Positions 1 through 64,000 of a DNA stretch of 64,000 nt are shown here, piece after piece. The position numbers and the translations under genes were made by a program. Numbering within the stretch: the first letter of the stretch is position 1; every line of letters begins with the position of its first letter. The notes beneath the pieces are model-generated. The model did not search any database. It was not told the DNA's origin and worked only from the letters and a program-made list of their open reading frames with translations. The stretch comes from Vicinamibacterales bacterium (GTDB lineage: Bacteria > Acidobacteriota > Vicinamibacteria > Vicinamibacterales > UBA8438), in the NCBI GenBank assembly GCA_965207595.1, contig CBDBMW010000012.1, positions 898,462 through 962,461 of the forward strand, in the 5' to 3' direction.

Positions 1-103
1 CGGCGGCCGGGCCGGCACCGGCGGCCGCGCCAGCGCCGATGGCCAGCGCGAGAACGCCGGCCGTCAGACGGGACCGGCCGATTCGGGTCACGGGGTGCCG
101 CAT
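1..103 (-). CDS. secreted protein, N-terminal fragment running off the left edge
   Basis: ATG at 101-103 (minus) is preceded by GGAGGAGG. It reads MRHPVTRIGRSRLTAGVLALAIGAGAAAGAG.., which looks like a signal peptide. It has no stop in the window, so it is absent from the ORF track. Confidence 0.4.
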   Translation of the reverse strand, partial: MRHPVTRIGRSRLTAGVLALAIGAGAAAGAGPAA

Positions 104-202
104 CTCGACCTCCTCCTCATCGTCAGCCCCTGCCAACCCGGGCAGTCTACATGCAAGGGTGCGGCGCCGGCAGGGCCGCTCGACGGCCGATGGCGAGCAG
201 GT

Positions 203-502
203 ATGATCGAGACGATGGCGTCCGATGAGACTGCGGCCCACGAACGGCGTGCAGCGCGCGCCTCGATGCCGATCAGGGTGTTCCGACTCGGTGAGGAGCC
301 CGGCGACGACCTGAGCGACCGCACGACCCCGGAAGAACGAATCGCGATGATGTGGCAGCTCGCGGTCGACGCCTGGGCCTCTGCCGGCCGGCGTCTTCCC
401 CAGTACTCGCGCGACCGGATGCCGGGGCGCGTCGTCCGCGTATCACCACCGCCTGTGGCCGGGCTACGCGCCCATCAGCCCGACACCGACAGCCGACGTT
501 GA
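203..502 (+). CDS. small hypothetical protein
   Basis: ATG 203 lies inside track ORF 95..502 (MIETMASDE..EERIAMMWQLAVDAW..). It is followed out of frame (~505-570) by NPDFLDLLAALVRAEARFLIVGG, a nucleotidyltransferase-like N-terminus that then degenerates. Confidence 0.3.
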   Translation: MIETMASDETAAHERRAARASMPIRVFRLGEEPGDDLSDRTTPEERIAMMWQLAVDAWASAGRRLPQYSRDRMPGRVVRVSPPPVAGLRAHQPDTDSRR

Positions 503-850
503 ACCCCGACTTTCTCGACCTCCTGGCCGCGCTCGTGCGGGCGGAGGCCCGGTTCCTGATCGTCGGCGGACGTGGCCATCCCGGAGCGACGGGGAGAGTA
601 GCCGCCAGCCGGCTTGGAGCGCTGCTCCTGGTGTCCTGCGCCAGCGCCCCGACGCGGCAGACGAACACATGTCTGCTACTCGGCCTCGCCCGCTCGATGC
701 ACCTCATGCACGGCGGCTGCCAGCCTCGTCAAGGTCTCCTTGCCAAGTTGAGCAGCCGTATGTTGGCTGCGCCACAGGCAACGGAAGGCGGGTGTCGGCG
801 CCGAGACCGGCGGGGCCACCGACGCGTGTCGGTGGCCCCGCTATCAGGAT

Positions 851-1693
851 CTAGGAACAACTGGGCCCGGTTCGCTCCCCGCGAACCCACCCGGCCAGCA
901 TCTGCCACTCCGGGTCGTCACGAGTCTGCCAGCGTCGCGGACCGTTGTGCGTGTAGGCGCCGCCGCCGTCGGGATGAAGGGGCTTCAGCAGAAACCGACT
1001 CTGCTCGGGGTTGCCCGGCGTGATCACGCGGGTGATCAGCCGATAGGCTCGCTCGGCCTCTTCGTCGCTCCACTCGTCGCCACGTCCGGGAGCCGGCGCG
1101 AAACCGATGAGCCCCCCGGAATGGCAGTTGCTGCAGCGGAGCTGCCCTTCGCGCGGATTTGCGAAGACGGTCTGGACGCACGCGCGGAAGAACTCGAAGT
1201 CGAGCTCGGGCTCCGGCGGAGGGACGAAGGCGTCCTCCGGCATGCTTCGAATCCAATCGAGCAGCGCAACGTACTCCGGGTCGTCAGCGGAGGTCCAGTA
1301 GGTCCCCCCCGTGTGAGTCAGTCCGCCCGCATCGGGTGACAGGGGCTTCAGGAGCAGCCGGCTGCTCTCGGGGTCGGCCGTGTTGATGAGCTGGCTCACC
1401 ACCTCGAAGTTGCGCATCGACTGCTCGCTGCTCCAGCCGGCATTGGAGCTCGGGGTCTCCAGACTGAAGCGCACGCTCGTCTGCCACGTGTGACACATCA
1501 CGCACGACGCATAGCCTGAAGTCGTGCCCCCGCGGTCTTCCATGAAGACGCTCTCGACGGTGCCGCGATACGTCTCCAACTCGCCGGTGCTCAGGGTCTG
1601 GGCGGCGACCGGCGCGACAACGCTTGGTAGTAGCGCCACGGCCGCCACCGCAGCCAGACAGCGGATCGGCCCCAGGCCGACTCTCGTCATCAT
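851..1693 (-). CDS. secreted di-haem cytochrome c-like protein
   Basis: Track ORF 851..1993 was trimmed to ATGATG at 1693. It has a signal peptide (MMTRVGLGPIRCLAAVAAVALL) and two CxxCH motifs (CVMCH, CSNCH). Two internally similar halves each carry SRxLLKPL.PD.GG..H.GG. Confidence 0.75.
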   Translation of the reverse strand: MMTRVGLGPIRCLAAVAAVALLPSVVAPVAAQTLSTGELETYRGTVESVFMEDRGGTTSGYASCVMCHTWQTSVRFSLETPSSNAGWSSEQSMRNFEVVSQLINTADPESSRLLLKPLSPDAGGLTHTGGTYWTSADDPEYVALLDWIRSMPEDAFVPPPEPELDFEFFRACVQTVFANPREGQLRCSNCHSGGLIGFAPAPGRGDEWSDEEAERAYRLITRVITPGNPEQSRFLLKPLHPDGGGAYTHNGPRRWQTRDDPEWQMLAGWVRGERTGPSCS

Positions 1694-1698
1694 GACGC

Positions 1699-2895
1699 CT
1701 ACTCCTCCTCCGACCGCATGTTGGTGCCGTTGGGATTCACGCGGTCGGGGGGCAGGATGACGGTGCTGATGCGGGCCGGCCGCGCGCCGGTCGTGATGCT
1801 GGCGACCACCTCGAGCTTCTCCAGATCGATCGCCAGCGTCTGGTCGGTCCCGGACACCGCGACATACATGTACTTGCTGTCGGGTGTCGATGTCATCCAG
1901 TTGGCACTCGGGCCCACCTCGACGCCGCCGATGTACTCGAGGTCGGGCAGACTCCAGCCGTAGATGCGGCTGTCGAGCCGGCTCGAGGCCCACACGGCGG
2001 AACGATCCGCCAGCACCTCGAGACCGTGCATGTCACCGGTCTGTATTCCGTCGGCGTTCTTTTCCCACAAGGGCAGCTCGGGCGGCCACAGCATGTCGAC
2101 GATCTCGCGGCTCTCCCAGTCGATTACCCACACGGCGTTGATCCCGGTCGCCTGCGCGAAGATCCGCTTCGTCGACCCGTCATCGTTCGCCTCGAAGGCC
2201 ATCGGTCGTACCGTGTGGTGCGTCCGGCCGTATTGCTCATATCCACTCAGCCCGAGTGACCAGGCCACCGTGTCGGTCTCGGGGTCGATCACCTGGATCG
2301 TCGGATCATCCGGCCCGGGCGTGCCGCGGAGACCGAGCACGATCCACCGTTCGTCAGGGGTCACGAAGACGTTGTGCACCGGATAGTGCACCTCGATGCT
2401 CTTGACCGTCTCGTGCGTATCGATGTCGATGACATCGACGAGCGCCGGCGCCGCCCGGTTCGGATCGACCTCGACCCCGGGGCCGAGTGGATTCGTCGAC
2501 CGCCGCGCGATCCCGGCATAGATCTTCCGGTGCTTCTTGTTGACCGCGACCTTGTTCGGTCGCTGCGACAGCTTGATCTGCTCGACCAGCTCGAGCGTCT
2601 TCGTGTCGAACACGTCGACCGTATGGTCCTGCTCGTTCGCGCAGTAGTAGTAGAGCGCGTCGGGATGCATCGTCAGGTTGTGCGGATTCGGACAACCTCT
2701 GATCAGCCCTACGACCTCGTTCAGCTCGGGGTCGATGACGTGCTGGATGGTGCCCGCGTTGTTGCTCTGCAGGATCCGCACGACCACCCCGTCGTAGGAA
2801 TCGAGCTGGGGCACCGCCTGTGCCGCCGCGGACGAGGCGAGAAGCAGACTGGCGACGACCACCGAGAGTGCGCGGCCGAAGAGTGAACCTGTCAT
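1699..2895 (-). CDS. secreted beta-propeller protein (YVTN / cytochrome D1-like repeats)
   Basis: Track ORF 1699..3144 was trimmed to ATG 2895, which has GGAGG upstream. It has a signal peptide (MTGSLFGRALSVVVASLLLASSAAAQA) and a repetitive propeller-like sequence. Its stop is 5 nt upstream of the cytochrome gene start. Confidence 0.7.
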   Translation of the reverse strand: MTGSLFGRALSVVVASLLLASSAAAQAVPQLDSYDGVVVRILQSNNAGTIQHVIDPELNEVVGLIRGCPNPHNLTMHPDALYYYCANEQDHTVDVFDTKTLELVEQIKLSQRPNKVAVNKKHRKIYAGIARRSTNPLGPGVEVDPNRAAPALVDVIDIDTHETVKSIEVHYPVHNVFVTPDERWIVLGLRGTPGPDDPTIQVIDPETDTVAWSLGLSGYEQYGRTHHTVRPMAFEANDDGSTKRIFAQATGINAVWVIDWESREIVDMLWPPELPLWEKNADGIQTGDMHGLEVLADRSAVWASSRLDSRIYGWSLPDLEYIGGVEVGPSANWMTSTPDSKYMYVAVSGTDQTLAIDLEKLEVVASITTGARPARISTVILPPDRVNPNGTNMRSEEE

Positions 2896-3262
2896 CTGAA
2901 CCTCCGTGTCATGGCCCATGGCGCACCGGACTGCTGCGCCGCACGACCGACCCGGTCCTGTCCGGACGCCTATCATAGCGGAGACGGACGCCCGGCGTCC
3001 TGCCCACACGATATCCTGAAGCGGCAGCTGCGAAACGTGATGAGCGAGACGTCCATGCCGCTGTTGCTGGCCAGGAAATCCACCATCCGCTCCGCTCGCT
3101 CGTCGGCGCCCGGGCCGACCGGATAGGTAGCCGAGAGCGGCCATCTCCGAGCCACGCCGGCAGGTTCTCCTCGCACGCGCCGGTAGTCCGACATCCGTGT
3201 CGAAGGCGCGGTACTCGGCGTCGTCCAGGACCGGCTGGTGGGTGCCGCAGGCAGCCGCGGAC

Positions 3263-4774
3263 TCAGCCGCCTAGCCGCAGCGCCAGCGCCCGATCCGCCT
3301 GCCGGCTGGCCGCGAGCAGCAACAGGTCCAACGGCAGCGTTCCGATCCGCCCGGTGGCGGTGCCCGGACCGAGGGGCGGCGCGTCCGGGCTGACGAGGTA
3401 GGCGCGCCCCTCGAACTGCGGGAAGCGTTCCAGGAACCGCAGCAGCCCCGACCGGGGGTGGCGGACGGACGAGGCGATCTCGAAGGCGAGCGGCTGGTCG
3501 GATTCATCGTAGACGAGGTCGACTTCGTGCTGCCCTTCGCGCCAGTGATGGAGCCGCGCCTGGGTCTGGCGGGCGAGCGCGTGCAGGTGGCTCGCGACCA
3601 GGTTCTCGTAGAGGAGCCCCATCTCCTCCGTATCGGTCAGTGGCCGGACGCCCCGCTGGAGCGCGGCGTTCCGCACCGCCCCGTCGACGAAGTAGACGCG
3701 CCGCCCGCGGCGCTGCACCGCCCCCTCGCGCCCGGAATAGTTCGGCAGCGTGAAGACCAGGAACGCGCGCTCCAGGTACGACAGGTAGCGGTCGAACGTC
3801 GGCTGCGACAGGCCGTCGAGCTCCTGGCGCATCCGCTGCGGCGACACGAGCCCGGTCACCTGCCCGGCCAGGGTGTAGAGCAGCCGCTCCAGCAGCATCG
3901 GGTTGTCGATACCGAACGCCTGCGGAATGTCCTTGTAGACCGCGCGCTCGACCGCGTCGCCGCGGAGCGTGCGCTGCGACCGCAGCAGCAGCGACTCGAG
4001 GTCGGCCGCGGGGTCGACGGCGCCCCCGGCGAATGGCGTCAGGAGCTCCGGGAACCCGCCCGTCAGCAGGAACGCCCTGCGGAGGGGCGCCAGTCTGGCG
4101 AGGTCGGGCCGCTCGTCGAGGGCGGCCGCCAGCGTCTCGGCGAGCGTCGCCTCGACCCGCAGCGGCACTTCTCGTTCCAGCAGATCGAGAAACTCGCCGA
4201 ACAGGTAAGGCGCCAGGTACGGCTCCTCCCAACGTCCGACGCCGCTCTCCAGCCGACGATCGCCCAGAGCGGCGGTCGCGCTCGACGAGCCGGCCAGGCG
4301 GATCGGCCACCGCTCGTCGTGGAACGTCTTCAGCCAGAGGTCCCAGTCGCGCGCGTACGTCAGTTCGTCCAGGAAGACGAAGGCCGGTTCACCCGGGTCG
4401 GCGTCGCGGTCACGAACGACGGAGAGGAGAGCCCCGAGGTCGAACTCCAGCAGCAACGGGTGATCGAGCCGCAGCCACCAGACGTGCGCCGGCCGGACGC
4501 CCGCACGGAGCAGACCGCGCACCGCTTGGTAGAGACAGGTGGTCTTCCCGACACGGCGCGGACCCAGGACGAGCTGAAAGCGACGGGGGTCCGTTGCCTG
4601 CAGGGACCGGGCGAGGAGCGACGCGAGGCGCCGTTCCACCGGCGGAGCCAAGGCCACCGGGACTTCGCCGTCGTGATGCCAAGGGTTCTGCTCGATGAGT
4701 ACCTGCGTGTAGTCCTCTACGCGGGGCGTCCAGGTGCGCCTGCCTCGCCCCCCCGACGCCCGCTTCCTCGGCAT
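3263..4774 (-). CDS. AAA+ ATPase, AAA_14/DUF4143-like
   Basis: Walker A (GPRRVGKTT) and Walker B (FVFLDELTY) are present, with a C-terminal DUF4143-like region. Track ORF 3263..4894 was trimmed to ATG 4774 (MPRKRASGG..). Confidence 0.8.
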   Translation of the reverse strand: MPRKRASGGRGRRTWTPRVEDYTQVLIEQNPWHHDGEVPVALAPPVERRLASLLARSLQATDPRRFQLVLGPRRVGKTTCLYQAVRGLLRAGVRPAHVWWLRLDHPLLLEFDLGALLSVVRDRDADPGEPAFVFLDELTYARDWDLWLKTFHDERWPIRLAGSSSATAALGDRRLESGVGRWEEPYLAPYLFGEFLDLLEREVPLRVEATLAETLAAALDERPDLARLAPLRRAFLLTGGFPELLTPFAGGAVDPAADLESLLLRSQRTLRGDAVERAVYKDIPQAFGIDNPMLLERLLYTLAGQVTGLVSPQRMRQELDGLSQPTFDRYLSYLERAFLVFTLPNYSGREGAVQRRGRRVYFVDGAVRNAALQRGVRPLTDTEEMGLLYENLVASHLHALARQTQARLHHWREGQHEVDLVYDESDQPLAFEIASSVRHPRSGLLRFLERFPQFEGRAYLVSPDAPPLGPGTATGRIGTLPLDLLLLAASRQADRALALRLGG

Positions 4775-4817
4775 CTCAACAGCACACGCGGTTGCGCTTC
4801 GAATGGGTGCTGTTTGC

Positions 4818-4845
4818 AGAATAGCATATTCTTGCCGGATGTTAA
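4818..4845 (-). promoter_or_regulatory. candidate sigma70-like promoter of the AAA+ ATPase gene
   Basis: On the minus strand this reads TTAACA-N16-TATTCT in an AT-rich patch about 45 nt upstream of ATG 4774. It overlaps the inverted repeat AGAATA-gca-TATTCT. Confidence 0.3.
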
Positions 4846-4921
4846 TGGGTGCCGGCCGAGGTGCCGCAGGCTCGGCGGCCGGCCCGCGGAACACCGCCGG
4901 GCCGGCCGCCGAAGCGCCGAA

Positions 4922-5926
4922 TCAGAACATCGCGATCGGGTTGACCGGCGACCCCGTGCCGTTCGGAATCCGCAGGGGCGCGATGGTCATCATGAACTCC
5001 CAGCGGTTGCGCTCGGCGGCGGCATTGGCCAGATCCTGGAAATCGGCCCGGTCGAGCACCTGGATGCCCAGGATGGTCAGGGCGAAGTTGTGGAGCGCCG
5101 TGCGGGGCAGATCGCCCTCCGGCTGCGGCGCGTAGCCGGGCGTCTCCCAGCCGGCGATGGCGACGTCCCGTTCCTTGAGCCACGGGATGACGTTGTTGTC
5201 GAGCCCGGCCGCCTCCTGGCCGGTGTCGAAGGGCCCGAGGGCGTCCTGGCGGGCCCAGCGTCCCCAGCGGATGAGGAAGGCATCGCCGGGACCCGCCCGC
5301 ACGCCGGCCATCTCCTCCCAGGCCTCGAGGTCCGCCACCGTGATGCGGGTGCCCGGCTCGAGCCACGGCACGCCCTTGAGCCGCGGGATGTCGTAGAGCA
5401 CGGCGCGCGTCACCAGGCCGTCCTTGACGGCCATGATGGAGTTCTTCTTCGCGCCCTCCTCCATCGTCACCAGGCCGTCCACGTCGTAGCCGTTCCACAT
5501 CTTGCCGTCGAAGAAGACGTGGGCGAAGGCGTCGAGGTGCGTCGTGCCCGGCCCGTGGATGCACGGGTAGTTGATCGTGTCGCTCGCGGCCCGGCGGTTG
5601 GCCACCGTCATCGACCATTCGACCGGACAGGGGACATCGGCGGAGCGGTAGTTCTGGGCGTTCGACGCCAGCGAGACGGTGAAGCCCTCCGTGACGAGGG
5701 CGGCCGCCTCGGCCCGCTTGGCGGGCGTGATCAGATTGGCCGCGCCCAGCTCGTCGTCGGGGCCCCAGCGCCCCCAGTTCGAGAGCTCGGTCAGCCACCT
5801 GTCGAACTGCTCGGGGGTCACGAGCGGCGGAAGCGCGTCCGGCTCCTGCGCGTGCGGACCGGCGGCGAGCATGGCCGCGCACGCGGCTCCGGCCAGGAAC
5901 AGCGACAGGCGGGCAGATCTGATCAT
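4922..5926 (-). CDS. cyclase family protein (arylformamidase-like), secreted
   Basis: The motif HGPGTTHLDAFAH fits the putative-cyclase HxGTHxDxPxH signature. A signal peptide (MIRSARLSLFLAGAACAAMLAAG) is present. Track ORF was trimmed to ATG 5926. Confidence 0.8.
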   Translation of the reverse strand: MIRSARLSLFLAGAACAAMLAAGPHAQEPDALPPLVTPEQFDRWLTELSNWGRWGPDDELGAANLITPAKRAEAAALVTEGFTVSLASNAQNYRSADVPCPVEWSMTVANRRAASDTINYPCIHGPGTTHLDAFAHVFFDGKMWNGYDVDGLVTMEEGAKKNSIMAVKDGLVTRAVLYDIPRLKGVPWLEPGTRITVADLEAWEEMAGVRAGPGDAFLIRWGRWARQDALGPFDTGQEAAGLDNNVIPWLKERDVAIAGWETPGYAPQPEGDLPRTALHNFALTILGIQVLDRADFQDLANAAAERNRWEFMMTIAPLRIPNGTGSPVNPIAMF

Positions 5927-6186
5927 CGCGGGCTCCCCTCTTGTCGAAGTCCGGCCATTATAGCGACGCCTCCGGCCCAGCCACCGGCGAAGGTCGCGAC
6001 CGGAACCGAGCGGACGACCTTCGGAGGCCTGCTGGCCGTCTGCTGCCGGCATACCTCTGCTCAACGCCCCCGCAGACGACGATTCGGCCCTGCCACCTTC
6101 GCCACCGCGCGTCCGGGCCGATCGTCCGCGACCGATGACCCGTCACGGAGTGCGACCGGATACGATCGGCCTGCACTTCGCCTTTC

Positions 6187-8685
6187 ATGTCGCCCCACCC
6201 AACCCGCCGTCGGCCCCGCCGGTTCGCGCGCCTCGTTGCGCTCGCGGCAGGACTGGCCCTGGCGGGCGCGGGCGGGGAAGCAAGCGCCCAATCCGAGCTG
6301 GCCCCCGGCACGCCCGACCCGCGAGAGACCGCGCCGTCCCTGGCCCAGGCGCCTCCGGGCCAGCGCACCGGCGGCTTTGCCGTGATCGGGGCCGCCGACC
6401 GGCCGGCACCGCCGATCCCGCCCGCGGTCATCGCGCGCGACGCGCTTCGGCGCGCCACCATCCGGGCGGTGAAGCTGTCGACGGGCCTGCGCCTCGACGG
6501 GCGGCTCGACGAGCCGGTCTACGAGACGGTGCCCGCCATCGACGACTTCATCCAGCAGGAGCCCGACGAGGGCGCGCCCGGGACCGAGCGCACGGAGGTC
6601 TGGATCCTGTTCGACCGCGACCACATCTACGTCGCGGGCCGCCTCTGGGACTCGGCTCCGCCCAGCGCGTGGGTCGCGAACGAGATGCGGCGCGACACGA
6701 GCCAGCTCCGCGAGAACGACACGCTCTGGGTCGCCCTCGACACCTTCAACGACCGGCGCAACGGCGTCGCCTTCTACACGAACCCGCTCGGCGCCATCGG
6801 CGACTTCCAGATCACCAACGAGGGCAACCCCAACGGCGACTGGAACCCGGTCTGGGACGTGCGCACGGGGCGCTTCGAGGGCGGGTGGACGGTCGAGATG
6901 GAGATCCCCTTCAAGTCGCTCCGCTACCGGCCGGATGCGGCGCCGGTCTGGGGAATCCAGATGCGCCGGCTGGTGCGGCGGCGGAACGAACGAACCTACC
7001 TGACGCCGGTGCCGATCTCGATCGGCCGCCGGGGCCTCTTCCGGGTGTCGGACGCCGCGCAGCTCGTGGGGCTGGAGCTGCCGGCGGCGGGCCGGGCGCT
7101 CGACGTCAAGCCCTACGCCATCGGCGGGAGCACGACGGCCGGCAGCGGCGACGGATCGTTCGACACGGCCGGCAACGCGGACGGCGGCATCGACGTCAAG
7201 TACGGCGTGACGCGCAACCTCACCGCCGACCTCACGCTCAACACCGACTTCGCGCAGGTCGAGGTGGACGAGCGGCAGGTCAACCTGACGCGCTTCAACC
7301 TGTTCTTCCCCGAGAAACGCGAGTTCTTCCTGGAGGGGCGCGGCATCTTCGACTTCGCGCGCGGCGGCGGCCCGAGTGCGCGCGACAGCGCGCTGCGCCA
7401 GATCGGCGGGGGCGGCCCCGGGCGTTTCGGCGGCGGGAACGCGCCGACGCTCTTCTACTCGCGGCGGATCGGCCTCGGCGAAAGCGGGCAGGTCGTGCCC
7501 ATCCGGGGCGGCGGGCGCATCACGGGCAAGGTCGGCCCCTTCGACCTCGGCGCGCTGAGCATCCAGACCGGCGATGCCGCCGACCTCGGAGGGAGCGTGG
7601 CGGGCAGCGGGGCGGCGCACGGCACCAGCGCAGCGAGCGGCGCCGCAGCTACCAACTTCACGGTGGTCCGCATCAAGCGTGACGTGCTGCGCCGAAGCAG
7701 TGTCGGAGCGCTGTTCACGAACCGCTCCGTCTCGATCGCCGGGGACGGGGCCAACCAGGTCTTCGGCGCCGACGGGACGTTCTCGTTCTACGAGAACGTC
7801 AGCCTCGTCGGATACGTCGCGAGAACGGAAACCCCCGGCCTCGAAGAACGGGACCTCAGCTACCAGGGCCAGTTCACCTACGCCGGGGACCGCTACGGCC
7901 TCTCGGCCGAGCACCTGGTCGTGGAGGCCAACTTCCGGCCCGAGGTCGGCTTCGTCCGCCGCGACAACTTTCGCCGCTCCTACGCCTCCGCCCGCTTCAG
8001 CCCGCGGCCGCGGTCGATTGAAGCCGTGAGGCGCTTCCGTCTCGAGGCGAGCCTGGACTACATCGAGACCGCCGACACCGGTATCGTCGAGAGCAGGGAG
8101 GCGCAGATCGGCTTCTCCACCGAGTTCGAGTCGAGCGACCGGGTCGGGGTGACGGCTGTCGACAGCTACGAGTTCCTCCTCGAACCGTTCGCAGCCGGGC
8201 CGGACGTGACCCTCCCGGTGGGCGGCTACGGATTCCGCGACGTCGAGACCAGCTACACGATCGGCGCGCAGCGCCGGCTCACCGGCATCCTCCGGGTGCG
8301 TGCGGGCCAGTACTTCAACGGCACGATCCGCTCCGTCGGCTTCAGCCGCGGCCGGCTGGCGCTCACGCCGGAGCTCGCCATCGAGCCGACGCTGTCCGTC
8401 AACTGGATCGAGTTGCCGCAAGGGAGCTTCCGCAACGACCTGTACCTCTCGCGCATCACCTACACCTTCACCCCGCGCATGTTCTTCAGCGGCCTGCTGC
8501 AGTATGCCTCCGCGTCCGGGACCCTCAGCACGAACCTGCGGCTGCGCTGGGAGTACAGCCCCGGCAGCGAGTTCTTCGTCGTCTACACCGAGGACCGCGA
8601 CACCGACCCGCTGCGGCCCGACCGCTACACCATGCTCCGCAACCGCGGCCTCGCGGTGAAGGTCACGCGCCTGTTCCGCTTCTGA
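6187..8685 (+). CDS. CBM9-like / DUF5916-like outer-membrane protein
   Basis: The 832-aa product has a signal peptide and an N-terminal stretch (LRLDGRLDEPVYETVPAIDDFIQQEPDEG..WILFDRDHIYVAGRLWD) typical of this family. The remainder is beta-barrel-like and ends ..VTRLFRF. Confidence 0.7.
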   Translation: MSPHPTRRRPRRFARLVALAAGLALAGAGGEASAQSELAPGTPDPRETAPSLAQAPPGQRTGGFAVIGAADRPAPPIPPAVIARDALRRATIRAVKLSTGLRLDGRLDEPVYETVPAIDDFIQQEPDEGAPGTERTEVWILFDRDHIYVAGRLWDSAPPSAWVANEMRRDTSQLRENDTLWVALDTFNDRRNGVAFYTNPLGAIGDFQITNEGNPNGDWNPVWDVRTGRFEGGWTVEMEIPFKSLRYRPDAAPVWGIQMRRLVRRRNERTYLTPVPISIGRRGLFRVSDAAQLVGLELPAAGRALDVKPYAIGGSTTAGSGDGSFDTAGNADGGIDVKYGVTRNLTADLTLNTDFAQVEVDERQVNLTRFNLFFPEKREFFLEGRGIFDFARGGGPSARDSALRQIGGGGPGRFGGGNAPTLFYSRRIGLGESGQVVPIRGGGRITGKVGPFDLGALSIQTGDAADLGGSVAGSGAAHGTSAASGAAATNFTVVRIKRDVLRRSSVGALFTNRSVSIAGDGANQVFGADGTFSFYENVSLVGYVARTETPGLEERDLSYQGQFTYAGDRYGLSAEHLVVEANFRPEVGFVRRDNFRRSYASARFSPRPRSIEAVRRFRLEASLDYIETADTGIVESREAQIGFSTEFESSDRVGVTAVDSYEFLLEPFAAGPDVTLPVGGYGFRDVETSYTIGAQRRLTGILRVRAGQYFNGTIRSVGFSRGRLALTPELAIEPTLSVNWIELPQGSFRNDLYLSRITYTFTPRMFFSGLLQYASASGTLSTNLRLRWEYSPGSEFFVVYTEDRDTDPLRPDRYTMLRNRGLAVKVTRLFRF

Positions 8686-8807
8686 GTGGCTGCAGCCGTC
8701 CCGCCAGGGAGCGGAGCCGGGAAGGCCGTCCATGCTGCCGTGCAGCTCGCGCCGCCACCCGCGGGGAGCGGAGCCGGGTACGATTGTCTGGAGGCAAGGC
8801 AAGCTCA

Positions 8808-10613
8808 ATGCGTGCGCGCATCATCTGGCTCACGGCCGGCCTGACCAGCGTCGCCGCCGGCATCGGCCTGGTGCTCGCGTCCGCCGTCGAGGGCGGTATC
8901 GCGTTCGTCGTGCTGGGCGCCGGCCTCCTCGCGGGAGGCGGCTTCGTGCGGCCGAAGCCACCCCCCGCTGACGCGGACGCGACTTCCCCCGACGACCTGA
9001 CTCGCCGCATCGCGGAGCTGCGGCACCTCGAGACGCGGTTGCTGGAAGGCGGGGTATCCCCGGCAGAGCGCGCGTACCACGAGCTGCGGCTGGGACGCGA
9101 CGTCGGCGACGGCCCGCCGGCGCCGGCGAACCCGGAAGACCTGAATGATGACGAGCGGCGCCTCGCGGAACTCGCCTCCCGCCGCTGCGAGCGCGTCTGG
9201 GAGGGCATCCGCGAGCGTCGCTACGTGCGCAGCGAGGACGGAAGGGTCGCCGACCTGAACGGCGGCGCCATCTTCGCCGAGGTCCGCGAGATCGTGCAGG
9301 AGGTCGCCGGCCTTTACCACGCGCAGTCGGACAATGCCGTGCTCGAGGTCCGTACCGGCGACATCGCGTTGGCCGTCCGCTCCGCCATCGGCGACCTGCT
9401 CCACCTGGTGAGCCAGGTCCCCTACGTCGACCCGGCCGCCTGGTCGATCCGCTCCGTGGTAGAGCGGCTGGAGCAGGCGCAGAAGGGGCTGGAGCTCTAC
9501 CGCAGAGTCTCGCCGTACCAGCCGTACCTGAACGCGGCCTCGGTGGCCGCCCGGCTGGCCCTCGGCGCGAATCCCATCACGCTGGCCGCCTGGACCGTGG
9601 GGAGCCAGGTCGCCTGGCGCGCGGGCGAGAAGGTGGTCCGCTCGTACGCCGAGACCTGGCTCAAGGACCTGCTGGAGACCTCGGTCGCCCTCGTCTACGT
9701 CCACGTCGCGCGCACCTACGACCCGCGCCGCGCCTACCGCGGCGCGGAATGGGCCGCGCTCGTCGAGGCCCTGCGCATCCACGCCCGCGTTCCCGGGGCC
9801 GACCATAACCGCAAGCTCCTGCTCGACCGCATCCTGGGCGCGCAGATCCCGGACGAATTCGCCAAGATGACGCTGCTCCGGGCGCTCGCCGCCGATCGCG
9901 CGCCGGATCCCCGGTCCGCGCCTGCCACCGACCTGGCGGCGCTCCGGCCGGAGGAGCGGAAGGCAGTCGCCGAGCGGCTGACCGACGTGCTCACCGCCAT
10001 GCGGGGACTGGATGCGCCGGAGGCCGCCGAGGCACTCCAAGATGTGGAGCGCCGGCTGCAGGCTCCGCTGGGGCTCGACCGCCCAGACTGCGGCCCTCCC
10101 GCCAAAACGCCGAAGCCCAGGGAGTTTGGCCGGCTCGCGGCGCGCGCCCGGGACCGGCTGGGCCTCGGCCGCCAGGCACCTCAGGCGGCAACGGACCCTT
10201 CGCGCCTGCGCGCCTTGCTGGCCTGCGCGGCCGCCTCGACGTGGTCGCCACGCTCGGTGCCAGCGATCCTGCGCGAGATCGCTAGGGGCGACGACCAGCC
10301 GCCGGTCGCGGTCTTCGAGGCGACGGACAGCCAGGGCCGAGCGAAGTGGTTGCTCTTCTTCGACGACCGGCTCTCCGTCGGTGACGTCCCCGGGGCACGG
10401 GTCCACGTCGGTGACGCCGCGCCAGAATCGCACGCCATCGGTGACGTGAAGTTTCTTCGCGACCGTGGCTGGCTCGCAGACGCCCTCGTCGTCAACTGCG
10501 GCAACCAGCGGTGGACGATCACGGGAAGCCGAACGCGGCGGTTTCGGTCGTACTTTGGTCCCCTGTTGCGGCGTCTCCGCCGCCGTGCCGAGGCGATTGA
10601 GCGTGCCCCGTGA
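8808..10613 (+). CDS. large membrane-anchored hypothetical protein
   Basis: ATG 8808 follows GGAGG. Two N-terminal hydrophobic segments (IIWLTAGLTSVAAGIGLVLASAV, IAFVVLGAGLLAGGG) are followed by a long helical-looking region. No family was recognised. Confidence 0.6.
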   Translation: MRARIIWLTAGLTSVAAGIGLVLASAVEGGIAFVVLGAGLLAGGGFVRPKPPPADADATSPDDLTRRIAELRHLETRLLEGGVSPAERAYHELRLGRDVGDGPPAPANPEDLNDDERRLAELASRRCERVWEGIRERRYVRSEDGRVADLNGGAIFAEVREIVQEVAGLYHAQSDNAVLEVRTGDIALAVRSAIGDLLHLVSQVPYVDPAAWSIRSVVERLEQAQKGLELYRRVSPYQPYLNAASVAARLALGANPITLAAWTVGSQVAWRAGEKVVRSYAETWLKDLLETSVALVYVHVARTYDPRRAYRGAEWAALVEALRIHARVPGADHNRKLLLDRILGAQIPDEFAKMTLLRALAADRAPDPRSAPATDLAALRPEERKAVAERLTDVLTAMRGLDAPEAAEALQDVERRLQAPLGLDRPDCGPPAKTPKPREFGRLAARARDRLGLGRQAPQAATDPSRLRALLACAAASTWSPRSVPAILREIARGDDQPPVAVFEATDSQGRAKWLLFFDDRLSVGDVPGARVHVGDAAPESHAIGDVKFLRDRGWLADALVVNCGNQRWTITGSRTRRFRSYFGPLLRRLRRRAEAIERAP

Positions 10614-11027
10614 AGAACTGAGTCTGTCGCAAGAAAGCGGTACCAGCTACTGTTGTCCGACACACGACACCGTCGCACGAGATCGTCCGCCTACCTGCGG
10701 CCCCCTCGAGAAGGCTGCGATCTGCACGTGCGTCACAGAAGCGTCTGAGATACGCTTCCCGAGAATGTGGCTATGTGCCGCTGCATCACACTGGCGAGCG
10801 TTGCGCTCTGGGAGATGACGGGCTCACCGAGCGGGCCGAATCGTGAGCTCAGTGGGGCTACGCGTGGACAGGATTGGCATCATGCCGCCCTCTATTGACT
10901 GTGGCTCTGCACACCCGACGGGAGCCCCCGACGAAGCGCCGTGACGGACCTGACGATGTACCAAGCGGCAACGTCGACCGAGCCCTGAATCGCGGAGTCT
11001 CAGACTCGGGACACCTCCCCCAGGGCC

Positions 11028-11393
11028 ATGCGCTTTCCTCCGACTCCTCGAGTCGAACCGACGGCGACTCTGCATGTCCTGCAGGAGTGGGAGGGCTATG
11101 TCGTTGACATCTCCGGCGATACGCTGCAGGCCCGGTTGGTCGACGTGACCGCCGGCTCGACTCACGAGGAAGAAGAAGCGGTCATTCCTCTCGTGCAGTT
11201 CTCCGCGCGAGAGCTGGCCGGCGTTAGGGTGGGCAGCGTCTTCCGCTGGGCCATCGGGTACGAGCGGTCTGCGACCGGGACAAGGAAGCCTGTATCCAAC
11301 ATCGCGTTTCGCGACCCTCCCAGGATGACAGAGCGCGACTTCCGGGAAGGACGGCGGTGGGCGCGCGAAACCCTGCGGGCGTTCAAGCGGTGA
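11028..11393 (+). CDS. small hypothetical protein
   Basis: The 121-aa ORF has non-repetitive, balanced composition (..LQEWEGYVVDISGDTLQARLVDVT..FRWAIGYERS..). No clear RBS was seen. Confidence 0.4.
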   Translation: MRFPPTPRVEPTATLHVLQEWEGYVVDISGDTLQARLVDVTAGSTHEEEEAVIPLVQFSARELAGVRVGSVFRWAIGYERSATGTRKPVSNIAFRDPPRMTERDFREGRRWARETLRAFKR

Positions 11394-11458
11394 CGCCCGC
11401 GCCACGCCCGGCGGAGCACTCCGCCATCCGCGCCGCGTAGACCCGGCAGGAGCCCGAG

Positions 11459-12153
11459 GTGCGAGTGGATAATGAAGAGAAACGGGCCGAGGAGAAGCGT
11501 TGGCCTCAGGCCGAAGAGTTCTTGGAGTGGCTGACGGAGAAGGCGTTGGGGGCGTACCTGGGCTGCTCCCCGGCGACATACGGCTGTCGTCCGCCCGCGA
11601 GCTGGCCGAGGAGTACCTGAACGACGGCTCCTATCAGGATCCGGACGAGCGGGTCGAGGCACTGATCCGGTTTGAGTCGGCCAAGAGCTTCGCGGCTGGT
11701 TTCGTCTGCGGGCTGGGCGGAATCTTGACAATCCCCATCGCCCTGCCCGGGGCACTGGCGGCCTCCTGGATCATTCAAGCCAGAATGGCTGCCGCGATTG
11801 CCCGCATCTATGGTCACGATCTCGACGAGGACAGAGTGAAGACAGTCGTCTTGCTGTCACTCCTGGGCAGACCGGCCCTGGACGTCCTGAGGCAAGCTGG
11901 CGTGACGATCGGGAAGAAGCTCAGCACGCAGCTTGTCAACCAGATCCCGGGTCGGTTTCTGATTGAGATAAACAAGCGGGTCGGCTTCCGACTGCTGACG
12001 AAGGCCGGTGAGAAGGGCGTCGTCAACATCATCAAGGTGGTACCCGTCGTAGGCGGCGGAATCGGTGGAGCGCTTGACGCAGCTACCTGCAGGGCGACCG
12101 GTGAAGTCGCGCGGTCACTCTTCCGCGACGAGGCGCTCGTTCGAGGTCCGTAG
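11459..12153 (+). pseudogene. EcsC family protein with an apparent 1-nt frameshift in its N-terminal region
   Basis: The C-terminal 200 aa (frame of track ORF 11500..12153) match the EcsC pattern (..GFVCGLGGILTIPIALPGALAASWIIQARMAAAIARIYGHDL..VPVVGGGIGGALDA..). An EcsC-like N-terminus (EEFLEWLTEKALG) lies in another frame, starting at GTG 11459/11465. The two frames meet at a G5 run at 11548-11552. Confidence 0.6.
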
Positions 12154-12281
12154 CAGCCGCGAGTGCGTCGAAGCCGATCCCGCGCCTCGACTTGTGGCGC
12201 CGCGCTGCAGTGGCTGCGGCCGGGGAGAACGTGCTTCCCCGGCCGCTCGGATGGCGGACTCGAGCGCGAGTCTGGCGACCC

Positions 12282-13655
12282 CTACGACAGGCCGGTCAGC
12301 TCCCGCAACGTTCCCGTACTGTCGCCGAAGCGCTCCATCGGGACGCCGAGCATCTGCAGCATGGTGAGCTGCAGGTTGGTCATCGGGTTGGCGTCGGGCT
12401 GATAGACCAGGTGGCGGTCGCCCTTGATCTGTCCGCCGCCGTGGCCGACCAGCAGGAGCGGGACGTTGTTGTACACGTGCGCGTCGCCGTCCCGGAGGGC
12501 CGCGCCGTAGAGCAGCATCACGTTGTCGATCAGCGAGCCGTCGCCTTCCGGCGTGGCGGCCATCCTGGCCACGAACTCGCTGAAGAGCTGCACGTGGTAC
12601 TGGTTGATCTTCGTGACCTTCTCGATCTTCTCGACGTCGCCCCGGTGGTGCGTCAGCGGATGGTGCGGGTCCGGGACGCCGATCTGCGGATACGTGGTGC
12701 CGCTCTGCTCGCGGCCGATCATGTAGGTGAAGACCCGCGTGACGTCGGTCTGGTAGGCCAGCAGGAGCAGCTCATACATCAGCCGCGCGTGATCGTCGAA
12801 CGAGACGGGGATGCCGGCCGGTGAGTCGAGCAGCGGCAGCTCCCGGTCGGCCTGCCGCTCGGCGATCTCGATGCGCCGCTCGATCTCGCGGACCGCGTCG
12901 AGGTAGTTGTCGAGCTTGCGCCGGTCCTCGCCGTCGAGGTCTCCCCGGAGGCTGGCCACCTTGTCCATCACCGCGTCGAGGATGCTGCGCTGCTGCTGCG
13001 CGCGCGCCAGCCGCACCCCGGCATCCGTGCTCCCGGCATCGCCGAAGAGCCGCTCGAACACCATGCGCGGGTTGGTCTCGCGCGGCATCGGCGTCGACCG
13101 GTCGTGCCACGAGATGTTGAGGTAGGCGCAACTGTAGCCGCTGTCGCAGGTGCTGACGCCGTTGAACGTGTCGGCGCCCTCGAGCGACAGCTCCAGCGAC
13201 GGGAGGCGCGTCTCCTTGCCGACCGACTGCGCCGCGTACTGGTCCATCGACGTGCCGAGGTCGAGCTCCGAGCCCTGCGTCTGCTCGGCGTGAATGCCGG
13301 TCAGGAACGCCGCCGCGGGCCGCGAGTGGGACCCCAGCGCCTCGCCGGGGCGCGCGAAGGCGGCCCGGTTGTCGAGGTTGGTGAGGATCGTCAGGTGCTT
13401 CCGGACCGGCTCCATCGGCCGCAGCAGCCGCGGCAGCTCGAACCCCGGCTCGTCGGTCGCAGGCGTCCAGTTGCCGTTCCGCGTGATGATGCCGTTGGGC
13501 ACGTACACCACGCCGAGCCGCTTCGCGGGACGGGCCGCCGTGCGCGTGAGGGCCGTCAGCGCCGGCACCATCCCGTCGAGGAGCGGCAACGCCAACGCCG
13601 TGCCGACGCCGCGCAGCACCGTGCGGCGCGGGATGGCCTTCTTCGTGACGATCAT
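12282..13655 (-). CDS. DUF1552 domain protein (twin-arginine signal)
   Basis: The N-terminus MIVTKKAIPRRTVLRGVGTALALPLLDGM is typical of DUF1552. GGAGG lies upstream. An ATGA overlap links it to the upstream gene's stop. Confidence 0.85.
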   Translation of the reverse strand: MIVTKKAIPRRTVLRGVGTALALPLLDGMVPALTALTRTAARPAKRLGVVYVPNGIITRNGNWTPATDEPGFELPRLLRPMEPVRKHLTILTNLDNRAAFARPGEALGSHSRPAAAFLTGIHAEQTQGSELDLGTSMDQYAAQSVGKETRLPSLELSLEGADTFNGVSTCDSGYSCAYLNISWHDRSTPMPRETNPRMVFERLFGDAGSTDAGVRLARAQQQRSILDAVMDKVASLRGDLDGEDRRKLDNYLDAVREIERRIEIAERQADRELPLLDSPAGIPVSFDDHARLMYELLLLAYQTDVTRVFTYMIGREQSGTTYPQIGVPDPHHPLTHHRGDVEKIEKVTKINQYHVQLFSEFVARMAATPEGDGSLIDNVMLLYGAALRDGDAHVYNNVPLLLVGHGGGQIKGDRHLVYQPDANPMTNLQLTMLQMLGVPMERFGDSTGTLRELTGLS

Positions 13656-16309
13656 GATCCCCTCCTCAACTGAAACGGTGCGCTCTCGACGACGCCCTGC
13701 ACCAGCGCCGACCAGCGGTAGTCGCTCTCCTCGGCGTTCCGCACGATACGGCGGACCACCGGCCTATCGTAATACTCCAGCCGCCTCCCGAGGGCATACG
13801 TCAGCAACTTCTCGGCCACCGTCCGGACGAACTGCTGCCGGCGGTCGAGCAGCAGCTCCCGGAGCCCGGCCGGACCCTCGAAGCGGTGCCCGTCCGGCGT
13901 CACCCCGGAAGCATCGATGACGGGGCCCCGCTGTCCGGGGATCCGCGGGTCGTCGGTGGTGCGCCAGCGCCCGATGGCGTCGAAGTTGTCGAGCGAGAAC
14001 CCGAGCGGATCCGTCAGGCGGTGGCAGACGGCGCAGCTCGGATTGGCGCGGTGCGCCTCCATCCGCTCGCGCTGCGACGTCGGCGCCGCCCCGTCCCCGC
14101 CGCTCTCCTCCAGCGGGGGGACGTTGGCCGGCGGCGCCGGGGGCGGCGCCCCGAGCACCCGCTCGAGCAGCCACTTGCCGCGGTTCACCACCGACGTGCG
14201 CGTGGAGTAGGAAGTCAGCGTCAGGATGCTCCCCTTGCCGATCAGGCCCGCCCGGCGGTCGTCGGGCAGCGTCACTCGCCGGAAGTGGTTGCCGTAGACG
14301 TCCGGAATGCCGTAGTGGCGGGCGAGCCGCTCGTTCACGAAGGTGTAGTCCGCCTGCAGGAGATCGAGCGCGCTCCGGTCCTCCCGGAGCTGGCTGGCGA
14401 GGAAGAGCTCCGTCTCGCGCTGCATGGCGTCGCGCAGGTTCTCGTCGAACGCCGGGAAGATGGTCGGGTCGGGCGCGACGTTGCGGATCTTGTGGAGCTC
14501 CAGCCAGAGGTCGAAGAAGTTGCGCGAGAGGCGCTCCGAGCGGGGGTCGGCCAGCATCCGCCGCACCTGCCGCTCCAGCCCCTCCGGGTCCGAGAGCGCA
14601 CGCCGCTCGGCAGCGGCGAGCAGCGCGTCGTCCGGAACGCTGTTCCAGAGGAAGAACGAGAGCCGGGATGCCAGCTCCAGATCGTCCATGCGGTAGACGA
14701 CGGCGCCGGCGTCCGCCGGCGGGCGCGGCACGCGGAACAGGAACTCGGGATCGACGAGGACACGCTCCAGGACGGTCTGGACCCCGGCGTCGAAGTCGCC
14801 CCGCCGACGCCCCGACTCGAAGAAGCCGAACAGGTGCTCCACGTCCGCCGCGGTCACCGGTCGCCGGTAGGCGCGCCGCGCGAGCGTCGTGATGATCTCC
14901 CTCGCGCAGCGTTCCTCCCCGTCGCCGTCCGCGGGCGAGCAGACGAAGATCCGCTGCCGGCTCGCCACCTCGGTTGGGGTCATCCCGTCGAACGGCCCGC
15001 CGATGACGACGTTCCCGACGGCGGGGTTGCCGCCCATCTCCTCGTCGGTGCTGTAGCCGAACGTCGACATGTCGACCGGCGGCTGCAGCACGCCTTCCTC
15101 GAGGGCGGGATTGCGGACGAACGCCACGCCGACCGTGCGGAGGCCCGCCGGCACCTGCACGCGCACCTCGAAGTCGTCGTCGGCGTGGTTGGCGTACCAC
15201 TCCCACTCGGCCCCGCCCATGCCGGAGCTGCCGCAGAAGCTCGCGATGCAGCGCTCGGCATCGTCGCTCAGCCCCCCGCCGGCCACGAACGTGGCCACCC
15301 GGACGCCGTCCACGCGCACGTCGAGCGGGTGCGCGGTGTTGCCGATGCCGCGGATGTAGTTGTAGAAGTTCCGGCGCAGCCCCACCCGGATGCTGTACTC
15401 CCCGTCGAGCGGGAAGTAGTGGCGCACGGCGATGCCGCCGCGGGTGCCGAACGGCAGGTCCTCGCTGGTGTGGTCGTCCTGGATCTCGCGGTCGGGCACG
15501 CGGTAGGTGTCGAAGCGGGGCCGCAGGGTGGAGTCGCCGATGGCGAGCTGGCTCACCTGGCGCGCCGCGTAGAGGTAGCGCTCCATCAGCGTCGGCGAGA
15601 CGGAGAGCACGTCGGCGATGTTGTCGAAGCCCTCGTCCTCGTCGTCCGGCGGCAGCAGGGCCTCCGGGTCGATCTCGATCCCGAGCAGGTCGCGGATGGC
15701 GTTCCCGTACTGCACACGGTTCAGGCGATGGACGGTCGTGCGGCCCGGGTTCGGGTCGTCGGCCGCCGCGCGGTCGAGCTCGGCCTCGAGCCAGCCCGCG
15801 ACGGCATCGTAGGTGTCGGCGTCGGGGCGCGGCCGGCCGGCGGGCGGCATCATCCCGGCCCGGAGCTTGAGCGCCACCTGCTCCCACTCCGCGCGGTGCG
15901 CACGCACCTCCCCGGTGTCGAGCCCCTGCAGAGAGACCGGGACGAGGCCCGCCGCCTGCCCCCGGTCCGTGTGACAGGTGAGGCAGTAGCGACCCAGCAT
16001 CGCTCGCACCGACTCTGCGGACGCTGCCGCCGACTCATGGGCCGCCGTAGTCCTGGGCGCGGCGGACGGAGATGCCGCGGTAGCCCTCGCTGTCTGCAAG
16101 AATGGAACCGCTGCGACCGAGGTCATCGTCGAAACGGGCGCCGCCGCCGACGCAGCCCCCGGATCGTGTGGGCCCCGCATCTCCGGGCCGGCCGCCACGG
16201 CGGCCGACAGGCAGAGACTCGCGGTTGCCACGAGTCCGGCCCGGAGGCCGAATGACCGGACCCCCGAGATCCAGCCCGGCTTCGCTACGCTCGCTCGCGC
16301 TTGGAGCAT
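13652..16309 (-). CDS. DUF1592/DUF1588/DUF1595-type protein with cytochrome c motif
   Basis: Track ORF was trimmed to ATG 16309 (MLQARASVAKPGW..). It carries CLTCH and, near the C-terminus, CAVCH. The architecture is the one usually paired with DUF1552. Confidence 0.8.
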   Translation of the reverse strand: MLQARASVAKPGWISGVRSFGLRAGLVATASLCLSAAVAAGPEMRGPHDPGAASAAAPVSTMTSVAAVPFLQTARATAASPSAAPRTTAAHESAAASAESVRAMLGRYCLTCHTDRGQAAGLVPVSLQGLDTGEVRAHRAEWEQVALKLRAGMMPPAGRPRPDADTYDAVAGWLEAELDRAAADDPNPGRTTVHRLNRVQYGNAIRDLLGIEIDPEALLPPDDEDEGFDNIADVLSVSPTLMERYLYAARQVSQLAIGDSTLRPRFDTYRVPDREIQDDHTSEDLPFGTRGGIAVRHYFPLDGEYSIRVGLRRNFYNYIRGIGNTAHPLDVRVDGVRVATFVAGGGLSDDAERCIASFCGSSGMGGAEWEWYANHADDDFEVRVQVPAGLRTVGVAFVRNPALEEGVLQPPVDMSTFGYSTDEEMGGNPAVGNVVIGGPFDGMTPTEVASRQRIFVCSPADGDGEERCAREIITTLARRAYRRPVTAADVEHLFGFFESGRRRGDFDAGVQTVLERVLVDPEFLFRVPRPPADAGAVVYRMDDLELASRLSFFLWNSVPDDALLAAAERRALSDPEGLERQVRRMLADPRSERLSRNFFDLWLELHKIRNVAPDPTIFPAFDENLRDAMQRETELFLASQLREDRSALDLLQADYTFVNERLARHYGIPDVYGNHFRRVTLPDDRRAGLIGKGSILTLTSYSTRTSVVNRGKWLLERVLGAPPPAPPANVPPLEESGGDGAAPTSQRERMEAHRANPSCAVCHRLTDPLGFSLDNFDAIGRWRTTDDPRIPGQRGPVIDASGVTPDGHRFEGPAGLRELLLDRRQQFVRTVAEKLLTYALGRRLEYYDRPVVRRIVRNAEESDYRWSALVQGVVESAPFQLRRGS

Positions 16310-16487
16310 CTCGTCACCCTCTTCCGGTCCGGACGACGTACGGCGCTTCCTGCCTTGTCGGCCCCGCGGGCACCGTCCTGCGGCAGTCCACCTGATGGCG
16401 AGCCAGCCCGCCGTTTTCGTCGCCTGACGGCTCCGCCCGGCGCCCAACCAGCCCTCCGAAAGTCGTCGCCGTTCTCCGGCACAGCTC

Positions 16488-17918
16488 CTAGCCTGCACAC
16501 CGGACGAGTTGCCCACCCTCGAGACACATCATCTGGCGCGGTGTCCGCGCGGCCTCGTTCGCCGCGTCGAGGTCGCCGCCGTGGTCGACGAGGAGCTCGA
16601 CCACCGCGGGCCATGCCTTGTAGACGGCGGAGTGCAACGCGGTGTCGCCTGCCGCGTTGCGCACGCCCACGTCGGCGCCGAGCGCGAGCGCGAGCCGCGT
16701 AGCGGCCAGGTTCGGCTGCTCGTCGGCGTGCAGCGCCTCGGCCACCTCGGGCGGAACGCGGCGGTTGTGCCGGTCGATCTCGCCGTTGCTCCAGCGGGCC
16801 CCGGCCGCCATCATCAGCGGCGTCGTGCCGTCCCACAGCGGCAGGAAGGGATCCGCGCCGGCCTCGGCCAGGACGCGCATGATGCCGACGTCGGCGTACT
16901 TGGCGGCCAGCAGGAAGGGCGTCGCGCCCGCCAGGGAACCCGGCAGCACCCACCAGTGGGTCGCGCGCGGCACCCGGCTCCCCCGCGTGAGGCGGATGTC
17001 GGGGTCGGCACCGTGCGCGAGGAGCGTCCGCACCAGCCGCGTGTCGGCGCGCAGCACCGCGGTGTGGAGCGCTGCATAGCCGGCGCCGGCCGCGTTCGGC
17101 TCGGCGCCGCGGCGCAGCAGGAACGCGGCCAGCTCGTCGTGGCCGCTGAAGCTGGCGACGACCAGTGCCGACGCACCGTCGGGGGCCGTCTCGTTCACGT
17201 CCGCTCCCGCGTCGAGCAGCAACCGGGCGCTCTCGACGCTTCCCTGTCGGGCCGCGAACAGCAGCGGCGTGAAGCCCCCCAGCGGCAGATCTGCCGCCCC
17301 GTCGGCGCCGCCGCCGCCCAGGCTGACGAGGAGCGACCGGCTTTCGGAGCGCGCGCCGACGTCGGCGCCGTGCGCCAGAAGCAGGCGCACGACATCGGGA
17401 TGCCCCTGCGCCGCCGCCCACATCAGCGCCGTCTGCCCCCGCGACGCCTCCCGCGCGTTGACCGCGCCATGGCCTGCGGCAAGCATCGCCGCCACCCCGT
17501 CCGCGCTCCCGGTTCGAGCGCAGGTCATGAGCGCCGTCTCGCCCATCGAGGTGGCCGCGTCCGGGTCCGCGCCCGCGGCGAGCAGCCGCTCTGTCAGCGA
17601 GCCGTTGCGGTTGATGCAGGCGAGCGCGAGGGGCGTGACGCCGTAGTCGTTCGCAGCGTCGACCGCGGCGCCCGCGCCCAGCAGGAGCTCGACCGCCTCG
17701 GCATCGTCCCAGCGAACGGCCCAGTGGAGCGGCGTCGCGCCGTCGCCTTCGGGCGCGCTGGGGTTGGCGCCCTGATCGAGCAGGGTCCGCAGCGCCGCGT
17801 AGTCGCGGCCGCGGACGGCCTCCTTCAGCCGTCCGTCGGATGCTTCGGCGACGGCTGCCACCCCCGACAGGCACGCGGCCACCGACGCGACGAGCGCCCC
17901 GCGAACCGCGCTGCGCAT
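16488..17918 (-). CDS. secreted ankyrin-repeat protein
   Basis: Track ORF was trimmed to ATG 17918, which has GGAGGGAG upstream. It has a signal peptide and many G.TPLH.A...G......LL..GAD repeats. Confidence 0.85.
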   Translation of the reverse strand: MRSAVRGALVASVAACLSGVAAVAEASDGRLKEAVRGRDYAALRTLLDQGANPSAPEGDGATPLHWAVRWDDAEAVELLLGAGAAVDAANDYGVTPLALACINRNGSLTERLLAAGADPDAATSMGETALMTCARTGSADGVAAMLAAGHGAVNAREASRGQTALMWAAAQGHPDVVRLLLAHGADVGARSESRSLLVSLGGGGADGAADLPLGGFTPLLFAARQGSVESARLLLDAGADVNETAPDGASALVVASFSGHDELAAFLLRRGAEPNAAGAGYAALHTAVLRADTRLVRTLLAHGADPDIRLTRGSRVPRATHWWVLPGSLAGATPFLLAAKYADVGIMRVLAEAGADPFLPLWDGTTPLMMAAGARWSNGEIDRHNRRVPPEVAEALHADEQPNLAATRLALALGADVGVRNAAGDTALHSAVYKAWPAVVELLVDHGGDLDAANEAARTPRQMMCLEGGQLVRCAG

Positions 17919-18129
17919 GCTCCCTCCTTCCGCAACCGCCGCGAGGTTCCTCCGCCGCGCCGAACGCCACCGCCGCAACAGCCGGCGCCCCGTGCAGGCC
18001 GCGTGATCCGGTGGCAATTGTCGGGCGCCGTGATCCTGCGCGGCCCGTCGTTGACCACCACCTGCGACGACACACCGCATTCTATCCACTGGGGGCCGCT
18101 GGGGGAACCGGGGAGGCGCGGCCTCGGGG

Positions 18130-18933
18130 TCACTGCGCGTCGCCGAGCGCGTCGTCGATCTCCTGCACGATGGCGGCGGCCGCCGAGGCCCGGTCCGGCG
18201 CGTTCAGCACGGGGCGCCCGACGACGAGATAGTCCGCGCCGGCGGCTATCGCCGCGGCCGGCGTCGTGCTCCGCTTGTGGTCGTCGGTCCCCGACCCGGC
18301 GGGCCGGATGCCGGGACTGACGATCCGGACGCGCGGCGTCGCGTCCTTCGGCCAGCGTCGCCGGCAGAGCGCGATGGCGTCGCCGGAGGCGATCACGCCG
18401 TCGCAGCCGCTCGCTATCGCGGCCTCCGCGCGCCCGAGGATCCACTCGTCGAGCGTCATCCCGCGGGCCGCGTCCGCCGGTGCGATGGCCGCCAGATCGC
18501 CCGCGTCGAGGCTGGAGACGAAGGGGACCGTCAGCAGGAAGGGCGTCTCCCGCGAGCCGCGGGCTGCTTTCGCCGCGGCGATGTCCCGTCCCTGCAGGCT
18601 CTCGTGCAGCGTCAGGAAGCGGACCGCCGGGTCGTCCGCGAGGTCGCCCACGACGCTGGCCACCGTGTTCCCGATGTCCGGCACCTTGAGGTCGACGAAG
18701 ACGGTCCGGGGGCCGCTGGTGACCTCCTTCCAGAGACGATCGAGGCCTCCCGATCGCAACCCGGCCATCAGCAGCCGCCATCCGACCTTGAACGCGCGCA
18801 CGTCGGCCAGCTCGTCGACGATCCGCAACGCGTCGTCGACGCTGCCCACGTCGAGTGCGACGATCAATCGATCGCGACCGGTCAAGCCCCTCACCTCCTG
18901 CTTCGCCGGAGACGAGGGTCGACCGTATCCCAT
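18130..18933 (-). CDS. pyrF: orotidine 5'-phosphate decarboxylase
   Basis: The motifs LIVALDV.., FKVG.., VFVDLKVPDIGNTV and ..YLVVGRPV are characteristic OMP decarboxylase motifs. Confidence 0.85.
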   Translation of the reverse strand: MGYGRPSSPAKQEVRGLTGRDRLIVALDVGSVDDALRIVDELADVRAFKVGWRLLMAGLRSGGLDRLWKEVTSGPRTVFVDLKVPDIGNTVASVVGDLADDPAVRFLTLHESLQGRDIAAAKAARGSRETPFLLTVPFVSSLDAGDLAAIAPADAARGMTLDEWILGRAEAAIASGCDGVIASGDAIALCRRRWPKDATPRVRIVSPGIRPAGSGTDDHKRSTTPAAAIAAGADYLVVGRPVLNAPDRASAAAAIVQEIDDALGDAQ

Positions 18934-19081
18934 CTCCGCGATGCAGGCCAGCCGGCGCCGCGACCAGCGCGCGCCGGTCCGCGCAGTCGCCCAACGCGTC
19001 CGTGAGGGCGCGCGGGCGCGTTACGATGGCAGGGTAGGCCGTGTCGCGCCGCTCGATCACGCCGACCGCAAAGGAGACCTC

Positions 19082-20776
19082 ATGCGCAGCAACTGCCGTC
19101 GACACCGGCTGGCGGCCGTCCTCCTCCTCGCCCCCGTCGCCCTGAGCGTCGGACCCGCGGCGGCCGGCGCCCAGGAGCGGAGCATCGAACCGGTCACCGA
19201 CGCAATGCTGCAGGACCCCGACCCGGCCGACTGGCTGAACTGGCGGCGCACCCTCGACGGCTGGGGCTACAGCCCGCTCGACCAGATCGACCGCGACAAC
19301 GTCCACGAGCGGCAGCTCGTCTGGGGGTGGCCGCTCGCAACCGGCTTCGGACAGCCGACGCCCCTCGTGCGCGCCGGCGTGATGTACGTCCCGAACCCCG
19401 GCAACCGCGTGCAGGCGGTCGACGCCGCGACCGGCGAGCGCCTGTGGGAGTACGAGCCGCCGGCGACCGACGTGACGAATCCCGACGGAACGCGGCGCCC
19501 GGCCCGGGGCAGCCGCTCGATCGCGCTCTACGGCGACAAGGTCTACCTCAACACGACCGAGGCGCACATCGTGGCGCTGGACGCGCGCACGGGCGAGGTG
19601 GCGTGGGACCACACCGTCGCCGACCACGAGCTGGGGTACCGCTACTCCAGCGGCCCGATCGTGGTGGGAGGGAAGATCGTGGCCGGCATGACCGGCTGCG
19701 AGAACTACAAGAACGACACCTGCTTCATCTCCGCCCACGACCCGGACACCGGCGAGGAGGTGTGGCGCACGTCGACCGTCGCGGGCCCAGGCGAACCGGG
19801 CGGCGACACCTGGAGCGATCTGCCGCTCGCCTTCCGCGCCGGCTCCGACTCGTGGATCCCCGGCAGCTACGACCCGGCCACGAACCTGACCTACTGGTCG
19901 ACGGCGCAGGCAAAGCCCTGGGCCCGCATCTCGCGCAACACCGACGGCGATGCGCTGTACACGAACAGCGTCCTGGCCCTCGACGGGGACACGGGCGAGC
20001 TGGCCTGGTACTTCCAGTTCGTGCCCGGCGAGACGCTCGATCTGGACGAGGTGTTCGAGAGCGTGCTCATCGACCACAACGGGCGGCGCTCGCTGTTCAA
20101 GATGGGCAAGCACGGCATCCTGTGGGAGCTCGACCGCGACACCGGCGCGTTCGTCGCCGCACACGACCTCGGCTATCAGAACGCCATCGACGTCGACCCC
20201 CAGACCGGCGCGGTGACCTACAGGCCCGGGATGGTCCCCGTAGCCGGCGTCGAGATCGACTTCTGCCCCGACCTGCTCGGCGTCCGCAACTGGCGGGCGA
20301 GCGCCTACCACCCCGAGACCGGGGCGCTCTACATCCCGATCCACCCGACCTGCGTCACCGGCGTGTTCACGGAGCTGCCGCAGGAGATCGGGAACCGCTA
20401 CTACCGCAACCGGGGGTTCATGCAGCGCGAGAGCCGCGTGCACCCGGCGAGCGGCGAGCACGCGGGCCATCTCATCGCCATGGACATCGACACCGGCGAG
20501 ATCCGCTGGCGGCACTCGATGGCCACGCGCCCGGGCGCCGCGGCTCTGACGACGGCCGGCGGGCTCGTGGTCGGCGCCGACACCGACCGGCACCTGTACG
20601 TGCACGACGCCGAGACCGGCGCGGTCCTGTTCCGGACGCGGCTGCCCGCCTCCGTCCAGGGGTTCCCCATCACCTATGCGGTGGATGGGCGTCAGTTCAT
20701 CGCGGTGCCGGTCGGCGGCAACCGCACCAACGCCATCTACGCCTTCGCGCTGCCGGAGCCGGCGCGCCGGCGGTAG
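19082..20776 (+). CDS. PQQ-dependent dehydrogenase (methanol/ethanol family-like), secreted
   Basis: ATG 19082 follows AAGGAG; track ORF 18266..20776 was trimmed. The N-terminus VTDAMLQDPDPADWLNWRRTLDGWGYSPLDQI and the propeller repeats are typical of quinoproteins. Confidence 0.85.
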   Translation: MRSNCRRHRLAAVLLLAPVALSVGPAAAGAQERSIEPVTDAMLQDPDPADWLNWRRTLDGWGYSPLDQIDRDNVHERQLVWGWPLATGFGQPTPLVRAGVMYVPNPGNRVQAVDAATGERLWEYEPPATDVTNPDGTRRPARGSRSIALYGDKVYLNTTEAHIVALDARTGEVAWDHTVADHELGYRYSSGPIVVGGKIVAGMTGCENYKNDTCFISAHDPDTGEEVWRTSTVAGPGEPGGDTWSDLPLAFRAGSDSWIPGSYDPATNLTYWSTAQAKPWARISRNTDGDALYTNSVLALDGDTGELAWYFQFVPGETLDLDEVFESVLIDHNGRRSLFKMGKHGILWELDRDTGAFVAAHDLGYQNAIDVDPQTGAVTYRPGMVPVAGVEIDFCPDLLGVRNWRASAYHPETGALYIPIHPTCVTGVFTELPQEIGNRYYRNRGFMQRESRVHPASGEHAGHLIAMDIDTGEIRWRHSMATRPGAAALTTAGGLVVGADTDRHLYVHDAETGAVLFRTRLPASVQGFPITYAVDGRQFIAVPVGGNRTNAIYAFALPEPARRR

Positions 20777-20803
20777 GCGAGCGCCGAGCACCACCCGCCG
20801 TCC

Positions 20804-23281
20804 ATGGCGCGCCGACTGCAGCCTTCGCCCCTCCGCCTCCTGCTGGCGTTGGCGCTCGTGCTGGTTGCCGGGTCTCCCGGGCTAGCGCAGGACCCGCCGG
20901 TCGTCACCGGCGTCGTGGTCGACGGCAGCACCGACACGCCGGTGGCCGGGGCCGAGATCACCAGCGGCGGCGAGACGGTCGCCGCGGACCACCAGGGGCG
21001 GTTCGCGGTGACCCTCGCCGCCGAGGACGAACGCCTGCGGGTGGCGGCCGAGGGCTACCTCGACAACGTCGTCCCGCTGGATGCGACGGTGCGCGCCGGG
21101 GAGGCGGAGCTCGAGGTGCTGCTGTTCCGGAACACGTTCGCCGAGACGGTCGAGGTGGTCTCGGCCGAGCGGCTGCCGGAGCGCCCGTCCGCCACTCCGA
21201 TCGAGGCCGAGGAGGTGTTCCAGGTCGCCGGGAGCTTCGACAACATCTTCCGCACCCTCGACGCGCTGCCCGGCGTCGCCTCGACCGGGGACTTCGGCAG
21301 CCGGCTCGCGGTGCGCGGCGGAACGCCGGACCAGAACCTGACGATCATGGACGGGGTCGAGGTCCACAACCCGTACCGCCTCTTCGGCCTCGTCAGCGCG
21401 TTCAATCCCGAGACGGTCGACCGCTTCGAGCTGACCGCCGGGGGCTTCGGGGCCGCCTACGGCGATCGCCTGTCGTCGCTCCTCATCGTCGACAACCGCC
21501 CCGGGGAGAGCGACCTGGGAGGCTCGTCGTCCACCAGCGTGACCGACGCCAACGTCGTCCTGGAGGGAGCGGCCCCCGGCAACGGCTCGTGGCTGGTGAG
21601 CGGGCGGCGCACCTACTACGACCTCGTGGCCGGCATTGTCACCGACCAGAACCTGCCGTCGTTCGCCGACCTGCAGCTCCAGGCGGGGTGGGACTTCGGC
21701 CCCGGCCATCGCCTGTCGGTGCTGGGCCTCACGAGCCGCGAGAACGCCGACTTCCGCTTCGACGACGAGGACGACCCGGCGGGCGACAGCGGAGGCCTCG
21801 TTTCGGAGTCGGGAAACGACCTGGGCTCGGTGCGCTTCGATGCCGTGCTGGGGAGGGCGGCGACCAGCCGGACGATCGTCTCCTGGTATCGCAACACCGA
21901 GGTCCTCGGCGTCGACGCCAGCTTCTCGTCCGGGGCGCGCCGGTCGAACGCCCCCGACGACGAGACGGGGGTCGGCCGCACCAACGTCGCCTTCGACCGC
22001 TCGCTGTCGGTCCGCGACGTGTCGCTCCGGCAGGAGCTGGGCGTCGAGCTGTCGCCCGCCCACACCCTGGACGCCGGGATCGAGCTGCACCGCCTGACGT
22101 CGGGGGTGGCGCTGTCGATCACGGGGGACCGCAACGAGTCGGCGGCGAACCCGTCGAGCGTGCGGGGCGGGGTGGGGCTGCCCGACGCGCTCGACTCCGT
22201 GCTCCGGGGAACGCGCGGCGGGGCGTGGGTCCAGGACCGCTACCAGGTGACGCCGCGGCTGCTCGTGGAGCCGGGGCTCCGGCTGGAATGGAGCACCGTC
22301 AACGGCGACGCCGTGCTGTCGCCGCGCTTCGCGGCCACCCTGGCCCTCGGCTGGGAGAGCCGCCTGCGGGTGGCGGGCGGGCTCTACGCCCAGAGCCCCG
22401 GCTACGAGAAGCTCATCCAGTCCGACTACTTCTTCGACCTTTCGCCCGGTCGGGTCGAGGCGCTGCGGCACGAGCGCGCCACGCACCTCGTGGTCGGCTT
22501 CGAGAGGGACGTCGGCGCCGGCACGCTCGCCCGCGTCGAGGCCTACTACAAGACCTTCGACGACCTGATCGTCGGCCGGCTCGAGACCGAGGCGGAGCGC
22601 CGCACCCGCGTGGGGCAGTACGACTTCCCGGCCGACCTGCGCGGGAGCGTGCCGGCGGCGGCCCGCATCACGAGCACGCCGGTGAACGGCGGGCGCGGCG
22701 AGGCGTACGGCATCGACGCCTACCTGGTGCGCAACGCGCCCGACGCGCGGCTCGGGGGCTGGCTCTCCTACGCCTGGGGGCGCGCCGACCGGCAGACGTA
22801 CGGGCTGCGCTATCCGTTCGAGTACGACCGGCGTCACGCGCTCAACGCCGTTGGCCGCTACCGCCTCGGCGACCGCTGGAGCGTGGCGGCGACGGCGCAG
22901 GTGGCGACCGGCTTTCCCTACACGCCGGCCGTCGGGGTGCGGGTGGCTTCGACGACCGACGAGCGGGGCCGGCTCGTCCCGGCGCGCGATGCGTCGGGCG
23001 CGCTCGTCTACACGATCGACCGCGGCGGGCTCGAGGCCCTGCAGCGGGGTCAACTGCCGTACTACGGGCGGCTCGACCTGCGCATCGCCCACCAGCCCGG
23101 CGGGCGCACGGGCCGCTGGTCGTGGTACATCGAGGTGATCAACGCGCTCAACCGCGACAACCCCGTCGAGCTCGACGCCGAGCTCGAGCACGACCCGACC
23201 GCGAGCGTCCCGCGCGTCATTGAGAACCCCACGGCCGGATTCCCGCTCATCCCGTCGTTCGGCGTCCGCGTGCGGTTCTGA
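20804..23281 (+). CDS. TonB-dependent receptor with CarboxypepD_reg-like N-domain
   Basis: A signal peptide is followed by VTGVVVDGSTDTPVAGAEI..GRF, a plug-like region and a long barrel ending ..SFGVRVRF. Confidence 0.8.
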   Translation: MARRLQPSPLRLLLALALVLVAGSPGLAQDPPVVTGVVVDGSTDTPVAGAEITSGGETVAADHQGRFAVTLAAEDERLRVAAEGYLDNVVPLDATVRAGEAELEVLLFRNTFAETVEVVSAERLPERPSATPIEAEEVFQVAGSFDNIFRTLDALPGVASTGDFGSRLAVRGGTPDQNLTIMDGVEVHNPYRLFGLVSAFNPETVDRFELTAGGFGAAYGDRLSSLLIVDNRPGESDLGGSSSTSVTDANVVLEGAAPGNGSWLVSGRRTYYDLVAGIVTDQNLPSFADLQLQAGWDFGPGHRLSVLGLTSRENADFRFDDEDDPAGDSGGLVSESGNDLGSVRFDAVLGRAATSRTIVSWYRNTEVLGVDASFSSGARRSNAPDDETGVGRTNVAFDRSLSVRDVSLRQELGVELSPAHTLDAGIELHRLTSGVALSITGDRNESAANPSSVRGGVGLPDALDSVLRGTRGGAWVQDRYQVTPRLLVEPGLRLEWSTVNGDAVLSPRFAATLALGWESRLRVAGGLYAQSPGYEKLIQSDYFFDLSPGRVEALRHERATHLVVGFERDVGAGTLARVEAYYKTFDDLIVGRLETEAERRTRVGQYDFPADLRGSVPAAARITSTPVNGGRGEAYGIDAYLVRNAPDARLGGWLSYAWGRADRQTYGLRYPFEYDRRHALNAVGRYRLGDRWSVAATAQVATGFPYTPAVGVRVASTTDERGRLVPARDASGALVYTIDRGGLEALQRGQLPYYGRLDLRIAHQPGGRTGRWSWYIEVINALNRDNPVELDAELEHDPTASVPRVIENPTAGFPLIPSFGVRVRF

Positions 23282-23314
23282 CGCACACCACAGCCGTAGC
23301 CAGGGTCCCATGGC

Positions 23315-23441
23315 CGAGACGCACAGGTAAGAAACGGAGCCATGGCGCGGAGTGAGGCACCGGCACCGGCGACGGATACCCAGTCTCGCAGCCGAGACGC
23401 ACAGCAGGGCGCATACCGAGTCCCGCGATCGAGACGCACAG
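23315..23441. repeat. three copies of the 12-mer CGAGACGCACAG in the selA leader
   Basis: Exact copies lie at 23315-23326, 23393-23404 and 23430-23441. The last ends 4 nt before the selA ATG. Confidence 0.9.
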
Positions 23442-23445
23442 CACC

Positions 23446-24828
23446 ATGGCCGACCCGCGTGTGATTCCGTCCATCGACCGGCTCCGCCAGCGGACGCGGA
23501 TTGCCGAGTTGGAGGCTCGCTACGGGCGCGACGCCACGCTGGGAGCGCTCCGGGAAGCAGCGGCCGCCCTTCGGACGTCGCTCGCCGCGTCCCGAGCCGA
23601 GATCGGCGACGTGGAGGAGGCGGCGCAGCGCATCGAGGCGGGCGCCGCCGCCAGGTTGGGGGCGGCGTTGGCGCCGTCGCTCACGGCCGTCATCAACGCC
23701 ACGGGGGTGATCGTCCACACCAACCTCGGCCGCGCGCCGCTCGCCTCCGCCGCCATCGCGCGGGTCGGCGAGGTGGCGCGCGGCTACAGCAACCTGGAGT
23801 ACGACCTGGCGGCCGGCCGCCGGGGCTCGCGCGCGGTGCACGCTTCCGCTCTCCTCGCGCGCCTCACCGGGGCGGAGGGGGCCGTCGTCGTCAACAACAA
23901 CGCCGCCGCCGTGCTCCTCGCGCTGGCGGCGCTCGCGGCGGGTCGCGAGGTGATCATCTCGCGCGGCGAGCTGGTCGAGATCGGGGGCGGATTCCGCATC
24001 CCGGACGTGCTGCGGCAGTCGGGGGCGACGCTGCGGGAGGTCGGCACCACCAACCGGACCCGGATCGCCGACTACGCCGCCGCCATCGGCGAGCGGACCG
24101 CAGTCATCCTGCGCGTCCATCCCTCCAACTTCCGGATCGAAGGCTTCACCGAGCGGCCGGAGCTCCGGGAAGTCGCGGCCCTCGGCGCCCGGTTCGACGT
24201 GCCGGTCGTCGAGGACCTCGGGAGCGGCCTGCTGGCGGCGACCCCGGGCACGGCGGGCGAGCCGACGGTGCGGGCGAGCATCGAGGCCGGCGTGGACGCG
24301 TGCACCTTCAGCGGCGACAAGCTGATCGGCGGACCGCAGGCCGGCATCGTCGCCGGACGCCGGGCGGTCATCGACCGGCTTCGATCGCACCCGCTGATGC
24401 GCGCCCTGCGTGTCGACAAGCTGACCTGCGCGGCCCTGGAGGCAACGCTTCTCGAGCACGCCGCCGGCCGCGCGGCGGACACCGTGCCGGTGGCGCGCAT
24501 GATCGCGACGCCGGTCGCCGACCTCGAAGCCCGTGCCGACGCCCTCCGCGCGCGACTCGCCGCGCTTCCGGGACTGGCGGTGTCGGTGCAGACCACCGAA
24601 GCCGCCATCGGCGGCGGCAGCACCCCCGGCGTCACGTTGCCCAGCCGGGCGGTGGCGGTCGAACTCGACGGCAAGGCGGCGGCGGACCTGGCCGCGGCGC
24701 TGCGCGACGGCCGACCGGCGGTCGTGGGACGCGTCGCGGACGGACGCCTGGTGCTCGACCTCCGGACCATCGACCCGGCCCTGGACGACGCGCTGGCCGA
24801 CGCGGTCGCACGGGCGGCCGCCTCCTGA
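23446..24828 (+). CDS. selA: L-seryl-tRNA(Sec) selenium transferase
   Basis: The N-terminus IPSIDRLRQ.. is present, along with INATGVIVHTNLGRAPL and the PLP-lysine region FSGDKLIGGPQAGIV. Confidence 0.9.
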   Translation: MADPRVIPSIDRLRQRTRIAELEARYGRDATLGALREAAAALRTSLAASRAEIGDVEEAAQRIEAGAAARLGAALAPSLTAVINATGVIVHTNLGRAPLASAAIARVGEVARGYSNLEYDLAAGRRGSRAVHASALLARLTGAEGAVVVNNNAAAVLLALAALAAGREVIISRGELVEIGGGFRIPDVLRQSGATLREVGTTNRTRIADYAAAIGERTAVILRVHPSNFRIEGFTERPELREVAALGARFDVPVVEDLGSGLLAATPGTAGEPTVRASIEAGVDACTFSGDKLIGGPQAGIVAGRRAVIDRLRSHPLMRALRVDKLTCAALEATLLEHAAGRAADTVPVARMIATPVADLEARADALRARLAALPGLAVSVQTTEAAIGGGSTPGVTLPSRAVAVELDGKAAADLAAALRDGRPAVVGRVADGRLVLDLRTIDPALDDALADAVARAAAS

Positions 24829-25426
24829 CCCGCGCCCCGACCTCGCGGCGGATCTCGTCGCGAACCGCGGCCGTCAGCCAACCGGCAGACTCCTCGTGTT
24901 CTGTCGCATTCGCAGCGACGTCCGTGACGAGGACGGACAATGCGGCCGCGCTTGTGACACGCTTCCGTCCAGTGTGCGTTTGAATCGGGGAGCCGCGCTG
25001 GGGGCAGCGCCGCCCCCCGATCACCGTCAGAATCCGAACGTCGCGCCGACGTGGCCGCCGCCCCGCAGCGGCCCCGCGCTCAACCGCGCCGGGCTGTCCG
25101 GCCAGACGAGGTTCAGGATCGCCCCCACGGCGATCAGGCCGACCCCGCCGTACCGCATCCCCTTCCGGTCGCTGAACGTCTCCTGCACGTACGACCCCGG
25201 GATGAACGGACCGTCGTAGACGACCAGCCCCTGCGCGTTGATGATCCCACCCTTTGCGCCGGTTGCCCCGGCGGCATTCAGCGGGCGGCCCGGTGTCTGG
25301 CCGCGTACGTCGCGACGTGGCGCGGGCAGTCCATCGCAGATTGACCACGGGGAAGCCTGCCAACGGCAACTGACAGAACGCGTCAGTCGCGACCGCGCGG
25401 CCGTCAGAAAGGGCGCCTCGTGGCGT

Positions 25427-26146
25427 TCACATGCCTACGAGCTCGGGGACGACTCGGAACACCACCGCGTTCAGGCCCAGGTTGTAGACGCTGTGCGCGA
25501 CGACCGCCACCCAGAGCGATCCGCTCCGCCTGACCATCCACGCCAGCACGAGGGCGACGACGAAGTTCGTCGGGAGAAAGAGACCGACGACCGCGGGTTG
25601 GAAGGGCAGCAGACCGTAGTGCGCCAGGTGGACGATGGCGAACGCCGCCGCCTGCACCAGATTCCCCGCGCGGTCGCCCCAGCGCGCGGCTCCGACCCGC
25701 AGGAGGAAGCCCCGGTACAGGAACTCCTCACCCAGCGGACTGAAGATCATCGCCGGAACGGTGAGGGACCAGAAGAGAGCCGACGGAGTGAGCCCCGGAG
25801 GGACGCCCCCGGCGATGCGCCCCAACTCGGCGGCATGGTGCGCGAACCAGTTGTCGGAGCCGCTGCCGAAGAGCGCCCACGCCGTCGCCGCGCCGATGCC
25901 CAGCACCGCGAGGCTCGCCGCCGGTCCGCTCAGCATCCACCACCAGGAGACCGGCGCCCGAAGCCCGATGTCCGCCCTGCCCTCCCGCGCGCACAGCAGC
26001 CACGGAAGCGGCCAGACCACGACCATCGAGAGCGCGATGAACTGGAAGTTCCACAGCCCGCCGAAGCGGATTGCCGCATGCACGCCGAAGACGGCGGCGA
26101 CGAGGACAACGGGCGATACCAAGCGCTCGACGGCGGGGCGAAACAT
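25427..26146 (-). CDS. CPBP family intramembrane metalloprotease
   Basis: Track ORF was trimmed to ATG 26146. It is a multi-TM protein with EEFLYRG and ..FAIVHL.. plus a late H..YN motif. Confidence 0.8.
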   Translation of the reverse strand: MFRPAVERLVSPVVLVAAVFGVHAAIRFGGLWNFQFIALSMVVVWPLPWLLCAREGRADIGLRAPVSWWWMLSGPAASLAVLGIGAATAWALFGSGSDNWFAHHAAELGRIAGGVPPGLTPSALFWSLTVPAMIFSPLGEEFLYRGFLLRVGAARWGDRAGNLVQAAAFAIVHLAHYGLLPFQPAVVGLFLPTNFVVALVLAWMVRRSGSLWVAVVAHSVYNLGLNAVVFRVVPELVGM

Positions 26147-26210
26147 CCGATCGGTCACACCGTCAGCCGGCCATCCATGGAGCGTCGCCCCGTACACCGC
26201 GTCCGGGCAC

Positions 26211-26627
26211 TCACTTGCCGTGCGCCCCCGCGGTCGCCGTCCAGTGGTCGCGCATGCGGCGAGCCTCTTCGGCTCCGGGCCAAGGCGGCATCGTGACGAT
26301 GACGCAGCGGAGGTCGTCGTCGCCCGTGTTGCGGAACTGGAAGTGCGTCCCGCACTCGATGGCGAGCGCGACGCCCGGCTCGAGGTCGACCACCGATTCG
26401 GCACCCTCCCGCATGCGCCACATCCGCCCCTCGCCGGCAAGGCAATACCAGACCTCGTCGACGGTGGCGTGGGCGACGGCCATCGAGACGGCACCCTTCG
26501 GCAGCGTGCAATGCACCATGCTGCCGGCCGCGACGGCGACGAGCTCGTGGATCTGCGAGCCGTCCGGGGCGAGGACGGCGTTGGCGTCAGCAAGGCGCAC
26601 CGTCCGCATCGCGGGTGCACTGCTCAT
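26211..26627 (-). CDS. cupin domain protein
   Basis: The 138-aa product has a cupin-like core (..H.H....EVWYCLAGEGRMW...G..H.F.N.G). An ATGA overlap links it to the upstream gene's stop. Confidence 0.7.
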   Translation of the reverse strand: MSSAPAMRTVRLADANAVLAPDGSQIHELVAVAAGSMVHCTLPKGAVSMAVAHATVDEVWYCLAGEGRMWRMREGAESVVDLEPGVALAIECGTHFQFRNTGDDDLRCVIVTMPPWPGAEEARRMRDHWTATAGAHGK

Positions 26628-27541
26628 GGGTCAATCCGCCGGTCGGGGAAGAGCCGGGTCAATCCGATGTTCGCGCGGTCGACCCGAACCGCCACGTTCG
26701 ACCCGGGCGGATCGGGGCGTTCGTAGACCACTCGATAGCGGCTCGACAGGTCCCGATACCGGATGCCCATGTCGGTAGCGAGCTCCGTCATGGCGTCCGC
26801 CATCGCGGTCGCCACGACGACGGAGGCGTACCGTCCGCCGGTGTCCCGCGCCAGGTTGGGCGCCAACGTGCTCACCATCCCGCCGAAGTCGCCCCTCGCG
26901 CGAACGTACCAGTGTACGACGTGCACGATCACGCCCGCCCTCCGCAGCCGGTTCACGAAGCGCAGGTAGCGCCGCACGTTCAGGAAGCGGCTCCTCTCGG
27001 TGGTGCTCTTGACCAGCGCCACGAACACCGGCCACGCTTCCTCACCGGTGTAGTGCCGCTCCCACGTCTCCCGGATCCCATCCGCAAGGACCACCCCGGC
27101 GGCCTGATTGAAGAAGAGGGACCGCGCCGCCGCCACCAGCGGGGCACGGTCCGTGGTGAAGTCGACCATTCGCCGCGCGTGCCCCCCGATGGTGAACAGG
27201 CCGACGGAATGCTCGGGGGGCAGGGCTTCCAGGAACGCCGCGACCGCGTTGCGGAGCGCGATGACGGCCTGCCCCCCTCGGACCGACTCGCCATTGTCGA
27301 TCAGGAGCGCGACGCGCATCGGCTCGGTGCCGGCCGTGGCGGACACGACCCGCGCGCGACGTCCGTCCTCGCTGACGACGAAGTCGTCCGCCGCGAGATC
27401 GGTCACCGGCCGGCCAACGGGGTCCAGAACGCGCACGAACGCCACGTGCCGATCCTGTGCGGACACGGCGGGCACAGCGAGGCCAGCCGTGACGCCTGCC
27501 CAGAGTACGGCGGCAATCCGAAAGGCGGTGCGACGGTGCAT
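26624..27541 (-). CDS. secreted VWA-like protein (TIGR03436-like)
   Basis: Track ORF was trimmed to ATG 27541. A signal peptide is followed by VAFVRVLDPVGRPVTDLAADDFVVSEDGR..MRVALLIDNGES, the pattern of acidobacterial VWA proteins. Confidence 0.6.
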   Translation of the reverse strand: MHRRTAFRIAAVLWAGVTAGLAVPAVSAQDRHVAFVRVLDPVGRPVTDLAADDFVVSEDGRRARVVSATAGTEPMRVALLIDNGESVRGGQAVIALRNAVAAFLEALPPEHSVGLFTIGGHARRMVDFTTDRAPLVAAARSLFFNQAAGVVLADGIRETWERHYTGEEAWPVFVALVKSTTERSRFLNVRRYLRFVNRLRRAGVIVHVVHWYVRARGDFGGMVSTLAPNLARDTGGRYASVVVATAMADAMTELATDMGIRYRDLSSRYRVVYERPDPPGSNVAVRVDRANIGLTRLFPDRRIDP

Positions 27542-27828
27542 GCTCCCACTTCCTTGCCGGGCACGGTGGCGCCGTCCGGTTCGCCAGCCGCCGCAGCAGG
27601 GCAAATCCGTTGCGGTCGGCGCTACTCATAGCCCGACCCACCGCGACCAGTTTACCGTCCGCCACGAGACTCCGCTCCCCGAGCAGGTCGCCGACGCCCC
27701 CGAGTGGTCGCAACGCCCCGGAGTATGATGGATAAGGTCGAGCGATGTCGCAGGAGGGAAGCGATGGGCCGCGACCGACTGGGCCGTGCCGGCCGTCCGA
27801 GCGGGATGCCCATCGACAGGAGGACAGC

Positions 27829-28788
27829 ATGCTCGCTTCGCGGAACTCCGCTCTGATACTGTTCGCGGCCGTCGGGCTCGGGTCGACCCTGGCCGCACCG
27901 GCCACGGCGCAGACATCCGACGAGGTCCCGCGCACGGCGTGGGGCGCCCCGGATCTGGGTGGCGTCTGGGACTACCGAAGCGTGACGCCGCTCGAGCGTC
28001 CCGAGCAGTTCGCCGACAAGCCCGTGCTGACGGAGGAGGAAGCGGCCGCCGTCGAGCGGGAGCGGGCCGAGTGGGTGGAGAGGATCGACGCGGCCGAGAA
28101 CCCCTCCATCCCCGGTAACGACATCCACACCCGGGTCTTTCTGGACTTCGGCACAGAGACCGTGGCGGACCGCCGATCGTCCCTCATCATCGACCCTCCC
28201 AACGGCCGGAGGCCCCCGATGACGCCGGAAGGCGAGAGCCGGCCTCGGAACGCCGGCTCGTTCGGGAATCACCCCCTGGAGTCGATCGAGGACTTCAGCC
28301 TCTCCGACCGCTGCATGGCCGCGCTCGGCGTACCGCTCAATCCTCTCCCGTACAACAGCTACGTGCAGCTCTTCCAGACCGAGGACCACCTGGTGATGCT
28401 GGTCGAGATGATGCACACGACGCGGTTCATCCCCATCGTCGATCGTCCGCACGGGACGATCCGGCAGCGGAGAGGCGAGTCGCGGGGCCACTGGGAGGGC
28501 GACACGCTCGTAGTCGAGACAACGAACTTCGAGCACTCGGTAGCGGGCGCCAGCCGCAACGCCGTACTGATCGAGCGCTTCCGGCGCACCAGCCCGGAGA
28601 TCCTCGAGTACGAGTACACCATCGACGACCCGGCGACCTGGACGGCGTCCTGGACCGCTCTGCAAACGCTGAGAAAGCACCCGCAGCCGATCTTCGAGTA
28701 TGCGTGTCACGAGGGGAACTACGGGTTGACGAACATGCTCCAGTTCGCGCGACACGCGGAAGAAACAGGCACACAGCCCGGTCGCTGA
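27829..28788 (+). CDS. secreted hypothetical protein, family A (paralog of 48805..49902)
   Basis: ATG 27829 follows CAGGAGGA. It has a signal peptide. It shares ..PDL.G.W....TPLERP......F.TEEE.. and ..DPATWT..W......YEY.CHEGN with the paralog. Confidence 0.65.
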   Translation: MLASRNSALILFAAVGLGSTLAAPATAQTSDEVPRTAWGAPDLGGVWDYRSVTPLERPEQFADKPVLTEEEAAAVERERAEWVERIDAAENPSIPGNDIHTRVFLDFGTETVADRRSSLIIDPPNGRRPPMTPEGESRPRNAGSFGNHPLESIEDFSLSDRCMAALGVPLNPLPYNSYVQLFQTEDHLVMLVEMMHTTRFIPIVDRPHGTIRQRRGESRGHWEGDTLVVETTNFEHSVAGASRNAVLIERFRRTSPEILEYEYTIDDPATWTASWTALQTLRKHPQPIFEYACHEGNYGLTNMLQFARHAEETGTQPGR

Positions 28789-28903
28789 CCGCGCGAAGCG
28801 GGTTGCGGGACCCGCGACCCTCCCCAACGGGATAGTGTCCACGAATCCGAGCGACTTGCGCTCGGAGCCATGCACCGTTCCCGCGTCGTTCTGCTCGGAC
28901 AGG

Positions 28904-28972
28904 TGATCGGTTTGCGTCGGAATCGCTGATCGGTTTCGCATCGGAACGGGTGGTCGATTTCGCCGGAATGCG
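28904..28972. repeat. three imperfect 23-bp tandem direct repeats upstream of a TonB-dependent receptor gene
   Basis: The units are TGATCGGTTTGCGTCGGAATCGC, TGATCGGTTTCGCATCGGAACGG and GTGGTCGATTTCGCCGGAATGCG, placed head to tail. Confidence 0.8.
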
Positions 28973-29000
28973 CACTTCTGTACTCACAGACGCCGGCTTC

Positions 29001-29012
29001 TGTCTATAGACA
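29001..29012. promoter_or_regulatory. perfect 12-bp palindrome TGTCTATAGACA (candidate operator)
   Basis: It lies in an AT-richer patch 155 nt upstream of ATG 29167 and 29 nt after the 23-bp repeats. Confidence 0.35.
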
Positions 29013-29166
29013 AACCCCCGCTTCTTGCATACACTCGGTCGGAATTGGATCGCACGTACGGTCCTCCTCAAGCGGGTCGTCGTCACGGCCGACGGCCAGG
29101 TGAAGCCGAAGGTTCGCGTCAAGGCTCCGCGAACAGACTTTCACTACGAGCGGTCAAGGAGAGAAC

Positions 29167-32130
29167 ATGCGCGTCCTGGGTCGGCTTCTTCTGGCGTTTC
29201 CCCTTTCGCTGCTGCTATCGGAGTCCGCCCAGGCGCAGAGTTCCATCGCCGGCGAGATCACGGACGAGATTGGCGGCGTGCTGCCCGGCGTGACGGTGGA
29301 GGCGTCGAGCCCCGCCCTCATCGAGGGCTCCCGCCTCGTCGTCAGCGATGGTGCGGGCAAGTACTCCATCATCGACCTTCGACCGGGAGTCTACGACGTA
29401 CGGTTCGAACTACCGGGCTTCTCGACCGTCGTGCGCGAAGCCGTAGAGGTGCTCGCCGGGGTGAGCGTGCCGATCAACGCTCGGATGGCGGTCGGCGCGC
29501 TCCAGGAGACCATCACCGTCTCCGGCGCAACGCCCGTGGTCGACATTCAGCAGGCGACCCAGCACTCGGTGATCGACCGCGAGACGATCCAGGCGTTGCC
29601 GACCAACCGCACCACCCACACCGTGGGGATGATCCTGCCCGGGCTGAAAATGACCGGATCGATGCTGGGTGGCGCCGGCACCACCGTGCTGCAGCGCTAC
29701 ATGACCACGCGCGGAAAGAGCCAGGCCCAGAACTCCTCCCAGGTGGACGGGATGGACACGGACATGATCACCGGGGGCGGGCACCTGCCGTACGACAACA
29801 TCGGCATGGCCCAGGAGGTCTCCATCGAGACCAACCCGGTCTCCGCGGAAACCGCGGGCAGCGGTATTCGCATCAACATGATTCCCCGCGACGGCGGCAA
29901 TGCCTTCAGCGGCGACCTGTACTTCAGCGGGATGGACGGCGCCTGGCAGGCGAACAACATCACCGACGCGCTGCGTGCGCGGGATGCGACGACGCCGGAT
30001 TCCACCGAGCACATGTTCGACCTCAACCCCGCGTTCGGCGGGCCGATAGCCCGCGACCGCCTCTGGTTCTATCTCTCCGGCCGGGTGAATCGAGCCAGGC
30101 TCGCCCCGGCTGGCGCGAGCTATTTCTCGCCGGATCCCGAGACGGGACAGCTCCTGCCCGATCCGAGCCGCCCGGGCTTCAACGATACGGCCACCGACAA
30201 CGCCTCCTTCCGCCTGACCTGGCAGGCGAGCCGGAAGCACAAGCTCGCGAGCTACCGCGACCAGTTCTGGCGCTACCAGTCCCATTACCATGGCACGGCA
30301 GCCACCGACTGGGCCACGGCGCCGGTCGAGTACGCGCGAGGCACGCAGTACATCTGGCCCACCAAGTGGACCTACGCCGCGACCAGCCGGCTGCTCATCG
30401 AGGGCGGATTCCAGTACTGGAAGTACGACAATCGGCACTACAACCCCCAGCCGGGGACGCTCTTCGAGGAGCCGGCCGGCTACGGCGGACCGCCCGAGAC
30501 GCAGACCGGACCGTGGTACGCGAACGCAGGGCAGTACCATCTCCCCGGCGGCTACGTGACGAAGGCACACAACTTCGCCTACTGCTGCCGGCGCGGCCTC
30601 TTCCCCGCGTACGTTCTCCTCGGCAGCGCGTCCTACGTCACCGGCTCGCACAGCATCAAGGCGGGCATCACGGGCCGCACGGGCGTCGGGCAGAACACCC
30701 GGCAGCAGCACAACGGGTCGCTGTTGCAGTGGTACCTGGATGGCGAACCCTTCCGGGTCCGCATCTCCCCCAACCCTTCCGACATCCGGGTGGAGGTGAA
30801 TCGGGACATCGGAGCGTACGTGCAGGACCGGTGGACGATCGACAGATTGACGATCAGTGCCGGGGTGCGGGTGGAGCATTTCAAGGGCGGCGTAGGGGCG
30901 AGCTCGTCCCCGGCGGGCCGGTTCGTGCCGGCACGCCATTCCCGGGAGTACGAGGTATTCAACTTCACCGATGTGCTGCCGCGCTTCGGTGTGGTGTACG
31001 ACCTGCTGGGCAACGCGCGGACGGCGCTCAAGTTCAGCGCCGGCCGCTACGTGGCGAAGCTCGGGACGCTGGACCTGGAGCCCTACAGCGCGATGCGGAT
31101 CGCGCACGAGGACCGCGGCTGGTTCGACCGGGACCTGGGCGGCCTCGACCTTCCGACCAACGGCGACGACATCGCCCAGGACAACGAGATCGTGGCGAGC
31201 TCCGACCCGCAGTTCGGCATCCGTGCCGCGCAGCGGGCCGATCCGGCGCTGCAGCGCGAAGACAGCTGGGACTTCTCGGCGGGCGTGCAGCACGAGCTTG
31301 CGCCGGGGATGTCGCTCACGGCGATGTGGTATCACGTACGCGAGGGGTCGTTGTGGGCGCTGCGCGACATGGGAGTGTCGCCGGACGACTATCGGCGTTT
31401 CGACATCGCCAACCCGCTGCACCCGAGCGAGAGCATACCGGTGTACGACCTGTTGCCGGGGACCGAGGTCGGCGACATCGTCACCGTGTCGTCGGCGGTC
31501 AATCAGCGGACCTACAATGGGGTCGAGCTCAGCACGCAGGCGCGCCTGGCGACGGGGGGGACGGTCGTGGCCGGGTGGTTTGTCGATCGGCAGCTGGTCG
31601 TCGACTGCGACACGCACGATCCGAACAACTTCCGCTTCTGCGACGAGACGGGCGGACTGTATGCGGACCACGGAGCGGTTGAGCCGATCCCGTTCCGCAA
31701 CGAGTTCAAGTTGGCGTTGACGCACGGGCTGCCCGGCGGGCTCGAGGCCGCGTTCTCGTTCATCAGCTATCCCGGCGTTCAGAACGCGCCCCTCCCGGGC
31801 CAGACGCTGGGGGTGACCGACCTCCGCTGGCGGGATGCCGTGTTGCCGATCAGCGATACGCCGTGGGGTGAGCCCACGGTTCCCATTCGCGGCGCCCTGC
31901 TGCTGGCCCCGGGGCAAAGCTATCTCGAGCGTTGGAATCAGCTCGACATCAGCCTCAAGTGGCGCTTTCGGCTTGGCGAGGTCAGTGTGCTGCCGACGCT
32001 CGACGTCTACAACGTGAACAACTCGAGCGTGGTCATGGATGAAGTCGAGATCTATGGGTCGAGCCTCGGGCGGCCGCTCTCGATTCTCGGCGGAAGGCTG
32101 ATGCGGCTCGGCGTGCTGCTGCGATTCTGA
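29167..32130 (+). CDS. TonB-dependent receptor with CarboxypepD_reg-like N-domain
   Basis: AAGGAGAG RBS. A signal peptide is followed by IAGEITDEIGGVLPGVTVEA..GKYSIIDLRPGVYDVRFELPGF. The 987-aa barrel ends ..LGVLLRF. Confidence 0.85.
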   Translation: MRVLGRLLLAFPLSLLLSESAQAQSSIAGEITDEIGGVLPGVTVEASSPALIEGSRLVVSDGAGKYSIIDLRPGVYDVRFELPGFSTVVREAVEVLAGVSVPINARMAVGALQETITVSGATPVVDIQQATQHSVIDRETIQALPTNRTTHTVGMILPGLKMTGSMLGGAGTTVLQRYMTTRGKSQAQNSSQVDGMDTDMITGGGHLPYDNIGMAQEVSIETNPVSAETAGSGIRINMIPRDGGNAFSGDLYFSGMDGAWQANNITDALRARDATTPDSTEHMFDLNPAFGGPIARDRLWFYLSGRVNRARLAPAGASYFSPDPETGQLLPDPSRPGFNDTATDNASFRLTWQASRKHKLASYRDQFWRYQSHYHGTAATDWATAPVEYARGTQYIWPTKWTYAATSRLLIEGGFQYWKYDNRHYNPQPGTLFEEPAGYGGPPETQTGPWYANAGQYHLPGGYVTKAHNFAYCCRRGLFPAYVLLGSASYVTGSHSIKAGITGRTGVGQNTRQQHNGSLLQWYLDGEPFRVRISPNPSDIRVEVNRDIGAYVQDRWTIDRLTISAGVRVEHFKGGVGASSSPAGRFVPARHSREYEVFNFTDVLPRFGVVYDLLGNARTALKFSAGRYVAKLGTLDLEPYSAMRIAHEDRGWFDRDLGGLDLPTNGDDIAQDNEIVASSDPQFGIRAAQRADPALQREDSWDFSAGVQHELAPGMSLTAMWYHVREGSLWALRDMGVSPDDYRRFDIANPLHPSESIPVYDLLPGTEVGDIVTVSSAVNQRTYNGVELSTQARLATGGTVVAGWFVDRQLVVDCDTHDPNNFRFCDETGGLYADHGAVEPIPFRNEFKLALTHGLPGGLEAAFSFISYPGVQNAPLPGQTLGVTDLRWRDAVLPISDTPWGEPTVPIRGALLLAPGQSYLERWNQLDISLKWRFRLGEVSVLPTLDVYNVNNSSVVMDEVEIYGSSLGRPLSILGGRLMRLGVLLRF

Positions 32131-32145
32131 GCGGCTGGCCGGTTC

Positions 32146-33753
32146 TCACCCCGCCTCCCCAGCCTCCTCGGTCCGGGCAAGGCCCGGCATCCAGTCGGCC
32201 GGGGTGCAGCCGTGGGGATCCTCGCCCGCCACTGCGCGCTCCGCCATGCAGCGCAGCCGGGGCAGCGGCCCGAAGCCGTTGGCCAGGATGACGCCTTCCT
32301 GGTCGACAAGCACGTAAGTCGGGAAGCCGCGGACGGCGAGGCCCCGCTCGACGTCGCTGCCCAGGCCCACGTGCCAGTTGTACCAGGGCATCGGCTCCCG
32401 CTCCATCAGGTCGGTCACCACCGCGAGCTCCTCGTCGACGCTCACCGCGAGCAACGCGAATCGATCCGCGGGGAGATGGGCGACCAGAGCGCGAAGCTCG
32501 GGCAAAGCGACGATGCAGGGCACGCACCACGTGGCCCAGAAGTCGATCAGCAGGACCCGGCCGCGGTATGCCGACAGCGGTTCCTCGCGTCCGTCGAGCC
32601 GACGACCGGTCAACTCCGGCAGGGTGCCTCCCACGGTCGCATATCGGATGCTGGCGACCAGTTCCGCCTCGGCCTCCCCGAACGTGCGGGCGGCCTGCGG
32701 CGTGCCGCCATTCGCAGCGAACGGCACGCCCTCCACTCCGGCGCTCAGGCCCGTCGCCGCCGCCAGGGCGCGCTCCCGAAGCGCCGCCCAGTCGTCCGGC
32801 AACGCCTGGAACGGATCGTTGATCCGGCGCATCAGCCCGGACGCCACGTAGTACCGCGCCCCGGCCCGGAGCTCGGGGTCTTGCGCACTCTCCGCCACCT
32901 CCTCGAGGAACGCCCCGATCGGCTCGCTGTCGCCCCCGTAGCGCCCGCGGTCCAGCGCCCGCAGGACGTCCGGCCACCCGTCGAAGTCGGGCGCATGCTC
33001 CAGAAGAGCCCGGGCCCCGGCCACGAGGTGCCGGTCGTCACCCGGACCCGTCGACCAGTCCTCGCTGCTCAGGAACTCCGCCGCCTCCACCGTCCGCGCG
33101 TGCCCTCCCCCGGCCGCGAGAATGGCCCGGGCGGCGGCGACGGCCCGGATGGCGCTCGGCCGGGTGGCGGACTCGCGCGGGGCGCCATCCCGAGCTCCGT
33201 CCCCCGCGGCCTCGCTGACCCGACGCCACCACTCGCTCCGGTCGTCCACGTACTCCTGCACCACCGACCAGTCGGGGCCGACGTGAGCGATCAGCGCAAC
33301 CCACGTCGGGTCCTCGGACGAGCGGAGCATCGCTCCCGCGGCGGCGGCAGCGGGACCGGCTTCGACCGCCGCGGTCTCCATCTCCGGCCTCACCGCAGCG
33401 GGATTGCGCCACCGCTCGATGAGGAACTCGGCCGCCTCGACGGTCCGCGGTCCGCCCGCGGCGACGATCGCCCGGGCCGCGTCGACGGCCGCGGTCGCGT
33501 CCGGCATCGCCCCATGCGCTTCCTCGGCCTCGCGCATTCGCTCCTCGAGCGGGCCCGAGCCCGTCAGCAGGATGCTCCGGATGTCGCCGGCCCGCTCCTC
33601 CCACGCGGCTTGCTCGTCGAGGTAGCCCTGGACCACCGCCCAGCGCTCCTCGTCGGGGCCGCCGCCGGACGCACAGGCGGCAGCGAACGCGAGACCAACG
33701 ATCACCACCGCGCCGTGGAGCGAACGCCGATGCCCCGGATGGTTCGTTCTCAC
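32146..33753 (-). CDS. TlpA-like thioredoxin-fold lipoprotein (copy 1)
   Basis: Track ORF 32146..34671 was trimmed to GTG 33753, which has GGGAGG upstream. It has a lipobox-like LAFAAAC and a C-terminal redoxin domain (LIDFWATWCVPC). Confidence 0.8.
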   Translation of the reverse strand: MRTNHPGHRRSLHGAVVIVGLAFAAACASGGGPDEERWAVVQGYLDEQAAWEERAGDIRSILLTGSGPLEERMREAEEAHGAMPDATAAVDAARAIVAAGGPRTVEAAEFLIERWRNPAAVRPEMETAAVEAGPAAAAAGAMLRSSEDPTWVALIAHVGPDWSVVQEYVDDRSEWWRRVSEAAGDGARDGAPRESATRPSAIRAVAAARAILAAGGGHARTVEAAEFLSSEDWSTGPGDDRHLVAGARALLEHAPDFDGWPDVLRALDRGRYGGDSEPIGAFLEEVAESAQDPELRAGARYYVASGLMRRINDPFQALPDDWAALRERALAAATGLSAGVEGVPFAANGGTPQAARTFGEAEAELVASIRYATVGGTLPELTGRRLDGREEPLSAYRGRVLLIDFWATWCVPCIVALPELRALVAHLPADRFALLAVSVDEELAVVTDLMEREPMPWYNWHVGLGSDVERGLAVRGFPTYVLVDQEGVILANGFGPLPRLRCMAERAVAGEDPHGCTPADWMPGLARTEEAGEAG

Positions 33754-33848
33754 GCTGCCTCCCTGCTTCGATCGGATCGACGTGGCGGACCGTCGCGGTG
33801 CCGCCCCGCCGACACCGCCCGGTTCAGCCCGCTCGTGGATGGCGGTGG

Positions 33849-35420
33849 CTACCCCACGGTGTCCGGCATCCAGTCGGCCGGGGTGCAGGAATAGGGATCT
33901 TCGCCGGCCACGGCGCGTTCCGCCATGCAGCGCAGCCGGGGCAGCGGGCCGAAGCCGTTGGCCAGGATGACGCCTTCCTCGTTCGCGAGCAGATAGGTGG
34001 GGAAGGCGCGGACGGCGAGCCGCCGTTCGACGTCGCTCCGCAGACCGGCGTGCCAGTTGGGCCACGGCATCGGCTCGGTCGCCATGAAGTCGGTGACGGT
34101 GGTCAGCTCCTGGTCGACGCTGACCGCCAGCAGAGCGAACCGATCGTCGGGCAGCTCGGCAACCAGGTCGCGCAGCTCCGGCAGGGCGGCGATGCACGGA
34201 ACGCACCACGTGGCCCAGAAGTCGATCAGCACGACGCGGCCGCGGTAGGCGGACAGCGGCTCCTCGGTCCCGTCGAGCTGGCGCCCGATCAGCTCCGGAA
34301 GCGTGCCGCCCACGGTCGCGTGGCGGATGATGTCGATGAGGTCGGCCTCCGCCTGGGCGAAGGTGCGGGTCTCCGGTGCGACGCCCTCGCTGAAGCTCGG
34401 CTCCCGGTCGAACGTCTCCTCCTCCACCCCGACGCTGAGCCCGGTTGCCGCCGCGAATGCGCGCTCGCGGCGCCCGGCGCGGTCCTCCGCGGAAGACTCC
34501 AGGTCGTTGGCCCCACGGACCAGGCCGGCCGCGACGTAGTACCGCGCCGAGGCCCGGAGCACGGGATTCTCCGCGTCGGACGCCATCTCCTCGAGCAGCT
34601 CCCCGATCGACTCCCCGCCGTCGCGGAAGAAGCTGCGCGTGCCGTCCAGCGACCGCAGGAGAGACGGCCATTCCTCGTGATCGGGAGCATGAACGAGCAG
34701 GGCCCGGGCCCCCGCGACGACATGCCGGTCGGCCCCGGGCGTCCGGGCTCCCTGCTCCATCAGGAACTCGGCCGCCTCCACGGTCTGCGGGTGCTCGCCG
34801 GCGTCGAGGATCGCCCGGGCCGCGGCGACGGCGACGATGGCGCTGGGCGCGTCATCGGCCGGGCGGACCCCGCCGCCGTCCTGCGACTCCTCCCGAAGAC
34901 GCGCGAACCAGGCGGATTGATCGTCCAGGTAGGACTGGACGATCTCCCAGTCGGCGTCCATGTGGTCGATCAGCGACGTCCAGATGGCGTCGTCGGCCGC
35001 CCGGCGTCGCTCCGCCCTCTCCGCGGGGGACTCGGCGGCCGCCCCTTCCGGCTCTGGCTCCAACGCGAGCGGGCTCCGAGATCGCTCGAGGAGGAACTCG
35101 GCCGCCTCGATGGTCCGGGGCCCGCCCGCCGCGAGGATTGCCTGCGCCGCGTCGACGGCCGCGGTCGCGTCCGGCAGCGCCCCGTGCTGCTCCTCGGCGC
35201 TGCGCAGAGCTTCCTCCAGCGAGTTGCTCCCCATAAGGATGCTCTGGAGGTCGCCGGCCCGTTCCTCCCAGGCGCTATGCCGGTCGAGGTACTCCTGCAC
35301 GACGTCCCACCGCTCTTCGTTGGGGCCCCCGCCCGACCCGCAGGCGGCCGCGAACAGGAGACCGACAATCGCCGCGACCCCATGGATCGCGCGCCGATGA
35401 ACCGGAGTCGTTCTTCTCAC
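33849..35420 (-). CDS. TlpA-like thioredoxin-fold lipoprotein (copy 2)
   Basis: GTG 35420 has GGAGGG upstream. The architecture matches copy 1 (LLFAAAC; LIDFWATWCVPC), with high nucleotide identity over the redoxin domain. Confidence 0.8.
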   Translation of the reverse strand: MRRTTPVHRRAIHGVAAIVGLLFAAACGSGGGPNEERWDVVQEYLDRHSAWEERAGDLQSILMGSNSLEEALRSAEEQHGALPDATAAVDAAQAILAAGGPRTIEAAEFLLERSRSPLALEPEPEGAAAESPAERAERRRAADDAIWTSLIDHMDADWEIVQSYLDDQSAWFARLREESQDGGGVRPADDAPSAIVAVAAARAILDAGEHPQTVEAAEFLMEQGARTPGADRHVVAGARALLVHAPDHEEWPSLLRSLDGTRSFFRDGGESIGELLEEMASDAENPVLRASARYYVAAGLVRGANDLESSAEDRAGRRERAFAAATGLSVGVEEETFDREPSFSEGVAPETRTFAQAEADLIDIIRHATVGGTLPELIGRQLDGTEEPLSAYRGRVVLIDFWATWCVPCIAALPELRDLVAELPDDRFALLAVSVDQELTTVTDFMATEPMPWPNWHAGLRSDVERRLAVRAFPTYLLANEEGVILANGFGPLPRLRCMAERAVAGEDPYSCTPADWMPDTVG

Positions 35421-35509
35421 GCTGCCCTCCTCGCTCGATCGGGTCAACGTAGCGCCCGTTCCCTTCCTGAACCTACCGCGACCCGGCGTCGGGGGGCCAG
35501 CTCTCAGCG

Positions 35510-37003
35510 CTACCGCAGCGTGAAGTTGACGGTCACCGTCATCAGGATGGAGACGGGCTCGCCGTCAACGAGCGTGGGCTCCCACCGCCACTGCTCCACC
35601 GCGTCGATCGCCGCCTGGTCGAGCTCCGGCACGGATCGCAGCACCTCGATGTCGGTCACCTCGCCCTCGGGGCCGATGGTAGCGTCCAGCATCACGACGC
35701 CCTCGATGCCGGCCTCCCGGGCGCCGGAGGGATAGGTCGGATGGACGTCGTGGATCTTCCGGGGAGGAGCGACCCCTTCGCCGATCCGGATCGGCGCATC
35801 CCCGGCCACGCTCCGTGCCGGGTCGTCGGACCTGGTCCGCAGATCGGCGAGCATGGCCTGCAAACTCTCCTGGACGGCAGCGAGGTGCGCAATCATCTCC
35901 TCGAGGTGCCGCGCGGCGCGCTCGACCTCGGTGGCGGCCTCCTCCTGGCTGGCAGCGACCGCCGCGAGGGACTCCTCGATGCTCTCGTCGCCAGGGGCCG
36001 TCGCCGCCTCGGCGGCGCCTGCGGGCTCCACCTGCGGCTCCTGCCCGACCGCATCGGCAACCTGCAGGCTGGCGACGAAGATCGCGGCCGCTGCGAGCGC
36101 GCCCAGGCTCCCGAGTCGTGCGAGGCGCGTCATCGGGCGTCGATTCCGGTGGGGATTCAGCATGGCGGACAGCCTCCGTTCCAGGTGTGACGGACGCGCC
36201 ATGGCCGGTGCCGGCAACCACGTCCGCCGGTGTTTCCGAACGTCTCTCGCAAGCTCGACGAGATGCGTGGCGCAGGCGGCGGCCGGAACGTCCCGCGCCA
36301 GGACGAAGTCGTCCGCCGCGTGCTCGCTCTCGCGGCGGAGCTGTGCCCGGACCGCCCACGCCAGCGGGTTGAACCACCAGACGCAGCGCAGCCCTTCGGC
36401 TGCCATCTGCACCACCCAGTCGCCGCGGCGCGCATGCGCCAGCTCGTGCAGCAGGACGATGCGCATCCGCTCCGCCGACCACCCGGACGCCGACTCGGGC
36501 AGCACGACCGCCGGCCGCCGCCAGCCCCACGTGGCGACCAGGCCCGGACGCGGACCGAGCAGCAGGTCGACGTCGCGCTTCAGGCCGCAAGCCTGCGCGA
36601 GATCGGAGCACAGCCGATGCCACGGTCCATCCGTGACGCGGTCCGACGACGCGCGAAGCCATCGGAGTCTCGCCATCCCGACCAGGAGCACCAGGGCGCT
36701 GACGACCACGCCGGCGAGCCAGATCGTCACGGCCAACCGGCCGACGTCGTCGTGGTTCGCGACCGCCGTCACCGCCACCGATGCGACCGCGGGCCCGAGC
36801 GCGCCGGCATCTGCCGGCGCCACCTCCACGAGCGGCAGCACCGGCAGGAAGTGAAATGCCGGCGCCGCGCCGGCCGACACGACGCCAACCGCCAGCACCC
36901 AGTGCCTGGCGGACGCCGACCTCGTGCGCAGGGAGGCGGCGGCAGCGAGCGCCAGCAGCAGGATGGCCGACACCTTGATGGTCAACGCGGCCAGCAGGGT
37001 CAT
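35510..37003 (-). CDS. BlaR1/MecR1-type M56 peptidase fused to a TonB C-terminal domain
   Basis: It is a multi-TM protein with a HELAH zinc motif (LLHELAHARRGDW). The C-terminus (..PPRKIHDVHPTYP..AREAGIEGVVMLDATIGPEGEV..) is TonB_C-like. Confidence 0.85.
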   Translation of the reverse strand: MTLLAALTIKVSAILLLALAAAASLRTRSASARHWVLAVGVVSAGAAPAFHFLPVLPLVEVAPADAGALGPAVASVAVTAVANHDDVGRLAVTIWLAGVVVSALVLLVGMARLRWLRASSDRVTDGPWHRLCSDLAQACGLKRDVDLLLGPRPGLVATWGWRRPAVVLPESASGWSAERMRIVLLHELAHARRGDWVVQMAAEGLRCVWWFNPLAWAVRAQLRRESEHAADDFVLARDVPAAACATHLVELARDVRKHRRTWLPAPAMARPSHLERRLSAMLNPHRNRRPMTRLARLGSLGALAAAAIFVASLQVADAVGQEPQVEPAGAAEAATAPGDESIEESLAAVAASQEEAATEVERAARHLEEMIAHLAAVQESLQAMLADLRTRSDDPARSVAGDAPIRIGEGVAPPRKIHDVHPTYPSGAREAGIEGVVMLDATIGPEGEVTDIEVLRSVPELDQAAIDAVEQWRWEPTLVDGEPVSILMTVTVNFTLR

Positions 37004-37506
37004 TACTCTTCCTCCTGCTCGCGGGCGTCGGCGGCGCCGGCGATACCGACCTGCCCGCCCCCGTCCGGCGCGTCCGGATCGCCGGCACGGGACCCGCCGG
37101 GGGATCGACCCGCGCTCCGTTGCCCCGCGCGAGCGTCCGACACGATGCGTGCAATCCGTTCGAGCTCCGGCTCGGTCAGATGTCGCGCCTCCCCGCCGAG
37201 CAACGCCGTCACCGCCTGTTCGGCGGACCCGTCGAAGAACGTCTCGACGAGATGCCGCAGCGCGGAGCGGCGCGCGGCCCGACGCGGCGTCACCGGGCGG
37301 TACACGTACCGCAAGCCTTCCTCCTCGTGGCGCACGTGACCCTTCTGCTCGAGGATGCGGAGCTGCGTGCGGACCGTCGACGAGCTGGGGTCGCCGGCGA
37401 GCTCCGCCCGTACGACGCTGGCGGTGGCCCGGCCAAGCCGAAAGAGGATGTCCATGATCTGCCGCTCGCGACGCGACAGCCCGCTGTGCCAGGGTGTCCT
37501 ACTCAC
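37003..37506 (-). CDS. BlaI/MecI/CopY family transcriptional repressor
   Basis: GTG 37506 follows GGGAGGGAGG. The sequence LSRRERQIMDILFRLGRATASVVRAEL..TVRTQLRILEQKGHV is a winged-helix pattern. A TAATG overlap links its stop to the blaR1-like start. Confidence 0.8.
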   Translation of the reverse strand: MSRTPWHSGLSRRERQIMDILFRLGRATASVVRAELAGDPSSSTVRTQLRILEQKGHVRHEEEGLRYVYRPVTPRRAARRSALRHLVETFFDGSAEQAVTALLGGEARHLTEPELERIARIVSDARAGQRSAGRSPGGSRAGDPDAPDGGGQVGIAGAADAREQEEE

Positions 37507-37612
37507 CGGCTGCGCCTCCCTCCCCCGACTTTCCCCCCGACACAACGTCAGCGTCTATCATCCGGGCGCGGGGTCGACCGGGCCCTGACGGCGGACGGAC
37601 GAGGACACGCAA

Positions 37613-38059
37613 ATGGACAGGACGGACAGGTTCGACGGGTCGGAGAAGTTCGACCACGAGCAGTACGAGGGCGAGGTCGCGCAGCGATGGGGCGCTGGCG
37701 ACGCCTACGAGGCGTCGATGCAGCGGACCCGCCGCTACGGCAAGGACGATTGGGCCCGCATCGAGGAAGAGAAGGAAGACGTGCTGGCCCGGGTGGCTGC
37801 GCTGATGGCCAAGGGCACCCCGGCCACCGGCCGGGCGGCGATGGATCTGGCCGAGCAGCACCGCTGCCACATCGATCGCTGGTTCTACCCGTGCAGCCAT
37901 GGAATGCACCGCAACCTCGCCGAGATGTACACGGCCGACCCGCGCTTCGCGGACTACTTCGAGAAGCGCATGAGGGGGCTGGCGGCATTCCTCCAGAAAG
38001 CGATACGGGCGAACGAGGCGCGCTCGAGCCATCGACCCGGTAGTCACCTCTCGACGTAG
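37613..38059 (+). CDS. TipAS antibiotic-recognition domain protein
   Basis: YEGEVAQRWG..DAYEASMQRTRRYGKDDWARIEEE...HRCHIDRWFYPCSHGMHRNLAEMYTADPRFADYFEK matches the TipAS pattern. No MerR N-domain is present. Confidence 0.75.
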   Translation: MDRTDRFDGSEKFDHEQYEGEVAQRWGAGDAYEASMQRTRRYGKDDWARIEEEKEDVLARVAALMAKGTPATGRAAMDLAEQHRCHIDRWFYPCSHGMHRNLAEMYTADPRFADYFEKRMRGLAAFLQKAIRANEARSSHRPGSHLST

Positions 38060-40116
38060 CCCGTCGGAACCTCGAAGATCTCCTCGCCCATCGTCGCGCG
38101 ACGGGCAGCGACGATGCGCTGCTCAGCCGCCACCCACGGGCGCCCGCCGACGTCCAGGGTCTCCGTGTACTCGAGCGCGACGTCGGGGAAGAACACGCCA
38201 TTGCGGCGGTGTGGCTCCGGCTCGTAGACCCATGATTCGCGCGATCTGGCCTCCACGCACGGTCCCCCCGGGTAGTCGGAGCGCCGCCCCCGTAGCGTCA
38301 GCGGGCCGTTGCGGCGAGTCCCGATCGGCTCCGCTTCGGCACCCATACGAAACGAATCCGAAGGAGGAGAGAGCGCCATGAACGCGATGTCCAGCCAACA
38401 CCGGACCGTCCCCAGTGCGAACCGCACCACGTCGACGCCCCCCCAGGTGGGTTGCTCGAGGTCGGGCGCGGGAAGGTAGGAGTTCCATTCTCCCGCCACG
38501 AAGCTCCGCGCGTCGTGGTTGAGGGCGAAGCCCTCACCGGTCTCGGGGTTGATGATCTCGGACACCGACTCGCCGGCGAATGTCATCACGTCCCTCCGCT
38601 GACGGCCCGTTGGCTCCTCGATGATGTAGCGGCCGTGCCGCGTGGCCAGCACGCCGCCGTCGCGCTGGAACTGGACCTGCTCGAAGTGAACCTCGAGTAC
38701 CGGGACGCCGATCGTCCGGCCTCCGGCGACCGCTTCGGCTGCGAAACGCGTTGCCGCTTCCGACTCGGCCTGCGGTTGGCGACTCGCCGGTTCTGGGGAG
38801 AGCACGAGCTCTTCCTCGCGCTGCTCGCCCGCTTCGAGCGTGAACGGGCGAAACAGCGGCTCGAAGCCCGGCTTCCTCACGGCGACGCCGTACTCGCCCG
38901 GCTTCAGGTCGAAGATCTCGAAGCTGCCGTCGTCGCGCCCGACCAAGGTGCTGACCTGCCCGGTCTTCCCGATGGTGAACGTGATGCCGGGACGTCGAAC
39001 GGCATTGCCTGCCGAATCAACGACCTTGCCGGCGATGCTGGCGGCCTGCGCGGAAACGTGCAGGCTGGCGACGACAATCGAGGCCAGCCCCAGGGCGACC
39101 AGGCTCCAGAAGCGAGCGGGACGCGTCATCGGTCGCCGATTCGTGTGGGCATTCAACATCGCGGCCAGCCTCAGCTCCAGGTGGGGAGGACGCGCCATCC
39201 CCGGCGCCGGCAACCAGGTTCGATGGTGGTCCCGCGCTTCTCTCGCGAGCTCGAGGACATGCGTCGCGCAGGTGCCGGCCGGAACGCCCTGGGCCAGGAC
39301 GAGGTCGTCGGCCGCGCGCTCGCTCTCGCGGCGCAGCCGGGCCCGGACGATCCACGCCAGGGGGTTGAACCACCAGACGCAGCGCAACGCATCAGCCGCC
39401 ATCTGCAGCGCCCAGTCGCCGCGGCGCGCGTGCGCAAGCTCGTGCAGCAGAACGACGCGCATCCGCTCCGACGACCACTCGGACGCCGACGACGGCAGCA
39501 TGACCGCCGGCCGCCGCCAGCCCCACGTCGCCACCAGCCCCGACCGCGGACCCAACAGCAGGTCGAAGGCGCATCTCAGACCGCACGACCGCGCGAGGTC
39601 GCTGCACAGCCGATGCCACGGCCCCTCGGTCACGCGGCTCGACGCAGCGCGGAACCAGTGGAGTCTCGCCAACCCGACCAGGAGCACACCGGCGCTGACA
39701 ACGAGACCCGCCAGCCAGATCGTCACCGCCCACCAGCCGATGGCGTCGGCGAACCCCGTGGCAGCAACCGGGGGTCGAGGCTGGCGGAGACGGGAGTCTG
39801 CAGGCCCCGGCGCGACGACCGTGGGTCCGATCGCACCGTCGTCTGCCGCCTCCGCAGGCGGGGCAGAGGGGCGTGGCCCAAGCGCGTCGAAGTTGAACGG
39901 GGCACGCCAAGCGCGGGGTGCAACCGGCGCCATCTGCACGACCGGCGGAAGCGGCAGGACGTGGACCGCAGGAGCTGCGCACGCCGACACGACGCCGATG
40001 GCCAGCACCCAGTGCCTCGCGGAAGCCGACCGCGTGCGCAGGCAGACGGTGGCGACGAGCGCCAACAGCAGGATCCCGGACACCTTGATGGTCAACGTAA
40101 CCAGCAGGCTCATCAC
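38044..40116 (-). CDS. BlaR1-type M56 peptidase with CarboxypepD_reg-like and unknown C-terminal region
   Basis: The N-terminal ~330 aa are highly similar to 35510..37003, including LLHELAHARRGDW. This is followed by IAGKVVDSAGNAV..GSFEIFDLKPGEYGVAVRKPGF and ~250 aa of unknown sequence. The start is GTGATG at 40116 after GGGAGGAAGG. Confidence 0.8.
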   Translation of the reverse strand: MMSLLVTLTIKVSGILLLALVATVCLRTRSASARHWVLAIGVVSACAAPAVHVLPLPPVVQMAPVAPRAWRAPFNFDALGPRPSAPPAEAADDGAIGPTVVAPGPADSRLRQPRPPVAATGFADAIGWWAVTIWLAGLVVSAGVLLVGLARLHWFRAASSRVTEGPWHRLCSDLARSCGLRCAFDLLLGPRSGLVATWGWRRPAVMLPSSASEWSSERMRVVLLHELAHARRGDWALQMAADALRCVWWFNPLAWIVRARLRRESERAADDLVLAQGVPAGTCATHVLELAREARDHHRTWLPAPGMARPPHLELRLAAMLNAHTNRRPMTRPARFWSLVALGLASIVVASLHVSAQAASIAGKVVDSAGNAVRRPGITFTIGKTGQVSTLVGRDDGSFEIFDLKPGEYGVAVRKPGFEPLFRPFTLEAGEQREEELVLSPEPASRQPQAESEAATRFAAEAVAGGRTIGVPVLEVHFEQVQFQRDGGVLATRHGRYIIEEPTGRQRRDVMTFAGESVSEIINPETGEGFALNHDARSFVAGEWNSYLPAPDLEQPTWGGVDVVRFALGTVRCWLDIAFMALSPPSDSFRMGAEAEPIGTRRNGPLTLRGRRSDYPGGPCVEARSRESWVYEPEPHRRNGVFFPDVALEYTETLDVGGRPWVAAEQRIVAARRATMGEEIFEVPTGYVER

Positions 40117-40306
40117 CCTTCCTCCCGCTCCCGTCTCTTGCGTCCGAGCCGTCGGCGCGGGACACGCCAGCGGCTCGTCCTCCCCTCCTTCCGCCGACCG
40201 CGCTCTTGGTTAATTCTATAACACACTCGCCATTAAATTAACACCAGGGGACCGTGTCAGCGACTTGCGTTCAGATCCGGGGCTGCCCTTCCCGCCGCGG
40301 GCTCTG

Positions 40307-40356
40307 TTGACAGTCAACATGAAAGCGCTCATCATGTTCATGTAGTGAGACAACAT
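40307..40356. promoter_or_regulatory. AT-rich divergent control region with TTGACA and nested ACAT/ATGT inverted repeats
   Basis: TTGACAGTCAA lies at 40307-40317. ACATGAA (40317-40323) pairs with TTCATGT (40337-40343). ATGT (40340-40343) -N9- ACAT (40353-40356) overlaps the padR ATG. Confidence 0.3.
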
Positions 40357-40693
40357 GACTGAGCCGCGGGCGGACGTGCCGTACGGCGTGCTGGACCTCT
40401 TCGTCCTGAAGACGCTCGATGTGATGGGGCCGCTCCACGGGTTCGGGCTGGCCCGCAGAATCGAGCAGACCTCAGGCCAGCGGCTGCAGATCAACCAGGG
40501 GTCGATCTATCCGGCCCTGCTCCGGCTCGAGCAGAACGGCTGGATCCGCCACGAGTGGGGCACCTCCGAGAAGAACCGCCGCGCCAAGTACTACGCGTTG
40601 ACCGACTCCGGACGGCGACAGCTCCAGAGCCAGGTGGCGAGCTGGGAGCGGACGGCGGCGATCGTCGCACGGTTTCTGGCGGTGCAGCCGTGA
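40355..40693 (+). CDS. PadR family transcriptional regulator
   Basis: LDLFVLKTLDVMGPLHGFGLARRIEQTSG..INQGSIYPALLRLEQNGWI..W..SEKNRRAKYYALT is canonical PadR sequence. Confidence 0.9.
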   Translation: MTEPRADVPYGVLDLFVLKTLDVMGPLHGFGLARRIEQTSGQRLQINQGSIYPALLRLEQNGWIRHEWGTSEKNRRAKYYALTDSGRRQLQSQVASWERTAAIVARFLAVQP

Positions 40694-43359
40694 TCCTGCG
40701 GCGCTGGCTGGCCAGCGTCGGGACGCGCCTGCGCGCGACCGCAGCCGAGCGGGAGATGGACGACGAGCTCCGCATCCACCTGGAGATGGCGGTCGAGGAG
40801 AACCTCGCGCAGGGGATGAGCGAGCGGGAGGCGAAGCACGCCGCGCGCCGCGCCCTCGGCGTGTCCGCATCCATCAAGGAAGCGCGACGCCAGGCCGACA
40901 GCCTGTACTGGCTCGACACGCTGCTGCAGGATCTGCGTTACGGCGCGCGCATGCTGCGCCGGTCGCCGCGGTTCGCCGTCGCGGTGGTCCTCATCCTGGG
41001 ACTCGGCGTCGGCATGACCACGGCGGTGTTCGCCATCGTCGACAGCGTGCTGCTGAACGCGGTGCCGTTCGCCGAGGCGCATCGACTGGTGGAGCTGAAC
41101 CGGTTCGGACCTACCGGCGGCGGCCCGAGCCAGCCGGCGGCGATGGTGGAGAGCTGGCGCGGGGAGGCGGCTCTGTTCGACGGCGTGGAGGCGTACGACC
41201 GCGTGGAGCGCGTCTTCATCGGCGGCAACGAGCCGGAGACGATGCGGGGGGCGCAGGTATCGCCGGGCCTGTTCCCGCTCCTCGGCGTCGCGCCGGAGCG
41301 CGGGCGGGCGTTCGCGGCGGACGAGGCGGCGAGCCCGGTCGCCATCATCAGCCACACGGCCTGGCGGACCCGATTCGCCGGGGACGCGGACGTCGTCGGC
41401 CGGCCGCTGCGGTTCAGCGACGGGGAGCTCACGATCGTGGGGGTGATGGCGGCGTCGTTCCGGTTCCCCGATGCCGCTACCTCCTTCTGGGAGCCTATGG
41501 ATGTGGGTCGTCGCGCCGCGTCAGCCGACCCGAGCGAGAGCCGGGTCTCGGTCGTCGCGCGGCTGGCGCCCGACCTGACGTTCGAACAGGCCGACGCGCG
41601 CGCGGCGGCGTTGGCTCCCCAGTGGGACCCCGAGTGGTTCTCGACCGGGTACACCACCCGGCTCAGGTCGCTGAACGGGCTCGCGGGGCTCGGCGTCGAT
41701 GGCCAGTTCTCGGCCGTGCAGCGGGGGCGGGGCGCGGTGTTCCTGCTCTTCGGCCTGGGCGCCTGCATGCTGCTCATCGCGTGCGCCAACTCGGCGAACC
41801 TGTTCCTCTCGCAGGCGCTGTCCCGCACCGGCGAGTTCGCGATCCGCGCCGCTGCGGGCGCGAGCCGGCTGCGGCTCTGCCGTCAGCTCCTGACCGAGTC
41901 GGTGCTCCTCTCCGCCCTGGCGGGGCTGGTCGGGCTCGCGTTCGGGGGATGGCTGGCCGGGGTCGCCGGGACGGCGGGGCAGCCGGTGTTCGGCCCGGGG
42001 CTGCTGAACCCCATCGACCTGGACGGCCGGGCGGCGGCCTGGGCGGCGGTGGCGGCGCTGCTCGCCGGCGTCGCGGCGACCCTGCCGCCGGCGCTGCGCA
42101 CCGTCGGCCGCGATCTCATGCGGCCGCTTCGCGGCCATCGGTCGGACGCCGCCCGCGGTCACGGCCGCTTGCGGGGCGGGCTCGTCGCCGTACAGAACGC
42201 GCTCGCCGTGGTGCTGCTGATCGGCGCGCTCCTGATGGGGCGCTCGCTCTGGACCGTGCTCGACATCGACCCCGGCTGGACGGCCGAGAACGCCGTCGTG
42301 CTGGAGCCCCGACTGTCGGGCACCCGTTACGCAGCGGCAGAGTCGCGCTCCCGCTTTCTCACGCAACTCGCCGACCTGAGCGCGGCGACTCCGGGCGTCG
42401 AGCTTGCCGCGCCGGCCGAGCAGGTTCCGTTCCTCACCCACAGGCTCTCGTTCGGTCGGCTGGAGACCGACGGCGCAGGCACCGCTCAGGCCGAGGTCAC
42501 CATCAACCATGTCGCGAACCGCTACTTCGCGGCCGCCGAGATCCCGATTCTCGAGGGACGCGGGTTCGACGAGGACGTCGGCGAGCAGGACACGGCCCTC
42601 ATCAGCCGGGATCTCGCCGACCGGTTGTGGCCGCCCGGCGCTGCCGTGGGGCAGCGGTTCCGCATGCCCGGCCTGGCCGTCCTGAACGACGGCGCGTGGC
42701 TCACCGTGATCGGCGTGACCGGCATCGTTCATACGAACGCCTCCGGCTTCAGCTTCGGCTCCGACCTGCCGGAGGATCCGTACGAGATCTACCTGCCCTG
42801 GGCCAGCCGGGGCGGCGCGTGGCGACAGCCCCGGTTCGTGCTGGCGCGGACGGCCGGGGGAGCGGACGCCATCGGGCTGCTCAAGGAGCAGGTGTGGCGG
42901 CTCGACCCGGAGCTGCCGGTCACCGTGCACGCGATGGACGACGTGGTTGCGAACGCCCTCGCCCAGCCGCGCTTCCTCACGACGCTGCTCGCGGCGCTCG
43001 CCGTGCTCGCGCTGCTCCTGGCCGGCGCCGGCCTCTTCGCAGTGGTGTCCTACGAGACGAGCGCGCGGACGCGCGAGATCGGCGTGCGCGTGGCCCTCGG
43101 CGCCACCCGGGGCGGCGTGACCCGGCACGTCCTCGGACGCTCCCTGCTGCAGTCCGCGGCCGGTGCGGCCCTCGGGCTGCTCGGCGCCTTCGCGCTGACC
43201 CGACTGCTGGCCGTGCCGCTGTTCGGGTCGGAGCCGACGTATCCGGCGACGTTCGCGGCGGCCACGGCGTTCCTGCTCCTGGCTGCCGCCGGCGGCGCCT
43301 GGCTCCCGGCCCGCCGCGCGGCGCGCACCGATCCCGTGGCGGCGCTACGCGCCGAGTAG
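40690..43359 (+). CDS. ADOP-type duplicated FtsX/MacB-like ABC permease
   Basis: GTG 40690 overlaps the padR stop (GTGA). The N-terminus (LRRWLASVGTRLRATAAEREMDDELRIHLEMAVEENLAQGMSEREAKHAARRALG) and two FtsX-like 4-TM halves fit the family usually paired with PadR. Confidence 0.85.
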   Translation: MILRRWLASVGTRLRATAAEREMDDELRIHLEMAVEENLAQGMSEREAKHAARRALGVSASIKEARRQADSLYWLDTLLQDLRYGARMLRRSPRFAVAVVLILGLGVGMTTAVFAIVDSVLLNAVPFAEAHRLVELNRFGPTGGGPSQPAAMVESWRGEAALFDGVEAYDRVERVFIGGNEPETMRGAQVSPGLFPLLGVAPERGRAFAADEAASPVAIISHTAWRTRFAGDADVVGRPLRFSDGELTIVGVMAASFRFPDAATSFWEPMDVGRRAASADPSESRVSVVARLAPDLTFEQADARAAALAPQWDPEWFSTGYTTRLRSLNGLAGLGVDGQFSAVQRGRGAVFLLFGLGACMLLIACANSANLFLSQALSRTGEFAIRAAAGASRLRLCRQLLTESVLLSALAGLVGLAFGGWLAGVAGTAGQPVFGPGLLNPIDLDGRAAAWAAVAALLAGVAATLPPALRTVGRDLMRPLRGHRSDAARGHGRLRGGLVAVQNALAVVLLIGALLMGRSLWTVLDIDPGWTAENAVVLEPRLSGTRYAAAESRSRFLTQLADLSAATPGVELAAPAEQVPFLTHRLSFGRLETDGAGTAQAEVTINHVANRYFAAAEIPILEGRGFDEDVGEQDTALISRDLADRLWPPGAAVGQRFRMPGLAVLNDGAWLTVIGVTGIVHTNASGFSFGSDLPEDPYEIYLPWASRGGAWRQPRFVLARTAGGADAIGLLKEQVWRLDPELPVTVHAMDDVVANALAQPRFLTTLLAALAVLALLLAGAGLFAVVSYETSARTREIGVRVALGATRGGVTRHVLGRSLLQSAAGAALGLLGAFALTRLLAVPLFGSEPTYPATFAAATAFLLLAAAGGAWLPARRAARTDPVAALRAE

Positions 43360-43451
43360 CGCCGCCTGCGGGGCACGCATCGATTCCCCGCTGCGATTCT
43401 GATATTCTGAAAGTCCGTCGCATGGTCGCCCCGGTCAGGAGCCCAAGTCGG

Positions 43452-43709
43452 ATGAACGAAACGCTCGTCGTCTCCAGCCGCGGCCAGATCACCTTGCCCG
43501 CCTCCCTGCGCAAGCGCCTCGGAATCAAGGGCGGCGACGTGATGATCCTCGAGGATCGCGGCGACGAGATCGTGCTCAAACCAGGTACGGTAGTCGAGTT
43601 GCAGCTCTATAGCGACGAACAGGTCGCCCGATGGGACGCCGAGGATGCGCTGTTGGATGAGGAGCGGACGCGAATCCTGGACAGGCTTCCGGCATCGAAG
43701 GCGACATGA
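43452..43709 (+). CDS. AbrB/MazE/SpoVT-type antitoxin
   Basis: MNETLVVSSRGQITLPASLRKRLGIKGGDVMILEDRGDEIVLKP fits the family. It is buried in a longer spurious track ORF. An ATGA overlap links it to the PIN gene. Confidence 0.8.
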   Translation: MNETLVVSSRGQITLPASLRKRLGIKGGDVMILEDRGDEIVLKPGTVVELQLYSDEQVARWDAEDALLDEERTRILDRLPASKAT

Positions 43710-44113
43710 GGCTGTTCCTCGATGCCAACATCCTCTTCACCGCCGCTCACAACCCGAGAGGCAAGGCCGCGCTGGTCATCGAACTGGGCGGCAGCGGCCA
43801 CTGGGCGGTGTACACCAGTCGCCTGGCCATCGAAGAGGCGCGCCGAAACCTGGAGCTGAAGTTCCCGCAGTGCCTGGATCGTCTGCGTTCGCTGCTGCGC
43901 GGCGTCCGGCAGATCGAACATCGAGCCGCGCTCGACTACCCGGAAGGTCTGGCCGCCAAGGACCGGCCCATCTTCCAGGCGGCGCTGGCATGCCGCGCGA
44001 CCTGTCTTCTGACCGGTGATCGGAAGCACTTCGGCCGATTCATGAACCGACCCGAGGCAACGCTGGGCGTCCGCATCCAGACGGTGGCCCAGTTCCTGGA
44101 CCAGATCGGGTAG
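43706..44113 (+). CDS. PIN domain toxin
   Basis: MRLFLDANILF.. provides the first acidic residue, and ..CLLTGDRKHF is a late PIN motif. The product is 135 aa. Confidence 0.8.
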   Translation: MRLFLDANILFTAAHNPRGKAALVIELGGSGHWAVYTSRLAIEEARRNLELKFPQCLDRLRSLLRGVRQIEHRAALDYPEGLAAKDRPIFQAALACRATCLLTGDRKHFGRFMNRPEATLGVRIQTVAQFLDQIG

Positions 44114-44134
44114 CCGATGGAGGCCTGGGAGCCT

Positions 44135-44170
44135 GCGCCGCAGGCTCGCTACCGTTTCGTTCTGCGGCGC
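44135..44170. terminator. 9-bp GC stem hairpin between convergent genes (also copy 1 of a repeated element)
   Basis: GCGCCGCAG-N18-CTGCGGCGC lies between the PIN stop (44113) and the PQQ dehydrogenase stop (44193). There is no U-tract. Confidence 0.4.
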
Positions 44171-44192
44171 AAGCTCCTGGGGAACGCTGTCC

Positions 44193-46046
44193 TCAGGGGA
44201 GCGCGAAGACGAAGAGATTGTTCCCCAGGCTCGGGCGCAGCTCCGGCGTCAGCACGGCCAGGCCGCCCGACGTGCCGGCGATGCCGGTGCTCACCGCGAC
44301 GTACTGGCGGCCGTCGACGGCGTAGGTGATCGGGAAGCCGGTGACCGGCGAGCCGAGGTTGATCTCCCAGAGGATCTCGCCCGTCTCGTGGTCGTGGGCC
44401 CGGAAGCGCCCGTTGGCGTCGCCCCCGAAGACGAGGCCGCCGCCCGTCGCGACGAGCGACATCGTCATCGCCCGCTGGTCGTACTGCCACTCGGTCTCCC
44501 CCGTCTCCGCCGAGATCGCGCGCACCGTGCCGAGCTGGTCGAAGCCGGGGGCGAACTGGTTGCGCACGGCCAGCGAGTAGAGCTGCGACCCGAGGTCGTC
44601 CTCCCGGGGCGGCGTCGCCATCATCCGCGCGCAGGCGTTGCGGAGGGGCATGTACATCGTGTTGGTCAGCGGACTGTACGCCCCCGCCTCCCAGTCCTTG
44701 CCGCCGAGCCACGTCGGGCAGGCCAGCACCTCCTGGCCGATGCCGGTGAAGATGACCTCCGAGTTCTCCTGCACGTCGCCGGTGGCGCCGTCGATGTTGC
44801 TGATGACGTTCTGGGTGATGGTCGGCGTCGCCCACAGGAACTCGCCCGTCTCGCGATCCAGCGTGTAGACGACGCCGGTCTTGCCGGGGATGCCGGTGAG
44901 GACCTTCCGTTCCTCGCCGGGCCGCAGCCGGGGGTTGATCCAGCTCACGGCGGCGGGATCGGGCGCCACGGCGGTGTCGACCAGGATGCGCTCGAACGGG
45001 TGATCGAGGTCCCAGTGGTCGTTCAGATGCTGGTAGTACCACCGGATTTCGCCCGTCTCGCCGTCGAGGGCGAGGGTCGAGTTGTGGTAGAGGTGCGTGT
45101 TGCCGGTGCCGCCGAGAAGGAACTTGGGGGCCGGCGAGGTAACCGACGTCCCGACGTAGACCAGATCCAGTTCCGGATCGTAGCTGGGCACCATCCACGA
45201 ACCCACGTGGGCGCGCTGCTCGAACGGCACCTCGCCCCACGTCTCGTCGCCGGGCTCGCCGGGGCCGGGGATCAGCCGCCGGCGCCACAGCTCCTCACCC
45301 GTCGCCGCGTCGTGGGCCGTGATGACGCAGGCGTCCGGGCCGCCCTGCGGCATGCAGCTGCGGCCCGAGACCACGCGCCCGTTGGCGACGATCGGGCCGG
45401 ACGTCTGGTTGGCCGGATTCGTGCGGTAGTCGAGGATCTCGGTCTCCCATGCCAGCTCGCCCGTCGTCGCGTCGAGCGCGTAGACGTAGTCGTCGGCGCT
45501 GTTGTCGAAGATCAGGTTGCCGTGGATGGCGATGTTGCGGTTGGTGGCGACGGCGAAGAGGTAGTCGTCGAGGTCGTCCGGGAGGTCGCGGCGGTATTCC
45601 CAGAGCAGATCGCCGGTGACCGCGTCGATGGCCTGGATGACGTCGAACGGGTTCGGCATGTAGAGCACGCCGTCGTAGGCGAGCGGCGTCCCCTCCTGCG
45701 TGCCGTCCGTCATCCCGCGCGTCCAGACCATGCGCAGGTCGCCCACGTTCTCGCGCGTGATGGAATCGAGCGGGCTGTAGCCCCACCCGTCCAGGGTCCT
45801 GCGCCACATCAGCCAGTCCGCCGGGTCCGGATCCTGCAGCATGGCGTCGGTGACCGGGACGAAGTCCGCCCCCTGCGCCCGGACGGGCAGCTCGGCCGCG
45901 GCGACGAGCACCGCGCAGGCCAATGCGACCCAGCCGGTCCGCGACAGCGAGAGCCGACGGTCGCGTTGAGAATCTCCGCGGGCGCGACGTGCCGTATCGG
46001 ACGTATCCGCGGCGCAGACTCCTGGCGCAGAGCAAGTTGAACTCAT
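44193..46046 (-). CDS. PQQ-dependent dehydrogenase (paralog of 19082..20776)
   Basis: Track ORF was trimmed to ATG 46046, which has GGAGGAGG upstream. It carries VTDAMLQDPDPADWLMWRRTLDGWGYSPLDSI. Confidence 0.85.
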   Translation of the reverse strand: MSSTCSAPGVCAADTSDTARRARGDSQRDRRLSLSRTGWVALACAVLVAAAELPVRAQGADFVPVTDAMLQDPDPADWLMWRRTLDGWGYSPLDSITRENVGDLRMVWTRGMTDGTQEGTPLAYDGVLYMPNPFDVIQAIDAVTGDLLWEYRRDLPDDLDDYLFAVATNRNIAIHGNLIFDNSADDYVYALDATTGELAWETEILDYRTNPANQTSGPIVANGRVVSGRSCMPQGGPDACVITAHDAATGEELWRRRLIPGPGEPGDETWGEVPFEQRAHVGSWMVPSYDPELDLVYVGTSVTSPAPKFLLGGTGNTHLYHNSTLALDGETGEIRWYYQHLNDHWDLDHPFERILVDTAVAPDPAAVSWINPRLRPGEERKVLTGIPGKTGVVYTLDRETGEFLWATPTITQNVISNIDGATGDVQENSEVIFTGIGQEVLACPTWLGGKDWEAGAYSPLTNTMYMPLRNACARMMATPPREDDLGSQLYSLAVRNQFAPGFDQLGTVRAISAETGETEWQYDQRAMTMSLVATGGGLVFGGDANGRFRAHDHETGEILWEINLGSPVTGFPITYAVDGRQYVAVSTGIAGTSGGLAVLTPELRPSLGNNLFVFALP

Positions 46047-46078
46047 GGTGCCTCCTCCGGGACCGGCGCCCGGCCTTC

Positions 46079-46582
46079 CTACCTGGGCGTCCAGTAGAAC
46101 ACTTCCCACGTGTGGAGCGGCTCGTTGACGCCGGGCACGACCTCGCCCTCGAAGTCGTACCCCATGGGTATCCCGGCCTTCTCACCGAAGCTCTCGAGAT
46201 ACGGGATCCGCTCCGGGCCGAGGATCTCGGTCGCCGTCAGCGCGTACGTCGCGTCGCCGAGGCGGATCCACCCGTCCGGCCGCCCGCCGCGCACGCGCCC
46301 GGCCCAGTAGCCGCCGTCGGGCCGGGTGGCGGTGATGATGCCGCCCTCGTCGGTCGAATACACGATGCGGATGACGAACGGGGGGAACCCGCCCAGCTTC
46401 ATCAGCACCACGTCGTGGTCGTTGACGGAGTTCCAGTCGGCGGGCGGCGGCGTCGGCTCGCCGCCGATCACCACGCCCGGGAACCGCTCGTAGGGCGCCG
46501 TGACGGCGTAGTACGAGAACGCCATGCCGGCGAGCACGCCGACGATGAAGTACCACTGGGTCCTGGACAAGCTCGGCAACAC
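46079..46582 (-). CDS. membrane-anchored hypothetical protein, family B
   Basis: GTG start. It has one N-terminal TM segment (WYFIVGVLAGMAFSYYAV). It shares PG.V..G....ADW...ND.D ... YW..RVR....G..RL with 48132..48695. Confidence 0.6.
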   Translation of the reverse strand: MLPSLSRTQWYFIVGVLAGMAFSYYAVTAPYERFPGVVIGGEPTPPPADWNSVNDHDVVLMKLGGFPPFVIRIVYSTDEGGIITATRPDGGYWAGRVRGGRPDGWIRLGDATYALTATEILGPERIPYLESFGEKAGIPMGYDFEGEVVPGVNEPLHTWEVFYWTPR

Positions 46583-46591
46583 GCCCCCCGA

Positions 46592-48016
46592 TCAGTCCGT
46601 CCACCGCGCGCGCAGGGCGGCACGGTCGACCTCGACGCCACGAAGATACACCGCGGCGATCTGCCGCGTGTTCCGGATGTCGTCCAGCGGGTTGGCATCC
46701 AGCACGAGGAGATCGGCGACGCGTCCCGCTTCGATGGCTCCGGTGTCGATGAGCCCGAACGCCTGCGCCGCCCGCGTCGTGGCCGCCACGATGGCCTCGG
46801 CCGGCGTCATGCCCAGCCGCACGAAGAGCTCCAGCTCCAGGTGATCGGCATAGCCGAAGAAGTCGCCCACCGCCCCGGCGTCGGTGCCCAGGATGACGTG
46901 CTCGCGGAGCCGCCGGAAGTTGTCCCGGATGACGCGCGCCCGCGCCTCGTCCGCGGCGGTCCGGGGGGAGGCGCCCCCGGCGGCCGCGGGGTCGCCGGCC
47001 GCGGCGTCCCGCAGCATCGCGACCACCTCCTCCGGGACCTGCTCCTGGAAGAAGGGGTCGTCGTACACCGGCCGCCGGTACGGCTCGCGCCGCGTGACCA
47101 TGCCGATGGTGGGGACGATGTAGGCGTTCCGCGATGCGAGGAGCGCAAGGTACTCGTCGTCGACCGCCGTGTCGTAGGGCATGTGGATGAAGCGGCGGCA
47201 GCCGGCCTCGAGCAGGCGCTTGTGGTCCTCCAATGTGGTCGCATGCGCGATCACCCGGATGTCCCGCACGGCGGCCTCGTCGAGGGCCGCCGCGTAGATG
47301 TCCGGGTGGAGCTTCACCCGCGCCCCCCGCCGCTCGTCGCGCGCGTCGACCCAGATCTTCAGGATGCGGACGCCGCGCTCGGCCTCGGCCCGCACGACGT
47401 CGCGCGCCTCGGCGGGGCTGCTCACCCCGTGCAGCCCCCACCAGCCGGCGTCGTTCGTGAACCGGGGGTTCGGCCCGCCGCCGGGCGTTCCGACGCCGGG
47501 CGAGACCAGGTAGCGCGCGCCCCCGACCTCGCCCACGCGCTGCGCCTGCCGCACCTCGAGGGCGATCTCCTCGCGGTCGCTGCCGGTGGAGATGATGGTG
47601 CCGACGCCGTAGTAGGCGTGGCGGTGCAGGTGGTCGATGAGGTTCTCGCGGGTGAAGTTCCCGGAACCCCAACTGCGGTAGCCCTCCCAGCCGAGGTGCG
47701 CGTGGGTGTTGACCAGCGCGGGCATCACCGTGCGCCCGGCGAGGTCGACGACGCCCGTCCCCGGCGGCGCGGTCACCTCGGCCGCGCTCCCGACCCGCAC
47801 GATGCGCTCGCCGCGGACGAGGACCGCGCCGTCCTCGATGACGCGCCCGTCTCCGACGATCACGCGGCCGCCGGTGAACAACCGCACGTCGGAGGTCGAA
47901 GCGCCGGAGGCCGGCGGCTGGCCGTCCGCACGCCACGGCGCGCCCAGAACGAGCGCGAGCGCCGCCAGCCGGGCGGCGCGCCGCCGAATCCCGCTCCTGC
48001 CGGCCGAGGTTCTCAT
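46592..48016 (-). CDS. amidohydrolase family protein, secreted
   Basis: Track ORF was trimmed to ATG 48016. It has a signal peptide and the metal-binding motif ALVNTHAHLGW. Confidence 0.85.
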   Translation of the reverse strand: MRTSAGRSGIRRRAARLAALALVLGAPWRADGQPPASGASTSDVRLFTGGRVIVGDGRVIEDGAVLVRGERIVRVGSAAEVTAPPGTGVVDLAGRTVMPALVNTHAHLGWEGYRSWGSGNFTRENLIDHLHRHAYYGVGTIISTGSDREEIALEVRQAQRVGEVGGARYLVSPGVGTPGGGPNPRFTNDAGWWGLHGVSSPAEARDVVRAEAERGVRILKIWVDARDERRGARVKLHPDIYAAALDEAAVRDIRVIAHATTLEDHKRLLEAGCRRFIHMPYDTAVDDEYLALLASRNAYIVPTIGMVTRREPYRRPVYDDPFFQEQVPEEVVAMLRDAAAGDPAAAGGASPRTAADEARARVIRDNFRRLREHVILGTDAGAVGDFFGYADHLELELFVRLGMTPAEAIVAATTRAAQAFGLIDTGAIEAGRVADLLVLDANPLDDIRNTRQIAAVYLRGVEVDRAALRARWTD

Positions 48017-48131
48017 CGGCGCGGTCACCACGACGCCAGCCCGCCGTTCGTCGCCTGCGGCTCCGCTCCGCGCCCCGCCCTGGCGACCAGCCGACCCTCC
48101 AGGAGTCCGCACCGTTCCATGGGGCAGACCC

Positions 48132-48695
48132 CTACGTGCGCGACTCCACGCGGAACGTCCACCAGGTGTCCGGGCGCGGCGTGTCGAGCGGAGGCGGGTC
48201 CCCGCTGCCGGGCTGGCGGGCGTGGACGTGGGGCTTCTGGAGCTTCCGGATGCGCGCGGACCAGACGCGATCGAGCGTGGCGGGGTTCATCTCCCGGTTG
48301 AGGAAGACGGGATAGACCACGCCGTCGAGGCGCAGGCGCCCCGCGTGGTCCGTCCGCACCCGCGGGCACCAGTACTTCTGGTCGCCGACGGAGCAGCTGA
48401 TGAAGAGCTCGCCTTCCGGCGTCGCCATGCAGTTGACGTTCACCGAATGGGGCCGCAGCACGATCCCGATCTGGATCTGGCACAGGTCCACGTCGTTGGC
48501 GAAGCCCCAGTCGGCGACCGGCTGCTCGTGAGCGTCGCCGAGCAGGACGAAGCCCGGGGTGGTGTCGCAGGGACAGCGCACCGTCCAGACGGCGACGCCG
48601 GCCACGACGACCACCGCCAGCGCGGCCGCGACACCCAAGACGATCTTGCGGGAGGCCGCCGGCGACGCGCCGCCGGCCCCTGGATTCGCGCTCAT
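48132..48695 (-). CDS. membrane-anchored hypothetical protein, family B (paralog)
   Basis: GGAGGAGG RBS. It has one TM segment (IVLGVAAALAVVVVAGVAVW). Similarity to 46079..46582 was judged by eye. Confidence 0.6.
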   Translation of the reverse strand: MSANPGAGGASPAASRKIVLGVAAALAVVVVAGVAVWTVRCPCDTTPGFVLLGDAHEQPVADWGFANDVDLCQIQIGIVLRPHSVNVNCMATPEGELFISCSVGDQKYWCPRVRTDHAGRLRLDGVVYPVFLNREMNPATLDRVWSARIRKLQKPHVHARQPGSGDPPPLDTPRPDTWWTFRVESRT

Positions 48696-48804
48696 GTCTC
48701 AACCTCCTCCGGTGTTGGCCCAACCTTCCCGCCACCCCGCCGGCGCCCCGGGACGGTGGGGATGGCGCGGCGAGCGTGTGGCGTCACAGCGCCCCACCGG
48801 GACA

Positions 48805-49902
48805 CTACCGGGAATCGGTCCTCGAAGCCCCCTCCGCCGCCTGCCGCTCGAGGTTGCGGTGGATCTCGAGGATGTGGCGGATGTCGTGGTTGCCCTCGTG
48901 GCAGCCGTACTCGTAGAGCGGCCCTTCCGTCCTGACCAGAGGCAGCTCCACGCTCCACTCGCTGGTCCAGGTCGCCGGATCGCGAACCGTGAACTCGTAG
49001 TGAATCCGGTCGGCGGCGATGCGGGTGAAGCGCTCCACGACGTGGAGGCCGGCGCCGGCCCCACGGAATCGTCGCCGCTCGGCGTAATTGCGCGTCTCGA
49101 CCACCAGCGTGTCGCCCTCCCAGCGGCCGCGCGAGTCGCCGGGGAACTGCCGAATCGCGTCCGGGAGGCGCGGGCGTCCGTCGAGCGGGATGATGCGCGG
49201 GGGATTGGCGGCCAGCTCCGAGAACACCACGACGTGGTCGGCGGTCTGGAAGATCTGATGGATGTCGTTGTAGGACGGCGGCATCATGGGCGGCCCCTCG
49301 TGCCCCCAGGCGAGGCAGCGCTCGGTGAGGGGCCGCGTCAGGTGGCTGTCGAACGCGCTCGGGAGCGCGCGCGCCGCGGCCTCGGCGGCGGCGCGCGCGG
49401 CGGCCGTGTCCGTGAGCGGCGGCATCCGACCGTTGCGCGGGAACGTGATCAGCGAGGTCCGGCGGCTCGACAGCCCCTTCGGCACCCGCGTGCGCAGCCA
49501 GATCTCGTTGTCGTAGTGGATGTGGTGGCGCTCCTCGCGCGTGCGGTTGCCCTGGAACTTGTAGCGCTCGAGCTCCTCCCGGTCGTCGATGTCGACGAGG
49601 GTGAGGATCTCGCGCGCGGACGGATCGACGCCTTCGGCCGTGAGCGTGTCCTGCAGGAAGGCCCACTCTTCCTCGGTGAAGAACTCCCGGTCGGCCAGGT
49701 GATCGGGCCGCTCGAGCGGCGTGAAGGTCTGCGTGGTCCAGTACCCCTGCAAGTCCGGCCGCCCGTCCGCCATGCGAGGCAGCGTCCACTCGGCGGTCCC
49801 GTCCGCTCGGTCGCGCACCGGATCCTGCGCCGCCCCGGGGACCGGGGTCCCGAATCCGATCGCAACGACGGCGACCACCGCGACGAGAGTGGCGTGGCGC
49901 AT
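48805..49902 (-). CDS. secreted hypothetical protein, family A (paralog of 27829..28788)
   Basis: GGGGAGGA RBS and a signal peptide are present. The shared C-terminal block is ..DPATWTSEWSVELPLVRTEGPLYEYGCHEGNHD. Confidence 0.7.
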   Translation of the reverse strand: MRHATLVAVVAVVAIGFGTPVPGAAQDPVRDRADGTAEWTLPRMADGRPDLQGYWTTQTFTPLERPDHLADREFFTEEEWAFLQDTLTAEGVDPSAREILTLVDIDDREELERYKFQGNRTREERHHIHYDNEIWLRTRVPKGLSSRRTSLITFPRNGRMPPLTDTAAARAAAEAAARALPSAFDSHLTRPLTERCLAWGHEGPPMMPPSYNDIHQIFQTADHVVVFSELAANPPRIIPLDGRPRLPDAIRQFPGDSRGRWEGDTLVVETRNYAERRRFRGAGAGLHVVERFTRIAADRIHYEFTVRDPATWTSEWSVELPLVRTEGPLYEYGCHEGNHDIRHILEIHRNLERQAAEGASRTDSR

Positions 49903-50214
49903 CTCGATTCCTCCCCGCCGTGCCCAAGCGGCCGGACGCGCCCATGATTGCCCAGCACCGGCCCTTTTTCAAGGCACGCCGGTGGCGATGGCCGGACCCG
50001 CCCGGTCAGGGATGCCAGGCTGACCGGGACGCGGCCAGGAACCGCCCGCGGCGAGCCCGCGTCCCGCCGGAAGCGCGGGCCCTCGCCCGGTGGGTCCACG
50101 AAAACTACACGGCAGGCCGCCGGCGGATCACGCAAACGACACGCCGACCGTATAGGATCGTTGCGGTGGGCGGTGCGATTGGCGCCGGCCCACGGTGCTT
50201 TCCGTCCTTTGCGT

Positions 50215-50421
50215 ATGAAGCCGTTGCCCTCGGTCGCCCTGACACAACGGTTCCTGGCCTTGTGCCAGGAGCACGGTTCGAAGCAACTGGCGCTCAGCAT
50301 GGTCGCCGCCGGCCGGAGCACCGGCGTGTCGGAGCTGCCGCAGACCGACGACTGGACGGCGTGGGACGCCGACGACATGCGTGCGGTGGTCGACTACCTC
50401 GAGGCGCTGCGCCGGCGCTGA
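50215..50421 (+). CDS. small hypothetical protein
   Basis: The 68-aa product (MKPLPSVALTQRFLALCQEHGSKQLALSMV..DADDMRAVVDYLEALRRR) is the protein-like tail of track ORF 49948..50421. Confidence 0.35.
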   Translation: MKPLPSVALTQRFLALCQEHGSKQLALSMVAAGRSTGVSELPQTDDWTAWDADDMRAVVDYLEALRRR

Positions 50422-50550
50422 GCCCGCTCAACGGGTCCGGCCACCACCCCGCCCAGCGAGGCCGCCGAGCGACCGAAGCCCACTCCGGACGCCCTCAACC
50501 CGGGGCCAGGTGCCGCAGGCGAGGGATGGGGATTCGAGCCCGTAGCGGCG

Positions 50551-50670
50551 CGAGCCGCGGAGCGACCGAAGCCCACTCCGGACGCCACCGCGAGCCGCGG
50601 AGCGACCGAAGCCCACTCCGGACGCCACCGCGAGCCGCGGAGCGACCGAAGCCCACTCCGGACGCCACCG
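50551..50670. repeat. three perfect 40-bp tandem repeats
   Basis: The unit CGAGCCGCGGAGCGACCGAAGCCCACTCCGGACGCCACCG occurs at 50551, 50591 and 50631. A diverged copy lies at ~50455-50493. Confidence 0.95.
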
Positions 50671-50685
50671 CGAGCCAAGGCTCGC

Positions 50686-50701
50686 GGTGGCGGAGAGAGT
50701 G
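50686..50701. repeat. distal att-like direct repeat (copy of the tRNA-Ser 3' end)
   Basis: GGTGGCGGAGAGAGTG is identical to 62496-62511. Confidence 0.75.
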
Positions 50702-50839
50702 TCCACGCACTTTCGCTTTCCGAGGATGTCCGCCGACGTCCGACATCGACTCACGTAAATTCCTTAGAAAAAATGAGTTGTGCGTCCTGTCGTTCCGACA
50801 GTGTCCGACGTGTTTCACCTGCATCCCAAATGTAATTGG

Positions 50840-50848
50840 TGGTATAAT
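50840..50848 (+). promoter_or_regulatory. extended -10 element TGGTATAAT upstream of the integrase
   Basis: This is a TGnTATAAT match 39 nt upstream of GTG 50887. The region also carries repeated (G/T)TCCGAC motifs at 50738, 50794 and 50803. Confidence 0.35.
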
Positions 50849-50886
50849 CGGGGGGAGGTTGAAGCCGGAAGAGACGGCGAAAGTCA

Positions 50887-52098
50887 GTGGCCCCGTACCC
50901 GAAGAAGCCCCGCACCACCAAGCGACGCGGCCGGCACCCCGACCGAGCCCTCAGCGCGGTCTTCTGCCGTAACGTCGCCGAAGCCGGCCGGTACTGCGAC
51001 GGCAATGGCCTGTATCTCGAGGTCGACCCGACCGGCGCTCGCCGCTGGGTCCAACGTCTCGTCATCCGCGGAAAGCCCCGCACGCTCGGGCTCGGCGGGT
51101 TCGCTCTCGTCACGCTCGCCGAGGCACGCGAGGCGGCACTCGCCAACCGCAGGCTCGCACGGTCCGGCGGCGACCCGCTCGCCGCGCGCTGTCGCGCACG
51201 GGACATGCCGACCTTCGAGGAGGCCGCGGCCGCAGTCCTCGAACAGAAGCGGGCAGGCTGGCGGAACGAGAAGCACGGGAAGGACTGGCCCACGAGCCTG
51301 CGGCTCTACGTCTTCCCGCAGATCGGCGACAAGCCGGTCTCCGAGATCACCTCGGCCGACCTGCTGCAGGTGCTCGCGCCCATCTGGCACGCGAAGCCGG
51401 AGACGGCACGCCGCGTTCGTCAGCGGATCGGCGCCGTCATGAAGTGGGCCGTTGCCATGGAACACCGCGCTGACAACCCGGCCGGCGACGCGCTCGGCGA
51501 GGCGCTCGGCCGCCAGCAGGACGTCGTGCGGCACATGCCGGCGCTCCCGCACCCCGAGGTCGGTGCAGCGGTCGAGGCGGTGCGGGCCTCCGGGGCGTGG
51601 GTCGGAACGAAGCTCGCGTTCGAGTACCTCGTGCTGACGGCGGCCCGTTCCGCGGAGGTACGCCTCGCGACCTGGGACGAGATCGACGTCGCGACCGCCG
51701 TCTGGACCGTCCCTGGCTCCCGCATGAAGGTCAAGCGCCCGCACCGCGTGCCGCTGTCCGAGCGGGCGCTGGAGGTCGTCGACCAGGCGCGGGCGCTTCG
51801 TGGCGACGCGGCCACCCCAGGGAGCGCACTCGTATTCCCGAGCCGGCGACAGAAGCCCCTCTCGAACATGACGCTGTCGAAGCTGGTTCGGGAGCAAGGC
51901 ATCAACGCCGTGCCGCACGGTTTTCGGTCGTCGTTCCGCGACTGGGCCTCCGAGCGGACGAACCACCCGCGCGAAGTGGTCGAGGCGGCGCTCGCGCACG
52001 TCGTTGGGAACAAGGTGGAGGCAGCCTACGCGAGGTCGGACCTGTTTGACCGCCGCCGTCGACTCATGGACGAATGGGCGGATTATCTCGCCACCTGA
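50887..52098 (+). CDS. int: tyrosine recombinase, P4-type integrase (DUF4102 arm domain + catalytic domain)
   Basis: The N-terminus reads GRYCDGNGLYLEVDPTGARRWVQRLVIRGKPRTLGLGGF..LAEAREAA. The C-terminus carries ..LVLTAARSAEVRLATW.., HGFRSSFRDWA and ..AYARSDL. Confidence 0.9.
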   Translation: MAPYPKKPRTTKRRGRHPDRALSAVFCRNVAEAGRYCDGNGLYLEVDPTGARRWVQRLVIRGKPRTLGLGGFALVTLAEAREAALANRRLARSGGDPLAARCRARDMPTFEEAAAAVLEQKRAGWRNEKHGKDWPTSLRLYVFPQIGDKPVSEITSADLLQVLAPIWHAKPETARRVRQRIGAVMKWAVAMEHRADNPAGDALGEALGRQQDVVRHMPALPHPEVGAAVEAVRASGAWVGTKLAFEYLVLTAARSAEVRLATWDEIDVATAVWTVPGSRMKVKRPHRVPLSERALEVVDQARALRGDAATPGSALVFPSRRQKPLSNMTLSKLVREQGINAVPHGFRSSFRDWASERTNHPREVVEAALAHVVGNKVEAAYARSDLFDRRRRLMDEWADYLAT

Positions 52099-52342
52099 GC
52101 GAGTCATCACGCGGCGGCCCGTGACGGGTGGACCACGCCGTGGTCTTCGTGTCCCCCCTGCTTTAACGCGTGACCTGGTCCTATCTGTCCACATCTGTCC
52201 CAAAATGCCGATTTAGCAGCGCAATAATAGGGAATCACCCGCTTTCTGCGTCCACGCCGATCCGTGCCGGTCCGCCCGAATCCGAGACTCTATTGTGGTT
52301 GTGCCGTGGGTGTACAGTTCGGTCCAGAGGAGGCCGGGTCCA

Positions 52343-52490
52343 TGGAGACTGACAGCCAAGCGGGCCGAGACACTGCGGAAGCCGGGCCGGTATCGGGCGG
52401 GCGACACGGTGTACCTGGTCGTGGCCAGGGGTGGGCAGGCTCAAGTACCAGACGATTGGGGCGTTCCCTTGCGAAGCGGGACCCTCCTAG
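52343..52490 (+). pseudogene. remnant of a second P4-type integrase N-terminus
   Basis: WRLTAKRAETLRKPGRYRAGDTVYLVVARGGQA is followed, in the +1 frame, by LKYQTIGAFPCEAG. This resembles a DUF4102 arm domain, but it is frameshifted and truncated. Confidence 0.45.
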
Positions 52491-52843
52491 TCCCGGAGAC
52501 GGAGAGTGGTCGCCCCCGTCTGTTTCAGCTCGGTGAGCTTGTCGAGCCACGGGATGACAACGAACAGCACTAAGGAAAGGTACGCTGCGAGTACCAGCGT
52601 AACGTGTATGCGGGCATTATAGGCCTCGCCGTAGCTCTCGGCGATGCGGCCATACAAGATGACGTGGGCGATCTCGGCGCCGATGAGTAGGGTCGCCCAT
52701 TGCGTTCGCCGCCTAGGGGGCAACTCACCTTTCTTAGGCGCGAGAAGCCACGAGACTCCTGTGACGGTTATCGCCAGCACCAAGTACACTTGTGTGGGTG
52801 CGAACGGATCGCAAGCGCGGTCAAGCATACCTGTGATGGTCAT
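52487..52843 (-). CDS. small multi-TM membrane protein
   Basis: The 118-aa product has about three hydrophobic segments. Its start overlaps the upstream gene's end by 23 nt. Confidence 0.55.
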   Translation of the reverse strand: MTITGMLDRACDPFAPTQVYLVLAITVTGVSWLLAPKKGELPPRRRTQWATLLIGAEIAHVILYGRIAESYGEAYNARIHVTLVLAAYLSLVLFVVIPWLDKLTELKQTGATTLRLRD

Positions 52844-53372
52844 CGTAGTACCGGCGGAAGATCAGCCAGCGGCTGGCCAGCGGTGGCCATATTGCGCTGG
52901 CGTCTACCCACTCGCCGTCACGGTCGACGCTATCGTGCTCGTGACGAGAGATGTACCCCTTCTGCCCGTCAATGATCTTGTAGTGGACGCGCTTCGGATT
53001 TCGAAGCCTCAGCCGGATGGACACTTGGTCATGGTTCAGGAACGTCTTCTTGAACAAGGTCTCGTCGTCGTCGTTGAAAACACAGTCCAGCTTCAACTGC
53101 GGCGTCGTGCGGAGTTTCTCCTTGATCCTCTCGATGACGTCGGTTTGGTTGTAGATGGAGTGGGGGTTATCGTTTCCGTCGTCGTACACCAGCATTCGCC
53201 GCTCTGCCTCACCCAGCAAGAGGAGGAACTTCTTCTTGGCGATGTTGTCATCGTTCTTGATTACCTGGACGTCCACTAGAGAAGCCAACTTCAGCGCAAC
53301 GCTGACGATCCCCATGGCCAGGACGACGGTACTGAAGGTGGCAACAACGGTCCAGTCTACTCCCTCCAGCAT
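52821..53372 (-). CDS. membrane-anchored protein with a weak HKD/PLD-like motif
   Basis: Track ORF was trimmed to ATG 53372 (MLEGVDWTVVATFSTVVLAMGIVSVAL). A soluble domain ends in VHYKIIDGQKGYISRHEH (HxKxxD, two residues shorter than the canonical HxKxxxxD). Confidence 0.5.
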   Translation of the reverse strand: MLEGVDWTVVATFSTVVLAMGIVSVALKLASLVDVQVIKNDDNIAKKKFLLLLGEAERRMLVYDDGNDNPHSIYNQTDVIERIKEKLRTTPQLKLDCVFNDDDETLFKKTFLNHDQVSIRLRLRNPKRVHYKIIDGQKGYISRHEHDSVDRDGEWVDASAIWPPLASRWLIFRRYYDDHHRYA

Positions 53373-53584
53373 GATGCTACCCTTTTGTGGTGGACGAACA
53401 TTGCCGGCCGAGGATCTATAGTCGTGCCTGCAGCTGAGCACTTCGGTACGCCTATGTGCTCCTTGACGGTCGCGCTTGCCGCTGCTATGGTAGAGGCAAG
53501 CAAGTCAAAGTAAAAGCAAAGTAGTCCTGTGACGATTGTCACGAGGCCGATACGAACTGGAGGTCCGAGCGCCTGCTCTCTCAT
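53357..53584 (-). CDS. small single-TM protein
   Basis: ATG 53584 has GGAGG upstream. The product reads MREQALGPPVRIGLVTIVTGLLCFYFDLLASTIAAA.. It overlaps the next gene by 16 nt. Confidence 0.4.
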   Translation of the reverse strand: MREQALGPPVRIGLVTIVTGLLCFYFDLLASTIAAASATVKEHIGVPKCSAAGTTIDPRPAMFVHHKRVASCWRE

Positions 53585-53752
53585 GGTGAGCCTCCTCGCG
53601 TGTCCCACATTCGCCGCGTCTTCGCCTTCCGATGGCCGACGAAGCCCCTCCCCACCACCCATGGTGGAATCGGAACGATACTATATGATAGCAGTGAATA
53701 GCTAGCGATCGCCGTAAGTGACTCCTGCCAAGGGCTTTGTGGAGCCCCGGGT

Positions 53753-54569
53753 TCAGGCCGTCAAGCTCCGTTGGGCGATCACGCGCCGGCCGACGCGGAG
53801 GCTCGCCCGAGCCCTCGGTAAGCCGGTACGTCGTCCCGGCTTCGCCAATGCCGGGGCGTCCTCGTTGATGAGATCGACAACCCGGTTCCAGAGTCGGTCC
53901 AGCGGATCATACCCACGCTTAATCCGCGTGTCATCGAGGTTGCACTTGAACTCGCCGCCGGTCGTGATCAAGATCACCTCCACGTCGGCGTCCTCGGCGA
54001 TGGCACGGACCGCGTCGCTGGCGAAGGTCGCCACCACACCTTGAAGATCCACTGAACTCCCGAACAAGTTGGTCACGGACTCGGCCCCCGCGACGTCGAC
54101 CGTCAGCGGCTGGACCGTGAAGCGGCCCTCGCTGTCGCCGCGAGGGCGGATGACCACGTGCTCGACGCCGGTGTCGGCGAGACGCGCTGCCGTGACCATG
54201 CTGCCGTCGGCGTCCGGCTGGATCCACACGGTGAACACGTCGTGGGCCACCATCCCGACGACGTGGTCGTCGGTGGCCTGCGGTGCGGGCTGGTATTTCC
54301 GCCGGGAGTCCGCCGCGAGGCGGGCCACCCGAGCCATCGGTGTCTGCCCGGTGATCCTGAACTTGCGGATCCCGTGCCACTGTCCGAAAGCGCCCTGCTG
54401 CGCCGTCAGCGCCTCGCCGAGCCGGTTCCAGAAGCCGCCGATGTCGGCGGTACAGGAGTGCTCGATCCGACCGATCCGGTCCCGAACACCGATCTCGATC
54501 GCAGCCTCGACCTCTTCCTGGCTGTAGGCTGGTTCCTGGGCGCCGGTTCCAACGCCGAAGACGCCTGCC
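53753..54569 (-). pseudogene. secreted hypothetical protein, body of a gene split by the IS66-family insertion
   Basis: The reading frame stays open from track ORF 53753..54337 up to the IS boundary at 54569 (..FGVGTGAQEPAYSQEEVEAAIEIGVRDRIGRIEHS..). Confidence 0.7.
54562..54569. repeat. 8-bp target-site duplication CGCCTGCC (left)
   Basis: It is identical to 56220-56227 and directly abuts the IS terminal inverted repeat. Confidence 0.85.
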
Positions 54570-56219
54570 GTATTCGTTTAGCGCGTCGACGCCATGGACG
54601 TAGCGGAGCGGACGTTGCGACTGGGTGGTCTGCTACGACGTGAGGAGCGGCGGCGGTCGTTGGAGCTCGTCGGGCACGGTGGGGTTGGTGGCACGGAGCA
54701 TCGTGGCGATCAGCGGAGCGAGGTCGAGGTCCCGTTGGTGAGCCGTCCGGACGACGCTGGCGAGGACCTGCTGCGTGTCGGCCCCGTGGCGGGTGCGGTT
54801 GCCGCCACAGACCTTGCGGGTCACGACGGCGGGTCGGATGGCCTGTTCGGCGCGCCAGTTGGTCGCGTCGACGGACGGGTCCCAGAGGAAGGCGAACACG
54901 GCCGCGAACTCGGTGTCGAGATGCGCGGCGAAGCGCTCGGCGTCGTCGAGGGGCGGCGGCGCGGCGATGAGGCGACCGAGGCGGGCGAGCAGTCGACCGC
55001 GGACCGAGGCCAGACCGTGGTCGATCAGCTTCCCCTCGTCGCGACGGTCGCGCAGGGCGAGCCCGGCCTGCAGCACGGCTTCGAGCTCAAAGGCCCACGC
55101 GCTGTCGGGATGGTCGTCTCGAAGGTGCTTGCAGCGCCGGAGCAGGTGCGCCAGACACGTCTGGTGCACCGCGTCGTCGAAGCACCGATAGGGCGCCCAC
55201 CCGTCGCGGATGAGCACGCCGTTGAAGTCGGCCTCCAGGACGGTGAGGGCGTCGTCGAAGCTGCGGCCAGGGCAGATGGCGTAGACGGTGGTGTCCGGGG
55301 TGGCAAACACCCAGAGCCAGTGGCGCTCGCCGCCGACGCGCCAGCCGGTCTCGTCCGGGGTAACGACGGGCGCCTTGCGGACCTGCTCGCACAGGGCGGT
55401 GTAGGCCGGCGCGGCGTCGCGGGCTGCGCGATGCAGCACCTGCGCGAGGCCGCCCGGGGTGACGGTCAGCCCGAACCGGGTTCGGAGCAGATGGGCGACC
55501 TTCGCCAGCGGGACACCCAAGTGCGTGTGCAACTCCACGACCAACGCGACGACCTCCGGACCGAGCTGCGCGCTGGCGGCTCCCAGTGCATCGGAGGTCT
55601 GCAGCTGGTGGCGGCCCTGAACCCGCCGCCGACACTGCGAGCAGTGGCCGACGTCGATGTCGAAGCGGCGCACGAGGGGACGCACCACCGGGAGGTCTTC
55701 CTGGTACTGCGTCGCCACGCGGGTCACCTCGACCACGCCGCCGCAGTCCGGACACGCGGCCGGTGCCGACGCCGAGTAGTGCTCGTCGACCCGCGCCGGC
55801 CGCGGACGGAAACGCTTGGCGCCCGTAGGCCGCACCGGGGCGCCGACCGGGTCGCCCGCCGCGTCCTTGGGGGCCGTCCTTGGCAAAGGGGGCGGCTTGC
55901 CGGTATCCGGCTCGGCGCGCGGCCGCCAGTTGCTTCTCGAGGTGGTCGATCTTCCTTTTCAGGCGGTCGTTCTCACGCCGCAGGCGCTCGTTGCGGCGCT
56001 GCAGGCGTTCGTTCTCCTGTTGCAGGCCCGTGCCGTCGCCCTCGCCCCGCGTCCGCTCGCGGCGCCGCCGTTTCTCCTCCGAGCGTGGCTTCCGTTCCTG
56101 ACCGCCATTCCCAGGGCGCTCGTCAGGCACACAGGAATTATGCCATATTGTGAAAATTGTACAAGTACAAAATTATAGTTTGGCTACTCGCTCAATACGC
56201 GAACCCGGTAAACGAATAC
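54570..56219 (-). mobile_element. IS66-family element, single-ORF ISBst12-like type (1650 bp)
   Basis: The terminal inverted repeats are GTATTCGTTTA (54570-54580) and TAAACGAATAC (56209-56219). It is flanked by an 8-bp duplication and encodes an IS66-type transposase. Confidence 0.85.
54633..56130 (-). pseudogene. IS66-family transposase, interrupted by one frameshift
   Basis: The N-terminal leucine-zipper part (..ENERLQRRNERLRRENDRLKRKIDHLEKQLAAARRAGYRQAAPFAK..RPGRRPGAAYGRQAF) lies in the frame of track ORF 55087..56130. The rest (..RPRPARVDEHY..CPDCGG..DETGWRV..HWLWVF..) lies in the frame of 54633..55886. The switch is near 55800-55830. Confidence 0.8.
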
Positions 56220-56227
56220 CGCCTGCC
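56220..56227. repeat. 8-bp target-site duplication CGCCTGCC (right)
   Basis: It is identical to 54562-54569. Confidence 0.85.
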
Positions 56228-56259
56228 AACGCTATTGCTGTCGCGAAACGAACGTGCAT
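56228..56259 (-). pseudogene. displaced 5' end (start codon and first 10 codons) of the split secreted-protein gene
   Basis: ATG at 56257-56259 (minus) follows GGAGGAGAG. Joining 56259..56228 to 54569..53753 with one TSD copy removed gives an uninterrupted 849-nt ORF starting MHVRFATAIALAGVFGVGTGAQEP. Confidence 0.7.
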
Positions 56260-56378
56260 CTCTCCTCCGGTCTAGTGTCGCCCGCGGCGGAAGGCCGCGG
56301 GTCAACTCGCTGCGCGGCGGGTCTTCCGCGGGCGGTACTTCCGATCGTGCTAGGATATCCGCCTCCCAGGCGCGGAGG

Positions 56379-57164
56379 ATGTCGGTGTCCATTGCGATAG
56401 GCATGAACCTCGGACGGTACGTCTTGCTGGCTGCGGACACCAGAACGGTTTCCGAGACAGGCGAGATCCAGCGCGACGACACGAGGAAGATTCACAAGAC
56501 GTCGATGGGTCTCATCACAGGCACTGGATTGTCCGGCCTCTTGGAGCTGGTTGCGTCGGGTCTCGCCGAGACGAAGGTCACCGACACCGACCAGATCCTC
56601 GCGCTCATACAGGGGAGCAGGGACGATGTTCGGCGGCGACACTGGTACGCGCGTCCGAAGGTACGCGAAGCTGTCGAGCACGAAACCGGTTGGTTGTTCA
56701 CTTACGTTACGCCGGATACGGATCCGCCTAACCTCAGGCTGGCTGCATGGCACCCATCAAGAGGCGAACGGCTCGCTCTTTTCTCCCCGAACAGTGGGAC
56801 GGTGTTGTACCCACAAGAGTACTCGGATCCAGCGGCTCGTGCTTGCACGGAGCGCCTAGACGCCGAGATGGCGGCACCGACCGACGACTCATCGCTGGAC
56901 AAGAACATATCCCACAACATCCGACTGGCACTCAGCGTGATCCGTGAGGTCGCGCGGCGATCGCCCTCTGTGTCACCCCTCGCCACGATCGGGTTGTGCT
57001 TTGGGAACGGCGCGCCGGTAATAACGGACATCATAGGCCCCGAAGAGACCCCCGAAGTCAAGATTGTTGAGTCGGCCGACTCGGCCGCTTCGAGTCCGTT
57101 GGGCGCGCCACCGACTGGAAGGCATCCTTGCGGCCCTACCACTGGTGACTCCGGAGAACCCTGA
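56379..57164 (+). CDS. proteasome beta-subunit / Ntn-hydrolase (T1)-like protein
   Basis: Track ORF 56157..57164 starts inside the IS and was trimmed to ATG 56379. MSVSIAIGMNLGRYVLLAADTRTVSETGEIQRDDTRKIHKTSMGLITGTGLSG parallels the proteasome-beta/HslV/Anbu N-terminal signature. Confidence 0.5.
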   Translation: MSVSIAIGMNLGRYVLLAADTRTVSETGEIQRDDTRKIHKTSMGLITGTGLSGLLELVASGLAETKVTDTDQILALIQGSRDDVRRRHWYARPKVREAVEHETGWLFTYVTPDTDPPNLRLAAWHPSRGERLALFSPNSGTVLYPQEYSDPAARACTERLDAEMAAPTDDSSLDKNISHNIRLALSVIREVARRSPSVSPLATIGLCFGNGAPVITDIIGPEETPEVKIVESADSAASSPLGAPPTGRHPCGPTTGDSGEP

Positions 57165-57316
57165 GCCCCTCGCGACCCTGAGCGGCGGCGCCACCCCTGA
57201 GACATCTATCAGACAGGTGACAAGGCGCCGGCTCGGATGACCTTGCTGGATTTGGGGGCGAGCCGCTTCGCATGTGCCTTCGGGATCGCGTGGCCTCGCC
57301 ACGACCTTGGCTTGAC

Positions 57317-57347
57317 GACCCTCAGCCTGCGTGTCAGGCTGAGGGTC
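57317..57347 (+). other. perfect 13-bp stem / 5-nt loop hairpin abutting a start codon
   Basis: GACCCTCAGCCTG-cgtgt-CAGGCTGAGGGTC ends 1 nt before ATG 57349. Confidence 0.7.
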
Positions 57348-57348
57348 C

Positions 57349-57579
57349 ATGACCGAGGAGGACGACGCCGGCCCCTCGGAAGACGATCTGGACCCGGACT
57401 CCGACGCGGCAGTTGATTGGGACGACAGACCGGCGGTCGAGCAGGAGAATCTCGACCCTCCAGATGAGGACTCGGAAGGGTCGGCCTGGAGCCGCTACCG
57501 CGGCGAGAGTTCTGGCTCAGCTGATCCGCCTTGGAACCTGTCGCCGATCGACCTGCGGCCCCGGTGGGGAACGTCGTGA
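57349..57579 (+). CDS. small highly acidic hypothetical protein
   Basis: The 76-aa product has a D/E-rich N-terminal half (MTEEDDAGPSEDDLDPDSDAAVDWDDRPAVEQENLDPPDEDSEG). Confidence 0.35.
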   Translation: MTEEDDAGPSEDDLDPDSDAAVDWDDRPAVEQENLDPPDEDSEGSAWSRYRGESSGSADPPWNLSPIDLRPRWGTS

Positions 57580-57809
57580 CCGTTCTCAACTACCCGCGTC
57601 ACTCCGTCGAATCCGGGACTCCCCGGCAGAGTCCAACTAAACGGGCAGACGCGCTCTGGCTCACGCACCTGATGGATGCCTTGGATGCCCCGAAGTTACT
57701 CATACGTCTGGCAGAAGATGCACACCGCAGTCAGCTCCCTCTGCGGCGCGGGCTCGTTTGCGGAGCGCCTGGAAGGGGCGACCGTTTCCGGCCTTGTGTT
57801 GCTCGGTGA
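57576..57809 (+). CDS. hypothetical ORF, possibly the 5' part of a frameshifted gene
   Basis: GTG 57576 overlaps the previous stop (GTGA). The product reads VTVLNYPRHSVESG..ALWLTHLMDALDAPKLLIRLAEDAH.. The frame becomes Arg/Gly-rich after ~57725. Confidence 0.3.
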   Translation: MTVLNYPRHSVESGTPRQSPTKRADALWLTHLMDALDAPKLLIRLAEDAHRSQLPLRRGLVCGAPGRGDRFRPCVAR

Positions 57810-57996
57810 GGAAGATGTCGGTGAGGACCTCCGGGAGGATCTCCGATTCATCCATCGTTGGACGAAGAATAATGTGGCCGGTGGACACCTCATCAAGCCC
57901 CTGGAGGCTCAGGATCAGTCGCAGCTCGTAGAGAAGATGTTTCACGTCCTCTACGAGTCTCGCGAGCGGGATAGGTCGATTCGAAGGGGAGCATAG
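57676..57996 (+). CDS. hypothetical protein
   Basis: The sequence is protein-like from ~57720 onward (..TAVSSLCGAGSFAERLEGATVSGLVLLGEEDVGEDLREDLRFIHRW..VEKMFHVLYESRE). It overlaps the previous ORF in another frame. Confidence 0.35.
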   Translation: MPWMPRSYSYVWQKMHTAVSSLCGAGSFAERLEGATVSGLVLLGEEDVGEDLREDLRFIHRWTKNNVAGGHLIKPLEAQDQSQLVEKMFHVLYESRERDRSIRRGA

Positions 57997-58118
57997 GCGA
58001 AGGACCGCGCCAGTTTCCGTCAGTTTCCGGGTGCGTGCGCCCCACGCGTCCCTCGGTTCCGCGTGCCATCCCTGGGCCTCCGCGGGTGGGTCTTCAGGGT
58101 GCGCGGGGTCCACGCCCG

Positions 58119-58670
58119 TCACGAGCCTCGGGCTTGGCCTCGCCGCGCAACCGACATCTCCTGAGCTACCCTGGCTCCAGTGGATGTGATCACATACCGT
58201 GCTGAGGTAGACCGTCGACTCTCGCAGCGGATGAACTCTCCTGTCTCCAGAACGTGGATCGCTGATGCGAGCCTGAGCGCCTCCGCGGCGGTGGCGGAGG
58301 CTGCCTGCGTGCCACCGACCTCGATTGAGATTGGTTCATCGACCCTCAGATCGACGCCGCTATAGCTGTGGCCGGCTGTCCATACCCGTCCGGTACGGCG
58401 GAGCCTGCCGTCGGGAGCCTCGGCTACGAGGTAGAGGAGGTGCCCCGGCAGTGTTGCCATGGAGCACTGCCGCCAGTCGGCTAACAACCACGCCGCCGGT
58501 TTGGCCGACAGATGTACTTCCGGTCGCACTGTCGGTGTGTCTGCCGGATCAGGATCGGCGTCACGCAGACGTAGGATCTCCGGGCTACGCCTTTGCCGTC
58601 GGAACGTCGGCACCCACCTGGACACCACAGAGGCTAACAGCGAGACCAAGAAGTCCACGATGACGGCCAC
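58119..58670 (-). CDS. hypothetical protein with an N-terminal hydrophobic segment
   Basis: The 183-aa product starts MAVIVDFLVSLLASVVSRWV... No family was recognised. Confidence 0.45.
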   Translation of the reverse strand: MAVIVDFLVSLLASVVSRWVPTFRRQRRSPEILRLRDADPDPADTPTVRPEVHLSAKPAAWLLADWRQCSMATLPGHLLYLVAEAPDGRLRRTGRVWTAGHSYSGVDLRVDEPISIEVGGTQAASATAAEALRLASAIHVLETGEFIRCESRRSTSARYVITSTGARVAQEMSVARRGQARGS

Positions 58671-58899
58671 TGACGTCTCCTAGAGCCGTCTGGCGCTACG
58701 TGTTACGAGCGCCACCCTCTCAGATAGAGGTGCTGACGGTGGGTGCCGCACAGCTACCAGCCGCCGGTCCACCCGTCTGGCCGGCGCCCAGATCGTCATC
58801 CCACCCGGCGCACCCTGCGTCGAGATCGCCATGGCTTTGCCAGGTACGCCAACCGCCATCTGGCGCACAGGGGGATCTGAACCGGACACAGTCGACAAC

Positions 58900-59397
58900 C
58901 TACTCGTCGGGATTCTCCTCCCGTTGTGCGTCTCCCGAATCACCCGCCGCTCCGACTCGCTGCCGGAACCCCTCAATGCGGTTCGACGGCACCACCGCCT
59001 CGTCGAAGCCTGGTAGCGGACGATACTCACCGCACCAGTCTGTGCGCTTCGTCTCCGGCCAGGCTGTCTCGACGTTCAGGAACAGCCTCGCTGGGTTTCC
59101 ACCATATCCGCCGAGTTGAACCAGCTCCTTCGCCACTAGGCTTGGTGGGTTCCTCTGGCAGTAGCAGTTGTCCCAGGTCTTGTGGCTGACACCGCCAGAG
59201 GAAGACAGCGTCCGCTTGGTACCAGAGTGCCTCCGGTAGAACACACAGTTGGCGCAGCACTGGGTTGTACTCAGCCAGTCTTCTTCGGACAGGAACTTGG
59301 CCCCGGCCTGCCTGTCCTCTGCGGACTCGGTCAGTTCTCGCAGACGGGCTCTAGCAGCCTGCCTTCGATCCTGTGCGCGGGGGTCCGGTTCTGTCAT
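58900..59397 (-). CDS. Cys-rich hypothetical protein
   Basis: Track ORF 58900..59760 was trimmed to ATG 59397 (MTEPDPRAQDRR..). It contains CCANCVFY..CYCQRNPP..WPETKRTDWCGEY. Confidence 0.45.
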   Translation of the reverse strand: MTEPDPRAQDRRQAARARLRELTESAEDRQAGAKFLSEEDWLSTTQCCANCVFYRRHSGTKRTLSSSGGVSHKTWDNCYCQRNPPSLVAKELVQLGGYGGNPARLFLNVETAWPETKRTDWCGEYRPLPGFDEAVVPSNRIEGFRQRVGAAGDSGDAQREENPDE

Positions 59398-59772
59398 CTG
59401 GCTTCTCCGTCGGCCAGTGGATCGGATTCTCGTGGTCAGACGCTGCACTTGGCCGGCCCGCCGCAGTCTCTCCGGGACATCAGGGATCTTACTCGGACGA
59501 CGCCAACCTGGGGCGGGTCGTCGGGGATGCTGGCCAATGCTGGCCGACGCCGACCGGATGATCCGGGCCATCACCGCTTGTTGGAGGATTCCTGCCTGGC
59601 CTGCCGATCCGTCACGCGATCCTCTTGACTGGTCCCCCGCGAGTCCCCTGCGGCAAGCACCGTGCCAACAGCAGTCCTGGCACGGACCTTGTCGGGCGCG
59701 AGAGGAGTGAGATGAGAGCAGACTGGATCGACCGGACGTTTCTGTTGCTGGTACCCTCACGAGGTTAGTGTC

Positions 59773-59946
59773 TCAGCTTGATCCACCAGCCCGTCGAACG
59801 AGCACGACGAAGGCGACGACCAGAATCGCGACTCCCACCACGCCGGGCCCGCCGATCGCGAGGAGCGCGTCGGGGAACAACCAGACGGCGAGCCCGCAGA
59901 CGACGAGCCACAGCACGAAGGCCGTGCCGAGCACGTCGCCGCGCAT
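59773..59946 (-). CDS. possible small two-TM protein
   Basis: The sequence MRGDVLGTAFVLWLVVCGLAVWLFPDALLAIGGPGVVGVAILVVAFVVLV is hydrophobic. The start is uncertain. Confidence 0.3.
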   Translation of the reverse strand: MRGDVLGTAFVLWLVVCGLAVWLFPDALLAIGGPGVVGVAILVVAFVVLVRRAGGSS

Positions 59947-60180
59947 CAGAAGTACTCCTCGCTGAAGGCATCGGCCCATGGGCCGGATCATGCCACACGA
60001 GTGCTGCATCAACGAAAGCCCTAGCCCGCGACGCTTCGATTCTGAGTTCGGAATCCCGCACAGAAGTACGCGACGACTGCCCAGGCTGGGATGACCAGAT
60101 TGGGTATTCCGGACATCGTGAACGCTCATCGGTAGCCGTGATCGCCGCACGCTGCGCCCATCCGAGAGGAGGGCGAGGCG

Positions 60181-61737
60181 ATGGCGGCAGCGAGGCTACT
60201 GATGAGGAAGATTCGTGAGATCCTCCGGCTCAAGCACGAGCAGGGGCTGTCGCACCGGGCAATAGCCCAGGCGTGCTCGATCGGCGTCGGGACGGTCACG
60301 CTGTACCTGCAGCGGATGGCCCGGCGCGGGGTGGGCTGGCCGTTGCCGGCCGAGCTCGACGACGCGGCCCTCGAGGCCCAGCTGTTCTCGCGGGCCGCGC
60401 CGGTGCGCAACCGGGCGCGACCCGACTGCGCGTACATCCACCGCGAGCGCAAGCGCGACGGCGTCACGCTGCAGCTCCTGTGGGAGGAGTACGCCCAGGT
60501 CCATCCCGACGGCTACCGCTACACGCAGTTCTGCGAGATCTACCGGCAGTGGGCGCGGCGGCTGCGGCCGTCGATGCGGCATGTCCACCGGGCCGGCGAG
60601 AAGACGTTCATCGACTTCTCCGGTAAACGGCCGACGGTGGTCGACCCCCGGACGGGCGAAGCGCGGCGCGTCGAGCTGTTCGTCGCCGTGCTCGGCGCCA
60701 GCAGCCTCACCTACGCCGAGGCGACCGAGAGCCAGCAGCTGCCCGACTGGGTCGCCGCCCACATCCGGATGGTCGAGTACTTCGGGGGCACGACCACGCT
60801 GTGGGTCCCCGACCAGCTCAAGAGCGCGGTCACACGTCCCTGCCGCTACGAGCCGGGCGTCAACCGGACCTACGAGGACCTCGCCGCCCACTACGGCGCC
60901 GTCGTGCTGCCCGCGCGGCCGAGGAAGCCTCGGGACAAGGCCGCCGTCGAGGGAAGCGTGCTCGTCGCCCAGCGGTGGATCCTCGCGCGCCTCCGGGACC
61001 AGACCTTCTTCACCCTCGGCGCCCTCAACACGGCGATCCGCGTGCTGCTCGACGAGCTCAACGACCGGCCGATGAAGAAGCTCGGCGTCAGCCGCCGCGC
61101 CCTCTACGAGCAGCTCGACCGCCCCGCCCTCCGACCCCTGCCGGCCGACCGCTACGTCCTCGCCCAGTGGAAGCGGTGCCGCGTCAACATCGACTACCAC
61201 GTCCTCGTCGAGCGCCACGCCTACAGCGTGCCGTTTCAGCTCCTCCGCCAGCAGGTCGAGGTCCGCTACACCACGGCGACCGTCGAGGTCTTCTTCAAAG
61301 GCCGCCGGGTGACGTCCCACCCGCGACGCTACGACGGGCAGCCGTCCACCGTCGCCGAGCACATGCCGAGCGCCCACCGCGCCCACGCCGAGTGGACGCC
61401 GTCGCGCCTCATCCGCTGGGCCGAGAAGGCCGGCCCCGCGACCGGCCAGCTCGTGGACCGCATCCTGCGCAGCCGCCCGCATCCGGAGCAGGGGTACCGG
61501 GCCGTCCTCGGCATCATGCGCCTGGGGCGGCAGCACGGCAACGACCGGCTCGACGCCGCCTGCGCCCGCGCCATCGCCCTCGGTTCCTGCCGCTTCGACA
61601 CCGTCAGGAACATCCTCGCCGCCGGCCAGGACCGGCTGCCCTTCGAGCCGCCCGCCGAGACGGCACCGACACCCGCGCACGACAACATCCGCGGCGCCGC
61701 CTACTACGCCGCGACCACCCGGGAGGACCCATGCTGA
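60181..61737 (+). CDS. istA: IS21-family transposase IstA
   Basis: The HTH N-terminus reads MRKIREILRLKHEQGLSHRAIAQACSIGVGTVTLYL. The DDE core carries ..EKTFIDFSG.., ..LWVPDQLKSAV.. and ..PARPRKPRDKAAVEGSV... Confidence 0.9.
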   Translation: MAAARLLMRKIREILRLKHEQGLSHRAIAQACSIGVGTVTLYLQRMARRGVGWPLPAELDDAALEAQLFSRAAPVRNRARPDCAYIHRERKRDGVTLQLLWEEYAQVHPDGYRYTQFCEIYRQWARRLRPSMRHVHRAGEKTFIDFSGKRPTVVDPRTGEARRVELFVAVLGASSLTYAEATESQQLPDWVAAHIRMVEYFGGTTTLWVPDQLKSAVTRPCRYEPGVNRTYEDLAAHYGAVVLPARPRKPRDKAAVEGSVLVAQRWILARLRDQTFFTLGALNTAIRVLLDELNDRPMKKLGVSRRALYEQLDRPALRPLPADRYVLAQWKRCRVNIDYHVLVERHAYSVPFQLLRQQVEVRYTTATVEVFFKGRRVTSHPRRYDGQPSTVAEHMPSAHRAHAEWTPSRLIRWAEKAGPATGQLVDRILRSRPHPEQGYRAVLGIMRLGRQHGNDRLDAACARAIALGSCRFDTVRNILAAGQDRLPFEPPAETAPTPAHDNIRGAAYYAATTREDPC

Positions 61738-61991
61738 TCGAAGAGACCCTCGACAAGCTCAACGCCATGAAGATCGGCGCCATGGCCGACGCCTGCCGCC
61801 AGCAGATGCAGACCGACGAGGCCGCCGCGCTCGCCTTCGAGGAGCGTCTCGGTCTCCTCGTCGACGCCGAATGGACCGCCCGCGAGCAGCGCAAGCTGCA
61901 GCGGCGACTCCACTCCGCCAAGCTCCGTTACCCGGCGACGCTCGAGGCCGTCGACTTCAGCCACCCGCGACGGCTCAACCGCCAGCAGGTC
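61731..61991 (+). pseudogene. istB: IS21-family helper ATPase IstB, only the N-terminal ~87 codons retained
   Basis: ATG 61731 overlaps the istA stop. MLIEETLDKLNAMKIGAMADACRQQMQ..EERLGLLVDAEWTAREQRKLQRRLHSAKLRYPATLEAVDFSHPRRLNRQQV is IstB-like. After ~61991 there is no Walker A and the frame runs on as unrelated sequence to 62207. Confidence 0.75.
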
Positions 61992-62495
61992 ACTACGCCT
62001 GGCACGGAGGGCCGGGCGTTCGCGTTGCACGACCCTGACCGCCCGTTTCCGGCGGCTTGTCGCGATCCCTTCGGCGCGGCGTTCGAGCTGTTGTCGGGAG
62101 GCAGATGCTCCGGAAGCGCCCGCGGCGGATGCGTGGGAGACCTGGCGCAACGGGTTGTCGCGAGTGAGCGCCCGAGGGTCGTCTGCTACAGTCCCGCTGC
62201 GTCCTAGTTCCGCCGTTCGGGCGATCGGACCGCGGGCCGGTCCCGAGCGCGGCTTCTCGCGGCGACCGGCCGGCGGAGACGGTGGGTTGAACATCAGAAG
62301 GTGCAGCTTGGACTCCCGTCAGCGACGAGCCGGAACGCACCCAAGTACTCCGCGAGGGTGGGGCAACTCTGGCCGGGTTTCCGGGGAGAGCCTGAGCCGT
62401 CCGCTGATGTCCGATTCAGAATTGGGGGCAAGAAGAGGAGGAGGTGGACTTCCTTGGGAGATAAGTTTCTACTTTGCAAGTGTTTACGGACGCAT

Positions 62496-62511
62496 GGTGG
62501 CGGAGAGAGTG
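62496..62511. repeat. proximal att-like direct repeat within the 3' end of tRNA-Ser
   Basis: GGTGGCGGAGAGAGTG is identical to 50686-50701. Confidence 0.75.
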
Positions 62512-62590
62512 GGATTCGAACCCACGGTAGGAGGATCACCCCTACACACGCTTTCCAAGCGTGCTCCTTCAACCACTCGGACATCTCTCC
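62498..62590 (-). tRNA. tRNA-Ser (anticodon GGA)
   Basis: The minus strand reads GGAGAGATGTCCGAGTGGTTGAAGGAGCACGCTTGGAAAGCGTGTGTAGGGGTGATCCTCCTACCGTGGGTTCGAATCCCACTCTCTCCGCCA. It has a 7-bp acceptor stem, a CACGC/GCGTG anticodon stem with loop TTGGAAA, a long variable arm, a GTGGG-TTCGAAT-CCCAC T-arm and an encoded CCA. Confidence 0.9.
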
Positions 62591-62709
62591 GCGCGGCACC
62601 CGCTGGGCGCAGGATCGATCCTACCGCACGCCCGCCCCTGGTGACTCCCAGCGCCGCCAAACCCGTCGCTGGCTCCGCGTTCGGCCCCAGCCCCACCGTC
62701 CTCGGAACT

Positions 62710-62756
62710 TGCGCCGCAGGACTCCACTGCGTTGCGTTCTGCCGCGCAAGCTCCTA
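62710..62756. repeat. second copy of the hairpin element seen at 44133-44180
   Basis: TGCGCCGCAGG-N17-CTGCCGCGCAAGCTCCTAG compares with TGCGCCGCAGG-N17-CTGCGGCGCAAGCTCCTGG. Confidence 0.6.
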
Positions 62757-62789
62757 GACTGATCGCTCGCGCGCCGACGCCGGGTCGCA

Positions 62790-62896
62790 CCGCGGCTCGG
62801 ACCCTGTGCAATCTCAGCCTACGAACCGCGTCAGGGCCGGAAGGCAGCAGCGCTAAGTAGTCACTGACATGTGCCGCAGGTCCATCCGGGCCGCGG
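62790..62896 (+). ncRNA. ffs: signal recognition particle RNA (small bacterial 4.5S-type)
   Basis: The conserved domain IV sequence GTCAGGGCCGGAAGGCAGCAGC is present. The closing helices are CCGCGGC(62790)/GCCGCGG(62890) and GGACC(62799)/GGTCC(62879). It lies immediately upstream of dnaX, a common arrangement. Confidence 0.7.
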
Positions 62897-62954
62897 TGGG
62901 GCCCGCCGCCGGCCGCACGGCCGCGCCGCCCGCGCGCCAACCGTCCAGGCCCCG

Positions 62955-64000
62955 ATGACCTACCAGGTGCTGGCCCGCAAGTACCGGCCGCAGACGTTCG
63001 AGGACGTCGTGGGCCAGCGGGGCGTGACGCAGACGCTGCGGAATGCCCTGGCGCGCGACCGGCTGGCCCAGGCGTTCGTCTTCGCCGGCCCCCGCGGCGT
63101 GGGGAAGACGACGACCGCGCGCATCCTCGCCCGGGCGCTGAACTGCGTCGAGGGCCCCACTGCGCAACCGTGCGGGGAGTGCGACGCCTGCCGCGAGATC
63201 GCCGAGGGCCGCGACATCGACGTGCTCGAGATCGACGCCGCCACCCACACCCAGGTCGAGAACGTCCGCGAGGTGATCATCGCCGGCCTGGCCGTCGCCC
63301 CGGTCCGGAACCGCTACAAGGTGTACATCATCGACGAGGTGCACCAGCTCTCGGGCCACTCGTTCAACGCGTTGCTCAAGTCGATCGAGGAGCCGCCGCC
63401 CCACGCCGTCTTCATGATGGCGACGACGGAGCTGGGCCGGATTCCCGACACCATCCTGTCGCGTTCGCAGGTCTACGAGTTCCGGACCATCGGGCGGCAG
63501 GTCATCGCCGACCAGCTCGCGAAGATCGCGGCCGCCGAGTCGATCGCGATCGACACCGACGCCCTCGGGGTCATCGCGCGGGCCGCCGACGGCAGCATGC
63601 GCGACGCGCAGAGCGCCTTCGACCAGGTGATCGCGTTCGCCGGGGAGACGATCGCCGCGGACGATGTCTCGGCCGTGCTCGGCCTCATCGGCCGCGAGCC
63701 GGTGCTGGACGTCATCGAGGCGGTGGCCGACGAGGAGCCCGGCCCCGTGTTCGACCTGGCCGGCCGCTTCGTCGAGTCGGGCTACGACCTGCGCGCCGTC
63801 TGCCGCGAGCTCGCGCGCGCGGTGCGCGACCTGATGGCGGTGGCGATTGACCCCCGGCGGGTGCAGGACCCGGAGATTGCCGCCGACGGCGAGCGGGAGC
63901 GGCTGACCGCCCTGGCCGGGCGCTTCTCGCGGGAGGACCTGCTCCGGGGCTTCGACGTCGTCGTGCGCGCGGAGGTCGACATGCGCGGCGCCGCGCAGCC
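62955..64000 (+). CDS. dnaX: DNA polymerase III subunit gamma/tau, 5' part (runs off the right edge)
   Basis: My own translation from ATG 62955 gives MTYQVLARKYRPQTFEDVVGQRGVTQTLRNALARDRLAQAFVFAGPRGVGKTTTARILARALNC..CGECDACREI..VYIIDEVHQLS..FNALLKSIEEPP. It has no stop in the window, so it is absent from the ORF track. Confidence 0.9.
   Translation, partial: MTYQVLARKYRPQTFEDVVGQRGVTQTLRNALARDRLAQAFVFAGPRGVGKTTTARILARALNCVEGPTAQPCGECDACREIAEGRDIDVLEIDAATHTQVENVREVIIAGLAVAPVRNRYKVYIIDEVHQLSGHSFNALLKSIEEPPPHAVFMMATTELGRIPDTILSRSQVYEFRTIGRQVIADQLAKIAAAESIAIDTDALGVIARAADGSMRDAQSAFDQVIAFAGETIAADDVSAVLGLIGREPVLDVIEAVADEEPGPVFDLAGRFVESGYDLRAVCRELARAVRDLMAVAIDPRRVQDPEIAADGERERLTALAGRFSREDLLRGFDVVVRAEVDMRGAAQ

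Follow-up and report, generated by a model that had tools for sequence, protein, structure and literature searches.

A predicted solitary proteasome-beta-like Ntn hydrolase encoded on an island integrated at tRNA-Ser in a Vicinamibacterales bacterium

Solitary relatives of the proteasome form a described class. Fuchs, Alva and Lupas (2021, PMC8665760) catalogued 22 subfamilies of such homologues (WPH, PHI, PMI-1..6, DAH, GPH, AAH, PPH, FC1-5 and others) with the catalytic set Thr1/Ser1-Asp17-Lys33-Gly47; their gene context is not conserved, they lack an AAA+ partner, and several occur on phages. Their survey drew on the August 2020 state of NCBI nr, kept clusters with 10 or more representatives and predicted that further families of this kind exist (PMC8665760). 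According to the same work, a propeptide has been reported in no homologue besides proteasome beta and HslV, beta subunits are active only as part of the assembled complex, and Anbu and Connectase illustrate that not every member of the superfamily forms rings (PMC8665760). The literature we searched contained no characterised function for any of the 22 subfamilies.

The window analysed here, a stretch of 64,000 nucleotides, contains an open reading frame at 56379..57164 (plus strand) whose translation is identical to the one quoted in a first-pass annotation made from the letters alone. That annotation had read the gene as an orphan of the T1 type with a Ser in place of the usual nucleophile, belonging to no system that could be named and hence possibly something new. 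The fold call held up, while the novelty did not: solitary proteasome relatives, several of them phage-borne, were already catalogued in 2021, and the gene adds a member to that known class. With a probability of about 0.72, we read it as encoding a solitary proteasome-beta-like Ntn hydrolase that would lose its initiator Met, use Ser1 for catalysis, act on peptides and work independently of ATP. The gene and its predicted catalytic codons are as follows:

56385..57164, plus strand: gene for the proteasome-beta-like (T1-superfamily) Ntn hydrolase, as predicted from the ORF, homologue alignment, AlphaFold model and Foldseek
56374..56379, plus strand: Shine-Dalgarno-like GGAGGA, overlapping the alternative ATG 56379, by direct sequence reading
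56388..56390, plus strand: predicted N-terminal nucleophile codon, Ser2 (Ser1 without Met), from the family column, aligned with Thr1 of mature proteasome beta2
56436..56438, plus strand: codon of Asp18 (putative Asp17 of the T1 catalytic set) in A-A-D-T-R, aligned with ADTR of proteasome beta2
56487..56489, plus strand: codon of Lys35 (putative Lys33 equivalent, shifted by one residue), from family conservation
56526..56528, plus strand: codon of Gly48 (putative equivalent of the oxyanion-hole Gly47) in a T-G-T-G turn, from family conservation

The likely start codon is GTG 56385 and not ATG 56379. Three points led us to this placement: in the alignment, the two closest homologues start with M-S-I-N-I-G-M in register with this in-frame GTG; the GGAGGA box abuts the ATG, whereas 5 nt separate it from the GTG downstream; and the spacing from nucleophile to Asp is the canonical 16 when counted from the GTG (Ser1 to Asp17 after Met removal), as against 18 from the ATG. 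The product would then probably comprise 259 aa and begin with M-S-I-A-I-G-M. Thus, a Ser still directly follows the initiator Met, as had been suggested, but it is Ser4 of the ATG numbering and not Ser2; Asp20, Lys37 and the G-x-G turn lie where that numbering had put them. The core fold takes up residues 1 to about 222, followed by a non-conserved Pro/Ser/Gly-rich tail (residues ~223 to 259) with no counterpart in homologues and an atypical codon-position GC.

The assignment to the T1/Ntn type was borne out mainly by structure prediction. AlphaFold2 was run on a 31-sequence alignment and gave a model with a pLDDT of 92.1 and a pTM of 0.90 (a 3-sequence alignment reached a pLDDT of 44 and was unusable). 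Its element order, S1-S4, H1, H2, S5-S8, H3, H4, S9-S10, is that of the alpha-beta-beta-alpha Ntn sandwich of proteasome beta. When the model was compared with the PDB by Foldseek, 1007 matches were obtained at E <= 1e-3, the best 50 of which are without exception Anbu or 20S subunits from eukaryotes, archaea, Mycobacterium and Rhodococcus, with E values from 1.5e-8 to ~2e-7, a probability of 1.00 and TM scores of 0.53-0.71. At the sequence level, the window protein had no significant match in Pfam, PADLOC, NCBIfam, PHROGs or PDB sequences, and a three-sequence search likewise hit no curated family; a weak match to the PHROG 'peptidase HslV family' had an E value of 0.22. A match to a potexvirus coat protein (E 0.05) was dismissed as chance. 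Within its family, PF00227 matched 7 of 106 members (best E 0.029, below the gathering score) and was, together with Connectase_N, the most frequent if weak Pfam match among them. The best PDB matches of the family profile were proteasome beta2 (E 0.014-0.05), then Anbu, archaeal beta and Connectase; the beta2 alignment opens exactly at mature Thr1 and takes in ADTR, the Lys and the GxG turn. Since a single-sequence template is too weak, hhalign against individual sequences was uninformative: T. acidophilum beta (E 0.005) and E. coli HslV (E 0.17) aligned in the N-terminal strands only, and these two and gp30 of Gordonia phage Nymphadora were covered over just the first 24-39 residues. The fold assignment hence rests on the predicted structure, as no sequence match to a characterised T1 protein is more than marginal by itself (best profile E 0.014); yet with 277 family representatives at E <= 1e-3 and a Foldseek probability of 1.00, the relationship is far above chance. 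On the strength of this model, the window protein is of the proteasome-beta/HslV/Anbu-type Ntn fold, a remote homologue recognisable mainly by structure.

The model further predicts an extra helical segment after H2 (residues ~84-100) at the 'pore-loop' site, and no C-terminal H5. Insertions at this site may prevent ring assembly (Fuchs et al. 2021, PMC8665760), and we counted the predicted segment against our main reading.

Could the enzyme join or exchange specific protein segments instead of hydrolysing them? Connectase, a proteasome homologue whose nucleophile is Thr1, is monomeric and has no partner (PMC7980362); it is among the PDB matches of the family profile (E 0.32, residues 171-210), and its N-terminal domain, PF09894, weakly matches 3 of 106 members. 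Connectase-like transpeptidase or ligase activity is nevertheless very unlikely, given that Connectase lacks H1 and H2 and carries a two-helix lid between S3 and S4, whereas our model has both helices (H1 50-62, H2 68-83) and a short, non-helical link between S3 (28-30) and S4 (43-47). Besides, Connectase does not figure among the best 50 of the 1007 structural matches, and it is confined to methanogens, with MtrA as its substrate, whereas the window family spans bacteria and archaea.

Conservation counts were made over 209 unique family sequences, with denominators that differ per column. The nucleophile column holds Thr 152 times, Ser 31 times and Asn once (n=184), so that Thr or Ser is present in 183 of 184 members, Ser being the minority state; in 153 of the 184 the residue directly follows Met1. 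The catalytic Asp is invariant (197/197), the Lys is kept in 202 of 203 sequences and the oxyanion-hole Gly in 206 of 206, the last two being invariant in another family alignment, too. In the window protein, this Lys stands at mature position 34, one further than Lys33 of beta subunits. As expected by the first-pass annotation, homologues therefore keep Ser/Thr, Asp and Lys, and their near-invariance, along with that of the Gly, over ~200 divergent sequences spanning 22-49% identity indicates, as far as sequence can tell, selection for catalysis. This argues against a catalytically dead relic comparable to proteasome alpha or an inactive beta subunit. That the window copy is a decaying pseudogene might be suspected from its 38-aa non-conserved tail with atypical codon-position GC, from an island full of IS elements and from a frameshift in one other family copy (L012), but the window ORF matches the family profile over its full length, retains all 19 conserved positions and has a well-spaced ribosome-binding site, making either form of inactivity barely credible.

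Other positions of 20S beta are less well represented. For Ser129 and Asp166, which orient Thr1 in 20S beta, the family columns show no obvious conserved counterpart; a conserved Pro143 occupies the pre-H3 loop, where 20S beta has a G-S-G loop, and S197 (87% conserved, after H4) is a plausible match to Ser169, judged from the columns. The family has invariant motifs of its own, namely T101-x-W103, Y107, R118 and P143. Together with the apparent lack of conserved Ser129/Asp166 equivalents, these could form a different pocket, and the Ntn clan is functionally very diverse, so that an amidohydrolase for a non-protein substrate (an acylated small molecule, or a cell-wall or secondary-metabolite amide) was considered, also in view of the missing unfoldase partner. 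We regard it as highly improbable: the structural matches listed are all of the proteasome family, with no penicillin acylase, glutamine amidotransferase or choloylglycine hydrolase, and no locus examined showed the setting of a biosynthetic or catabolic operon.

Compared with the characterised relatives, the predicted hydrolase shares with 20S proteasome beta (MEROPS T1A; PF00227) the predicted fold, the element order and a profile alignment from mature Thr1. It differs in having no propeptide, alpha subunit or Mpa/ARC/Pup, in carrying Ser for Thr and a Lys shifted by one, in belonging to a family without obvious conserved counterparts of Ser129/Asp166, in a model that lacks H5 and has the additional helical segment after H2, and in not matching PF00227 itself. 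With HslV/ClpQ (T1B) it has in common that the nucleophile directly follows the initiator Met. E. coli HslV is encoded as M-T-T-I, with its nucleophile right after Met1, and CodW of B. subtilis is reportedly a natural HslV with an N-terminal Ser. Unlike the window protein, HslV is compact (about 175 aa), has a very short pore loop and is partnered by the HslU ATPase; besides, it is not among the best 50 of the 1007 structural matches, and the hhalign comparison with the E. coli protein was insignificant. Anbu is likewise a bacterial proteasome homologue without a propeptide, and matches both in structure (5nyg, E 7.7e-8, TM 0.64) and in the N-terminal part of the profile. Anbu genes share a conserved operon with genes for ATP-grasp, alpha-E and transglutaminase proteins, and Anbu itself has a long C-terminal coiled-coil helix; neither the operon partners nor such a helix were found in the window protein and family loci.

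The best structural neighbour overall came from viral models: gp30 of Gordonia phage Nymphadora (AMS03189.1, 'hypothetical protein'; E = 8.6e-11, TMq 0.67), alongside phage proteins labelled HslV and proteasome beta. It has the same register as the window protein (M-T, Asp18, Lys35) and is encoded on an actinobacterial mobile element that integrates at tRNA-Ser, as does the window island. It differs in its length of 289 aa, a C-terminal extension and Thr rather than Ser, and its sequence is not significantly similar: it scores negatively against the family HMM and aligns by hhalign at E = 0.014 over 39 residues. Our guess is that it belongs to subfamily DAH. A paper on Gordonia prophage defence does not mention it.

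Put together, these features suggest the following course of events. Translation would most likely start at GTG 56385, and methionine aminopeptidase would take off the initiator Met, for which Ser is a permissive second residue; neither a propeptide nor autolysis would be required. The exposed Ser1, with its free alpha-amine and hydroxyl, would then act with Asp17, Lys34 and the backbone amide of Gly47 (oxyanion hole) to cleave amide bonds. Substrates would most probably be peptides or unfolded proteins, and, given the absence of an unfoldase partner, cleavage would be ATP-free.

An exhaustive HMM search yielded the 277 cluster representatives at E <= 1e-3, nearly all of them metagenomic; those with a source name all carry the label 'hypothetical protein'. 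The family is thus rare and unnamed, with ~280 sequence clusters, and scattered over Bathyarchaeia, Methanomicrobia, other Euryarchaeota, Hyphomicrobiaceae, Pseudomonas megaplasmids and high-GC bacteria. Of ~40 members whose sources were inspected, just one is a RefSeq protein (WP_274644792.1, divergent, from Pseudomonas serbica) and two are metagenome GenBank entries. The P. serbica protein was considered as a bridge to the large 'GPH' subfamily, but it has merely 7 relatives and no evidence links the two. We found no sequence relatives in IMG/VR, INPHARED phages or PLSDB plasmids.

The likeness to the 22 subfamilies of Fuchs and colleagues extends from the solitary gene, the proteasome-beta-like fold, the Thr1/Ser1 catalytic set and the lack of a propeptide and an AAA+ partner to an uninformative context, a patchy spread with signs of horizontal transfer and variable C-terminal appendages. 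Measured against their published descriptions, the family is probably an uncatalogued subfamily of this class. It probably escaped the 2021 survey, as its members are mostly metagenomic and that survey was limited to the August 2020 state of nr and to clusters with no fewer than 10 representatives. With no Pfam, NCBIfam or PHROG model for the ~280 clusters, solitary proteasome-like enzymes evidently reach past curated libraries and isolate genomes. Our understanding of proteasome evolution is unlikely to shift, since more families had been foreseen; at 259 aa, with no propeptide and a natural Ser nucleophile, the window protein does offer a compact candidate for learning what partner-less proteasome relatives do.

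That the gene stands alone follows from its surroundings at other loci, retrieved in a search seeded with a 10-sequence alignment. Across 30 non-redundant locus groups, no neighbour is conserved: each neighbour cluster is confined to at most 4 of the 30, neighbour domains are heterogeneous, and neither an alpha subunit nor an AAA+ unfoldase or HslU-like gene is found as a conserved neighbour, in line with the lack of usual partners noted from the window. The Anbu-operon families (ATP-grasp, alpha-E, transglutaminase) were absent from the per-gene Pfam annotation of six loci and the island, and also from the 25 listed of 75 Pfam families to which neighbours at another 23 loci matched. A second ORF of 258 aa at one locus (L018) was checked as a possible paralogue and gave no match to the family HMM.

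In the window, the gene is cargo of an island of ~11.8 kb integrated at tRNA-Ser, confirming an earlier reading as island cargo in AT-richer DNA. The elements concerned are:

50686..62511, no strand: integrative island of ~11.8 kb carrying the gene, recognised from a 16-bp direct repeat, tRNA, integrase and GC drop
50887..52098, plus strand: island tyrosine integrase (Pfam Arm-DNA-bind_3, Phage_int_M, Phage_integrase, E 5e-30 to 2e-16)
54570..56219, strand not given: IS66-family element splitting a minus-strand ORF, with the 8-bp target duplication CGCCTGCC
57305..57358, plus strand: strong hairpin with a 13-bp perfect stem (57317-57329/57335-57347)

The island is bounded by an exact 16-bp direct repeat, GGTGGCGGAGAGAGTG, at 50686-50701 and 62496-62511, the right copy of which forms the 3' end of a tRNA-Ser(GGA) gene (62498..62590, minus strand). 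GC content is 0.58-0.66 in its non-IS parts as against roughly 0.71 in the rest of the window. Besides the integrase, its ORFs comprise IS transposases, from IS66 and IS21 elements, and unmatched small ORFs.

The family is usually found in variable or mobile DNA, which raises the question of its biological role. As an effector in mobile-element conflicts, be it anti-phage defence, counter-defence or competition between elements, the enzyme would have a single specific protein of host or phage as its target instead of carrying out bulk proteolysis. The fold assignment is also consistent with this reading, which departs from our main one in biological role alone. The integrase island with its IS66 and IS21 elements would suit such an effector, as would the patchy distribution across domains, a best structural neighbour encoded by a phage (on the reverse strand, between tail genes and integrase) and the company of other copies, which adjoin Mrr_cat and a Prok-E2/ThiF/JAB gene, DUF4917 and T5orf172, PemK/RHH, a PIN_4 protein and transposases, or Type I/IIG restriction-modification genes, pAgo, PDC-S18 and integrases. 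However, many neighbours are of the housekeeping kind (e.g. Lyase_1, cyclophilin, L7Ae, HAD, ABC transporters). Moreover, the protein matches no PADLOC model, no partner recurs over the 30 locus groups, the collections of viral genomes, phage records and plasmids named above hold no relatives, and our literature search found no proteasome-like protein tied to defence. A role as conflict effector is hence unlikely in our view. More specific still, and quite improbable, is that the family constitutes a lineage outside the 2021 catalogue, carried as mobile-element cargo in archaea and bacteria, whose N-terminal Ser/Thr active site would cut a single specific target in conflicts between phage and host or between elements; if true, it would be the first proteasome-fold enzyme in prokaryotic immunity or counter-immunity. 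For the solitary hydrolase that we favour, the repeated placement in mobile DNA is a functional lead that can be tested.

The immediate neighbours of the gene appear to be particular to this island. The split secreted-protein gene, the acidic ORF and the ORF at 57676..57996, which might have formed a system with it, do not co-occur with the family at other loci. Their local description was accurate: the start of a divergent minus-strand ORF, at 56259, lies 119 bp from ATG 56379, and in silico excision of the IS66-family element restores an ORF of 282 aa with a signal-peptide-like N-terminus. An outward-facing promoter-like site is present in the end of this element. On the other side, a D/E-rich (acidic) ORF is present at 57349..57579, and the hairpin, 141 nt past the stop codon of the proteasome-like gene, overlaps its start. 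No terminator was called at the hairpin by a scan that depends on a U-tail; with -43.5 kcal/mol and a z-score of -5.83 (none of 200 shuffles being as stable), it is possibly a factor-independent terminator without a U-tract.

The open reading frame at 56379..57164 (+) is present and translates as the first-pass annotation quoted it, and the features it described there stood; its start codon and its choice of nucleophile probably need correction. The two closest homologues (46-50% identity) start with M-S-I-N-I-G-M and line up with an in-frame GTG at 56385, not with the ATG at 56379, and in a tblastx comparison the homologue Met1 lies opposite 56385. A GGAGGA box (56374-56379) directly adjoins the ATG and precedes the GTG by 5 nt. 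Besides, counting from Ser, Asp is residue 17 with the GTG start, while the ATG start gives a spacing of 18; Thr1-Asp17 is the canonical spacing of the proteasome family. Because of the homologue alignment, the box spacing and the Asp spacing, translation likely starts at GTG 56385, a correction of 6 nt, so that the gene would span 56385..57164 and encode a 259-aa product (M-S-I-A-I-G-M-N-L-G-R-Y-V-L-L-A-A-D-T-R...) with the second Ser of the ATG reading as the nucleophile.

Queried alone, this protein had no significant match in Pfam, PADLOC, NCBIfam or PDB sequences, the sole hint being the PHROG 'peptidase HslV family' (E = 0.22), and a word-indexed search returned two relatives. When 1.84 billion cluster representatives were searched exhaustively with HMMER and a 3-sequence profile, 277 proteins matched at E <= 1e-3, 176 of them at E <= 1e-10; most were of ~230 aa and aligned from residue 1. 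Only Asp18, Lys35 and Gly48 were invariant in a 106-sequence alignment. When 209 unique sequences were aligned to the family HMM, the catalytic columns held Asp in 197/197, Lys in 202/203 and Gly in 206/206, and Met1 was followed by Thr (152), Ser (31) or Asn (1); the 17% of sequences with Ser at the nucleophile position are scattered among relatives with Thr. The family also has conserved positions of its own (T101, W103, Y107, R118, P143, S197), and the window protein retains all of these as well as the catalytic ones. The best PDB sequence matches of the family profile were proteasome beta2 subunits (E 0.014-0.05), aligned from mature Thr1 through ADTR and Lys to the GxG turn, followed by Anbu, archaeal beta and Connectase; each of these matches is marginal, yet together they are coherent.

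A proteasome-type fold is well supported by structure prediction. With a 31-sequence alignment, AlphaFold reached a pLDDT of 92.1 and a pTM of 0.90 (a 3-sequence model only pLDDT 44), and the elements of the model run in the order S1-S4, H1, H2, S5-S8, H3, H4, S9-S10. Foldseek gave 1007 PDB matches at E <= 1e-3; the best 50 consisted entirely of Anbu and 20S subunits, most of the latter beta (E from 1.5e-8, probability 1.00, TM 0.53-0.71). Compared with canonical beta subunits, however, the window protein has no propeptide, its Lys lies one position further on, the 'pore-loop' site after H2 carries a short helical segment (residues ~84-100), the model lacks the C-terminal H5, and Ser129 and Asp166 have no clear equivalents in the window protein or its family. 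Between them, predicted structure, residue conservation, the island and the lack of a shared neighbour bear out the earlier readings of the fold, the active site and the gene as orphan cargo.

E. coli HslV is encoded as M-T-T-I, and B. subtilis CodW is a precedent for a natural Ser nucleophile. By analogy with HslV and with the propeptide-free homologues surveyed by Fuchs, Alva and Lupas (2021), methionine aminopeptidase would take off Met1 and expose Ser1; the 'Thr1/Ser1' noted in the latter proteins is a further precedent for Ser (PMC8665760). The predicted Ntn apparatus would then comprise the alpha-amine and hydroxyl of Ser1, Asp17, Lys34 and the Gly47 amide (numbered after Met removal). 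Since there is no unfoldase partner, the protein most likely cleaves peptides or unstructured proteins without ATP. We infer Met removal, catalysis and substrate type from conservation and the modelled fold.

The annotation had called the gene part of no system it could name and a candidate for something new. This fails, because Fuchs et al. described exactly this kind of solitary proteasome-like enzyme in 22 new subfamilies (PMC8665760), and the idea of a categorically new system likewise finds no support. Like those subfamilies, the present family has the same catalytic set and no propeptide, AAA+ partner or informative gene context; the published subfamilies are patchily distributed across domains, with variable C-terminal domains, insertions at the same sites as in the window protein and some phage carriage. 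The survey drew on nr of August 2020 and demanded >= 10 representatives per cluster (PMC8665760). Among the ~40 members of our family with sources seen, all named 'hypothetical protein', RefSeq contributes one (a divergent Pseudomonas serbica protein that has just 7 relatives) and metagenome records in GenBank two; this scarcity, together with the survey's date and cluster minimum, suggests that the family was missed. The window protein thus adds a new member to an already described class of uncharacterised enzymes, and the family, set against the 22 by their published descriptions, is probably a new subfamily. Its existence would not surprise a specialist and is of moderate interest; it does offer a clean experimental handle on the question of what partner-less proteasome relatives do. 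Neither experimental work on these homologues nor a link to defence turned up in the literature searched.

The nearest structural neighbour of all (E 8.6e-11) was gp30 of Gordonia phage Nymphadora (KU963255, 27667-28536 (-), annotated 'hypothetical protein'), which is proteasome-like in the same register (M-T, Asp18, Lys35) and has no significant sequence similarity to the family. A guess would place it in the 'DAH' subfamily. It is encoded on the reverse strand, with the tail genes on one side and the integrase on the other, and Nymphadora integrates at a tRNA-Ser, as does the island in the window. The window has a GC content of ~71%, and 52 to 60 kb, two IS elements excepted, only 58-66%. 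The features of the island are as follows.

50686-62511: island of ~11.8 kb, with an exact 16-bp direct repeat at its two ends (50686-50701 and 62496-62511)
50887..52098: tyrosine integrase, at the left edge of the island
54570..56219: IS66-family element with 20-nt terminal inverted repeats and an 8-bp target duplication, CGCCTGCC (54562-54569 and 56220-56227)
60181..61737: istA of an IS21-type element, on the island
62498-62590 (-): tRNA-Ser(GGA), its 3' end included in the right repeat copy

The IS66 transposase lies in two frames (coiled-coil N-terminal part 55087..56130, DDE part 54633..55886), either through a frameshift mutation or because the frameshifting is programmed. The element breaks the divergent upstream ORF, which starts at 56259 (-). 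In silico removal of the element restored an ORF of 282 aa (53753-54569 plus 56228-56259, (-)) whose N-terminus resembles a signal peptide and which matches no family; because its codon-position GC is unusual (GC1 0.84, GC3 0.50), we regard it as a putative coding sequence only. Within the right end of the element, sigma-70-like hexamers (GTGAAA, 18-nt spacer, TATAGT; 56150-56179 (+)) face outward, with the proteasome-like gene ~200 bp downstream, and the element may supply or alter the promoter of that gene. The stretch that separates the divergent ORF from the gene contains a 14-nt inverted repeat (56274-56287 / 56326-56339, 86% complementary, 38 nt apart) that could be an operator or form an RNA structure. 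The strong hairpin reported downstream of the gene was confirmed (-43.5 kcal/mol, z = -5.8).

As to whether the neighbours travel with the gene, none of the window's neighbouring ORFs was common to any homologue locus. Across 46 loci from homologue contigs, GTDB genomes and JGI metagenomes, collapsed to 30 non-redundant groups, no neighbour family occurred in more than 4 groups. Neighbours were mixed: integrases, transposases, Type I and IIG restriction-modification genes, one pAgo, Mrr, a Prok-E2/ThiF/JAB gene, DUF4917, T5orf172, PemK and Cdc6/ParB, along with ordinary housekeeping genes. The family occurs in, among others, Bathyarchaeia, Methanomicrobia, other Euryarchaeota, a Hyphomicrobiaceae MAG and Pseudomonas megaplasmids; searches of IMG/VR, phage records and PLSDB plasmids gave no relatives. 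Locus L014 (and likewise L015) carries tandem paralogues (7992-8753 and 10562-11341; 53% identical) that both keep Thr/Asp/Lys and could point to hetero-oligomers; the low GC of the L014 contig and its Cdc6 and ParB genes suggest an archaeal plasmid or provirus. Long members of 334-423 aa (L010 10001-11272 and the proteins P0099 and P0127) have mutually unrelated C-terminal extensions, and those of P0099 and P0127, the two scanned, had no Pfam match. In a Euryarchaeota MAG (L012, 9923-10727), the copy is broken into an N-terminal ORF of 58 aa and a remainder of 220 aa, and is either a pseudogene with a frameshift or an artefact of assembly. At another locus (L013, 9006-13057), the homologue adjoins genes for an Mrr-type restriction endonuclease and for a 786-aa protein of ubiquitin-like conjugation in which Prok-E2, ThiF and JAB are fused, with an ImmA/IrrE-type M78 peptidase gene close by, surroundings that look like a defence island.
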